A stretch of 63,051 bases of DNA, filler included, from Asterionella formosa (taxonomy: Eukaryota), in the NCBI GenBank assembly GCA_002256025.1. It is 12 parts of 12 records of this genome, joined end to end, with 100 filler letters (N's around TTAATTAATTAA, not from the genome) between each part and the next. Parts side by side here need not be neighbours in the genome. Positions count along the whole stretch, not along the records: positions 1 to 23,764 come from NKIB01002389.1; 11 more parts are not named here. One strand, 5' to 3'. Below are positions 1 to 63,051 of this stretch, in pieces; the stretch's first letter is position 1; the number at the start of each line of letters is the position of its first letter. Below the pieces are notes generated by a model. That model saw nothing but the letters and a program-made list of their open reading frames with translations. It did not search any database and was not told the origin of the DNA. The position numbers were made by a program, and so were the translations under genes.

Positions 1-341
1 CGTTGCACTCGCGCATCAATGTCGTGCCAAGTAACATTGTCATCCAAGACTGGCAAACTAATGTAGTCTTGAATATTTCCATTTGCAATGTGCTCGGGAG
101 TGTGGAGAATAGAGACGGCGCCGGCTTGTTCGGCAAAGGCGTTGGGGGTTGATTCCTCCAACAGCGACGACAGCGTGGATATCTTTGATGTGCCAGACTC
201 GGCAAGGCTATTTTTCAAGAAGAGAGAAACGATAACGGCGACAAGGTACAATAGAACGGTGAGTGACACGACGATGACCCGGCCGCTGCAGCAAGAGCAT
301 ATCGACGACCAGGTCTTCTTGTTCCTTGTCACGGCCACCAT
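1..341 (-). CDS. 5' part of a predicted type II membrane protein gene, running off the contig end
   Basis: ATG at 341 opens a stop-free frame to base 1: MVAVTRNKKTWSSICSCCSGR, a hydrophobic segment VIVVSLTVLLYLVAVIVSLFL, then a polar stalk. Not in the ORF track because it has no stop. Confidence 0.6.
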   Translation of the reverse strand, partial: MVAVTRNKKTWSSICSCCSGRVIVVSLTVLLYLVAVIVSLFLKNSLAESGTSKISTLSSLLEESTPNAFAEQAGAVSILHTPEHIANGNIQDYISLPVLDDNVTWHDIDARVQ

Positions 342-621
342 CTTTCACCTGGTTGCGATGGGTAACCAGAAAAGAAGAAAAGAAGAGCTGTAAACAAAAG
401 GGGGAGAGGAGGATGAGGATGAGGAGTTGACAAACAACAATCAATATGTATGGACAACAAACTGCCTGTACAGGTGATCCACAGCAGCATTATGAGGCCT
501 GTGATACATTACTGTGACTTTAGGCCGATTCTTATATTAGGATCCGAAAATAAGAGCATCTTCACCGCCTTAACCAAATACCAAGCCATCGATTGAAGTT
601 GCTCGTAATTAAACGTCATGA

Positions 622-877
622 TGTTAGGAAACCTACATACGACAATGGTACATGATGATGGATGGACTATGGTCCAACACAAATTTAGTAAGAAAAAGCG
701 CCATGGAGGGCGCCACATCAACACAGAAGTGATCAGCACTTCGATTGCCACATCGAATGCTCCTCACTTTAATCAATTAACTGGTTTACAATCAATTCGA
801 CCACTCTGTGTAAACATTCCCCTCATCCTGTTGTCTTATCGGCACAGTTGGGGGATGCAAATACTGTAGTTTCAACA
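622..877 (+). repeat. 5' LTR (256 bp)
   Basis: TGTTAGG...TTTCAACA; 4 substitutions versus the 3' LTR by manual comparison. Confidence 0.95.
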
Positions 878-929
878 TAATTAATTGAAGGTTGAAGTAA
901 CAGTGGCAAAATGGGGACCAGTGACAACA

Positions 930-3900
930 ATGGCCCCAGGGATGACAATACAAGCACTCCACAAAAGGAAAAGAAGGAATCAGTGGAGACCGGAAAAAAC
1001 AACACAAGTATGGGTACCACAAGCACATGATACCAAGACATCCCAAGTTCTTTGAGGGCAAGTGTGATGACCTAAAAGGCCAGCCACATCTATGACTGCT
1101 CTGATGTCAGACAGTCAGATATCTTCATGAAGACTACAAAGGAGATTGGATAATTAGTTGGAAGGACATACGAGTATGGTGGGCACATCCGGTTGGTTAT
1201 TGAGAATCTGGAGTTACCAGCCAGTTATGGCCAAACCAACAAGTGACCCACCTGAAAACGCGACCAGAACTCAAGAAAGGATCAGGGAAAAGCAAGTCGA
1301 TGAGTTTTTCAAGAGAAGCAGCTACCTTACTGAGAATTTCAAGACTCTATATTCATTGGTGTGGGGACAGTGTACCGACATCATGTGGCAGAAGATCAAG
1401 GCACTGGAGACATTCGATACTATGTCAAGTGCAGGTGATGGACTATCACTATTGAAGGCCATTAAGGACATGGCATACAATTTCCAGAGCCAAAAATATC
1501 TCCCCCACTCACTACATGAATCAAAGCGGCGATTCTACCTAAACAACACAAGCATACTTAGAACAGTTCCAAAACTTAGTCGACGTGATTGAACACAGTG
1601 GCGGGTATATTGGGCATGAACCAGGAATCGAAAAAGTCCTTACCACAGAGCAGGGAAAGAATCTGTCAACAATGACCTCATCTATGAGAGAGGAATTAAA
1701 AAGGAATGCTCAGGGGCAGTATCTTGACGTTGCTTTCCTACTCGGTGCTGACCGATCACGCTTTGGAAGGCTGATCGAGAACCTGGAGAACGACTTTTTG
1801 CAAGGTCAGAATAATTATCCTACTACAGTTACTGCTGCATATCTTCTTCTCACAAATTGGAAGCAGGAGTCACGGGATCTTGTGCGCCCAATCGGGCCTG
1901 CCAGTGATGGTGTATCATTCACAAATGTTGATGATAATACAACTGATCCTGAAGTCACTCTCGCAAACAACGGGCAAACAAAGAAAAACAATGGGCCACG
2001 TGACAGGGCCAGTGTGACATGTCACAATTGTGGCAAACAAGGGCATTATGCAAATGAGTGTACTGGGGAACGCCAGTTTGGAGCAACAATGCTCATCATG
2101 GATGGTATGGAGGGTGGAGAGTTTGATGGCAAACAACATTTCCAATTCCTTCAGCATCATCATACCGGAATTGCAATGAAAATTGACACAAATGGGTGTG
2201 TTCCCAACACATGGATACTGCTTCTTGATAACCAGTCAACTGTGGATGTGTTTCACAATGCTGGGTTGCTAAGGAACATACATGAGGGTGACACCCACAT
2301 GGACATACATTGCAATGCTGGAGTCACTAGTACCAACATGGTTGACAATTTGCCTGGATATGGTACAGTCTCTCCTTATCCCGAGTGAAGGAAAAGGGAT
2401 ACAGAGTTACATATGACAGCACAAACGGGAACGAGTTCATTGTTCACAAACCAGATGGGAGTTCAAGAATATTTAAGGAATCTGAGCAAGGGCTGTACTT
2501 CATGGACACCAGTGCCAGCGCACAAGCCATTGCTCTAATCAACACAGTAGCAGAGAATCAGTCTAGCTACACAAACCGTGAGTACTCCCGTGCTATGCTA
2601 GCTCATAAAATCCAAAGAATGATAGGACGACCAAGCACACGCACCTTAATGAAAATTGTTGACAACAACCTACAACCCAACTGTCCAATTAATCGAAGTG
2701 ACATTGCTGCGGCAGAAAACATTTTTGGGCCGGATGTGGGATCTCTTAAAGGCAAAACCGTCCACCGGGCGCAGCCACACGAGTAGAGGCCTACACTGTC
2801 AATATCCCAGCAGAAATAATGAGCCGATACCATAACATCATCCTTGCTGGAGACATCATGTTTGTCAACAAGATAGAGTTTTTTATGACAGTATCCCGAT
2901 ACATCAAATTTGGAACTGTCGAGATGATGAAAAATCAGCAAAATAAAGCAATCCATGCTGCAATAAAGCATGTAAAGAGGGCACTGCAATACCTAGCTAA
3001 TGTTCTTAAAACAGAAGCGTAATGGCACAATTAAGGGCAGAGGATGTGCAGATGGAAGAAAACAACGAGATTACATCTCCAAGGAAGAATCCAGCTCACC
3101 CACAGTGGCAATTGAATCAGTTATGTTGTCAACAAGATTACACCCCCAAGGAAGGCAGAATCCAGCTCACAACCCACAATGGCAATTGAATCAGTAATGT
3201 TGTCAAGCATCATAGATGCAAAGGAACGTCGAGACATTGCGACCGTTGACATCCCAGGTGCATTTTTGCAAGCCGACATGGAAGACAAAATCCACAAGAA
3301 ATTGGAGGGGGAAATGGCTGAACTCCTTGTCAGAATCGATCCAAAATTAAATAGGAAACATGTGCAGGTTGAACGTGGAAAACAGGTGCTTTATGTTGAG
3401 CTTTAAAAAGCGATCTATGGCACTCTTAAGGCTGCTTTCTTATTTTGGAGGCGGTTAACAAATGAACTTAAAAGTTGGGGATTCGTAGTGAACAACCCCT
3501 ATGACTGGTGCTTCATGAATAAGATAATTGATGATAAGCAATGCACAATTTTGTGGCTTGTGGACGATTTGAAGATATCGCGTGTCAACCCCACAGTGGT
3601 TACATATATGATCACACAATTGCAAGGAACATTCGGGAAAGAGGCACCACTAACCATTACATGCAGAAAGGTGCATGACTACCTGGACATTTTCCTTGAT
3701 TACTCAGCCCTCGGAAAAGTAAAGTTTTCTATGACCGATTATATTAAAAAAATGCTGGCCTACCTCCCAGATGCGATGAATGCTGGAGAGGCCGCCAATC
3801 CAGCTGCAGCACACCTTTTTGAAACTAATGGAACTGGTTCCACTCTGCTTGACGAGGAACAGGCTGACATTTTCCATCACAATGTTGCCAAGATTCTGTT

Positions 3901-4530
3901 TCTGTGCAAATGGGCTGGTCCCGACATACAGTAGCGTTCCTCTCCTGTACCCGAGTGAAGGGAACAGATACAGATGACTACAAAAAGCTTGCCCGCGAAA
4001 TGAAATATCTCAGGAGCACTATTCATATGCCCCTCACCCTTGAAGCAGATAACATGAAAATTATCAAATGGTGGATTGATGCGTCCTCATTTGCTGTTCA
4101 TTCCGACATGAAAAACTACAATGGTGGTGCCATGACCCTTGGGAAAGGAATGATATATGCCACATCCACTCGCCAAAAAACAATACCAGGAGTTGCACTG
4201 AAGGAAAATTGGTGGGTGTCATTGATGTCATGCCGCAGGTTCTTTGGACTCGCTATTTCCTCGAAGCACAGGGATATGATATTACAGACTCACTTATCTA
4301 CCAGGACAAGAACCAGAGTGCCATACTATTGGAAAATAATGGGCGCTCTTCCAGCAGTAGACGGACTCGACATATTAACATTTGGTACTTCTTTGTTACC
4401 AACCGTGTTGCCTCCAAGGAGGTGTCTATCACATATTGCCCAACTGGCGATATGATTGCTGATTTTTTAACAAAGCCCCTCCAGGGGTCATTATTCAAGA
4501 ATTTTCGGGATCAAATCCTGAACATTGATC
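930..4530 (+). pseudogene. Copia gag-pol pseudogene
   Basis: Zn knuckle CHNCGKQGHYANEC (~2020-2061); protease LDNQST (~2224-2241); integrase start DIMFVN..FMTVSR; RT motifs KGRGCADG, VDIPGAFLQA, WLVDDLKIS; RNase H WIDAS, YQD.NQSAI, ADFLTKPLQG. Many frameshifts. Confidence 0.92.
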
Positions 4531-4563
4531 CATTGACTGAAAGCTCATTGGATCACAGGAGTG

Positions 4564-4819
4564 TGTTAGGAAACCTACATACGACAATGGTACATGATGA
4601 TGGATGGACTATGTTCCAACACAAATTTAGTAAGAAAAAGCGCCATGGAGGGCGCCACATCAACACAGAAGTGATCAGCACTTCGATTGCCACATCGAAT
4701 GCTCCTCACTTTAATTAATTAACTGGTTTACAATCAATTCGACCACTCTGTGTAAACATTCCCCTCATCCTGTTGTCTTATTGGCACAGTTGGGGAATGC
4801 AAATACTGTAGTTTCAACA
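4564..4819 (+). repeat. 3' LTR (256 bp)
   Basis: Near-identical to 622-877; preceded by purine-rich CAGGAGTG. Confidence 0.95.
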
Positions 4820-5019
4820 CATGATGCGTCGCATTGGTCGAAAAGGGGAATAATTTTAGCCACCACATCAACTAAGGCCAAAATTGCTTTGGTCTTGGTA
4901 AACTATGACGCTCTAAATGTATTTGGTCAATTAAACACCAACCGAAGCAATATAAGTGGACCATGATGGAAGCAACCAAATCAGACATTTGGAAATAAGT
5001 ATCTCCATGATTCCACATC

Positions 5020-5930
5020 AGTGTGTCACTGTTGTCCTCACTGATCCACTCTAACTAGCATAGCAAGCAGCAGACAATGTCATCAAACGAAAGTCAAGAG
5101 GTACTTGTTGCAATCCCAAATTGAGCTTCAGCAGGCAGGATAGAGTGAGAAGAATAATTGTGAGGACGAAATTGGGTAATATTTGAACTATATAATTTAA
5201 CATTCTGGTCTCGTAAAGATAATACCAAGTCTACAGCATAAACATTATTATGTGTTAAATAAAAGTAAGCATTAAAGTTTAGATTAAACCATGCATGGTT
5301 GTTTTAAGTATCACATATTTTTGTAGGCTAGATGACTAAAACATCCATTAAGTATCATCAAATGCATGACTGGAGCAAAAACTTGCCACAAACATCAGAT
5401 ACACAGCACTGACACCATTGTTTGTCCAACGAAATATGGACAATGTAACTACATGAATCTCACGAGAAGACAAGCAATCCAACAACCAACCGCATCTGTT
5501 AGACAATGAATCACTAATGGCGTCATCACTGAACTTATTTCGCTTCAGACTGGGCATTATGGACGATGATCGGCATGGTGAAAGGTGAATTGCCGGAGCC
5601 AGTTTTCAGGCAAGGAACAAAACCGAGGTGAATTCTAGATATAAATTATTAAAATTTGTAGAGTATATAAAATGGTTTCCTTAAGTAGACCCCTTGCCAA
5701 TTTCGACAAATCCCAGGGCTGGAAAAGGAGGGGCAATTGGCGTCTGTTGTCTTGCCGAAATGCGAGCATACGAAATATACAAAATATATTTTAATGATGG
5801 GCAATATTGGACGACCTTTGGCAAGATATTATGTGAAGATAGGAAACATACAAAATATATTTTATATGATGGGTTATAGTAAGCTAAAAATGACATTTAT
5901 GCTTTATTTGTGGGCAGGAGATAAGCGAAT
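5020..5930 (+). repeat. Dispersed modular non-coding repeat, copy 1
   Basis: Aligns by eye with 14215-15130 and 47709-48440; shared blocks include GAGGTGAATTCTAGATATAAAT and TTTCCTTAAGTAGACCC. Confidence 0.85.
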
Positions 5931-6344
5931 ACCCTATCTGGAGCAGCTTGGCGATCATACTCAATCAGAATGGAATGGAATGATCAGGGTTGTTTGGTGG
6001 GGAAAATACTGTGGGTGGAAGGACTGTAACTTGTTTCACCAGGCTACTACAGCAATGTTCATGGCTGCAGCAACCAGATCATCTTCGCTACGTCACGTTG
6101 CATATCTCAATTGGGTTCAGTTGTTTTCTTGCTTCTTATCTGTTTTACTTACTCTTTGATTGTGTGGCAATCGAAGTTCAATGTTGCCTGTGTAAGTACT
6201 ACAATGAGTGAAAATTCATACTTCTCCATTGAAACTCCTATTTTTTTACTCCATTTTGCATGTTACATTTATTCTCATGTGTTTTAGTACGCTTGTTGTA
6301 CCCTTTCTATGTATTTTACCGTTATTCTGGCTGTCATGCTAAAA

Positions 6345-6653
6345 TTGGCAAATTTAATCCCGAAAAATTCGATGTGCCCCATATTGCCCTTAAATAAAAA
6401 TAACTAAGAGCCTAAAATTACTTAGAAGTACCCAAATGGCAAGACGATAGCTAGAGAAGGAATTGTCTCAACAATAATACCCTTCTTGGTGGATACATGC
6501 TTGTGTACTCGGTTGGGATGGCACTGTTAGGGTTATCGTCTTGCCATTCAGGTACTTGTAAGTAATTTCGGGCTCTAAGTAATTTGTTTAATAATATTTA
6601 TTTAGGGGCAATATGCTGGGGTACATCGAATTTTTCGGCATTAAAATTGCCAA
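6345..6653. mobile_element. Foldback/MITE-like element with ~110-bp imperfect inverted arms
   Basis: TTGGCAAATTTAATCCCGAAAAATTCGATGTGCCCC...ATGGCAAGACGATAGC is mirrored by GTTATCGTCTTGCCAT...GGGGTACATCGAATTTTTCGGCATTAAAATTGCCAA. No clear TSD. Confidence 0.6.
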
Positions 6654-6710
6654 CATCCTCCTTTTACTCCTGATACTACAAAGGCTCGTTTAATCTTTCT
6701 ACTCCCGTAG

Positions 6711-9700
6711 ATTCTGTCTTGAATTCTGCCAGTGAGAATGAAGATGATGATTCACTCGATTCCGGTTCAAGAAAGGTTGCTGCTATTGAGACCACCCATA
6801 ATATTCACCCTACGTTTGTTTTTGAAAATCTTTGCAATCGAAGTGATCAGGTGAAGTATGACAAAACTCAAAGATGAGCACATCAGTCTTCAAGAAATCC
6901 ACAACAAACTCAAAGATGAGCACACCAGTCTTCAAGAAATCCACAATGACCTTGTTTGTTCTTACTATAAAATCTCATCTGACCTGAATCACTACAAAGG
7001 GCAACATTCAGTTCAAGTTTCATCCTTACATCGTTATGAAGATTCATCCGCTTTAGCAGCGAATTCAGCACGACGTTTGTTTCTAGCTAAAATGGATCCC
7101 TCTGTTGTCGCAAAAGTTGTTAGTGATATTATCAAAACCAAGAAATTTTGCTGTGAACAGGTAAGTGATGTATTGCTATACATCAGACTTACTATGGATG
7201 TTTTGTTACTAAAAGGATGTCACTTAAACCTATTTTTGCATTTCCCAAAAAGGCTATGAACACCCAGCCACATCTGCAAGTTGCAACTCCGTAGGCAAAT
7301 CGGATGTGAATGCAGATTGGTTTGCTAACCGATTTATCTCCCGGTTATTTCAACTTAAACTGCAGTTAGGCAAAGAAGCAGAGAGTTATCCTGAATTTTC
7401 AAATTACATATGGAATGGATGTGATGCATAACTTTCCGGATAATTATGGAATGGAATGTACAAACAAAGCACATCTAGAATATATCAACTCTACGTTTGG
7501 AGGTATGTGCATTAATAAAATGCGAGAACGACAAAATAAATTCAACTATCATTTTAAATCGATTTTAAGCAAGTCAATCGTGATGTTTTGTTCTACAGTT
7601 AAAACTTTTAATTCTTCTACTTCGATGTTCTAAAAATTTTCTTGTATTAGTTGGTGTTACAGAAGATTACTTCAACAAGCTTGGTACTTTGGAGTTCGTC
7701 TGCAAATAAAAACTATCATGAATATAGGATCAAGGGTATCGTACGCTAAGTGGCACAGGATTTTTACATATACGATAGTTTTGGGATTAAAAACATGATC
7801 AATGTTTCACATAATTATGATCATGCAGTGAACTTTTACCAAGCTTGAATTATGATGATACTATCATAGTTATAATGCCATTGCATCATATAATTAAGTC
7901 CTATGATGTGTATACTTTTGTCATGCATCTATCTTAGCATGATCGTAATTCTCATCGATATCACTGTCAAAAATCGGATGAAATGGATCGAAATTTACAA
8001 CTATATTTAAGAATGGCTCTAGGTGTCTTTATCTTGCTTGAGTGGCTACAGAATGTTCTACAATGCTCTCATCGCAATGATTGGTGCTTCAGCTTTCACT
8101 TCTACCTTCCCCCCAATCCAGTTCTGAATGTTGTTGTATTAGTGCTGGTTCCCTTGCCCTTGTTCCCCTGCTTTGTTCCCTTAACTCCTGACGGATCTGA
8201 GTTTGCATTCATGCATTTTCTTATTACTATTGAATCCATTTTGTTGTTCCAATCATACTAACAAAGAGAAGCAATTGATTGTTAGCTGTTCATGTTTTGC
8301 TTACACAACAACATGCATTTCGTTTCTAAGTTCACTTACCACAAATTGAGGAAGTAACTGATGCATATTTCTGTAAAAGAATGATCCTTCATTTCAGGAG
8401 CAAAGTGTATGCATGACAAGGAACATGAAAACATGATTTCAAATGTTTCAGCCATGTATACGTATATAAAGATTTGTAAGTTTAAATGTATATATAGTTA
8501 AACATGTGCATAGTTTTAAACATGCTCATCATACGGCACATCCTGTGTATACTAACATCAATTTTGATTGTGCATAATGCAAATATATACAATGCATGAT
8601 CAGTTCATAGTTTTCTACGACCTGTTGAATTTTTTCAATTTGTTTGTTTCAATTCTTGTACTTACAGGTCAGTGGCTGATTTAATTAAGCCCCTTAATAA
8701 ACGGGAGTCATCCTCACCAATTTTTCAAATGGTCGAAATCATACATTTATGTATATAGACACATTGAGCATATACATTCGAAAAATTCATATGGCCTACC
8801 GGTAGTACTGTTATCTTGCTGGGTATTACTTCTATCATGGGAATACCACAATAGTGCAGCGGAAAACTGAATATGCTCATGTGTATAGGATCATTTGATC
8901 ATATTTCTAAGATCAATTAATCCTGATTCCTTAAAATAAATTTTGATCTTTCATTTTCTCATCAACGATACCATATATCATATGATCAATATGTTATGAT
9001 CAAAGGTATAGGATAAATGAATCAAAATTTATTGATTAAAGATCCTAGTTTATACCGGAGTTGTTGCTCTTGCATACAACCCCTTCCCCCCCTGTATACA
9101 GTACAGAAGTGATAACCCCCTAGCTACCAAATTTTTATGTCTTGGAAGAATTATCGCAGCATGCATGCATATGTACATGACTCCTACTGGTATATACAAT
9201 GCAGAAATGATGACCACCAGACTACAAATCCTATAGGTCCTTTAGAATTATCGCAACATGGCTGCATATCTAATGAAAGGGAGGAGTCATCCATGCACCT
9301 GTATAGTATGAAATATGAAAATGATCAAATATAGTCTACACAAGGAGCAGTGCATCACATATGCCCTGTTATTTTAATTCCTATGAAATCTATTGATCTG
9401 TTCTGCGCTTTTTCGCCACAGTTGTTTTCATTGGCTGTTTCAATGGACAACAATCGAATTGATTGTGCTTCGAACAAAGCAATGATCAAAGACCACCCCA
9501 TTGCAGAATGGTGAGTCTCAAAACTATGTATCAGCCAGGTGATTAAAATTGGACTGTCTTTTGTGCACCCTTGTTGTGTTTGTACATTGACTTTGACTTG
9601 GCAACTGTCAGCCAAGAGCAGCCATGTTATGCCTCTATTTATTGTCTATACGAATTTTCGAATGCATTCAGCTATTATAACTTTGCTCCTAGACACTATC

Positions 9701-11250
9701 TCATCTCACCACCTTTTTCATAGATTTTTCTTTATCCTTTGGCTGCACAGGCACAGGTTACTCAATGCCTTCATCTGCAAGTTCAGCCAAGCACGTTGGC
9801 CTCAAGAAAACCTCAACCCCGATTTTGCTCATATGCTCCGCCCATCGACTTCTTCATTGATGAAGTCGAGGTAGCTATACTGATGTCAGATGGCGCAGGC
9901 TTGTGTATAGCTAGATTGATGATGCCGTAAGCATTGCTTCCTTTTCCGGTAGGTACCTATTTGTCAACATTGTTTGGGTCAATCCATTCTTGTTCCCGCA
10001 AGACCAGAAGCAATTATCCCTTTAATTCTGCTCCCAAGAACCTTCATTTCTCTTTCACAATTGTCCTGATGTTTGCAGAGCATTTTTAGTTACCTTTTGA
10101 ATTTTTCACTGGTTTCAACCCCTTTTGCATTCACGTCAAGAAACAAGCAACTCATTGAGCAACAATCAACAGATCATGGCGGCTGTTCTCCATTTTCTGT
10201 AGCAAGTGACATTCAAGAAGGGTCTGGGATCATTGGGGAGAAAAATAAGTAGGCTTCTCTGTGTTTGCCCCCGCCTGTTTGGCAGCCATTCTACCATTGC
10301 TTTCTCTCAATCAATACTAGCTAGTATAGCTAATGAAAACCGTAATTAGATGAAATGTGACTTCCGGTTTCTAATATTTTACATTGTTGCATTACTGAAA
10401 CTTGAATCCATAAATGGTCATTCAACTTGTGCTTCTTGCATTTTGGCAGTATAGACCGGCTGGTGATCAGATGATCATAATCCTATGATGCATCATAGGA
10501 ATATGATGGTTTTTATTTGCAGACGTTTATTGGTTGGGCATGCAAGTTGTATGCATTTGCTCAAGCAAGTATCATTGAAAGAGCAAGCAATTCCTATCAC
10601 CTATGGATTGATGTTCTTGCTCGATTTCATTTTATAGGTAGGGTCAGTCGTGGCGACCACTATCTTGTAGGAGAGAAAGTTGGGGAAATTAAATTCCTTC
10701 TAACTGATCGAGCTAAATGTGAATTACAATCAAGGTTTGTTGGTTCGGTTATTAATGCTTCGACAGAAGCATTTTGTTTCCTTGTATTAAAAGGGAAATT
10801 CCGATAACAACCTGGATGGATTAATTATAATCCTTCCTCTAATTTACCTCAAGACCAATTACCTCGTTTCTGGCTGGATGTTGTTGATATCTTTGGAAAA
10901 TCACTTTTAAAGAAAAGAATGAGAGAGCTAAGTTCAGTGTCAGGAGGTCTCACTGATCAATGGACTGATGTCTTATTGGAATATTATCAACAATTTTGTG
11001 GTGATGTTGCACAGGATAATCGATCTGTACAAGCAATGAACTGAAGCGGTTCGGTCAGTAAAGCACCTCAAAGTCACTTTCCAAAAACATATTTTTCTTT
11101 CTCTGAAATCCCAGAGGAGCAAATGAAAAAATATGGTGGAAATGAACTTCGACAAGATGATGTTGCTGGTAGTAGCATCAATTTACGACATTGTGGAAAT
11201 CTTCAGATCATGACGGACGATGAAGATATTGAATGGGAGTAATAACGGTT
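6711..11250 (+). pseudogene. Degenerate multi-exon gene with a coiled-coil segment, interrupted by the TIR element at 7697-10525
   Basis: 42-bp duplicated KLKDEHxSLQEIHN; GTAAGT donor at 7161; reading EDYFNKLGTLE|FIGWACKLYAF is restored when the insertion is removed. Confidence 0.55.
7697..10525. mobile_element. Non-autonomous TIR DNA transposon with CGTCTG ends and 2-bp TSD (CACTA/Plavaka-like by inference)
   Basis: 23-bp TIR CGTCTGCAAATAAAAAC(T/C)ATCAT at both ends; TT at 7695-7696 and 10526-10527. Confidence 0.88.
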
Positions 11251-11721
11251 AATATTAATATTAATCATTGATTTAATTTATATTTACAGCTAGCTATCAT
11301 CATTCACTAGACATTTTTTGTTCCCACCCAATTGATTTCCAAAAATGGCGTGCAGGTAGGGAAACATTCTAATTGCTCCTATACCTCCTTGGACTTCACT
11401 GGTCAGCGGTATGAATAGAATTGAATATAACAAAATGTCCAAGAATTTTTTTTCGTCAATAAATACCGAATACCAGTACATACATGTATATTCAATAATG
11501 TGTCATGTTGTACATAGTACAAAGCACTTCAATCTTATTATGCAACACTAACCTTTAAAATTTTAGCTTATCTCTAAGCTGCAATATGTTGTCAAATGCG
11601 CTGACAAAGAGAGCGAATTTCTCATTGATAGCAATGTCACTTGAGAGTCCAAATGATACTTACTCCCAATTGAAAGGGGAAATTTCAGCTGTAGCATCAC
11701 CACGCATGGTGAAGGTAGGCG

Positions 11722-13347
11722 TCAATTTTCCTTGTCATTCAAGATGTTGCAAGGGTTTTTTCCAAATGTTTCATTCAACATTTTCAAGTCCATAAAACTA
11801 TTCTGCACAACTTTCTTTATGCAGAAGGCAACAACAGCTTTTTCCATTTGCACCTTCTCCTTCTTGGTAAGAACCTGCAATGATTTTTTAGACCAAACGG
11901 TTCCAAGGCCAAAAAAATTATCCATCTTCTTGACATGAGGTACTTTCGACGGAAAGCCAACATGATCACATGATCTGATGATACTACCATGCCGACCAAC
12001 TGCTTCCAATTGCAATTCTCTAGACGAAATTGAGCCTGACATCCAAAAAATTTGGTTTCACCATTTCTTTCCAATTGAAGTAGACTTTCTAAAAATTTCA
12101 CCACAGTGAATGGTCCACAGGACCATCCATTATCACCTTCTGGCTGGTATGATTGGCAGTGAGTCATGAGCAGGTGCCATAAAAACTTGCAATAGAGCTT
12201 ATGTAGAATGATAGAAACTCTTACTCTGAATGACCTGTTGTGTCTTATAAGCATGGCTTGGAAGGTAGGCATCCCATGATGCTATTTCTTTTTCCCTTTT
12301 ACATCCAGGGATGATGCAATATTTACGGGCAAGGTGAAACACTTGATTGAGATGTTCTTGGACTGTGGCTGCTTCTGCTTCTGTTGGATCGCGGATTTGA
12401 TATATCCCTTCCTTAAGACCAAATATGTAATGAACAAAATGATAAATACCACAAGATGATCTCTTGCAGTACACTATAGTCACATAGGTACACTCAATAT
12501 ACAACGGGTGAAAATTGCCACTATAAGTGTCTTCACAACAATCCATTTGTGGATTGTCATCAACATCCACAATAACACTCACATTGGTTGGATGGAGTTC
12601 ATGAGTTTTGAATTGAATGAGATTTTGAATTTGTTGAAAATCACAATATGCAAGAGATTTAAACTTCTCAATTTCTTTTTTGAAATGTAGCAAGTTATAA
12701 TTCTTTGCAGCATAAGTACAGACTTCTTGGGGAGTTCGAGAATAAAGATCTTCCCATCGCTCAAATTGTGGCTTCGTTTTGGGAATGTTCACATACATGA
12801 AGGTTCGAATGGGAGACATGAGTTGACATAATTGACATGAATTTTCCTCTATATATGAACTGCCCTTGGGATTCTTGATGATTGACAGAATCTTTTTCAG
12901 CTTCAGATGATTCCATAAAATTACCATTTCGATCATCCCGGTCATTGGGCATAACGAATTGGGAAAGGTCGAACATAGTCTGGCTGATTATGGTATTTTT
13001 GTTCTTCAACAGCTTGATCTCTTCCACAATACCTGAACAGAAGTTTGATTTTCGAAAACAGGTTGATCTTCAGTAGCATGAACAAAGGTTCCTTTATTGT
13101 CATCGGGATGTTCCTCTTCATGACCAATCCTTGACGAATTATTATTGTAAAGAATCTTTTCATTACTTGATATTGTTGTCTTTCTTGGAAGAACAACAGA
13201 ATCTATCAAACCAGCACCTAAGTCATCATCATCTCCATCCATCAGGTAATCTGGGGTAGGGTTCTTGAAAATTTCTGTATTTGAAAGCTTAGCCTCTAAA
13301 TGTAGAGGTACCCTTGTCTCGTCATGGCACATAACATGCATTATCAT
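11722..13347 (-). pseudogene. Ulp1/C48-like cysteine peptidase pseudogene, copy A
   Basis: Catalytic order H (YHFVHYIF), D (IRDP), Q/C (YQPEGDNGWSCGPF) across frameshifted ORFs; lies inside a CGTCTG-type end at 14007. Confidence 0.7.
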
Positions 13348-14214
13348 GAGAGATCGACTGGCTTTTTCTTGATTTGGTGAACGATCAATAAGAATAGCTT
13401 GTTTCTTTTCATTGAAAAAAATGGTTCAAATGTTTTCAATTCGCCGTAGAAGATGACCTCTCTGATAAATGCATTGGGGCAACTATGGAATTAACATATG
13501 AACTCTTTTTTCTCGAGAATTGTAAACCTTTTCTCGAAATCATCAGATTTGGAAGGAAACAGAAATGAGCTCTCAACCGATTCAATGAGTTGTTTCAATT
13601 TCTTCCTCGATGTTAAAAAGTCTTCTAGTGTAAACCCAAATAGACTACTATCCTCTTTGTCATTCCAAATGTTCTTGTTGTTTTCCATATCAACTTTGAT
13701 TGGTATTGATATGACGAGTGATACAGTATGGTTACACGAAATGATAAACAATGCAATAAAATGGAGTTCGATTACTATCAATGATGTGATGGTAAGGCAA
13801 CAGCAGTGGCCACAGCAGCAAACAATGGTTGCTGATGGTTTGGAGCCAGTGATGGTAAAAATAAATAAATACATGTATTAATATACATATACTTACAATA
13901 TTCTCTCAGACAATAAATATTATATTCATATTAGAAGATAAATCGAATTTATATAATCGTCATTATAAGATACATCACACGAATAAGATGTTTTCTATTT
14001 GCAGACGTATACAAATCAACAAATACAATCAACAACGGCACAATACCACATCTTCAAAGAGTAGTCAGTGATAAATACATTGGTTCTTATGTAGATTTAT
14101 TCAATCGAATCAAAACGACAGTGCGGAACGACTAACAACGACAGAAGCGATCAAAACAAACCATGAAAGCAATCAAATCGGAAATTCGACAATCATATCT
14201 ACGATCACATTCAG

Positions 14215-15410
14215 TATTTGACTGTTGTACTCACTGATCTGCTCTAACAAGCGTAACATGCAGCAGACGATGGGCGCATAAGAAATTCGAAAAGTTCCTG
14301 TAGCAAGCCCTAGTAATCGAGCAACGGCAGGCAGGATAAAGTGAGAATTATAATTGTGAGGAAGAAATCGGACATACGATACATAAAATCAATCAATATG
14401 TGAGAGATATAATTTAACATTCTGGTCTCGTAAAGATAATACCAAGTCTACAGCATAAATATTATTATGTGTTCAATAAAAGTAAGCAATTAAAGTTTAG
14501 GCTAAACCATGCATGGTTGTTTTCAGTACCACGTACGTATCATGTAGACTAGATGACTACCTTTTAGGCAGCATCATCACATGGTTGACCGGAGCAAAAA
14601 CTTGCCACCAACATCAGATGTATCGATAATATCATTTGTCCAACGAAATGTGGATGATGCGACTACATGAATCCCTCGAGAAGACAAGCAATCCAACAAC
14701 CAACCGCATCTGTTAGACAATGAATCACTAATGGCGTCATCACTGAACTTATTTCGCTTCAGACTGGGCATTTTGGATGATGATAGGCATGGTGAAAGGT
14801 GAATTGTCGGAGCCAGTTTTCAGGCAAGGAACAAAACCGAGGTGAATTCTAGATATAAATTATTAAAATCTGTAGATTATATATAATGGTTTCCTTAAGT
14901 AGACCCCTTGCCGATTTTGGCAATTCCAGGGCTGGAAAAGGAGGGGCAATTGGCGTCTGTTGTCTTGCCAAAATGCGAACATATGAAATATACAAAATAT
15001 ATTTTAATGATGGGCAATATCGGACCCATTGCAAATTTCGATCTGAAGATAGGAAATAAACAAAATATATTTCACATGATGGGCTAGCTATAGTGAGCTA
15101 AAATTGACATTTACACTTGATGAGTGGGCAGTAGGTAAGCGAATGACGCGATGATAGCTATAGCGGGAATTAGCCTCAACAATATACCCTTCTCGGCGGC
15201 TACTTGCCTTCTCATGTACGTGTGTACTCACAGGCAAGAGACCACCTCGAGCATGTATTGCCTTCAGCAATGCCCACCTAGCTATCGTCTTGCTTTTCGA
15301 TGAAAGCTGCTGCGGGTGTCTAAGTAATTTTTTATTTCTCTAAGTAATTATTATTTAGGGGCATGAGAGGGGCACAGTTGTTTTTTCGGCAGTCCAATTT
15401 TAGGTTTGAG
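14215..15410 (+). repeat. Dispersed modular repeat, copy 2, ending in a segment like the right arm of the 6345-6653 foldback
   Basis: Direct homology to 5020-5930; 15150-15268 matches the GC-rich core; 15280-15400 resembles 6530-6640. Confidence 0.8.
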
Positions 15411-16294
15411 CAGGGACCATCAAACAACATCAGGAGGAGAATTTTCATGGCAAAGTTTAGAAATCTATAGTATGATATCCATCAGCCACATCAAGAACGC
15501 ACAGAGCCCGAATATGATCGAAAAATGATCACACAAGAATGATAGAAATATTGCAGCTACGGCTGGAAAGAACAAATATGATGCTGGTGGCTCCTTGGAT
15601 AATTGGAATGTGAGAAAAATTACGCCGTCATCGAGGTTTTCAATGTGGACAACAATAGAATTAGATTATTGGTCGTATGACAGTGATTCACATGGAAGCG
15701 AACAAACAACAATCAACAGAACAACTCATAATGAGCAAATCAAGACAACAGGCATAGTCTGATTCCTGTTGTCCCCTTGGGTGGTGTTGTGTCTCACCTC
15801 AAGCTGATAGCTCTTTTCGGGTACCAGAAGTGGCTTCTGGTTCGCGTTGCTTGTCATTGTTGATCTACGATAATGAAGTAATAAAAATAATTGTGATAGA
15901 TAGTAACCTACAGAAACAATGCTATTTTAGAGCAGGGGAAACATCCAACAAGTGAGCACTAAAACTTGCTGCCGAGATCTGATTTGAGATAGTGGTGGAC
16001 ATGTTGAAAACATACCAAAGAATTATAAATAAAATATAATCGCTGGTCTTATCTGACGAAAATACCGAAAATTTGGCACCACTGTGATGAAGCAAGTGTC
16101 ACCAGAAGTCGAATCATGCAACAACCAGCCAAATTCATTAGATGAAGAGTCAATACTTGAGTCAACAATAAACAGAGCTTTTGTAAGGCTTGACATGGTT
16201 GATGAGGAGGAGCATTGTAAAGAGGAATTGCCATCAACACTTTTCAGAAACCATCATTTCATGCATTCACATAGCTCATCCTACTCCCTTACAA

Positions 16295-16870
16295 TTTCGG
16301 CAGTCCATTTTCCTTAAGTAAACAGCAGTCCATAGGGGGCAATAGATGTCAGTGATGCATTTCCCTTAAATAAACGGCAGTCCATTTTGGTAGGCAAATC
16401 TAGGGGCCATTGATAAATATATTGAATTTTGTTTGGCAGTCCAAAAATGCAGCATATAAAATATACAAAATATGTTTTATATGAAGGCCAGTTGCAGGAT
16501 CGAGTACCAGTAATCCAAAAACAGAACATATGAAATATTCAACATACGTTTTATATGAAGGGCAATTGGCTGGCTAGTTCGCATCCAGCCAACATACAAA
16601 CTATGTAAAATTGCTTTTCAATGTTAACAGAAAGGGCAACGCAGTGGCGAAAAGTGCGCTGATAGCTAGGTTCTGAATTGCCTAGTTAAGACCCTACTCG
16701 GGAGTCTCCCATCTCGTAAGCTGGTGTACTCGACTTGGGAGGCCCTCGCAGGATGACCTTGCAGCGCCGGGGGCGCCACTCGTTCGGTCAACCTACTCGC
16801 GCCTACCAAGCCTCGAATGCTATAATACTCGCAGGCAGTCTCCACCCTTGGTCGTGTCTTACCTTCAGTA
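16295..16870 (+). repeat. Diverged member of the modular repeat family with GCAGTCCA repeats and a phased CTCG array
   Basis: GCAGTCCA x4; CATATRAAATAT..AA.ATA.GTTTTATATGAAGG x2; GC-rich core homologous to 48452-48667. Confidence 0.7.
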
Positions 16871-17301
16871 GGAGGACCACACGACGAACTGCGACAATCC
16901 AATGCAGCACGGACTCTCACAGTCTCTGTGCAGAGAGGAATCCGTCATCCCATTTTAGTCCGAACAAGCAAAACTTACCTTTCGAAACGAGCGAGTTGCT
17001 TGATGTCATTTTTTGCTGTCCCAACCTAAAATTCCACGAACTGGTGCAAAGAAGTTCACCTTTTGTTTGAAATATTGCTTTCACGTATTTCCATACTTTT
17101 CCATTGGATAAGAATAAATTCTCAATCATTTACCGGTACTGGAATTGAGGTTCCCCCCCCACCTTCTTACTCAAGAACTTGAAGGCAATCTGTTCTTGCT
17201 GCAATATTCGATGCGAACCCCTTTTTGATAAGATCACCTCAACAAGATCTTTACTGAATGCTGCAAATGTCGTTTACGAGAAAAGTCCTCATACATTCAT
17301 C

Positions 17302-18751
17302 ATGAAGGCAATTCAAATTCATTCTCTTTTCATGCTTGCTGCTGTTGTCGTCCACTGTTCATTCGTGGTCCCCGTGAAGGCGGGCCCGAATGGGACCCCA
17401 AAGGTAGGCGGTGTTGCTAGTGATATCGGTGCTAGTAATCTTCTGCCATTCTGTGCATTCGTGTTCATCTGCGTTGTTGGAGTACAAATTGTCTCACCTC
17501 CATTGCCATCCCATCTCCTCCAAACACGCCTTCCACGCCCGTAACTAAAGAAGGTATGTTGCAAATGAACACGGCATTTGCATGATCCTGCCGGCATCAC
17601 ACTCCTGTCCTGTTAGGTGGCTGCATTGTTGCGATCAATCATGTCAACTTACGCTTTGCCATCTTTCTCAAACCAGCCCAAGAAGTCCAAAAAGGTATCT
17701 ATCTCGTGCACAATGATCTGAACAAAGATTTGAATCAAAGTCTTGATTGTTTTGACAGAAATATCTTACAATTTCATTTAATTACTGCTTGTTCTTTTTC
17801 CAAATAGGGTGTAAGTTGCACCCCCCCCCATCATAATCATCGCTGCCAGTGAAGTTGTTTGGTTCTGAAGCTTGAAAATCCATCCAACTTCAACCAGGCA
17901 ATCTCTAACAATTTCTTGATTCTCCTTCAAAACAGACACCAGTTCCCATTGTACGTAGCCAACCTTTTTTGCTTTGTCATTATAGTATATTGAACATCTT
18001 CTTACATCTGCATTTCATTCTGGATCTTCCAATCAGCCTGTAAGTTTCAATCAAATTTTGATCATGCAATGATGTCGTGATAATTGTTTTGAAAGCAATA
18101 TCTTACAATTTCATTTCATTCTGCTTGTCCTTCCAAACAGACAGTAAGTTTCAATCAAAATTATTGATGCAATGATGATTGTTTTAACAGCAATATCTTA
18201 CATTTTCATTCCATTGTGGTTCCTCTTCCAAACAGTCTTCTGTAAGATAAATCAAACATCCATGCATTGATATAACGATGACTGTTTTAACAGGGATATC
18301 TTACAATTTCATTTCATAATGCTTGTCCTTCCAAACAGAAAGTAAGATTCAATCAAACTTGTTTGATGCATTGATGTACTTATGATTGTTTTGAAAGCGA
18401 TGCCTTACATTTTCATTCCATCGTGATTCCTCTTCCAAACAGTCTTCTGTAAGATAAATCAAACTTTTTGTAAGGATGATTGTTTTGACAGAAATATCTT
18501 ACAATTTCATTTAATTACTGCTTGTTCTTTTTCCAAATAGGGTGTAAGTTGCTACCAAATGTGTTCATGCAATGGTGTAATTATGATTGTTTCGGCAGCA
18601 ATATCTTACAATTTCATTTGATTCTGGTTCTCTCCAAATAGCTTGTAAGTACTATTGACCAACATTGTCCTTGCATTCTTGATTTAATGAAAGTTTGTCT
18701 TTGTCTGGTTTTTTGATATTGACGATTTCACTCCATCATGTAAAACAGTGA
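17302..18751 (+). CDS. Predicted micro-exon gene encoding a ~56-aa secreted K/S/P/T-rich peptide (13 exons)
   Basis: Exons: 17302-17403 (signal peptide), 17551-17553, 17677-17694, 17808-17810, 17936-17950, 18037-18039, 18141-18143, 18236-18241, 18339-18341, 18443-18448, 18541-18543, 18642-18644, then TGA at 18749-18751. Every intron is GT-AG and phase 0, mostly with a CT(T/A/C)AC branch-like motif and a pyrimidine tract. Confidence 0.75.
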
Positions 18752-19279
18752 GTTGTCATTAATATGGCATGGATTAAGTTCTCCGTTGGTTTTTTGCCTT
18801 GAAGCTGCATAATTGGGCGAGCATTATGTTTAAGGTTTTTTACACATGTGTTGTTGGTTTTCAAAGTTTAAATATATGTTTGGTTTATTGAATGATTCAA
18901 TTAGACACTATTCCTAGTAATGGTCATGCCAGCCCTTTATGCAAAATACTTCACCCCCATTAAATATATCTCCCAATACGTTTTTAGAAGAAGGGTGTCA
19001 ACTCTGATGCATCATGATGAAATTTTGTTCTACCATGTCTTCCTCAATTTCTATGTAATTCAATACATTCCGAGTAATAAATAAAATGACAATGACGACA
19101 AGGCGACACTTGGTTTACTGGTAAGGGATAACAATCAATGATTTATGAAAAAAATAATTTTCAGAATTTCACATTGACAATGCGCATCTCTTTCAGCTGA
19201 GCGCACCAATGGACATGATTGGTGTGTAAATGTTGGTGCATCAGGATTTCGAAATGTCCTTTCTTTGTATCTTTGTCAT

Positions 19280-19690
19280 TTACTGGGCGATTCATATTCC
19301 TTGGCATATGTTACACACGACAACAAGAGACATTTGGACCATGTTAGTTTATTGATGAGGGATCATGACAAATTAATGATGTATGCAAAAATAAATTTGT
19401 TTTAGGAGCTTTACATTGACAATGTGCAAATCTATAGGCCTGGCGGAAATGTAGGCAGCTGCATCGAAATGGTGAAATGTTTGTTTGTATCGTAATTTCT
19501 TGGGCGATTCATACACTCTTGGTATATGTTATATACATCGACAGGAGATATTTGCAACATGTTGGTCAATTGTTTTTTAATTTTTGCATCGACATAAACA
19601 TAAATTTCTTGGGCGATTCATACACTCTTTGCATTTGTTGTATACAACGACAGGAGACATTTGTAACATGTTGGTTGCTTGTGTTTTTAA
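19280..19690. repeat. Degenerate ~109-bp tandem repeat
   Basis: GGGCGATTCATA...CGACA..AGA.ATTTG at ~19285, 19502 and 19611. Confidence 0.6.
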
Positions 19691-19789
19691 TCTTGTGGTG
19701 ACATTGAACATTTTTAGTCACCACAAACAATATCGCACAATTTTTACAAAATTAATTTTGAAATGATAGCAAGATTGATCAATGGACAT

Positions 19790-21030
19790 CTAGGAAGACA
19801 AAGTGATCGTAACATTCCTAAGAAATCTTACAGGGCTGGACTTACAGCATTAAGAAAAATTTCCGGGCAGTAAATTCCAGGCTTATGTCTATTAACAATC
19901 TTCGCCATAAGGGGCATGATGGGTCCCAAATTTCAAAAAGTTGAGTCAGACTTTACAATAATATTATGGTTAAGTATTTCATTGAATGACAATCTGAATA
20001 TGGGACAATACACTGAAGAGTGTATAGAAATCCTAGACAAACGAATTAGATGATATCTTAGCTTATGTGACAAAAACAGTAACTGGAGAACAACGTGAAC
20101 TGGTTTCTTCTGTCGCATACTGTATACCCAAGTTCCATGGAATGATTCATTACTACCCTCATTTGATTAAAAAATTTGGAACACCTATCAACTTCTTCGG
20201 TGGTTTCCTAGAATCATTCTTGAAAGAAAAATTGAAACGTCCAAGTAAAGGAGTAAATGGTCATATACACCATCTACAACACGATATATTATTGAGGAGT
20301 TATGAAGGAAGACAATTTTTCACTTGCCAGGCAAGTTCTCTTTCCCAGTGATTACGTTATGTCCCTGTTGGTAAAGGAAGAAAATACTGATACATCAACA
20401 AATACTGATGCATCAAAATCTGATGAATCTGATCTTGATGGTATGGAATCAACCGACATACCCACTCATAAGACATCCATTCTTATGAAAACCCAAAAAA
20501 TTCAATTCTCGGCAGAAAAGGATGATTGTGGAATTTGGTACATTTCCGGAAGGAAAAAACAATCAAAGCCAGAACCAAAACGATCAGATGGGTCCGCCTC
20601 TTCCACCCAGACAACGACCACGGGAAAGCAGCGGTTAAGAACCTTGTAAACTCTGCCGTTCAGCGCTGTAATGACAAAAATTCTATTGGAACTATGTCTG
20701 TAGAGTTACTCAGGATCGATTTCTATTACCTTGTTACTATTGTTTTCAAAGATGACAGAGCAAAAACATTTTTAAGATGAAATCTAATTTGAAAAAAAGG
20801 ATAATAGTATTCATCAAGTAACGAATTCCTGGTTTGATTGGGTTGAGGTGAATTGGGAAAATCGGAATGGTAATTTTTACACTGTAACAGCAAAACTACT
20901 TTTATGGGGGAACGTCATTTACTCGGATGGAACCGAATCACTCTTAGCATCTGTTTGTTTGTTGAGAAGCACCAAGAACATGATAGCCCATGATCGCATG
21001 TTTTTTGCTGAGGAAGGAGATGCAAAGTAG
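19790..21030 (+). pseudogene. C-terminal remnant of a Plavaka/CACTA-related transposase
   Basis: RQSDRNIPKKSYRAGL, PKFHGMIHYYPHLIKKFGTPINFFGGFLESFLKEKLKRP and WFDWVEVNW match my recollection of the K.H...Hy...I..fG...n....E..k...K signature; stops and frameshifts present. Confidence 0.65.
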
Positions 21031-21215
21031 CGATATTTTCTTGCTTCACTTAAATTAGAAAATACTCCGCTCAATATGTGCATAATAGTTTGTTACGAAT
21101 GTATGACTTACGTATGTTCTCTTTTTTTCGAGGACCTGATGATGAATATGATCTGTCATCATCTGCTGATTCTTCCGAAGATTTCCATAATTTATTAAAA
21201 TCGTTGTAAATTCTA

Positions 21216-22073
21216 TCATGTTGCTTGAACGCTATCCAGAAGGACAGAATTACGGCTCACTCTCTGCATGGCCTCAGCAATAACCAAAGCACGTTTGAAT
21301 TCTTTGTCCAATTTCGTGGTTTCTTCTTTATCATGCCAATGGAATGATTTTACTGGATGTTTAATCATTTCACTAAGATATGTCAGTTCGGTATCACTTA
21401 ACGTTGGAGATAACTCAAAATTAGGATTGAACACCATCGCTGCAACTTTATCAACACACAAACCCACGATTTTTTTGAAATTATATTCCATAACCGCGTC
21501 TTCAATTCCGAAATCTGTGGTATTGCTAGGAAATGTTCATCCAATTCCATTATTTGCATTAAATTTCATTACCAAAAATGTATCACAACCATCAATCGTT
21601 AACCAAGCCTCACTTCGCTTCCCCATAAACACCATTTCTCTACGATGGTGTAACTGAAGTAATAATTCCATAAACGTCACAATCTTTAAGGGACCACATG
21701 ACCATTTAACATCCTAGGTTGGTTGGAAAATCATTGAATCAGTATCTTTGGCAATAAAACATTTCAGGGGCGCTTTACCTCGACATCCACCCCGCCAATC
21801 TTAAATTGAGGTTTGCCGTCAGTATAACCTCTGATCCTTGTTGGTTTTTCACCCAAGTTTTTCAAAAATCTTTCGCAACATAGTCATTAAGCCTTCTTCC
21901 TGCCTGATTTCCATTTGTCGAACTCTGTTTTCAGCTTGACCACATTTTTTGATGGAGTAATTTCTTTATCGATATCAAACCCTGGGCGAATTCGGTATTT
22001 TCGTGCAATCTCATGAATTCATTTAAAATGACTTTCCAAACACACTCCATGTTCAGGATCATGTACTTCAACT
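21216..22073 (-). pseudogene. Ulp1-like peptidase 3' half, copy C (close paralog of 40995-41830)
   Basis: Reverse complement aligns with 40995-41830; QPT*DVKWSCGPL keeps the catalytic Cys-Gly. Confidence 0.75.
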
Positions 22074-22439
22074 AAAACGTTAGATCTAACGGAAATTTTA
22101 TTCACAGACGTTACTATCTAAATTGCAAGGGCATTTATCAAAATTATTAGATGATATAACGAAAAAATATGATCAGATAATCACAATCCTATGATGTATC
22201 ATGGGAATATGATAGTTTTTGTTTGCAGATGAGCGAAGAGTGGATAATTTTTTAATTCAGAATGAACAGCTTGCTTCTCTTCGTCTTGCAATGTTCTAAC
22301 AGACATCTCATAGTAGTACTGCCTGCCTTCTCAAGACTGAAGATGCCATTCTGAAAGAACTGCTTTGTTTGATTGCATATCGAGATTTGTTTCCCATTTA
22401 ATGTTAAATAGTTGCATTGGTCAACAACATTATTTGACA

Positions 22440-22660
22440 GCACTTTTAAATTATTTGAACAATCTTCAGGAAATTATTTGAATGAACTTCAGAAAATAAT
22501 GTTAACGAAATTATTGAATAACTTGAACAAATCATAGAATTACGTGAACAAATTAAATAAGTTACGTGAACTATATTAAAGAATTACGAGAACGAAATTA
22601 TAAGGCAACTTGAACTAAATTACAGAATTATGTGAAGTATTTCAAATAATTACATGAAGG
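22440..22660 (+). repeat. Array of ~21-22-bp degenerate repeats
   Basis: About 9 units ending in (A/G)TTA(C/T)GTGAA(C/G)-like words. Confidence 0.6.
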
Positions 22661-22848
22661 TGATCACGTAATATGATGATGATCAGGAATGCATGCATGA
22701 TACTCTGATCAAATAGTTAACGTGATGTATTCAGATAATATATAGATTTTGCAATGATTAAGCATTTAATTTATTCAAGTAATTCATGTGATCCATTCAA
22801 AATCATCTAGGCTTATTTACGTGATGGTCACTTAACCTAATATGCGGC

Positions 22849-23265
22849 TTAGATTGATAGAGCTGTGCAGGGCGCAAAAACCGGTTGAAACTCGGCATTG
22901 TTGCCTGTCAGTAAATATTTAAAATATTCAATAAATACCAGCATGACCAACTTGCCCTCCCTGCTGACCCTATAGATTTGAGCGGCAAAGAAGAATGTGA
23001 TGCTCAAATTTCTTTGATTTTCAATCTTGGGTTTCTGGCAAAGGAATAGATGGTCCGTATCCTCAACTTGGTTGCAGTGAGGACATTCCGCCCTGCCTTT
23101 CTCTATGAGGACCCTTCTGGAACTTGTGGGGAGCCAACCATGGATGAACTTTGTTGAAAAGTTGCACCACCCAGCAAGATCCAATAGATCATTTAGAAGA
23201 GATTCTTTTGTGAGTGTTTGCTGATAAAAAGTGGACGAGAAATCGCAACTCATTGCAATTGGCAA
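22849..23265 (-). pseudogene. Non-LTR retrotransposon ORF2 C-terminal fragment (zf-RVT-like CCHC)
   Basis: KFIHGWLPT...CPHCNQVEDTDHLFLC motif. Confidence 0.7.
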
Positions 23266-23474
23266 TAATTAACAAGTTTGGAAATAAGTTGAAATACAGC
23301 CACGGAAGGTCAAATGGAGGTCAATGACCAATGACGTCAGAAAAAGTCATAGATATAAATAATAGTTATAGGTAGGTCGCTGATTGTCAGTCAACTAATA
23401 CGACTCTTTACTCCCTTTAGGTTTATAGCTCTTCTATTCTACCTTCCATGGCTTGCATCGCAACCAAGTGAAAG

Positions 23475-23764
23475 ATGGTAACCGTGACAAGGAACAAGAA
23501 GACCTGGTCGTCGACCTGCTCTAGCTGCAGCGGACGGGTCATTTCCTGTTCATTCACCTTTCTATTGTTCCTTGTTGCCGTTATCGTTTCTCTCTTGTTA
23601 CAAGATAGTCTTGCCGAGTCTGGCACATCTGTCCAATAAGCCGGCGCCGTCTCTATTCTCCACACTCCCGAGCACATTGCAAATGGAAATATTCAAGACT
23701 ACATTAGTTTGCCAGTCTTGGATGACAATGTTACTTGGCACGACATTGATGCGCGAGTGCAACG
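23475..23764 (+). pseudogene. Inverted paralog of the gene at 1-341, with an in-frame stop
   Basis: MVTVTRNKKTWSSTC...SGTSVQ*AGAVSILH; TAA at 23637-23639 and a deletion in the stalk; last 127 bp are the exact reverse complement of 1-127. Confidence 0.7.
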
Positions 23765-23864
23765 NNNNNNNNNNNNNNNNNNNNNNNNNNNNNNNNNNNN
23801 NNNNNNNNTTAATTAATTAANNNNNNNNNNNNNNNNNNNNNNNNNNNNNNNNNNNNNNNNNNNN
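23765..23864. other. Artificial contig linker N44-TTAATTAATTAA-N44 (also at 47609, 49155, 50701, 52247, 53792, 55337, 56882, 58427, 59971, 61508)
   Basis: Identical 100-bp spacer with stops in all six frames, 11 times. Confidence 0.99.
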
Positions 23865-26800
23865 TCTACTGGTATCTGGTATTTACCACGGCGCCCTGAA
23901 AATATTAATTAGATGATTTGAGAACTTTTATAGTCCGTCACTTCTCGTCGCTAGCATCCTGAAATTTAGGTCCAACCCCCTACCGTATTACACGGGTATA
24001 AAAATGGCAAGTACAAATGCACAGACGAGAATGGCTTCTACTTCGTCCGGCATTTCGCACCCATCATCAATAGCTAATGATCCTCATGCAGAAAGTCCTG
24101 ATCGTTAATTGGAGGAGGTCTACATAAATCTTATTGTAGCTACATAATGCGCATTACGGGATCATATGTATAGTGTGTAGTTTGTAAATACGACTATCGT
24201 TTAGAGCATCTCCACCTTGACCTATGATGCATATCATTACCGCCTATGCATCAGACTATGCATATACAGTAGTTATAATTAACCAAAACAATACACATAA
24301 CAATGTTAACTATATCCACGAGGTCTACTACAGTAGATACCAAATAACTCGATTGATCTGGCTGACATGTAAAGATAGTGCAACCACAATATACACGAAT
24401 ACAGAGTCATGATTCAGTATAGATATCTAGGACTAATAGTTAGCCTTGTGAGAGGCATTAGTGCCTCTTCAGACCACTTACTACAATACCTGATCTTGAT
24501 GCAGGGTCTCATACATCAATTGCCTAATGGTTAGAGGGTCACCTAGGCTAAACTAAGAAGACTTCTGCTCTAGTAAACGGTTGCTCATAAGTAATCATCT
24601 TTACTTAATCTGAAAGCTAGGATCAAACCTAGCAAAGATTAGTGAATGAACGAGATTAGCCTTATATCAATACCAAGGGTAACAAGTCACAATGGTGTAT
24701 GCAGTCTCAAGGGTTCTCAAATGCCCCCTTTCCAAGATTAGATCTACCCAGGGAGAAAATAGAGTTTAATAGCGTTTAATTTAAATTTTGTCAAAATCGA
24801 ATATTGAACAATGATTTTCTGAAAAAACAGTTTCCAAAACTTTGCTAGTATGATTGAGGGGGGGGTTCTTCCCCCAATCTCAATTTTGAGTTTCTAGATT
24901 TCTTATTTCAGAAATCCCCTCGTTTGCATGCATTTAATATTACTATGTAGAGAAGTGCAAACAGCTTAGGTACATATCATATGAAGATATGATACACAAC
25001 AGGCATGTCCTATACAAATTTATGCAATGAATCAAACATGAGAGATTTACCATTACCAACCATTGAACAGACCATCATAAACAAATTATTGTTAAGTTTT
25101 AATTTTGTTCAACTTGCTAATTCATTTATTATTTCTTAGACATAATACAATTATCGCTAGCATGTGTATTGTATCAGTTCATTAGTATTTAAATTAAATT
25201 CTTGTTCAGGAATGTAGGCAGAGACTACCAGTATATATATATTCTACATATTAGATATACCGCTTTATTTTTCCCGTGCATTGTCAGTCAATGCATAACA
25301 ATGCATATGCATACATATGGATACTCATTGGCAGGTTATAAATCAATACTATGATCACCCTGTGCCTCTGACCCCAACGGAATTTATTTCTTGGGTAAAA
25401 CCCTCAATCTTTTTTCGATTGAGGGTTTTTGGATTAGGATTAGGAGGTTTGACAAAAAAATATTGGGGGAATGAGTTTCACCCTAAAATAGTTCATTCCA
25501 AATCGAATTCCAGCATAAAAGTATTCAAAATGATTATGCCGGGAATGAAAGATAACCATTGTCCAAGATGGCCATCATATTTTTTTAGTATTTGATCAGC
25601 AAGCATGAATATCTTTGATGTCCAAATCGGGATTTCGGCAAATTTACCGCAATTTGCATGTATTCAGTTGATTAGACTCCAACCATTGCAAAATAAAAGA
25701 AGACTTTCTATTTTTCTAGATTATGGCTCTAGCCAACAACGTAGCATTTATTGTTTATGGCTCCTCCTGCATTAGGAAACCCTATCTAGAACTAGGGATT
25801 AAAAAATAATATTGATTCAGCTTGCTTTTCATGAGTAAAATTAATATTTGTATTGCTATACTTCTTGGAGCACTCACCATGTATCAGTGAAATCATTGGT
25901 TATTTGTGATCATCATCATTTGCTTCGCTTTTTGCTCCATCTTCAACAATCAAACAACAATGACAATTTGAATAATTGTATTGTTCCTCGAGTCTCTATG
26001 ACGTGATTGTTATGTCATTATCATGTTTCATCGTAATTTGTCTTTGTAAATGCTCTGTGATGATGATTTCACCAAGAATGGATGCGACAACCAATGAATG
26101 GTGCCGCTGATCTTTGCAGCATACACTTTCGGTGATTGAGTAAAGAATCGACACCAATAACTAGATTTTTGTCCAATTACACTGTTCATGATGTAGTAAT
26201 GAGTTTTTGCAAACCTTTTCTGGTGGTTCCCCCAAGAATCCACCTTACCACCAAGAGATGCAATTCACCTGACAAGCAGCCAAAAGATGCCTTGCATATC
26301 ATAAACAGCTGGTTGTTATCCAGTCAACAACAAATGAACTATTGAATATCGATTGAACATCAATAAATGTAGTAATATCATTATATTGCTTATAAGGAAT
26401 CAATATGAGCGCAAAGTAAAGCCATAGCGCCGCATGCACAAAGAGAGTGGCAGCACTGACATCTGAGGGAAGAAAATCTAAAGATGTTTCGATGAGGTCA
26501 GTGGAGGCCCAGAGAGCGACCGTGATATTTATGGCCAGGACAAAGGTCAAGCGATGGTGTATGTAGAGGCCATTGAGGGGGGTTGTGATGTGGGCTTGGT
26601 GCTCGCACAAAAAGTAAGTGATGCGCCGGGTGATGGCCCGGACAGAGCAGGTGTGACTGGTGACCGATACTAACCTTGTCGCAAATACCACTCTTTTGGT
26701 TAGTAAAAGTGAGTGAAACAAAAGTGGCACAAGTGAGGTCGGCAAGGGGACACCGTAGTAGCTGAAGGCAGTGGTGGCCTACTATCCAGAGTTGAATGTC

Positions 26801-27789
26801 TTGGAGGCAAAAGAGGTGGCAGTGGTTAATGTCCACATTGGGGAGACCAATGTATTCATCAGGCCGCATAAGGAAAAAATATGGAATGATCTACATGTCT
26901 ATTGTGGCTCAACCTGTGGGGTTGTTTGTTGTCCTGGCCTGCATATGGGCATGGAGGATGAGCGCTGGGAGAGGGATGGGTTCGCTGGGGGCAAATCAAG
27001 TTTCCCTATTTATGCTTTTTCGGAAGACCCTTTCAGGTGCACTGTTATCCTTCCCTTGGCTCCTGAGCTTGCTTTCGTAGTCAGCACTGCTCGAGCCAGT
27101 CATCAGTCAACAAGGTTGCTTTCACGGTCAGTAGTTTCTATGAAATGATGATTCTTTATTCTTTTCAACTGCCAGAGTTTTTTGGGGTATTTTGTGGGGA
27201 GTTCAGACGTGGTTGCTATGTCACTCACATCCCAGCAGGCTACAGGGAGAACCCAATACTTATAAGACCTCGTGTGAAGAGTGAAAAAAAGGCAGGGGCG
27301 CACATGGAGCACTTGACCTGAACTAATAGAAATTGTCCTCCGGTATGTCGGGCACGGAATCGTGTAGTAGGAGTGAATACTTAAAGGAGATTGTTGTCCA
27401 CCTTTTCCTAAAGTAAAATCATATAATTTCGAGTAACAAACAAACTTCGCCAGCATAATTCCCCATCAATATCGAGACCATATCATTCTTTATAAGACTG
27501 AGATCATCGTTGTCCCCGCAAGAAGGTAGCTTGTAAGGGATTCAACGAACGCACATGGCTTCTAAGAAATTCGATTACTGATATGTGAATGGAAAGATAA
27601 TGACGAATACTACTGTTACAAGAATTGGATCAAAGCATGTACCGGTAGAGTATTCAAATCGGAATGGCAACAAGGAACACACCATTGTTGCACAGAATTC
27701 ATTCTGATAGCATCGTCGGGTACAAGGTTTACATACAAGCAAGGTGATTTTTGTAAAGTCATAACCTTCGCTAAAACAATAATTGATCA

Positions 27790-28244
27790 AAGAGCAACAG
27801 CTATTGATCAATCAAACAATGTTTCAATATATCAAAGCATTTGGTTAGCATATTAGTTTTGATAACTAATATATATGACTTCTATCTATGCATAACCTGA
27901 CATGTATAAGCAAATAATCTGACAAACAAATTTGATTGACCACACCATCACAATCATTGATATATCAAAATTATCATCAACATAACACAACATTTGATCA
28001 ATGTATCAACAATTTGGATTAACCAATTAGATTTGGTAACTAATATATACGAGTTCTTATATATGCATAACCTAATGTGTGTTTGCTAATAATGTGACAT
28101 ACAAATTTGATTGATCATACAGACACTCCCATTGATATATCAAAATTATCATCAACATGTCAAAATATTTGAATAATCAATCAGTTTTTTAACGTATGCT
28201 GAGTAAAATGTTAGATCTACTAAAGGAAAATCTATTCACAGATG
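27790..28244 (-). mobile_element. TIR element end with two ~175-bp subterminal repeats (CGTCTG family)
   Basis: Ends GGAAAATCTATTCACAGATG; reverse complement matches 38501-38550, and it matches 22074-22110 directly. Confidence 0.7.
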
Positions 28245-29098
28245 CTGATAAATAATTTTATAAGTTGCCATGTGTTGCTCGGTATTTTGACACCCCTCTT
28301 GGAGGTGACAGATAGGGCAATCATGCATCATGCAATGCAGTTAATTAAATGCTATTGGAATGATGAATGAGAATGTCACTGTATTTATGGAGCATCTATG
28401 TATTATCCCCCATTCTAGTCAGTTCGTAAGGCCAATGGATAGGCCTATTGGTGGATTGTTGGATGTAAAATCAATGTTTGATCCCACAGAAGGTACTAAC
28501 AAAAAGAACTTTCTTCAGATGTAAACTAGCTACCCTCCAGCAGTACCTCCCAGATCTGGCCACCTGGAAATTGCCCAACTCATGCTGGTTTCTTGGTTTC
28601 GTTGATGCAATAAAGAAATGACTGTATCTAAGCAAATACAAAGTGGTGCTACTGGTGAAAGCTAATTTTACTTTTAACTATTTTTTTCATTTTGTTCTAC
28701 GTAATAAATGTGTGGATTGAGGTACTGTACATCATAAAATTATTTTGGGAAAATACAGACTTCGCAATTTACGAGCTCGAGCAGATCATCATGAATCATG
28801 ACTGCAAATGCGCACACACGACCACTGGGATCATGACTCACAGCAAGAATGGCTTGACCCGGAATGCCGTAACATGATTCGGCTGTCAAAATTCTTCGCA
28901 CTCATTACATGTATAGTATAAATGTATATTAAAATATTCAATTATTGTATATACTGTATATAGTATGACCCTGCGGTACCTTTATTATTTCCATCCCTTG
29001 TTCCATTCCCATAAAACTGAATCATCCATCTGTCATCCCTATTGTCAGTTCATCGACGCGCCCACGTTTCTGCAACGACAATAATAAAGAATAGTAAG

Positions 29099-30118
29099 AT
29101 GAATCCAAGAAGGTTCAAACGCTGGAAGCTGGTCCCTTTCTTGAAACGAGGGCAACGACGAGACAACAACGAAATCATTTGGCGCGATGATCTAGATCTC
29201 ATCGTTTCGGACGGCGGCGAACTACGACTGTTCAATGTCCCTATTGGCGACGAACGCCTAATCAAGATATCAAAGGCTCTATTACTGCGGGAAGAAAATA
29301 TCAATAGCAATAGCAACAGTAGCAGCAGAAGCAGAAGCAGGAGTAAACCACATCGAGCAATCCTAATCAAGTCACTTCAGATTAGCCAATGCGCTCTTGG
29401 CGATGAACAACAGCCCACCATCGCGACTCTTGCCGTGTCGCTCGCATCCACCACCACGTTGGAGAAACTAGTCTTGGCGGGAAACTACATGGGCGGCGCA
29501 GCTGGAATTAGATCCATTGCTCAATCCTTGTCTAGCAATACGTCCATTTTGCACTTTGCCATGCCCCAGTCAGAACTGGGCGACGTTGGCACAAAGTTTA
29601 TGGCGCAGGTCATTGATGTGAATGTCACATTAACTCATTTGTATTTGCACAATAACTTAATATCCGACGTGGGAGCAGCAGCCTTGGGAATGGCTCTGCG
29701 AGGGAATAATACTCTCCAGGCTCTGGATGTGTCGGACAATGTCATTGGCGATGCTGGAATCCTGGCGCTCAAAACGGGACTGCTGGAAAATACAACTTTG
29801 CGCCATTTGTTTGTAGGGGACAATCGATTTGGGTGCCATGGTTTGGAAGTATTGGTGGAATTGTTGAAGGATCACAATACTACAATACACATACTGGATG
29901 CGAATTCACACTCAACTCAACAGCAAGGACGACAATCGCAGCAGCAACTGTTGTTGCATCAAATTCGACACTATTTGGCTCTCAATCAAGCTGGACGACC
30001 ATTGGTTCGGAATGAACCCAACGAGGCATTGCTTCCAAGAGTTTTGGCCAAGGTCACTCATCAACCAGACTTGATGTATGGATTGATACGGGATTTACCC
30101 CATGTCTTTGTTTCCTGA
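29099..30118 (+). CDS. Ribonuclease-inhibitor-like (28-aa) LRR protein, NLRC3-like repeats
   Basis: Intact ORF with repeats such as NVTLTHLYLHNNLISDVGAAALGMALRG and a C-terminal LALNQAGR...LLPRVL...LMYGLIR motif. Confidence 0.9.
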   Translation: MNPRRFKRWKLVPFLKRGQRRDNNEIIWRDDLDLIVSDGGELRLFNVPIGDERLIKISKALLLREENINSNSNSSSRSRSRSKPHRAILIKSLQISQCALGDEQQPTIATLAVSLASTTTLEKLVLAGNYMGGAAGIRSIAQSLSSNTSILHFAMPQSELGDVGTKFMAQVIDVNVTLTHLYLHNNLISDVGAAALGMALRGNNTLQALDVSDNVIGDAGILALKTGLLENTTLRHLFVGDNRFGCHGLEVLVELLKDHNTTIHILDANSHSTQQQGRQSQQQLLLHQIRHYLALNQAGRPLVRNEPNEALLPRVLAKVTHQPDLMYGLIRDLPHVFVS

Positions 30119-31139
30119 ACAAAATACGGGAGTTTTCTTCATTTCGGGGAAGTTTTGTGGTCCTTGCTGCTTTCATATGCTAAGTTGCAACACATCTTAT
30201 TATATACATGCTTATTTTTGTACTCAATATCAATTGAAGCTATTACAACTCTAATATTACTTTGCTTCCAAGAATTTCGGAAACGAAGTTTGAGCGTGAA
30301 CGAAATCTCGGGCAAGACGGGTTCAACATCATAAACTTGAATTGACACATGTTTTGAAATCATCATAAATCAACTTTATCTCCCTCGTTGCATGATGTAC
30401 ATATCACTATCATACATCATCTTTATTGAACTATTGTGTCATACAAGTTAGTACTTCTTTTATACCACTCTCAATGCTTAATGATGACTATAGTGTTGGA
30501 CTAGAACGTCAAGGGGATGTTCCTGTATCGCAGTAAGAATCATATCCACGGCATTTGCTGCTACAAGTTTCAAATGACTTGTCGTTGTTATAAAAGGGTC
30601 AAATAACACACAACACAGCACAACATTTGGATTGAACGGCAAGTGTCCACGGGATATCCACCCATCGTGATGAGTGTCATATCAATAAATTTCAGTTTCA
30701 TCGTTTCTCTATACTTTATTTGCTTCCCTGAGATGTCGGCTGCCAAATAACCAAGTGTATCGGAACCATTAGCTTGCACAGCAGCAGTATGGGTTGGGAT
30801 GCTCCCGCATGGCAGCACAAATACTTTGTATAATGCCATGTGCAACAACATGTAGTCTTCACGTTACTACTTACTACTGTAAAATAAGTAACGTTTCATT
30901 TTATTGTGAACCAAACGACTCAGCATGGCGCAGCCTGTCGGAGAAATTATTTTAGGAAAGAAAAATCCCGGTATGAATTACCTACTACATATTGAATCGA
31001 ATGAATAAAAAAGAATATGGTATGTACCAGAGAAAACTCAGAAATGGAAAACAATCTACATCACCAGTAAAACCCATAATTCTATTAAAACTTTTAGGAA
31101 CGATTACAATCGATTACTGCAACATTGTTGTTCATATCT

Positions 31140-31700
31140 ATAGCCTATTCGGTCCTTGATGTGTCCTGGAAGAATACAAGAAAGCAATAGAGGGCTTTGG
31201 GATGCCATTTCAACACACCAGCCACATGGCCTTGAACCCTGCATGTTTTGAGTGTTCTAGCATCACTGCCAGAATCACGGATATCCCATCGGATGAAGCG
31301 ATTTGCAACTGATTCTCGGAATTATTCTCCGCCAGGTTGACTGATACCCTGCAACCATACTCATGAACAATTTTGCATGATATGGGGTGCTCTTTCAGCG
31401 TCCTCACAAGGACGATCACAGCTATACCACCTGCTACTACGATTTTCGCCTTGTTACCTTTGTTGACAGCCAACTTCTTCAGCACCCCACATCCACATAT
31501 TTGGACACTGATTCTATTTGAGTGCTTTTCCATATAGCAGTGACAATCACGGAAATACCACATGCCATGGCAATTTTCAGAATATTGCGTTGATGACAGC
31601 AAAATTCCGCAGGGCCCGACAACCATGGTACTTTTGGACAAACAATGTGGGGAGTTTCCATATGAAAAAGCTTATTTTTTGTGTTATCTGTCATTGAACT
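31140..31700 (-). pseudogene. Armadillo-repeat protein pseudogene
   Basis: GCGVLKKLAVNKGNKAKIVVAGGIAVIV and GCRVSVNLAENNSENQLQIASSDGISVILAVM; frameshifted. Confidence 0.7.
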
Positions 31701-31989
31701 TAAACTGGACATTGCCTTTTCTGTTTGATCCCACTGGTGTGTTGTTGTCGGTGACTGGGGAACAGGAAATCTATCCCAGGTTGTTTCCTTTGTGCTAATG
31801 AAAATGACCGAAATTCGCTTCTGTTCCAGTGTAGCAGCAAGAATATTTGGTCCAAGAATGCTTGTGCAGAAGTAGATAGTCTTGCTATTATCCTTTTCTT
31901 TTGTCCTTCGATGTGGGAATCAGCTGTCTACTTTCTTTTTCTAGCTTGGGTCTCCTGGTCAATTCCATTTTGTACATCCTCATGTTTGC

Positions 31990-32860
31990 AAAACATCAAC
32001 TGCTTTGCTCACTACTGTCTCCAAACCATCAAGGATTAGAAACAAGTTTGGGGGCCCATTGTTTTGAGGAAATATGCCAGAGTCATCCATGTGCTTTAGC
32101 ATTCCAACCAGAAGCTCTGCAGTGATTGAGCCATTTTCCGAAACACAGCAATATGTAGGCAATTTTTCCCTTCCACATTGCAGACTGGTATTTATAAATA
32201 TTGTTTTACCTTTTTGCTGTTGCCATTTATGTTTTCCTTTTCTCCCTCCCAAGCAGCAAATGGATCCAGGCCAAGCACCCATTCTGGCTGCAGTGAATCC
32301 TAGGAAAGTAAGTGTGAATCTTTGGTTGAGGCCCAGATTTGAGGACAGCCTTCTGCAACGCAAAGAAAATTTTCACCACTAATAATGCCATTTTTTGTTT
32401 GGGAATTATTGGAACCAACTTTGTCCACAAAGAGTAGATGGTCAGGTCATATTATTTCATATTCACTTGCTAACCCACATTCTTCCTGCTCCTCAACTAC
32501 TAACACTTCTTTGGAATGCCACTGTTTGCTTGAGTTTTGTCTTGCAACTCCTCCAGCCACCATTTCTTTTTTAGACTTCCTTGTACATTGATAAGAAGGA
32601 CTGGTTAGTCCACCAATCAGCATGTTTTCTCTCACATTTTAGTCCCTTCTTTGCTGTGACTAACTGTGCATTTCTTTTCATGAATCCTTTCAATAGTAGG
32701 ATTTCCCAAGTTCAATGCAATTTTTCCTTGCCAATTGTTCACCTTTGTTATTGCTTCAGTACCAGCAATCAAAGAGTCAGAGCACCAGTCCTTCAGAAAC
32801 AGAGATTGGAACCCTCATTGTTGCAAGTTATAGAAGGAGGTGATGCTGACTCAATAGAGT
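31990..32860 (-). pseudogene. pogo/Tc1-like (DDE_1-type) transposase remnant
   Basis: FVDKVGSNNSQTKNG and CCVSENGSITAELLVGMLKHMD...LFLILDG motifs; heavily decayed; ends not found. Confidence 0.55.
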
Positions 32861-33143
32861 AAACATAAAAAATATCGAATTTTTGCAATTTCACGTCAAC
32901 AGCAGGCAACCTTTGGGCAATAATACCTAATTAACAATGGGCGCGCTCGTCTGATAATAAGAAATTATTATATCATGTGTATTATAACACAATTCGTTGT
33001 ACCAATAACCCCAAAATTTCGTCAACAAAAACACTAATTTTTTACAGTTATAAATAACAGTGCATTATATAAAGAGATGTTTGGGCATGAATGACTACAT
33101 AGAATTTCCCGGAATATTTCAAGACTTGCTTGCTCATACTCAA

Positions 33144-33867
33144 AATGGCTTGCTCTTGCCAAAATAGGTATGCATATTGCATATCGTTACATATCAATCA
33201 ACCTCCTCAATACATCAATCGTCATCGCTTTTAGATTTCGACCATGTCTTAATCTTCTTCTGGTCAAAGGAGACCAGCCAGGGCGGGCTTCTTCCCCCCT
33301 TCCTCTCCAAGGCTGCTTGAATGTCGCCGTCACCAACAAGAGCAACAACAGACTCAACCAGAAGAAGAGGAGGACGAAGAGGACGACGACGAGAATGAAG
33401 ATGAAAACTGGTGCTGATGAATTTTCCAGGTGTCCCAAATGTTTCTCAGATTGGTGTTTCTGGGGTTTCTCAGTCCCCATCAAGGAACAACAACGATTTT
33501 TCACGTGCTCCTACTAGTTCAGTTGCAAGAATGGCAACTGTTGCTTCACAAGAAGGCTACTCGAACTGATACTGATAATCTGCAGTAGCAACAACAACAA
33601 CAGCAACAACAGCAACAGAACATGATGAACATGATAATGGTGTCAATCATGGCATCATTGTTGAATCGTGGGGTATCTCAAACAACCACCTCCACTGACA
33701 GTGCTGATCCCATTCAGGCAACAATGAATTCAATTATTGCTTTGAACATGATTTCAATGAAGCAAAATATGCAAAGCCAAAATCCAACCTCAACAGCAGG
33801 TGCCAATGCACAACAAACTTTGTCTGCCTCAACTCAATGTCAAACACCAAAAAAACAACAGTGGTAG
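33144..33867 (+). pseudogene. Degenerate second ORF of the PHIS element (acidic/Gln-rich)
   Basis: QQEQQQTQPEEEEDEEDDDENEDE and Q/T-rich tracts inside the TIRs; broken by stops. Confidence 0.45.
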
Positions 33868-33898
33868 TAGTAGTGATAATGAATTACCTTAAATTAAT

Positions 33899-35168
33899 TC
33901 ATTCTAATATAATATGAAAGAAGTGGTGATAAATAATCATGAATGAATATTTCTTTGAATCACAAACATATCTATTAGCATTCCTATGCAAATAGGGCAT
34001 ATACACTGAAGCAATTTGGTTCTGACCAACTTTGCTAGCACGAAAGTTGTAGAGCAATACAATCATTTGGAGAATTAATTTTCTCTCACCTTTTTCTTCA
34101 TAACGAAATTTGTCTTTGATTCTCGGATATGATCCCTGAAGGCATCGCATTCCCCATTCCGACAGCTGTTGGATTGAGGTGGCTTGGCGATTCATACCAA
34201 ATCTTTATCGAGGATTGCCATTTGCATCAACATTATTTTGATGCGATTTCAACATTGCATTTGATTTCTTAGATGCAAATGCTGAATCCACAACTACTTT
34301 TTTACCTGTTTCCCTGTAAACTGTTTCAATCTGATCATAGATTGATGACCAAATTGCCATGGTGGAGTCATGTAGAACACCAGGTGCATTGAAAAATGAG
34401 CAGCGAATTTTGCCATCAGGCGAAAAAAGAAACAAGTTTGTCACATAGTGTTCATGAGTCCATTCATTGTAGAAGCTGTTTTGCTGTGTTTCATTTCCAG
34501 CCCATTGCAGGGTCAGTTTCAGACCATCCATTGCTCCCCAACAATTTGTTATTAGTGGGTATTTCTGATTGATCATGGTTGCAAACAAGGTGGCTTCGTC
34601 TGCAGTAGGCAGTCTCACAACGGCATCTTCATGTGTCAGCAGTACTTTTACAATCATTCGCCTTGAAAACCTCAACCAAACACTCAAAGAACCATGAGTT
34701 AATCTGAAAATAATCTGAAGAATCATATAGGAACCACGAGTCCTGGTCTTTGCTAACCCAAGCGCTAGACAACTGATGGAACAGAGGTATCTTTGCCGAC
34801 CTTTCTTGGTTGTTGAATTTCTAACAATGAAATCCGTATTTTTCCTACAGGGAGTAAATGAATAAAAACAAGGTTTGAACAGCTGGTGTAGGAGCTCGAA
34901 AGAAGCATGGTCAAACCCACACAAGGTAATCAGAGCATCATCATGCTTGCTGTTGAACAAAGTCCAGAATGGACTTGATAATGGATGCTGTAGTGTGTGG
35001 CGATGGATTTTGCCACTTCTTCTTCTGGCTGACCTCATCAACAGTCAAACTTTCCCTGAACGATGGCGTCTTATTTACTGGTGGATAGCACATTGCTAAC
35101 AGTTGCAATGTGATCATAATGTCATCATCATCATCATCATCATCAGGAGATGAGATGAAAGTCGACAT
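33899..35168 (-). pseudogene. DDE_Tnp_4-type transposase pseudogene
   Basis: CWGAMDGL, HDS, VVDSAF, RQATSIQQLSEWGMRCLQGSYPR; in-frame TAA at 34205-34207 and a frameshift near 35045. Confidence 0.9.
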
Positions 35169-36259
35169 GGTCAGTGACAAACAATGATGAATATATAGAA
35201 ATCCTGCATATATGAACAAGAGGCGGCATAGCATAAAAGAGGATGCATCGATATGAAAATTTAACTGCTGAAAATTAAAGTTAAAAATATATCTAATGTC
35301 AGAAAAGTAATCTAAAATATCTCTATTATCAGAGCGCAAGGAAGATATTATGTAGCAGATCACCAGAATAATTTGTGTTATAATACACACATGATATAAT
35401 AATTTTTTATTATCAGACTGCACCCAATGTAAACAATGCAAGAATACAAGAACGTAAGTATTTACTCGCTGTATAGAAATAGAAATGTCAATATAAATCT
35501 GAACAACTCCTTCATGACAATAAAGAATAGCACATCTTGCAAGCTAAGTTCAAACTGCATGTTTACTCTGTTTAGCAGAGGCTTATTGTTTTAAACTGGT
35601 ACTCTGAAAATAATTGCGTCAAATCGCCGGCACCACTAGTGTGTTCACTATTTGCATATGAAGATTTACGTAGCAAACATACAATTTTTCTACGGAAGGT
35701 CGGCTTACTCGAAAAAATGCCTTCGTTATTAATGCGACACGAACATACACTCTGTTTCTGTAATTAAATTAATAGCGTCTGTATCTACACCGTATTCGAA
35801 ATGAACGAATATTACTTCCTACGCTGTACTACCGTACTACATAAAATGTTCTCCCAGTACTAAATAATACCTAAGGTTTGCTCACATGATGGCTGGTTGA
35901 TTACGACTAACTTCCAGTGTATATTTCTGTCGGACAAATATTCTCAATATTCGGACTTTCTTACCGGAACTCCCCCCTGCTGGCACTTCGACGACATATG
36001 TACTATAAAGCGCTTTTTATTACCCTAAGCAAACATACTACTGGTCTAGTTGCAGCAGCCTTTTATACATACATATGATTTGCATACTAACTAAACTATC
36101 ATACCGGTATGAATTTGTCTTACTTCGCGATATGACGTTGAGTGTCAAATATCGTAACAACGGTACTGCAGTCTTTATACAGGTACATACCATCGCAACT
36201 CCATTCTTTATTACTGGATTATCACAATGTAGATAAAAGAGACAAGAAGATGTGAATGA

Positions 36260-36916
36260 ATGCTGCACGGCTTTGGAAACGTGAAGTTTGTCACAACAGA
36301 GGATAATATTTTCTACAAGGACACATTGTGGTTCTTGACAAAATTCACAAACATGGTCAGTCGTCACATACCAGCACGTTTGCAATTCAATCCTCCTCGT
36401 CAAAACTCTTTCAAAGCTAATTCAACAGTGATGCTACCATCACTGCAGCAGCTGGTGACTAAAAACACTATCACAACAAGCAACGAGTTGGAGACGAAGA
36501 AGGTGAAGGGTACTTCTTTCGATTTTCCAAGAAGAACAAGAGCCGCCATTGAAAGGTGCCGTGTCCTACGACGAAATCCTAAGAAAGCACTAGAACCTCA
36601 AGTTAAAATCACGGTAGACTGGGACAAGTTTCCGGCTCCCTCTAATGGCAGCGCCCATTCATGCTTTTCAAGTGAGGAATCGGAAGAACTATTTCTTACT
36701 GGTCTCCTGGAAATCGCACCCAACCATGGCGAAACTCTTGCGCAACTGTTTTCTTACGAAAACGAAAGCATTTCGGTACCTAAGCGACGCCCCTCGATTT
36801 TTCCTAGAAAGCGTATGATGTCTCAAGGCCAACAAGACGTATTCCCTGCTGGGTACGAGGTGGAAGAACTGAACAATAGAAAGCATTCTGAAGAAGCTGA
36901 AGAACGACAAGAATAG
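36260..36916 (+). CDS. Hypothetical protein (start may be the ATG at 36353)
   Basis: Uninterrupted 218-codon ORF in non-repeat sequence; no recognised domain. Confidence 0.45.
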   Translation: MLHGFGNVKFVTTEDNIFYKDTLWFLTKFTNMVSRHIPARLQFNPPRQNSFKANSTVMLPSLQQLVTKNTITTSNELETKKVKGTSFDFPRRTRAAIERCRVLRRNPKKALEPQVKITVDWDKFPAPSNGSAHSCFSSEESEELFLTGLLEIAPNHGETLAQLFSYENESISVPKRRPSIFPRKRMMSQGQQDVFPAGYEVEELNNRKHSEEAEERQE

Positions 36917-38500
36917 TTGGCGCATTGCCTGGCTGGGGCTGATGTTAGTCAATACTGCCGTAGACACTTGCTTGCCACCATCGAGGATCTTGTCTCAGAG
37001 AATGCTTCCACTTCCTTGTATCAATATCAATTTTCTAATCAATAACCAATTTTCGAATAATACACATATTATAGTGCTGTACTTAGGCAGATTCTTACGG
37101 ATTGCAGATATCTACTATGTAACACCCCGTAATTGTTGTTTCAAAGTCTCCGCCGTCGTCTGATTGCCGCTGCACACTACAGTAGTAAGATGGTGGATGC
37201 AGTCTAGGGGTGAGAGAGAAGATTGATGATCCCACTGTAGCTATAGGGCTTTGAAGGTATGTTGTACGGTTAGTAAGTGATCCAGCATAGTACGATAGTT
37301 TACCTGTATATAGTTCACGTACATAACTTCAGAAATTACTCCGCGTTCTCTGCTCTCAAATCAGAATGCTTCTGAAGTATCGTATTCGGATCGCATTTCT
37401 GCAAAAGTGTGTTGTAATATCTTTTGCTAAATGATACTGATGCAACGACCAGAAAAGCTATGTACAAGACATTTTCCTCCTGAATTCGGTAAAGTTCCTG
37501 TAAATAGGTAGACTTTTTGTGATTTGTCTAACGTATGTACTGGAGGTGGCATTTAGTATCGGCAGGGTGATGAACTAAAAATACATTGTGTGAAAGAACA
37601 GTTCATGTTACAAAAGTGTCTAGCTACCGGTACTGAATTGGAAAAATTATACTACCGTACCACATTTAACTTGGGTTTAATTTTTCCGGTATATTATTAT
37701 TCCATACCGAACGCAGGATATCATCGGAGGAATAAACAAGTGTCTGAGACAATTCTTTTGACCAATGACGATTTGCCGATAAAGTCGCTAAAAGCGACTC
37801 GGATGATTTTCAGAATACGACTACATATACCGGCAGATAGGTGACAATGACTACCCGTAGAACTTGATGAGTGCGAATATACTAGATGTTGGGCTCAGTG
37901 AATACGAATACCGGTAGATTTTCTGGATGACCCTTTTACATAAGAAATAAATAGGAATACTCAGAGTATATTCATGAACATTACAACCAATACACCTGAT
38001 AGCCTTGCCGGCACTATGAACATCCGTTTTGTCATATTTATGAAACATGGTCACAGTCATTATCACGCCAGCCAATATTGGCAATGTACCAGGTGACATA
38101 AACTTCAGTGTCCTGGACGTACATTTTCTTTGAGGTGGCACCAAAGTCCTGGTAATAGTATAGCTTGGTTCATGATCGAAGAACATATACCGGTAGTAGC
38201 TCTCGTAGGCCTGGTACAAACCATTATTTCTAAAACTATAGCTAAATATTTTTTCGTGATGAATCTCTTGTTGTTACAACCATCACCATGTTGATTGCGC
38301 TTGGTTGGTTCCCTTTGAGTTTTGCGATATAGTATTAGAACCGTGATTATAGTGCTGATCGGAAACCAAACCGCAAAACAGATGACATCAAACTTTCAGT
38401 TGTTTGGATGATATTTTTCTTTGGTGTTGGTGGAGTCATCACTATGTGGGCACTGGATTCCAGCCGACCTCCTCATTCACTACATGAACCAACAATACAA

Positions 38501-41500
38501 CATCTGTGAATAAAATTTCCTTTAGATCTAATGCTTTACTCAGCATATGATGAAAAGGTTTTGATTTAGCTAAATTTTTATTCTACCGAAAATAAATTTG
38601 ATACATCAATAATTGATTCTGTTTGATCAATCAAATTTTAATCTCAGGTTAAGGTTTCACACATATGATGTTTTGCATATGTAAAAACTAATCGAACGTA
38701 TATACCAAAAGTTATTGATTTTGAAAATTTGCTGTTTCATTGGAAATTATTTTGATATATCAACATCATTTTCTGTTCGATCAATAGAATCTATATCTGC
38801 TTATGACAACATTACACATATCACCTCACGCGTATGTAAAAACTTGTACTCTGTAGAGTACCGAATGGACCAGATGACTACATACTGATTTTTGCGCATC
38901 AGATCCTTGTTGCCATTCCGACTTGATCACTTGCGTTAATGCACTTAATGTACAGGTACTCCTCTCTTCTCTTTCCATCCTCATATTGGCAATCGAAATT
39001 TTACCTTTTGACTAAGCCATGTGCGCTCATCGAGTCCCTCACGAGCTGCCTTCCTGCGGAGAAGATGAAGATCTTAGTCTCGTAATGAATGATATGGTTT
39101 CGATACTGAAGGGGAATTATACCGGAGAAGTTGGATTGTCTGTTTGTTACACGAAAGCCAAAGCTTTGGTCAATTTATACAACAGAATCGGAGTAAAATC
39201 CATTGAAGGTCATGCCCGCCTACCATCCGAAATCAAGAAGATAATTCCTTTTGATCATAGTTCGACCACTGCAGACGTAGGTTCATATTTCGAATCAGTT
39301 CTTCAAGACGAGGCGTGGATCAGAGTGAAGATGGACCAGATGGCGGCACAGTTTGTTGCTCGTGGTCTTAATCATGAGTCGTCAATTCTCATTGACTATT
39401 GGAGAGAACCTTTATATGCTGCCGACTTGGAGCGCACAGACATCAGGAATAAAGAAACAGCTGCATCTCTTCTACAGAATCAATCAAGAAATAGCAACTT
39501 AACATGAATCATGAATAGAAGTGGGTTCGAAATGACAATCACACCACCATGATTATTAGTTATGTACTATCCCATTGTTTTAAGAATTATTGTTACTGGC
39601 AAGATTTGCAATAGGACCTAAAGTTTATGTCATGACTTCATTGCCACACCGGTATGCATTTACACTATGATTTTATATACTAGTGTATTCCGTCCCACAC
39701 ATATTTACTGGTATGCATTATATTTATAAAATATTAGAATGTCGAGTACCTGGTACCTGGTAGCACCATTAATTGTTCAATATCGAGCAATGGCGTACAG
39801 CAACGACAGTTATCAAGATGACTCCAATGGTGTTGATGAAGTGCTCTGTCATTGGGGAGTTATAAAGATCCCCGGACATTTACCCATGTTGTTACTACCG
39901 GTATTGATACATAGGAAAAGAGGAATAAGCTTCTTGGCACTATTTCGGCCACATTTGAAAAGCATCGTCAAAATTGGGAAGCATTTTTTCCCGACCAGCT
40001 GATGTAATTTCTTGTCATTCCTGTCTTTTCAAGCAGAGAGCATCGACGTCGTTCTCTGTGTCTAAATCTACACACTTTGTTGACAACGAGATAGTTGGAA
40101 ATGAAGATTGTCAGGTTTGTGTGGTAGATCTTGTTTCTATCTCCACAGAGTCTATTGATTCCGATTTGCTTGATATTAACAAGCAGTCATTTCATTCCAA
40201 GCAAAGCGAAAGCGAAAGGTACACTAAAGGAAATTCCAGACATCATTGTTACGAATCTGGAGATAATTCACGATAGCTGCTTTCCAAAGAATTCCAAAAT
40301 TGTTGGTGTGGCTGATAAGAAAGTAATTGAACAGATCGAGGCGTCAACCTTTTTTCTCGTAAGGATGTGGATCAATTGAAATGTTTCGACAAAGGAATTC
40401 ATAAATTTTTACATGAAAGAGCGACAAGAAACAAAGAAACACATCAGTTAATTTTAGCGGAAAAGTCTGTGCAGGGAAAGGTTAATGTTGCTGTTTCCGC
40501 ATATCACCTCTATGGTGTTTCACCATCGTTTTGTTGGGTGGAATCCATGTCCTGTCCAGCATTCTGCGTGAATTGCCAAGTATTTGATTCAGCCTTCCGT
40601 TTCCCACTTCTTCCGTTGGGTTTGGAGTCACTTAAACTCTACTACAATACATATTCCCGCACTCAATCAGAAGTACGGCAGTTTTGCAAGAATGAATATT
40701 TCCTGAAATTGACAGAAAAACAGTTTAGGGAAGATCATGAAGAACTAGACAAATGTGCTTATTGGGATATTGAAATTGTGACCGCAATAGTGAAGTACAT
40801 TGTTCATGAACTGCACCCCTCAAATATTCTTGTCATTGTTGAATCTCAAGACTTAAAGGACTGGAATACTGAGCATCCTTTTCCATCTGACTGTTACTAC
40901 CTCCAACCCTCCCTTGAATTCCTCATTGTGGTTTATTTACATACAAGTGATCATCAACATTATGTTCTATACTGTTTTGATCTAAATGAAGCATAGTTGA
41001 AGTACGTGATCCTGAACATGGAGTGTGTTTGGAAAGTCACTTGAAATGTATTCACAAGATTGCCCAGGGTTTGATATCGATAAAGGAATTATACCATAAA
41101 AATGTGGTCACGTTGAAAACAGAGTTCGACAAATGGAAATTAGGTAGGAAGAAGGCTAAATCACTACATCTCGAAAGAGTTTTGAAAACATTGGGTGAAA
41201 AACCAAGGATCAGAGGATATACTGACGGCGAATCTCAGTTTAAGATTGCCAGTGGATGTCGAGGTAAAGCGCCCCTGAAATATTTTATGGTCAAAGATAC
41301 TGATTCAATGATTTTCCAACCAACCGAGGATGGTAAATGGTCATGTGATCCCTTTACAATTGTGAAGTTTATTGAATTATTACTTTAGTTACACCATAGT
41401 AGTAGAGAAACTGTGTTTATGGGGAAGCAAAGTGAGGCTCGGTTAACGATTGATGGTTGGGATAAATTTTTGGGAATGAAATTTAATGCAAATAATGGAA

Positions 41501-41830
41501 TTGGATGGTCATTTCCTGGCAATACCACAGATTTCGGAATTGAAGATGCGGCTATGGAATTTTTTTTTAAATCGTGTGTTTGTGTTTGTGTTGATAAAGT
41601 TGCAGCAATGGAGTCGTTCCATCCTAATTTTGAGTTATCTCTGACATTAAGTGATACTGAACTGACATATCTTAGTGAAATGATTAAACATCCTGTAAAA
41701 TCATTCCATTGGCATATGATAATGACGAAACCACGAACTTTGACAAAGAATTCGAACGTGCTTTGGTTATTTCTGAGACCATGCAGAGAGTGTGAGTCGT
41801 CATTCTGTCCCTCTAGATGGCGTTCAACAT
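38501..41830 (+). mobile_element. CGTCTG-family element left portion: terminus, subterminal repeats, ORF 39019-39507 and Ulp1-like gene
   Basis: Starts CATCTGTGAATAAAATTTCCTTTAGATCTAA; the same terminus is fused to the same Ulp1 gene in the copy at 21216-22110. Confidence 0.7.
39790..41830 (+). pseudogene. Ulp1/C48-like peptidase pseudogene, copy B
   Basis: HQHYVLYCFD, DPEHG, IFQPTEDGKWSCDPFTIVKFIE; shares the ELHP.N....V motif with copy A; frameshifts. Confidence 0.7.
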
Positions 41831-42309
41831 GATAGAGTTTACAACGATTTTAAGAAATTATGGAAATCTTATGATGTCGGAATGTAATCAGATCCAGTTT
41901 TGCCGTTGATTTAATGATTAGAAAATGTTACAGAATCTATCTGGTGTTCCTGAGAATAAATGCGACAGCAACTAATTGGTAGAAAAGAACGATTCAAACA
42001 AACTTTGTGATGAAGTTTGGATGGTTCCCGATTTTTCCTAACCTTGTAATCGCATAGTGGACACCAGTTATAGATCCGCCATGTAACAGATGATGACATT
42101 TGTCAATCTAGCAAGACGTCAATGTTATCCTTATTTGAGAGTGAAGTTATTACGTACTATTAGCAACTGGTGCATGACAATATAATTACCAAAGGTACAT
42201 TGTTTGTGCACCATTCGTTGTCATCTGGAGAAAAAATCTTTGTCCAATGTATGTCTACCAGTAGTTTCGAATTATCTCCCCTTCTTTCAATAGGAACACG
42301 TAATTTGTA

Positions 42310-42960
42310 CTGTGAAACTATACCTATGACCACGCTGGTACTGTGAAACTGTAGCTTTGCCCTACCAGCATTCCCGTTTTCTCCTTGCTTCCATTTTTCC
42401 CCTGTTTCCATACCAGGTCGGAACATGACGTAGGTACTAAGAAACTATACCTATTACAACGCTGGTAATGTGAAACTGTAGCTTTGCCCTAGTACCAGCA
42501 TTCCTGTCTTCCCCTTGTTTTAATACCCGGTTTGAACATGACGTAGGTACTAAGAAACTATATCTATTACAAAGCTATTACTGTGAAACTGTAGCTTTGC
42601 CCTACCAGCCAGCATTCCCGTCTTCCCCTTGTTTCAATACCCGGTAGGAACATGACGTAGGTACTAAGAAACTATACCTATTACAACGCTGGTACTGTGA
42701 AAGTGTAGCTTTGCCCTACCAGCATTCCCATCTTCCTCTTCTTTCAATACCCGGTTGGAACATGATGAAGATACTAAGAAACTATACCTATTACTACGCT
42801 GGTACTAGTATGAAACTGTAGCTTTGCCCTACCAGCATTCCCATCTTCCCCTTGTTTCAATACCCGGTCAGAACATGACGTGGCCACTGTGAAAATATGC
42901 CTATTACTACGCTGGTACTGGTACTATGAAACTGTTGTTTTGCACTACCAATGTAATGTC
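42310..42960. repeat. ~110-113-bp tandem repeat, about 5.5 units
   Basis: GAAACTATACCTATTAC.ACGCTGGTACTGTGAAACTGTAGCTTTGCCCTACCAGCATTCCC...GAACATGACG; one related unit at ~48990-49140. Confidence 0.9.
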
Positions 42961-43241
42961 TATTACTGAGTTTGTCAGTATGACATTGCTTACCGATCCA
43001 GCACTCACCCACTGTCTAATCCTATAGTTCACAGACCATTATCCCATTCTGCTGCCTTGTTCTGTTACAGTCACTTTTCTCTTGACATTTGCACGCTATT
43101 GATAGTGTAACATATCACTTGTTATCTGGAATGGCAAATGTTCCAAGTGCTACAAGGAATAGAACAATCTTGGTTGTGAAGGGGATACTGATTGCAGATT
43201 GTTCAATCAGAAAAAACGTGTTTCTATAGCGTATTTCATGT

Positions 43242-44330
43242 TTGTTCAAGAGACAACGGAAGAGTAAGGAACGACTCTTACTGGTTAGATACTTTGATCA
43301 TGATAACAAAGGCAAGGAGACGAGACTAGATGACAGTGTCCTGGATTTTGTTCTCAACAAACTCTATGTGGTCCTACTAGAGTCTGGCTTGTTTAACAAA
43401 ACTTCATTTGGAACTTCAAGGAAATTTCGGAATCATATAGGTCTAGCGATGATTCTATGGAAAACTCACTTCCCTCGAGATTTTAAATTACATAAAAAAA
43501 ATAATATACCACCAAACGCAGCAGAAATAGACGATTTCCTATGTTTCATCACTGATTCATTACGGTTATCAAAACAGTTCTGAGAACACCAGATAACTTC
43601 CTTTATGTTATCGACGGATTTGAACAAGAATGCGTGTTTTTCCTCAATTTATCTTTCCTTGCAGATGAGTTTTTTGGAATGGAAGAAAAAGACGAACCAT
43701 TTTTACATGCGGCGAAATCTTTTTGTACTTCCGAGAAAATCTATAACCCTCCTATTCGTTTCTTGAAACAAATATTCAAAACGACTGCAACATATAAAGC
43801 ACTGCTTGCAAATACCATGGAAGGAAAAGCCCTGCAAGTGTTTCCTTTCAAGAATTATACTGACAGCTTAAAATATTCAAAGCTGGATCTGCCAAATGTA
43901 AAATCATTTTGGCATATGATAAGGTGGTTGTTACTACCAGGTTCTGATGATGTATCCGGCAATAGCGACAGAGCTACTGTACCACACACTGCCACTATGT
44001 TGTTCACCAATTCTGGAAAGAATAGCTACCCAAAACCGTACACCAACAGAATGCGAAAGGGAAACACCTATGCCTTGGGGAATGATAATGTTGTTGTCTT
44101 CAGGAGGGAAATGTTTAAATGTATGGGATTATTGTGCAGATGAGAAACATGGTCTCCAATTACTATTGCCAAGCTCCATAGCATCCTCTTCTTCATAAGG
44201 CACTGCTTGGCACAAGATTCAGAATAGAGGAAGAAATGGGTGAGACAGGAACAATATACATTGAGCCAAGTAGCTAGAGAGAGAAACGTTGGGTTGCTGG
44301 CATGCAGATTAATAGATAGCATTGCTAAAT
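43242..44330 (+). pseudogene. Degenerate coding region of unknown function upstream of the element end at 44748
   Basis: Consecutive 113- and 169-aa ORFs separated by a stop or frameshift. Confidence 0.4.
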
Positions 44331-44639
44331 TTGATAGTTAAATTACGATCCATTTCAATCTATTTTGAACAATGCTTGTGATTAGAATTATGATCATGTT
44401 AACGATAGATTTACGATGAAACAATTTAAATGATAGCATAGAGTTGAGCTGATTTTAGGATGCGTTGTAGTAATAATTTACATTGGGCAATCACAAGAAT
44501 TGAAAATAATATGAGAAGGTTTATGATGATGATGAGTAATGTTGTTGATCAGTTGATATACATTGTGTGATGATAATGTTCTTATTATCATTATACTTCA
44601 AGGTTGGTAAAATATTAATAAATCATCATAGTTATAGGA

Positions 44640-44748
44640 TACCTTGATCATAATTTTGATCCAAAATTATCATATATACGAAAATCCTGTGCCACTTAGC
44701 GTATGATACCCTTGATCCTATATGCATGATACTTTTTATTTGCAGACG
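44640..44748 (-). mobile_element. CGTCTG-family element end homologous to the left end of 7697-10525
   Basis: Reverse complement CGTCTGCAAATAAAAAGTATCATGCATATAGGATCAAGGGTATCATACGCTAAGTGGCACAGGATTTT matches 7697-7764. Confidence 0.85.
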
Positions 44749-45964
44749 TTGTCATCTGGGGCAAGCTGTAACTCTATAATATTTGTCTTCGAAATATCGG
44801 TGACTGTATCATCCTCATTTCTTCCTTGAATGAGTGGATAGAAAGGCAGCATCTTCTTGTTACCATGACTCGACAGTAATGAAGCAACATCTTCGTCCAA
44901 ATCTGGATCGTGATGATGAGGTCGTCGTTCCTTTTCTGCGGATGATGTATTATTACCATAGTGCTCATAAGCATGACTTGCATAGTCAGACAGTTTTGTT
45001 AACTGTGTAACCAACCGCATTTCGTCTTTGACATGACTGGGAAGCCTTTTTTCAGAGAATTGTTATCAAAATTGATGTTTCATAACTTCTTTTGAGATAT
45101 GCTCTCACCAACACGTTAACCAGTTCGTTTTGTTCCCTTTTTTGACATGGTGATAACGAAGTAGTAGGAGAAGAAGACCGGCGGTAATTGTAGAAGTTTC
45201 AAAATCAAAGCTTGAAACTTTATCTACCAGTACCGGTTTATTACTTCCATTTCTGGCGCACCAAAAATAAAAGTTACCCAGTAGTAGGTGTGTTAGGTCA
45301 TGAAAAATTATTATTGGATCATTCATTAATTAACGTTTCTTACTACAAAGATGAAATCCGAGTATATACCAATATAGATACGTCATGTGTCGATCATGAT
45401 CAAACTTATATGCATTGTGTCGATATCGGTCATTCATTCTAATATACCGGGTATCTTGAATACCAGTGATGTACTACTGTACTCTCCGAGTCATCTACTG
45501 GTAAGTACCAATATACATCATAGTTATGTGTTATGTACCTAGTACCAGTGGCACCTGGAACCAATGACAATTATCTACTATTCCTTACCATAGATATGTT
45601 TATGAACATGTATACGGTTGAGGATATTCCAAGGATTGAAAAGTTTATCTTATCATCCATACTTGTAGGATATTGAATGCTCCTTTGAAATAGTTTATAG
45701 ACATTCATAGATGAAAATAATACACAAATTTTGAAGAATTGGAAATTTTGATGAACGATTGCGAAATTGATGTACCTCTTATTTCGTCACACAACCTGAT
45801 GATGAAGTAAAGATCGACAGCCTCCTATCGTCGAACTAACCTGAAAGCTCAGGCGAGAATGAGGATTGATTCCCTGCTGTTGCATCACCTGTCACCTATC
45901 AATCAACCATGAAAGGAGATGTAAGATATATGCTCTTTACATGTTTCTCTATCATTAATAAGGT

Positions 45965-46830
45965 GAATGTCAATATAATAAGAACGAAAATATATTGATC
46001 AAATTGTTCATCAGGATGTGTAAAATTTCGGTGCTTGCTGTGGACTGCTGCATGACCAGTGCTGTAGCAATGGAAATTCCAAACCATCTTGCTCCACCAT
46101 TTTAAGGCTGATTTCTATCTAACATAGTATTTGATGTACACAAGAGCAATCTCGTCATGGCAAATGTTGATATTCTGAGAACGAACATATATTGATCAAA
46201 AGAGGCATCAAGACGTGTAAATTTTCGGATGCTTGTGGACTGATCATCAGTTCTGTGGCAGCAAAAATTCCAAACCATCTTTCTCCACCAATTTAAGGCC
46301 GATTCATATCCAGCATAGTATTCGATATTGACAAGATCAGTGCCATCTTTTCGAATATTGATATTCTCAGAAATAATATATATTGATCAAATTGGGCATC
46401 AGGATGGTGTGTAAATTTTCGGTACTTGTTGACTGATCATCAGTGCTGTGGCAACAAAAATTCCAAGCCACCTTTCTCCACCAATTTAAAGCCAATTTCT
46501 ATCCAGCATAGTATTCAATGTACAAGAGATCAATGTCTTCATGGCGAATATCGATATTCTGAGAACAAACATATATTGATCAAATTGGTCATCAGGATGG
46601 TGTGTAAATTTTTGGTGCTTGCTGTGGACTGCTGTATGACCAGCAGTACAGTGGCAACAAAAATTCCAAACCATCTTTCTCCACCAATTTAAGGCCAATT
46701 TCTATCCAGCAAAGAATTTTATATAAACAATATCAGTGCCATCATTTCGAATAATGATATTCTCAGAGCGGACATATACAGAGCGGACATATGTTGATCA
46801 AATTGGTCATCAGGATGGTGTGTAAATTTT
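45965..46830. repeat. ~191-197-bp tandem repeat, about 4.5 units
   Basis: TAT(A/G)TTGATCAAA anchor at 45991, 46188, 46379, 46572 and 46790. Confidence 0.9.
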
Positions 46831-47415
46831 GATATTCCTTATCTCCTTGTTGGCACATACCGGAACTGGCCTGGCACTGAAGGAAAAGAAGGGGAAATCG
46901 AATTTAATGGCAAGTGTTAGAACATGTTTGTCAGCAGAAGTGATTACAGGAGCCTGAATAAGGAAATTTTCTGTTGGCTTAGTACCATGCTCTTGATTCT
47001 GGCTTATTTGAACCAGAACTGCAACAGCAGGGCTCCAAGCATAGCCCTGTCGAAATCAACGACCTTATGAAGATGATGAAGACACATTGATGTGCCTTGG
47101 ACTTCGATTACGAGTTTATAATGAATGTAGATGAATAAAGCGATCACTGATGTTGTTATATGCTTGTCAACATTACGCTAAGTCATGCACGAATATATTC
47201 ATCCATAAAATATTCCCTATGCTAATTATCTATCATACAAGGGCTACGGAGGCTACTATATGTACTCTGAGCATGATTCTAGCCATAAAATTTAATTACC
47301 AGTACCGGTAGCCTGTACGAACGAGCCAACAAAAGATTCTGAATCAATCTACCAGTAGAAAACGAACTTTGAGTCGCTCGAACAGAATATTTGCAACACG
47401 ACACTACAAAGTACT

Positions 47416-47608
47416 ATGAGCGCCTCCAAGGCGTTGTACGAAGCTCGTTTGGGACTGTTTGTCTTCTCGGCGTTCTACACTGTAGCGTTTGCAGGTGCCT
47501 TCTTTGGATGGGGGCCTATGCAGCTCATGCTGGAAGCAGATGGGGCCTTTTCAGATAAGTGTGTCGACAGTGTCAATACAGACAAAGTTTGCCCAGCACA
47601 AACCAAAA
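47416..47608 (+). CDS. N-terminus of an SLC43/FMP42-like MFS transporter (truncated by contig end)
   Basis: TM1 followed by AGAFFGWGPMQLMLEADGAFSDKC, matching the G..FGW..l...L..eG.f...C motif. Confidence 0.7.
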
Positions 47609-47708
47609 NNNNNNNNNNNNNNNNNNNNNNNNNNNNNNNNNNNNNNNNNNNNTTAATTAATTAANNNNNNNNNNNNNNNNNNNNNNNNNNNNNNNNNNNN
47701 NNNNNNNN

Positions 47709-48667
47709 GATATAATTCAACATTTCAGGTCTCGTAAAAATAATACCGAGTCTACAGAGATAATATTATAACGTGTTCAAAGTAAGCGTTAAACCATGCA
47801 TGGTTGTTTTTAGTACCACGTACGTATGTAGACTACTAGATGACTGCCGGTACCGGTAGAATATCCGTTAAGCATCATTGCATACATGACCGGAGCAAAA
47901 ACTTGCCACCAACATCAGATGTATCGATATCATCGTGCGTCCGACGAAATATGGACGATGCGACTACATGAATACCTCGAGAAGACAAGCAATCCAACAA
48001 TCAACCGCATCCGTTAGGCAAAGAATCGCTACTGGCGTCATCGCGGAACTGATTTCGCTTCAAACCGGTCATGATGGACGACGATTGGCATGGTGAAAGG
48101 TGAATTGCCGGAGTCCACTTTTCAGGAGACGAACAAAAACGAGGTGAATTCTAGATATAAATCATTAAAATCTGTATAGTATATAAAATAGTTTCCTTAA
48201 GTAGACCCGTTGCCGATTTCGGCAATCCCAGGGCTGGAAAACCGAGGGGCAATTGGTGTCTGTTGTCTTGCCAAAATGCGAACATATGAAATTTATAAAA
48301 TATATTTTAATGATGGGCAATATCGGACCTTTGGCAATTTTCGAGGTGAAGATAGGAAATATACAAAATATATTTTATATGATGGGCAATAGTAGGCTAA
48401 AATTGACATTTATGCTAAATTTGTAGGCAGTAGGTAAGCGAATGACGCGACGATAGCTAGAGCGGGAATTGCCTCAAAAATACCCTTCTCGGCGGCTACT
48501 TGCCTTCTCGTATACATGTGTACTCGACAGGGATGGCACTCGTAGGGTGACCTTCTCGCAGCGCCGGGGGCGCCACTCGTACGGTCAACCTACTCGCGCC
48601 ACCCAGCCTCGAACACATGTATACTCGCAGGCAAGAGACCACCTCGGGCGTGTATTGCCTTCAGCAG
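47709..48667 (+). repeat. Dispersed modular repeat, copy 3, with the fullest CTCG array
   Basis: Homologous to 5188-5930 and 14406-15268. Confidence 0.85.
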
Positions 48668-49254
48668 AATTTCAAGCTTTTCAAGAAATGCGGATGGTTC
48701 AAAACATTTTCAAGGTGGACCGGGGCTTCGAAATGCTCTGGGGCATCCATGACCATGTGTGTGATTTCTAGCCATGGTTGGTTAATCACCCCAAGATTTT
48801 CCCACAAAAAGTGTCTCTCGGTAAGATCAAGGAGAAGCATGTTGTGGCCTGGTGTAAAATGTTCGGTTCTTTTCATAACAGTGCCTTTTTCTATCAAATA
48901 TGAGGGGATCCTGTGTAGCTGATGATACGATGACATAAGACCAACAGTGTTATTTTCATTATCATAGGAAACTTAAGTTTTGTCATTACCATCTTTCCCT
49001 TGTTCAAATACCCAGTAGGAACATGACGTGTCTATTGTGAAACTTTACCTACTATGTACTATGTTGGTACTTTGAAACTATTGCTTGGCGCTACCAATCT
49101 CATGTCTATTAGCTACTGAGTATGTTGGTATGACATCGCTGTCTAACCATAAAGNNNNNNNNNNNNNNNNNNNNNNNNNNNNNNNNNNNNNNNNNNNNTT
49201 AATTAATTAANNNNNNNNNNNNNNNNNNNNNNNNNNNNNNNNNNNNNNNNNNNN

Positions 49255-49690
49255 AGAAACCACTCAACTCATTGGAAGATAGTACCGAATAAGATGGTAT
49301 TCCGTTGATTCACAATGGATCAATGCTACTCATCATTTACATGTCACAGCCCGGATTTTTTCACCTACACCCTACATGGTGGTGATTGTTACCACTACTG
49401 ACTTGTCAATAACTTCATCAATATTGGAGCAATCCATACCTAAGAACCACTCAACTCATTGGAAGATAGTACCGAATAAGATGGTATTCCGTTGATTCAC
49501 AATTGATCAATGCTACTCATCATTTACATGTCACAGCCCGGATTTTTTCACATACACCCTACACGGTGGTGATTCTTAGTACTACTGATTTGTCAATATC
49601 TTCATCAATATTGGAGCAATCCATACCTATGAACCACTCAACTCATTGGAAGATAGTACCGAATAAGATGGTATTCCGTTGATTCACAAT
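49255..49690. repeat. 187-bp tandem repeat, about 2.3 units
   Basis: ACCACTCAACTC at 49259, 49446 and 49633. Confidence 0.9.
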
Positions 49691-49895
49691 AAAATAACCC
49701 TAATCCTAACCATAAGGAGCACTTACAAAGATTAGTCATAGATTCAGAGATGGGTGGTAGCTGCGCAATTATATTAGATGAGCAATTGAAGTAAAAAAAA
49801 GGTTTGCAATTGAAGTACTCTATAGAAATAGCCATAAAAAAAGGTTTTGGTTTAGAAAAATCTTCAAAACTGTTTTCCGATATCCTTGTCACTCA

Positions 49896-50700
49896 CCTAG
49901 ATTTGAAAGCTTATTGAAGCTTGAAGGTAGTTCCAAAATCGTATTGTTGCTCAAATCTATGTACCCTAATCAACGAAATAACAGGCAAAAGTGGTTGTTA
50001 GATTGCAAAATTCAGCGAAACCATGTTTTCTCTCAAATCTTTGCTTGCTTACTCAATTTTTGATCAAGAGCCGCAATCTCTGGAGGAATAGATCCAACAA
50101 GACCCTCACCATTCAGTTGCAATAATGTAATGTTTGTTCCAATGCAACCAATCCCTCTCCATTAGAGCAAGACAACCAGCCAAAGGTTACAATCAAAGAT
50201 ACAGGCAACAACAAGAAATCCAGACATAGAGTCTCAAATCACATGGGGAGCAAAACCCATAGCAATAGAGGACAGAACCCTGTGACTCTAGTTCCAAAAC
50301 ATCAAGGGGCTACATCTCCAAAGGAAAAAAGTATTGTTCAACAAATATACCGGTAGATCAGTAAAAATTATCAAGAGTCCAATCTTGCCTACATATTTTA
50401 TCTAACCCTAGCAGCATTCTGTGCATAACACATATGGACCACTATTATGTCATCAGTAATTAGAAATCTTGAGGGACTGATCCATTGAATGCATCTAGAA
50501 TATTGAAACTTGTCAAGAGTCCAATCTCTGTGGGAAGTGTGCCAGTGAAAATATTGCTGGACAAATCTTGATAATTGAGACTTGTCAAGAAACCAATTTC
50601 TGTGGGAAGTGTGCCAGTGAAAGTATTGTCAGACAAAACTAGATCAGTGAGACTTGTCAAGAGTCCAATCTCTGTGGGAAGTGTGCCAGTGAAAGTATTG
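49896..50700 (-). pseudogene. Plant-type (24-aa) LRR protein gene fragment(s), probably degenerate
   Basis: 72-bp repeats LSDNTFTGTLPTEIGFLTSL; LRR N-cap WRGIGCIGTNITLLQLNGEGLVGSIPPEI before a GTAAGC donor; a single-LRR exon YIDLSNNTILELPSSFNKLSNL before GTGAGT. Confidence 0.7.
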
Positions 50701-50800
50701 NNNNNNNNNNNNNNNNNNNNNNNNNNNNNNNNNNNNNNNNNNNNTTAATTAATTAANNNNNNNNNNNNNNNNNNNNNNNNNNNNNNNNNNNNNNNNNNNN

Positions 50801-52246
50801 TCCGGACCTCATTGTCCCTGCCTGTTGTCAACAACAATGCGTGAGCTGACAAGCCATACTAGCATTTAGGTACACAACAAGAACACACTCACCATTCAAC
50901 TGTATTGCAGAGTTCTTTCATTTGAGTCGAGGATTCAATTGACATTGCAGCAACCTATGCAGTTACAGAAACAATGAGAAGGAATGATTTGTTAGCTAGT
51001 AGTCATGTTACATTGAAACAACGACACGCAATTCCATCGTATCCTCTTGCTTCACTTACCACAAATCAATGCAACTGATGCATAAGTCTGTAATAGTAAC
51101 TTGTCAGTAAGCCAAATTCTTGAATAAGTAAGTTTCGGGTATCCAATGTTGTCGAATAAACTTACCGGTACATTTTTGTCATCTTAACTTTGAGAGAAGG
51201 TAAACGTTTTGTCGGCTTTGTTCCAACAGAAGTGAATAGGTCCAACAAGCGACAAGAGCACTTACGCAATTTGGTTTGGTTTTACATTGGTGCGCTCCCC
51301 AACAAGCGAAACGAGCTGTTTAATCAACTGAGAAAAAAGGAAATGTGGCTGCGTTTAGTTAACAATTTGTTGTTGTCCTGCCTCCCAACGATTGTCATCC
51401 AAGTAGTTACCACATTGATGGCTTCATTACCTTAAACATTCTCCATCCTTCGAAGGCGCAATGTGTCATAGTCACAATGTTTTTCGTTATGTATTGCGAA
51501 AATTTTCTTTTCTTTTACTGTGCTTTACTACGACGTATCTTTTCATGAAGCAGCAGGCATTGTTTGTTAACATGACAGAACGATTTCAAAAATATATATG
51601 CCATGAATATAGTAATAAAATTTGTAAATATATATATATATTAAGTGTTATATATTTATTATATTCAAAGGCGCTCTCGATATGGAACATCTGATATTAT
51701 GGTTGAGATGATCATACTCGCATATACATAATTCGAAAATACTCAATGCACTATATGTCCATTGTTTTCCACGACTACGTGTACCGGAATTGTTTCTGAA
51801 ATTTGTTTGCATCGATATTTTTTATGTCCGTTGAAACTAATTATTTAGACCGTTAAATAGCCGCCAGGGTTATGATAGCAAATTGATTAAGCCCCTTTTT
51901 TGGTCGGGAGCTCTTTATGTGTACTGGTACATCATATGACAATAACAATATATCATATATATATACAGAGTACCAGTAGCAGGTGGTAATTGATATACTG
52001 GGGGTAGTCGGAGTAGTAAACTAGCAACAGAACACCATATGTTCAGGACTGTTGCTACTGCAGTGGGACAGTAAATCATCATAGTTTTAGGATTGTATGA
52101 TCATAAAACTAAAAACCAAAAGAACACCACATGTTCATGACTGCTGCAATTATAGTGGGACAGTAAATCATCATAGTTTTAGGATCGTTTGATCATAAAA
52201 TTAAATTTCAAAAGAACACCATATGTTCATGACTGTTGCAATTACA
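50801..52246 (+). repeat. Multi-copy interspersed repeat (also 55437-56520 inverted and 61608-62730)
   Basis: Three contigs align over ~1 kb with few differences; distantly similar to 8270-8710. Confidence 0.9.
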
Positions 52247-52348
52247 NNNNNNNNNNNNNNNNNNNNNNNNNNNNNNNNNNNNNNNNNNNNTTAATTAATT
52301 AANNNNNNNNNNNNNNNNNNNNNNNNNNNNNNNNNNNNNNNNNNNNTA

Positions 52349-53791
52349 CAACCCACGAGCAACCCTACCACCCAACCAACTAGATTTCCCACCACCCAGC
52401 CTACGAGCATCCCTACCACCCAACCAACTAGATTTCCTACCACCCAACCAACTAGATTTCCTACCACTCAACCTACAAGCAATCCTACCACTGAGCCTAT
52501 CACCCAGCCAACTCGATTTCCCACATCCCAGCCTACGAGCAACCCTACTACTGAGCCAATCCGTTCACCAACCACTACACCTACCCGTTCACCAACCACT
52601 ACACCTACCCGTTCACCAACCACTACACCTACTCGTGCACCAACTAATCTCCTTAGTGTAAATCCGACTCCTGTACCGACTGCTGATATCACCACACCTC
52701 CATCACCCCCACCAACAAGCACTTTAACTGCGGTACCTACCCTACCGAATGTTCCAACCACATCTCCTCCTACTACTCAGCCTACCGCAGTAGTGGCTCC
52801 TTCGTGTTGCTCCTATAACTTGAAAGATTGTGCCTATTCCTCTAATGTCGCTGATTGGTGTGCCATGAGTTCGCAGAACTGTCGGCAGTGTACAGGATCG
52901 TGGATAGTTCCAACAAATCGCAATACGTGCATAAATCTTTGGGGCCAGTGTAACATTGTTCCTGACGGTTCAGAAGGGACTGTCAATGACACTTGCTGTG
53001 GCCAATCTGTATGCACGCGTATTGACCAATGGAATAAGCAGTGCAAAGTTCCCCAGTTCTGTTGTTCTTGGGATTTGGCTACTTGTGGGGACGACAAATG
53101 GTGCAACCAAAATGCCCAGAATTGTGGTTCCTGCAGCGGATTTTTCATAGACCCAAGCACTCGTCGATCATGTACTGCTCGCTGGAGTGGATGTACTTCA
53201 TCCAGCGAATGCTGCGCTGGAGGCGTTTGTCTTGCAGATGCAAGTGGTCAACAGGTTTGCGATGTTCTCCCTGTAAATACGCAACCTACTCTCTCTCCAA
53301 CCAATCTCCCAACTGTTGTTCCTACGCCTTTACTATCGCTGTCGCCAACTACACCACGGCCATCGCCTCCACCTACAACTACTCCAACCAGGATTCCTAG
53401 TCTTCCGACCACAGAGTCTCCAACTGCTCAACCGACAACTTCACCTACCCTTCTTCCCACCCCGTCACGTCCATCTCCCCTGCCAACGTTTCTTCCAACC
53501 GGGATTCCCACAGTTCCGACTCCTCCAACCACATCTCGTCCAACCGGAATCCCTTCCGGTTCTCCTACGTTTTTACCCACAGATTTGGGTCCCTTTCCGT
53601 CAGGACCCTACATTACTGTTTCTTCAACAAGAATTATCATCCCCGATCCACCAAGTCCTGTTACCTCGGCTCGAACAAAATGTCCTCATTTCGACACTGA
53701 TATTCTTGACTGGCATGCCGGGTCTACCTGGGGAAGTAGTGGTGTTCCAGTGCCAACCAACTTCGCTGACATACAGCTTCCGCCCAACATG
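52349..53791 (+). CDS. Internal fragment of an extracellular PT-rich protein with two Cys-rich modules and a probable G8-domain start
   Basis: Open frame across the contig: PTxxPT repeats, CCSYN...WC and CCSWD...WC modules, then RTKCPHFDTDILDWHAGSTW...IQLPPN. Confidence 0.8.
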
Positions 53792-53902
53792 NNNNNNNNN
53801 NNNNNNNNNNNNNNNNNNNNNNNNNNNNNNNNNNNTTAATTAATTAANNNNNNNNNNNNNNNNNNNNNNNNNNNNNNNNNNNNNNNNNNNNCAGTACTAC
53901 AA

Positions 53903-55336
53903 TTAGCACTGAGCCGCCTGCTCCATGTCTGCCGCCATCCTAGTGGCCATGCGCCTCGCTTCATCTATATTGGCTGGCAACACTTTACGGCAAGGAGTGC
54001 CTTCTGGGAGGCAAAACGTAAAGTAAAAATGATTGGATATCTTTGCATACGCTTTTTCGGGTTCTGTTACCCAGGCTTCCACTTCAACAGTAATCAATGG
54101 ACAATTGACATGATCTTCGACATAATCACCCAAGAACCCACCATTTGGCATGGTGTACAGTACTCTTGAATTGAAGACAAGCAAATCGCCAACATCAACA
54201 GGAGATTCAAAACTAATGTCGTCGACCTCAAGAAATTTAGGCTTGGCCCCACCAAAGACATAGGCAGTTGCAAAGGCCAGCTCAAAGGCTCGGCGCATCA
54301 AAAATCCTCCAAAAATACGATTGTGTAAATTAAGAGCTTGGGGCTGGGCAATCATGGCATTTTGCATGTGAGTACTACTCATCAAGATTGAATTTGGATC
54401 GGCCAGTGATGGCATGCGCAACAAAGGCCCCGCTTCGACCAATAAGGCCCCCGCTTGTCTGTCAACTTGGAGACTTGCTTCTGTGAGCTGTTCGCCAACA
54501 GTAAGCTTGTTTCTACGGCGAGCCTTTTTCGCGTGGGATTTCAACGCTCCTAATTCAAAGTGAGCTCGTTCTTCTTGTGTCTGGGGAAGAAGGGCCGGCA
54601 TGGCAACAGGCTTCTTTGTATCCGGGTCTAGTGTCACAAAGGTAAAGTATGCTTCCAGCCACTCCTCATCGGAGCCTTCCTCAACACATTGCATTCTAAT
54701 TTCCATGGACGAATTGCCCACCCATGTGACCTTTCCTGAAAGACACTGGTCCGTTTCAATGAGAGGGCGACGACGAAGGCGGATCCGATCTACCCCAGCT
54801 GTGACAATTAGGGGTGTACCATAAACGTGATGAAAGGCAATGTTGCCTGCCATGGCGTCAAGATCTTCCAGCACCTGTATTTTGATATTGCAGTGATTTT
54901 TGTCAGCTTGTGCTCCGTGGGCACTTTCAGTCGAAGTATTTCTTCCAGAGTAAGCGTACCTTTCCAAATCTCATCTGTCCCCATGGATTCCTGTACGTCT
55001 CTTGCAAAAATTCATCTGAGCTAAATGGATAAGAAATGGCCTGTGCACTCTCCTCTGGCGATTTGCCACTAGGAACAATGTCACCCTCGTTGTCCTTTCC
55101 TTCCCGTAGCTCTGCCGCCGCCGCCTTGCTGACATCTGTGACATGGCTACTAGAGGCCGTCAATCCCATAATGGCCTTTGCCTCTTGACGCGCCGTCCAT
55201 AGTTTCGCAACAATCGGATTTTTAAACTTGCCCTGCATAGGAATGGACAATTCTTTTGGTGGCATGGGAGCGTTGGGATCGCCTGCTTCATCGGGATTGT
55301 TGGACGACGATGAAGTTCGGCATGAGAAGGGTACAA
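53903..55336 (-). CDS. ACOT9: Acyl-CoA thioesterase 9-like (double hotdog fold), 5'-truncated, one intron at 54875-54959
   Basis: YRNPWGQMRFGK|VLEDLDAMAG, IVTAGVDRI, WVGNSSME, NLHNRIFGGFLMRRAFELA; GTACGC...CAG intron with GCTGAC branch site. Confidence 0.9.
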
Positions 55337-58300
55337 NNNNNNNNNNNNNNNNNNNNNNNNNNNNNNNNNNNNNNNNNNNNTTAATTAATTAANNNNNNNN
55401 NNNNNNNNNNNNNNNNNNNNNNNNNNNNNNNNNNNNAATTTGCTACCAAAACCCTTGCGGCATTTGAACGGTCTAAATAATTAGTTTCAACGGACGTAGA
55501 AAATATCGATGCAAACAAATTTCAGAGATAATACCGGTACACGTAGTCGTGGAAAACAATGGACATATAGTGCATTGAGTATTTTCGAATTATGTATATG
55601 CGAGTATGGCCATCTCAACCATATCAGATGTTCCATATCGAGAGCGCCTTTGAATTTTATAAAATGTATAACGCTATATATATATATATATATTTACAAA
55701 TTTTATTACTATATTCATGGCCAATATATTTTTCAAATCGTTCTGTCATGTTAACAAACAATGCCTGCTGCTTCATGAAAAGATACGTCGTAGTAAAGCA
55801 CATGACAAGAAAAGAAATTTTTTGCAATACATAACGAAAAACATTGTGACTTCGACACATTGCGCCTTCGAAGGATGGAGAATGTTTAAGGTAATGAAGC
55901 CATCAATGTGGTAGCTACTTGGATGACAATCGTTGGGAGGCAGGACAACAACAAATTGTTAACTAAATGCAGCCACATTTCCTTTTTTCTCAGTTGATTC
56001 AACAGCTCGTTTCGCTTGTTGGGGAGCACCAATGTAAAACAAAACCAAATTGCGTAAGTGCTCTTGTCACTCGTTGGACCTATTCACTTCTGTTGGAATA
56101 AAGCTGACAAAACGTTTACCTTCTCTCAAAGTTAAGATGACAAAAATGTACCGGTAAGTTTTATTCAACAACATTGGATACCCGAAACTTACTTATTCAA
56201 GAATTTGGCTTACTGACAAGTTACTATTACAGACTTATGCATCAGTTGCATTGATTTGTGGTAAGTGAAGCAAGAGGATACGATGGAATTGCGTGTCGTT
56301 GTTTCAATGTAACATGACTACTTGCTAACAAATCATTCCTTCTCATTGTTTCTGTAACTGCATAGGTTGCTGCAATGTCAATTGAATCCTCGACTCAAAT
56401 GAAAGAACTCTGCAATACAGTTGAATGGTGAGTGTGTTCTTGTTGTGTACCTAAATGCTAGTATGGCTTGTCAGCTCACGCATTGTTGTTGACAACAGGC
56501 AGGGACAATGAGGTCCGGAATGAACTGTGTGTTGCTTTCTGCTGTTGCTAGTTCTATCATATACATTACTGACACACTGTTGTTATGAAAATCTCTGCAG
56601 GTCAATGAAGAAGTCATTTCAAGTACAAGAAGGAAATCAGTGTGTGAGGATGCATTCATGTTGCAACTTCGTAGAATGATGCCTGTTCAAGAGTGAATAA
56701 TTTCCCCCTTCTGAATGAATGGCTTCTCCTTGTCTTGCAATGTCCTTACAGATGTCTCATAATGCCTGCCTTCTCAAGACTGAAGATGCCATTCTGAAAG
56801 AACTGCTTCGTTTGATTGCATATCGAGATTTGTTTCCCATGTAATGTGAAATACCGGTTGTTGAATTAGTAATCAACATTANNNNNNNNNNNNNNNNNNN
56901 NNNNNNNNNNNNNNNNNNNNNNNNNTTAATTAATTAANNNNNNNNNNNNNNNNNNNNNNNNNNNNNNNNNNNNNNNNNNNNGAAGCACCGTGTTACAACA
57001 GTATTTGCCAGTAGAAAAATTAAACCCGGTTTAACTGGGGGTTTAATTTTTTGGTTTAATTAAACCATAACTGTACGCACGATCATCGTAGGAATATACA
57101 CTGTACGAAAACATAAAATTAGCTATTACACTGTAGTACCTGGTACCTGGTACCGGTCGTATACACAAATTAAACCCCATCCTCATTCATGTACCGGTAC
57201 CTGGTACCTGGTATCAGGTACTCGGTACTTCGGTATGCAGCAGCAGTAAGGAGAGGAAGGTGTGACTGATGGGACACCAACAGCAGGTGAAGGAGGGAAG
57301 TCTGAGCTGCCAGTTTGCTTTTGGAACTATATACTTGGGTTGCACTGCCTCCCAGCAGATCGAGATGCAATGTCACCTAGTTTTGATACCAATGTGGATG
57401 ACAGCAGCCAGTCGACTCTCGTCTTGAAGGAGTGTTGACTCCTGACTACTAGTTATTGGTGGTAGCAGGAGTGACAAGTATGCAGAATGATGATTGAGAG
57501 TCCAGAAATGCCTCAAATGTGGTGTTTGAAGAAGTTTTCAACAATTAACAAGTTGATGAACCAACAGAAATGATGCAGGATGTGTGTCAAAGAGGTACTA
57601 GGAGGGAGGAAGCAATTCTGTCAGTATTGTAGTCTTTCTGTTACACCAAAAACTATTTGTTCTGTGGTAGGAATGCAAAAATTTGGAATTAGGTTTGTAA
57701 GGTTGCTGAAAATTTTACAAGGGTTGAGCAGGATATAGTAAGAAAGGTGGAGTATTGTTGCTTGGCAAAGCGTTGTGTGGGATATGATGACACCCCCTAC
57801 TTTGAGCTGCGTTTTTTTCACTGCCACATTGCAAATTGACAAAATGTATGAGGTATATATTCCAGATAGAACAGTGCCACAGATTAGATTGCCAATCAAT
57901 TGAGGATATCTGCTGATCATCACACTGGTGGTCATACACAGCTAGTATGTGTTTAGGTTATTATTACACAGATGCATGATTTCATACAACTGTAGCTACA
58001 TTATTTTTTCACTATTTTTCATTAGCTATATAATGATTGTTTTCACTTCATTTCGGGTATATGTATATTAGACATATACACACACCCCTACAATAAAAGA
58101 CTTGGTCCTCTATTTACTGTAATATAGTGCTATAGTATATGTACTCGTGGTGACTCCATATTAAGTACTAGGTACTCTAAATACATAAAATGGTCTATTC
58201 CCGCATACACCTACCCTGGTACGGTACCTGGTACCGGTACCCTGGTAACCAGTCGATACGAGCAAATGGGCGCCGGTACCAGTACTAGGTACTGGTACCT

Positions 58301-58526
58301 GGTACCACAACCGGTATTGTCGCAAAGAATAGCTTTGTGCACTGTCCTGGAGTAGTAGTAAACTACTAGTCCTAGCTTCCACTACGGGTTTAACTGGGAG
58401 TTTAATTTTTTACGACTACGTTCCCGNNNNNNNNNNNNNNNNNNNNNNNNNNNNNNNNNNNNNNNNNNNNTTAATTAATTAANNNNNNNNNNNNNNNNNN
58501 NNNNNNNNNNNNNNNNNNNNNNNNNN

Positions 58527-58824
58527 CCTTGTTGAATTTTCCACCCAACCCATCTTCTATCCATTCTTTTGGTTTCAATTGTGCAATATCGGAACGATCG
58601 TATTTCAATTTTTGTTGTTGTTGCTGCTTTGATGTCGCAGATCCTGCGTTTGACGTTTTGCTCGTCTTGTTGTTAGCAGATTCCTTCTTTTTCATTTTCT
58701 TCGAATCAAACAATGTTTCAATTTCATCAATACCACTCTTGTCCGCTGTGCCTATGCATCGAACTACTACCGGTGCGCCTTCTTTCTCGTTCCGCTCATC
58801 GTCTGGTAGTGTTCGTTTCGGCAT
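58527..58824 (-). CDS. Probable DUF1764-like protein N-terminus (truncated)
   Basis: MPKR...IDEIETLFDSKKMKKK...EWIEDGLGGKFNK resembles my recollection of this family. Confidence 0.5.
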
Positions 58825-61800
58825 TGGGTTTAATTCATGTACTATTGGGACAAGAACATGAATGATTTTCAACGGGTCATGTATAACAAATGAGCAGAGT
58901 GAGGTCCGACATTATAATGGTTGGTAAGCATTCATGGCGGCCCCTGAGTGGGTGTACTGGTATTGTGCCCTGCTGCTCTCGGGGGGATTACTATTGGTAA
59001 TTTGTAGTACTAGGGACAGTGCTCGGAATATTGTATACATAAAACGTTCACGTTAAAATAAGGAAAATGATATGTAGCTACCGGTATTTCGTCCCCCTAA
59101 CCCTTATCTTCCGATGGTACCTTGGAAGAGTCTAAGGTTAGGGATAGTTTGACGAAATATCGAAATCATAGTACCCGGTATATAGGGGTACCTGGTACCA
59201 AGTTGTCTACCAGGTTTCCCAATTCTAACCACGCCGACTACCGGTACCAGGTACAGTACTGATGAGTGATGACCTTCCTCGCTTGTGCACCCCCACCCCC
59301 ACTTTGGTCGTGTACAAAACAAAATTTTAAAATTGTTGATGATTCCTTCTTGCTTTGTTGCAAAAAGTCGTTCATTTTCGTACACCCCACCATGTCTACT
59401 TATTATCTACCTGTACACCATATGGTATTTCCGAAACCCTATGTATAGAGACAGTTCTGCCATGATAATACCGGTACCGTAGTCGCACCTATGTACTCTC
59501 GTAACGGACAAAATTGAAAATCATGATGGTTAGTGATAGATACCGGTGCCCTGCACCTTGCCGCCAGTTTCTTGTATCAACAAGAAATACCGGTATACTC
59601 CGCCTTGCTTGTGAATGAAATATGATAAAATTAACGGCAAAACCAAGCATGTTCGTTCGGTACAGATGCTTACCGGTATGTCTTCGCAGCAATCATTGTC
59701 ACTGTACACAGTAGGTACCTGTGTATGTGCGTTTATGTAGAACCAAAAATATATAAATGACCTCCTTGTGTCGTTTTATCGACTACATATGCCGGTATAC
59801 CGGTACACCTGTAGATAACAAAATGTACTAGTACCAGTTGAAAGATTCTTTGGAGGCGGAGTCCTGCAGGGACAAACCAGCAATCATTATATTCTTTTGT
59901 CGAGTAGAATTTTTATATGCCCTTGTTGTTCATGTGTATGTATGTACTCCGAGTAATGGGCATCTGGTACNNNNNNNNNNNNNNNNNNNNNNNNNNNNNN
60001 NNNNNNNNNNNNNNTTAATTAATTAANNNNNNNNNNNNNNNNNNNNNNNNNNNNNNNNNNNNNNNNNNNNATCAAAACTGCTGTGGTTCTTGCTGCGAGT
60101 CCAATCCCCCCTATTCTCCCCCCTTGGCCTGGAGTTGACAATTGTGCTGGCACATAAGGGGGAAATTGAAATTCCAGCCGCACTGCCTTGCATGATTCGG
60201 GCAAGGAAGAATATGAAGGGTGGCTGGCTGAGAGGAGAAATATGAAGGAAGCGACGAAACAGGAGGCGGAAGCGGAAGCGGAGCAAGGTGGAGAAGCAAA
60301 CAAGCAATCAAACAAAAAATTCTCGCTTGGCTGACATCTGTCATAGTAGTAATACCAAACCAGTAGCCTGATGTAAGCAGAACACTAATTAGTGACAAAC
60401 ATAAATAATCCCTATATAAATCTATATCAAACCATCATCAAAACGAATGTAAGTAAGATTATTGACACAAAAACTGAAATAATATTTGAGTTAAAAGGCA
60501 AACGCATTATTATTTAAGGTTTAAAAAATGAAAACAATGAATAATAAATGGGTAGATGATGCAACGGACAAATAATTTTGTGGCAGGAAAAAGCTTTAGA
60601 GTGAACAATAGGGTAATCGAAACCAGAATTTGAATATAAAATTTTCTTCAGGTACGTAGTAAAAAATATGTATTGATAGTCATACAAAACGACCATAATC
60701 ATCAACTTTAAAAACTTCATATCTCTTGAATTATGAAGCTTCATTACTAATTAAACAGACCTATTGAAAGCGGAGAGCCTGTTCTACATTTAGCTACGTA
60801 CTTGATTTGTTGTCACCATGAAATTTGACTAAAATAGTTTGAGTCGAAACATGGGGTAAACTTTATATGACTCTCAGTTTTTAGGTGGTACCAGCAAGTT
60901 GCGGTGATTGTGCTTTAAGTAAATGTTTCGCTCTCTTTATCCCAAATTAAATTTTTTATTTAAGCAAAATGACCGCAACTTGCAAGTACCGGGAGCCTGG
61001 TGTAGAATCTCTATTTATATATTTAGCTTTTTCAAGAAGGAATCTATGCGCATATTCGCCAATTTCCATTGATTTAAATATTTTAAACGGAATCATTGTT
61101 ATTCATAATTGGCACATAAGCCTTCCCAGTTCCTGGCAATTTTGGCAACCCTAGGAAAATTTTACATTTTGCTTTCAAAATGCAGGAACCTTGATCATGC
61201 AGTTTTATGTACTGGTATTTGAGTACTATGGCTGTTGATGGAAGATGAAAGTATTCAATCAGTTTACCAAGGGTATCAGGTACCTGGTATGTTCATCGAA
61301 GGAAAGACACGCCTGATGTGGTCTATTGAAAACTACTACCGGGTAGGAAGTGCACATGTTTCAAGAAGGCATGTAGCCACCAAAGAAGGGTATTGTTGAG
61401 ACAGTTCACAACAACATAGCTATCATTGTGCCATTCACTTACCCACTCCTACCCACTTTCATTGAGCACCTATGTCATTATTAGCTTGCTATTGTCCATC
61501 ATATAAANNNNNNNNNNNNNNNNNNNNNNNNNNNNNNNNNNNNNNNNNNNNTTAATTAATTAANNNNNNNNNNNNNNNNNNNNNNNNNNNNNNNNNNNNN
61601 NNNNNNNTATCCTCTTGCTTCACTTACCACAAATCAATGCAACTGATGCATAAGTCTATTAGCGGTAAATTGTCAGTAAATTCTTGAATAAGTAAGTTTC
61701 GGGTATCCAATGTTGTCGAATAAAACTTACCGGTTCATTTTTGTCAGCTTAACTTTGAGAGAAGGTAAACGTTTTGTCAGTTTTGTTCCAACAGAAGTGA

Positions 61801-62584
61801 ATAGGTCCAACGAGCGACAAGAGCACTTACGCAATTTGGTTTTGTTTTACATTGGTGCTCCCCAACAAGCGAAATGAGCTGTTGAATCAACTGAGAAAAA
61901 AGGAAATGTGCGTTTAGTTAACAATTTAGTGTTGTGCTGCCTGCCTCCCAACGATTGTCATCCAAGTACCACGCACATTGATGGCTTCATTACCTTAAAC
62001 ATTCTCCATCTTTCGAATGTTCAATGTGTCGAAGCCACAATGTTTTTCGTTATGTATTGCATAAACTTTCTTTTCTTGTCATGTGCTTTACTACGACATA
62101 TCTTTTCATGAAGCAGCAGGCATTGTTTGTTAACATGACAGAACGATATCAAAAATATATGCCATGGATATAGTAATAAAATTTGTAAATATGTATATAT
62201 ATATTAAGTGTTATACATTTATAAAATTCAAAGGCGCTCTCGATATGGAACATCTGATATGGTTGGGATGATCATACTCGCATATACATAATTCGAAAAT
62301 ACTCAATGCACTATATGTCCATTGTTTTCCACGACTACCTGTACCGGAATTGTTTCTGAAATTTGTTTGCATCGATATTTTCTACGTCCGTTGAAACTAA
62401 TTATTTAGACCGTTCAATTGCCGCAAGAGTTTTGGCAGCAAATTGTTTAAGCCCCTTTTTTGGTTGGGAGCTCTTCATGTGTACCGGTACATCATATGAC
62501 AATAACAATATATCATATATATATACAGAGTACCAGTAGCAGGTAGTAAGTGATATACTGGGGGAAGTCGGAGTAGTAAACTAG

Positions 62585-63040
62585 CAACAGAACACCATAT
62601 GTTCAGGACTGTTGCTACTGCAGTGGGACAGTAAATCATCATAGTTTTAGGATCATACGATTGTAAAACTAAAAACCAAAAGAACACCATATGTTCATGA
62701 CTGTTGCAATTACAGTGGGACAGTAAATCATCATAATTTTAGGATCGTATGATCATAAAACTAAAAACCAGCCAATAGAACATCATATGTTCAGGACTGT
62801 TGCTACTGCAGTGGGACAGTAAATTATCATAGTTTTAGGATCGTATAATCGTAAAACTAAAAACCAATAGAACACCAAATAATCAGTACTGTTGCTACTG
62901 CAGTGGGATAGTAAATCATCATAGTTTTAGGATTGTATGATCGTGAAACTGAAAAGCTGTAGTCGGAGCAATAAGCAAGCAATAGAACACCATATGTCTA
63001 TGACTAGTCTACTGCTACTGCAGCGGGACAGTAAATGAAT
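62585..63040. repeat. 92-bp tandem repeat with internal hairpin (also 52025-52246)
   Basis: AGAACA.CA anchor at 62589, 62681, 62777, 62869, 62984 and at 52029, 52121, 52213. Confidence 0.9.
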
Positions 63041-63051
63041 TTAAGATCATC

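Follow-up and report, generated by a model that had tools for sequence, protein, structure and literature searches.

We identified at positions 17302..18751 of a 63-kb window (the whole stretch of DNA that was analysed) an expressed diatom nuclear gene with eleven consecutive internal exons of 3-18 nt. The locus comprises 13 exons, 12 GT-AG introns of 86-147 nt and a 171-nt reading frame, and its splicing, as seen in RNA contigs, is close to certain. To the whole explanation, in which the spliced message would also encode a secreted product and the coding region would have arisen by duplication, we give a probability of about 0.7.

Layout of the micro-exon locus

The first-pass annotation had proposed from the sequence that a leader exon is followed by exons of one to six codons, with a stop codon straight after the last acceptor. 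A coordinate check on the window found every sequence element that it listed in its reported place. The RNA contigs agree with this layout, and the micro-exon splicing model proved correct to the base when set against the contig joints and the total of 45 letters that the contigs hold for exons 4-12. RNA contigs were those of runs X8 and X9 (study P5) and X20 (study P2), the libraries of both studies being poly(A)-selected and the spliced form being the main contig. DNA contigs were those of run X5, which shares its sample with RNA run X20. Contigs carry neither strand nor isoform ratios, and the strand given for the features of the locus was inferred from the GT..AG orientation:

Exon 1, coding part, 17302..17403, plus strand: ATG at 17302, 34 codons, GT next
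Exon 1, content, 17302..17403, plus strand: hydrophobic signal-like segment, then the first 7 residues of the predicted mature peptide
Exon 1, RNA cover, 17000-17403 in X8 and X9 and 17269-17403 in X20, plus strand: no differences; the piece stops exactly at 17403
Intron 1, 17404..17550, plus strand: 147 nt, GT..AG; outside the repeated intron family
Exon 2, 17551..17553, plus strand: 3 nt, one Lys codon; three extra letters in the X8, X9 and X20 contigs
Intron 2, 17554..17676, plus strand: 123 nt, GT..AG; CTTAC 25 nt from the 3' end
Exon 3, 17677..17694, plus strand: 18 nt, six codons, 4 Lys; separate piece in the X8 and X20 contigs
Exon 3 in X9, 17677..17694, plus strand: joint across exon 3 counted among the X9 joints
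Intron 3, 17695..17807, plus strand: 113 nt; 3' half in the repeated intron family
Exon 4, 17808..17810, plus strand: 3 nt; loose end of an X9 contig reads exons 4-8 in the predicted order
Intron 4, 17811..17935, plus strand: 125 nt; poly-C tract; CTAAC 27 nt from the 3' end
Exon 5, 17936..17950, plus strand: 15 nt; RNA contigs and in-silico splicing
Intron 5, 17951..18036, plus strand: 86 nt; intron-family member
Exon 6, 18037..18039, plus strand: 3 nt; RNA contigs and in-silico splicing
Intron 6, 18040..18140, plus strand: 101 nt; intron-family member
Exon 7, 18141..18143, plus strand: 3 nt; RNA contigs and in-silico splicing
Intron 7, 18144..18235, plus strand: 92 nt; intron-family member
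Exon 8, 18236..18241, plus strand: 6 nt; RNA contigs and in-silico splicing
Intron 8, 18242..18338, plus strand: 97 nt; intron-family member
Exon 9, 18339..18341, plus strand: 3 nt; 3' junction shown by the joint 18341->18443 in X9 record 17
Intron 9, 18342..18442, plus strand: 101 nt; intron-family member
Exon 10, 18443..18448, plus strand: 6 nt; same sequence as exon 8
Intron 10, 18449..18540, plus strand: 92 nt; intron-family member
Exon 11, 18541..18543, plus strand: 3 nt, the same as exon 4; inclusion from the 45-letter total in X8 and X20
Intron 11, 18544..18641, plus strand: 98 nt; intron-family member
Exon 12, 18642..18644, plus strand: 3 nt, last sense codon; inclusion from the 45-letter total only
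Intron 12, 18645..18748, plus strand: 104 nt; family relation weak at most; TTGAC 26 nt from the 3' end
Exon 13, 18749..18892, plus strand: stop codon TGA at 18749-18751, then 3' untranslated region
Exon 13, RNA cover, plus strand: piece begins exactly at 18749 and extends to 18892 in X20 and to 18862 in X8

The cover by RNA contigs places the start of the transcript upstream of 17302; position 18892 marks how far RNA contig cover extends and should not be taken for a mapped poly(A) site. The internal exons measure 3, 18, 3, 15, 3, 3, 6, 3, 6, 3 and 3 nt, seven of the eleven being single codons, and every one of them is a multiple of three, lies in phase 0 and sits between an AG and a GT. Spliced in silico, the frame that begins at 17302 stays open until the stop at 18749, and on average an intron interrupts it once every 13 coding bases. 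The micro-exons make up 39% of the coding frame and supply 66 of the 87 nt that encode the predicted mature peptide. Across the window, YAG-NNN-GTAAG has 11 matches where 2.03 would be expected, and no shuffle out of 100 gave as many as 11; six of these matches fall inside the 850-nt micro-exon stretch and the other five are isolated.

The introns of the locus are ordinary GT-AG spliceosomal introns. All 12 begin with GT and finish with AG, and eight of them open with GTAAG. Introns 2-11 have putative branch motifs (CTTAC or CTAAC) at 25-39 nt from their 3' ends, intron 1 carries no such motif within 50 nt of its 3' end, and the pyrimidine fraction upstream of the acceptors ranges from 0.56 to 0.74. 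Two unrelated introns of the window are similar in size, one of 76 nt supported by RNA and one of about 80-85 nt drawn from a protein alignment.

Splicing in RNA contigs from two studies

A single contig runs through all of the micro-exons into the 3' exon in two of the three RNA runs (X20 record 1, 345 nt, and X8 record 10, 603 nt). Each of these contigs aligns to the window without differences and in three pieces, the first ending at 17403, the second covering 17675-17695 and the third starting at 18749, leaving one letter unplaced at the first gap between pieces and 44 at the second. Together with one base absorbed into the middle piece, the 44 letters become 45, the exact sum of predicted exons 4-12. 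The single letter between the first pieces and the two absorbed into 17675-17676 likewise give the three letters of exon 2. Because AG-AAG-GT occurs in 17404-17676 at a single site (17549-17555), these letters must derive from exon 2 at 17551-17553. This was the exon that the first-pass annotation trusted least, and its letters are present in all three RNA runs, as are the joints linking exons 1, 2 and 3 in the spliced contigs. The main contig of X9 stops within the micro-exon string; the 30 letters shown of its loose end behind 17695, like two further loose ends, occur letter for letter in the frame spliced in silico.

The evidence for removal can be given intron by intron. Introns 1 and 2 are gone in contigs of three RNA runs, the loss of introns 3-7 is read from displayed letters, that of intron 9 from the joint 18341->18443 of X9 record 17 (which skips 101 nt with GT..AG ends), and that of introns 8 and 10-12 from the exact 45-letter total in two runs. 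The last 14 of the 45 letters are not displayed, and the spliced context of exons 10-12 is given by length and by one joint. RNA depth falls to 0 over 17456-17607 (X8, X9 and X20) and over 18596-18747, uncovered parts that alone prove little. The spliced joints are absent from all 125 placed DNA contigs of run X5.

These data bear on the reading of the stretch as a plain minisatellite, lying in a long intron or in non-coding DNA and carrying splice motifs by chance, or as an artefact of assembly. Tandem Repeats Finder does call a repeat of ~95 nt and ~200 nt there. Against this, the RNA strings span up to five micro-exons and could not be read from DNA, and they recur in two studies, and the DNA run that shares its sample with X20 lacks them. 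The RNA contigs therefore refute a minisatellite or artefact, unless they are themselves misassembled, and we regard such a reading of the stretch as having a negligible probability.

The main RNA form includes all eleven micro-exons, as do all of the full-length forms seen. Low-depth, partly spliced contigs keep intron 4 (X8 record 11 and X9 record 14), X9 record 15 keeps intron 5, and X9 record 17 has lost intron 9 and retained introns 8 and 10. In these forms some introns are out and their neighbours are in, with no fixed order apparent. The first-pass annotation had also suggested that the symmetric micro-exons serve exon skipping to generate a combinatorial set of peptides, as in the micro-exon genes of schistosomes, which do use such a mechanism (PMC4350168). 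Any skip would indeed preserve the frame, since every internal exon has a length divisible by three and lies in phase 0, and the break of the main X9 contig inside the micro-exon string may mark a branch in the assembly graph. However, the joints of the three RNA runs include no skipped forms (contigs do drop rare variants), both full-length contigs hold all 45 letters, and the variants observed are intermediates that retain introns. As no exon-skipped forms were seen, combinatorial variation is unsupported, and we consider it distinctly improbable.

Recognition of exons is impossible when they measure 3 nt, because acceptor and donor are then just 3 nt apart. We propose instead that each ~100-nt intron would be recognised as a unit (intron definition) through its strong GTAAG donor, its branch site of the CTTAC type, the pyrimidine-rich stretch and the CAG or TAG acceptor. 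Adjoining introns would be removed successively, since an acceptor and a donor separated by 3 nt could not both be occupied. The partly spliced contigs fit the successive removal described for ultra-short micro-exons (1-15 nt) of plants and animals, whose two flanking introns leave one after the other, not together, and among which exons of 1-3 nt are truly spliced and usually unannotated (PMC8831610). In that account, the ultra-short micro-exons are single or paired in conserved multi-domain genes, with two adjacent in rice (PMC8831610), whereas the diatom gene has eleven in a row with homologous introns between them.

The locus also invites comparison with recursive splice sites. These zero-length exons of long animal introns have an acceptor that abuts a strong GTAAGT donor and allow the intron to be removed stepwise. 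In the diatom gene, by contrast, the message keeps 3 or 6 coding nt, the introns between them are short, and their removal follows no apparent fixed 5'-to-3' order. We know of no denser run of tiny exons than the seven constitutive 3-nt exons and twelve introns of this 171-nt frame. The locus would show what a spliceosome working by intron definition is capable of.

Copies of one intron unit

Tandem Repeats Finder reported a period of 95 at 69% matches and periods of 198-207 at 82-86%. Positions 17744-17819 and 18477-18552 are 100% identical over 76 nt, the second copy spanning exon 11, and the last 64 nt of introns 3 and 10 are the same. Pairwise identity is 71-89% among introns 5-11 and 62-85% between intron 3 and introns 5-11. 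Introns 3 and 5-11 are therefore copies of one ~100-nt unit, the module measuring ~95-104 nt with a double form of ~200 nt. The exons are the least conserved part of this unit: mean pairwise identity across units is 0.27 in exon columns against 0.55 in intron columns, and of 61 intron windows of three columns, not one falls to the level of the exon columns.

Because introns 3 and 5-11 descend from one unit, the gene appears to have grown by tandem duplication of intron-plus-codon modules. Each of the repeated duplications would have copied a module running from the 3' portion of one intron across one or two codons into the 5' portion of the following intron, and the codons would have diverged while the splice signals stayed conserved. 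Tandem repetition also means that the 11 exon lengths are not 11 independent draws; their divisibility by three is partly inherited through duplication, not all of it independently selected. Tandem genomic duplication of a segment with splice signals is described as a source of new working introns (PMC3265369, PMC4974935). Published cases are single events in ordinary exons, whereas in the diatom gene serial duplication would have assembled most of the coding region in steps of one or two codons. For gene evolution, the locus would be a coding sequence caught growing by one or two codons with each duplication of an intron module.

Introns that are more conserved than exons could also mean that the introns are the product, the gene serving as a host for snoRNAs or other small RNAs, and several introns do contain an ATGATG-like stretch that loosely resembles a C box. 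Yet a search of 16500-19500 against Rfam gave no match at E up to 1, RNAalifold found 0 conserved pairs in eight aligned introns, and no conserved D-box-like element is visible in them. A small-RNA host would furthermore leave the frame-keeping exon lengths and the signal-like leader unexplained, and recent tandem duplication accounts more simply for the similarity of the introns. We therefore hold a small-RNA host to be very improbable and retain duplication of intron-plus-codon modules as the preferred account.

The encoded peptide and its surroundings

The predicted product has 56 aa, opening with a hydrophobic signal-like segment and continuing as a 29-aa peptide of ~+7 charge that is rich in Lys, Pro and Ser. 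Hydropathy exceeds 2 in 11-residue windows over residues 6-15, followed by a site of small residues and then by a strongly hydrophilic stretch. Six Lys fall within eight residues and form four overlapping K-x-x-K. By its hydrophobic N-terminus, on which the prediction is based, the product is probably secreted. It would enter the endoplasmic reticulum and be cleaved after ~residue 27 to release a disordered 29-aa peptide of that charge, which would be secreted or sent to the cell wall or to a silica-forming compartment. That the gene codes for a secreted peptide is fairly likely.

The alternative is that the RNA is truly spliced and its short frame has no functional product, the transcript being young, neutral or non-coding and the duplicated intron module having spread with a frame kept merely as the unit carried 3 nt. 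Consistent with this, the search for homologues of exon 1 with its read-through into intron 1 (80 aa) in a collection of 5.8 billion proteins (E up to 10, proteins of 44-140 aa) returned one word-sharing candidate and no scoring match. The window also has few recognisable genes and contains transposon-like frames, exon letters show about chance identity between units, as expected if no constraint acted on them, and several exon lengths are mutual copies. Furthermore, the X8 and X9 contigs extend upstream of the start codon by over 300 nt, and this RNA-covered stretch holds five ATGs, including a 15-codon frame whose stop overlaps the start codon; these could lower translation or belong to an overlapping transcript of a neighbour. 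On the other hand, four different exon lengths (3, 6, 15 and 18 nt) all keep the frame, a textbook hydrophobic leader opens it, and the stop is the first codon of the last exon and so avoids being premature. Two studies with poly(A)-selected libraries, in addition, have the spliced form as their main contig, and the intron signals are well kept. A frame devoid of function is thus unlikely, and we favor a translated, probably secreted peptide.

Our literature search found no paper linking micro-exons with diatoms. The closest known system is that of the schistosome micro-exon genes (MEGs), which the diatom gene resembles in layout, with smaller exons. In the published descriptions, MEGs likewise have a first exon with a signal peptide (predicted in the diatom gene) and a small, probably secreted product, encode most of the mature product in very small symmetric exons and are just as hard for automatic annotation (PMC10526429, PMC4350168). 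MEG exons are given there as 6-81 nt, mostly 15 nt, with 3-81 nt in the abstract (PMC10526429), whereas seven of the eleven in the diatom gene measure 3 nt. According to the same descriptions, MEG introns range from 100 to almost 5000 nt (against 86-147 nt in the diatom, most of them mutual copies), MEG products reach 189 aa (against 56 aa) and MEGs yield alternative-splicing variants, none of which was seen in the diatom RNA contigs. Since MEGs appear to be restricted to platyhelminths (PMC4350168) and the host here is a diatom, an independent origin is likely; common descent with MEG families is unlikely, and we do not class the diatom gene as a member.

Among diatom proteins, silaffins and cingulins offer another comparison. 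Their lysine cluster is described as 5 Lys within 12-14 residues with K-x-x-K spacing, and the peptide shares with them its diatom origin, a predicted N-terminal signal and clustered Lys in K-x-x-K; its Ser-Lys-Ser-Ser-Gly tail resembles the lysine-rich units of cingulins (PMC9650480, PMC4557024). Unlike silaffins, it is far shorter, with 29 mature residues, and has neither peptide repeats nor the RXL processing motif, the 56-aa product being free of arginine. It also places proline between lysines where the silaffins and cingulins described usually have Ser or Gly. The likeness is one of composition only, not of membership, and by this analogy a role of the peptide in silica formation is possible but doubtful. 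Should the lysine-rich peptide indeed function in the cell wall or in forming silica, a whole class of biomineralisation peptides may have been missed because annotation does not recognise such genes.

More broadly, we tentatively suggest that diatoms may harbor a hidden class of micro-exon genes for short cationic peptides of the cell wall or silica compartment, written one codon per exon, grown by duplication of intron-plus-codon modules and of an origin independent of flatworms; we think such a class rather unlikely. If it exists, it would provide a natural system for the study of constitutive single-codon exons spliced by intron definition alone. Genes of this kind would escape every diatom annotation.

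The intron motifs do not occur elsewhere in the 63-kb window, except for one ATCTTACA at 19825. The region 19200-21300, which includes a 109-nt repeat, was considered as a second micro-exon gene and rejected once examined. A metagenome scan with a 15-letter intron motif returned at least 119 loci with one match each, a motif of this length being too short for specificity, and when the locus and the entire window were compared with these listed loci by BLAST, the one match was a 27-nt chance match (locus L010). In runs X6, X7 and X12-X19, 13-62% of the sampled words were present. Pfam searches of 50 open frames of the window identified a zinc knuckle, LRR, DDE_Tnp_4 and 4HBT, along with a PT repeat below the cutoff. 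For the thioesterase at 53906-54970, a Protein Atlas search was uninformative as to taxonomy; its best named relatives all come from diatoms (66-71% identity), in keeping with the diatom host named in the first-pass annotation.

Splicing of the micro-exon gene at twelve introns

The micro-exon gene at 17302-18751 has the layout that the first-pass annotation had described, namely an ATG-bearing exon, 11 tiny exons and an acceptor abutting a stop codon. From the start ATG at 17302, a frame of 34 codons runs to 17403 and is immediately followed by GT, and the final acceptor ends at 18748 with a TGA directly behind. The 11 internal segments measure 3, 18, 3, 15, 3, 3, 6, 3, 6, 3 and 3 nt, each with AG before and GT after it. 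All 12 intervening segments (86-147 nt) start with GT and end with AG (eight start with GTAAG), and introns 2-11, numbered 5' to 3', carry CTTAC or CTAAC 25-39 nt before their 3' end. Tandem Repeats Finder reported periods of 95 (69% matches) and 198-207 (82-86% matches) at the locus. Across the 63-kb window, the pattern YAG-NNN-GTAAG occurred 11 times against 2.03 expected, a count that none of 100 shuffles reached; six of these matches are within the locus and the remaining five are isolated.

Public DNA runs held 88-98% of sampled window words, and five public RNA runs (lake-water metatranscriptomes and an algal sample) held 11-37%. We compared over 17000-19250 the contigs of three of the RNA runs (X8 and X9 from study P5, X20 from study P2) and of one DNA run (X5, which shares its sample with X20). 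In X20 and X8, the main RNA contig (345 nt and 603 nt, respectively) aligned in three pieces with no differences from the window: the first ended at 17403, the second spanned 17675-17695 and the third began at 18749. One letter separated the first and second pieces and 44 the second and third, but two more letters had been aligned to the intron 2 acceptor and one more to the intron 3 donor. Thus, exon 1 and the 18-nt exon are separated in the RNA by 3 letters, and the 18-nt exon and the last exon by 45. The 3 letters are exon 2, the call about which the first-pass annotation was least certain, and the single AG-AAG-GT site within 17404-17676 (17549-17555) fits them. The 45 letters match the summed length of predicted exons 4-12. 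A loose end of an X9 contig displays 30 of them, and this string and two further loose ends occur letter for letter in the spliced frame computed from the coordinates. Furthermore, a contig jump from 18341 to 18443, with GT..AG ends, marks the removal of intron 9. Because the final 14 of these 45 letters are not displayed, exons 10-12 are placed in spliced context by the exact length and this one joint.

None of the micro-exon joints was present in the 125 aligned DNA contigs of X5. The RNA strings span up to five micro-exons and could not be read from the DNA, which excludes a repeat-collapse artefact; the spliced contigs also refute a plain minisatellite or artefact, to which we give next to no probability. 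The RNA of this diatom gene is spliced at twelve GT-AG introns, as had been predicted to the base from sequence, and its main form carries all eleven micro-exons.

The repeated intron module and removal of the introns

Pairwise likeness among introns 5-11 was 71-89%. It is the 3' half of intron 3 (62-85% alike to introns 5-11) that places it in this family; any relationship of introns 4 and 12 to the family is weak at most, and introns 1 and 2 show none. The 76 nt surrounding exon 4 (17744-17819) recur without a difference around exon 11 (18477-18552). When six units with 3-nt exons were aligned on their splice sites, mean pairwise identity was 0.27 in exon columns and 0.55 in intron columns, and none of 61 three-column intron windows was as low as the exon. 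Hence, the repeat unit keeps the intron and leaves the codon free to vary. A small-RNA host gene, with the introns rather than the exons as the product, is very improbable, as Rfam at E <= 1 matched no family to the locus region and consensus folding of eight introns predicted no base pairs. The array probably originated by tandem duplication of a module comprising the 3' part of an intron, one or two codons and the 5' part of an intron. Single events of intron gain through tandem duplication are known (PMC3265369, PMC4974935). The poly-C tract of intron 4 (17820) differs in length between samples, with four more C in X9 RNA than in the window. Downstream, a 109-nt tandem repeat (19494-19697; 1.9 copies, 86% matches) is unrelated to the intron family.

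Each ~100-nt intron would be recognised as one unit and, because an acceptor and a donor separated by only 3 nt cannot be occupied simultaneously, neighbouring introns would be removed in turn. Removal in turn agrees with the partly spliced forms at the locus, which had depths of 3-33 compared to 66-185 for spliced contigs (rough figures). Two contigs were unspliced across several units, and others mixed retained and removed introns.

Partly spliced RNA contigs with mixed intron retention
X8, record 11: intron 4 retained; introns 5-7 removed
X9, record 15: intron 5 and the start of intron 8 retained; introns 6-7 removed
X9, record 17: introns 8 and 10 retained; introns 5-7 and 9 removed

Such mixed retention indicates that the introns are removed singly and in no fixed order. 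Removal of adjoining introns in turn also agrees with the behaviour reported for plant micro-exons (PMC8831610). The first-pass annotation had envisioned combinatorial exon skipping, and the design of the gene would permit it, but no skipped form was present in the contigs of X8, X9 or X20; skipping as the purpose of the architecture is quite unlikely.

The predicted peptide and its relation to known systems

The spliced frame of 171 nt has 56 codons. Kyte-Doolittle means exceed 2 in its 11-residue windows starting at residues 6-15; after this hydrophobic segment comes a Val-Lys-Ala / Gly site, and the rest is strongly hydrophilic. Translation would yield a signal-bearing precursor and, from it, a small cationic secreted peptide; secretion is plausible. 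If cut at Val-Lys-Ala / Gly, the mature peptide would have 29 residues (7 Lys, 6 Pro, 5 Ser, 4 Gly and 3 Thr among them, with no acidic residues or Arg), a calculated pI of 10.8 and a charge of about +6.8, and micro-exons would encode 66 of its 87 nt. Diatom plastid-targeting signals usually have an aromatic residue or Leu right after the cut. The first residue past the putative cut is Gly, which would not fit a signal of this kind.

Six Lys in eight residues form four overlapping K-x-x-K. This cluster and the Ser-Lys-Ser-Ser-Gly tail resemble silaffin pentalysine clusters and cingulin lysine-rich units (PMC9650480, PMC4557024), yet the diatom peptide has no RXL motif and is far shorter. We put the chance of a role in the cell wall or in silica at about one in four. 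That the RNA is real but yields no functional peptide is unlikely. Homologues were not found with a query of exon 1 and intron 1 read-through, and upstream ATGs lie inside RNA-covered sequence. They include a 15-codon frame (17258-17305; in-frame ATGs at 17258 and 17267) whose TGA overlaps the main start codon (ATGA); this frame is possibly in the 5' leader, because the X8 and X9 contigs reach beyond 17000 on the upstream side (that of X20 begins at 17269). Against a non-functional RNA stand the exons of four different lengths, which all keep the frame, and the positions of the leader and the stop.

Plants, animals and a dinoflagellate are known to have single exons as short as 3 nt or even 1 nt (PMC8831610, PMC12584245). 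The closest layout is that of schistosome micro-exon genes, which combine a signal-peptide exon with many very small symmetric exons and a secreted product. These genes are described as apparently platyhelminth-restricted (PMC4350168), with exons of 6-81 nt, mostly 15 nt (3-81 in the abstract), and introns of 100 to almost 5000 nt (PMC10526429). In contrast, the diatom exons are smaller (7 of 11 have 3 nt), the introns are short and homologous, and no alternative inclusion was seen in the RNA contigs. As far as can be judged, the diatom gene shares the layout but not membership by descent. A full-text search on micro-exons and diatoms returned nothing relevant, within a coverage that omits most subscription journals and leaves absence unproven. 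The locus is a new, more extreme variant of a known architecture, in a lineage for which we found no published report.

Host and other features of the window

Four further features, each with a Pfam match, were recognised:
53906-55334, minus strand: acyl-CoA thioesterase (4HBT) gene, two exons with an intron of ~80-85 nt, 99% identity to an environmental protein
1543-2385, plus strand: open frame with a gag-type zinc knuckle
34208-35044, minus strand: open frame with a DDE_Tnp_4 (Harbinger-type) transposase domain
29021-30115, plus strand: open frame with leucine-rich repeats

The best named relatives of the thioesterase frame 53906-54970 are all diatoms (Conticribra weissflogii, 71%; Skeletonema potamos and Fragilaria crotonensis, 69%; Thalassiosira species, 68-69%; Cyclotella cryptica, 66%), in agreement with the diatom host assumed at first; unnamed environmental proteins reach 79-99%. 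The thioesterase intron, sized from the protein alignment, and an RNA-supported 76-nt intron of a transcript nearby (19119 to 19196) are unrelated to those of the micro-exon gene. Both are of similar size and have a YTGAC-type motif upstream of the acceptor, so the micro-exon introns are ordinary short introns of diatom type. The 76-nt GT..AG intron is absent from a low-depth X9 RNA contig (depth 2), and its removal suggests that a further transcript lies immediately 3' of the micro-exon gene.

Pfam gave no match for 45 of 50 window open frames and, for another, nothing beyond a PT match below the cutoff; the window seems rich in repeats and poor in genes. A motif scan found the same short sequences, in both orientations and ~5.1-5.4 kb apart, at 51055-51161, 56188-56261 and 61623-61726, which suggests a repeat element that is dispersed or inverted. 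Runs of 44 N occur in eleven pairs, 12 bases apart within a pair, at 23765-23864 and 47609-61607, the ten pairs from 47609 on at a regular spacing of ~1,537-1,546 bases. One (55337-55436) is just upstream of the end of the thioesterase alignment, where 20 N-terminal residues of the relative are unaligned. These pairs look like imposed masking or scaffolding rather than biology.
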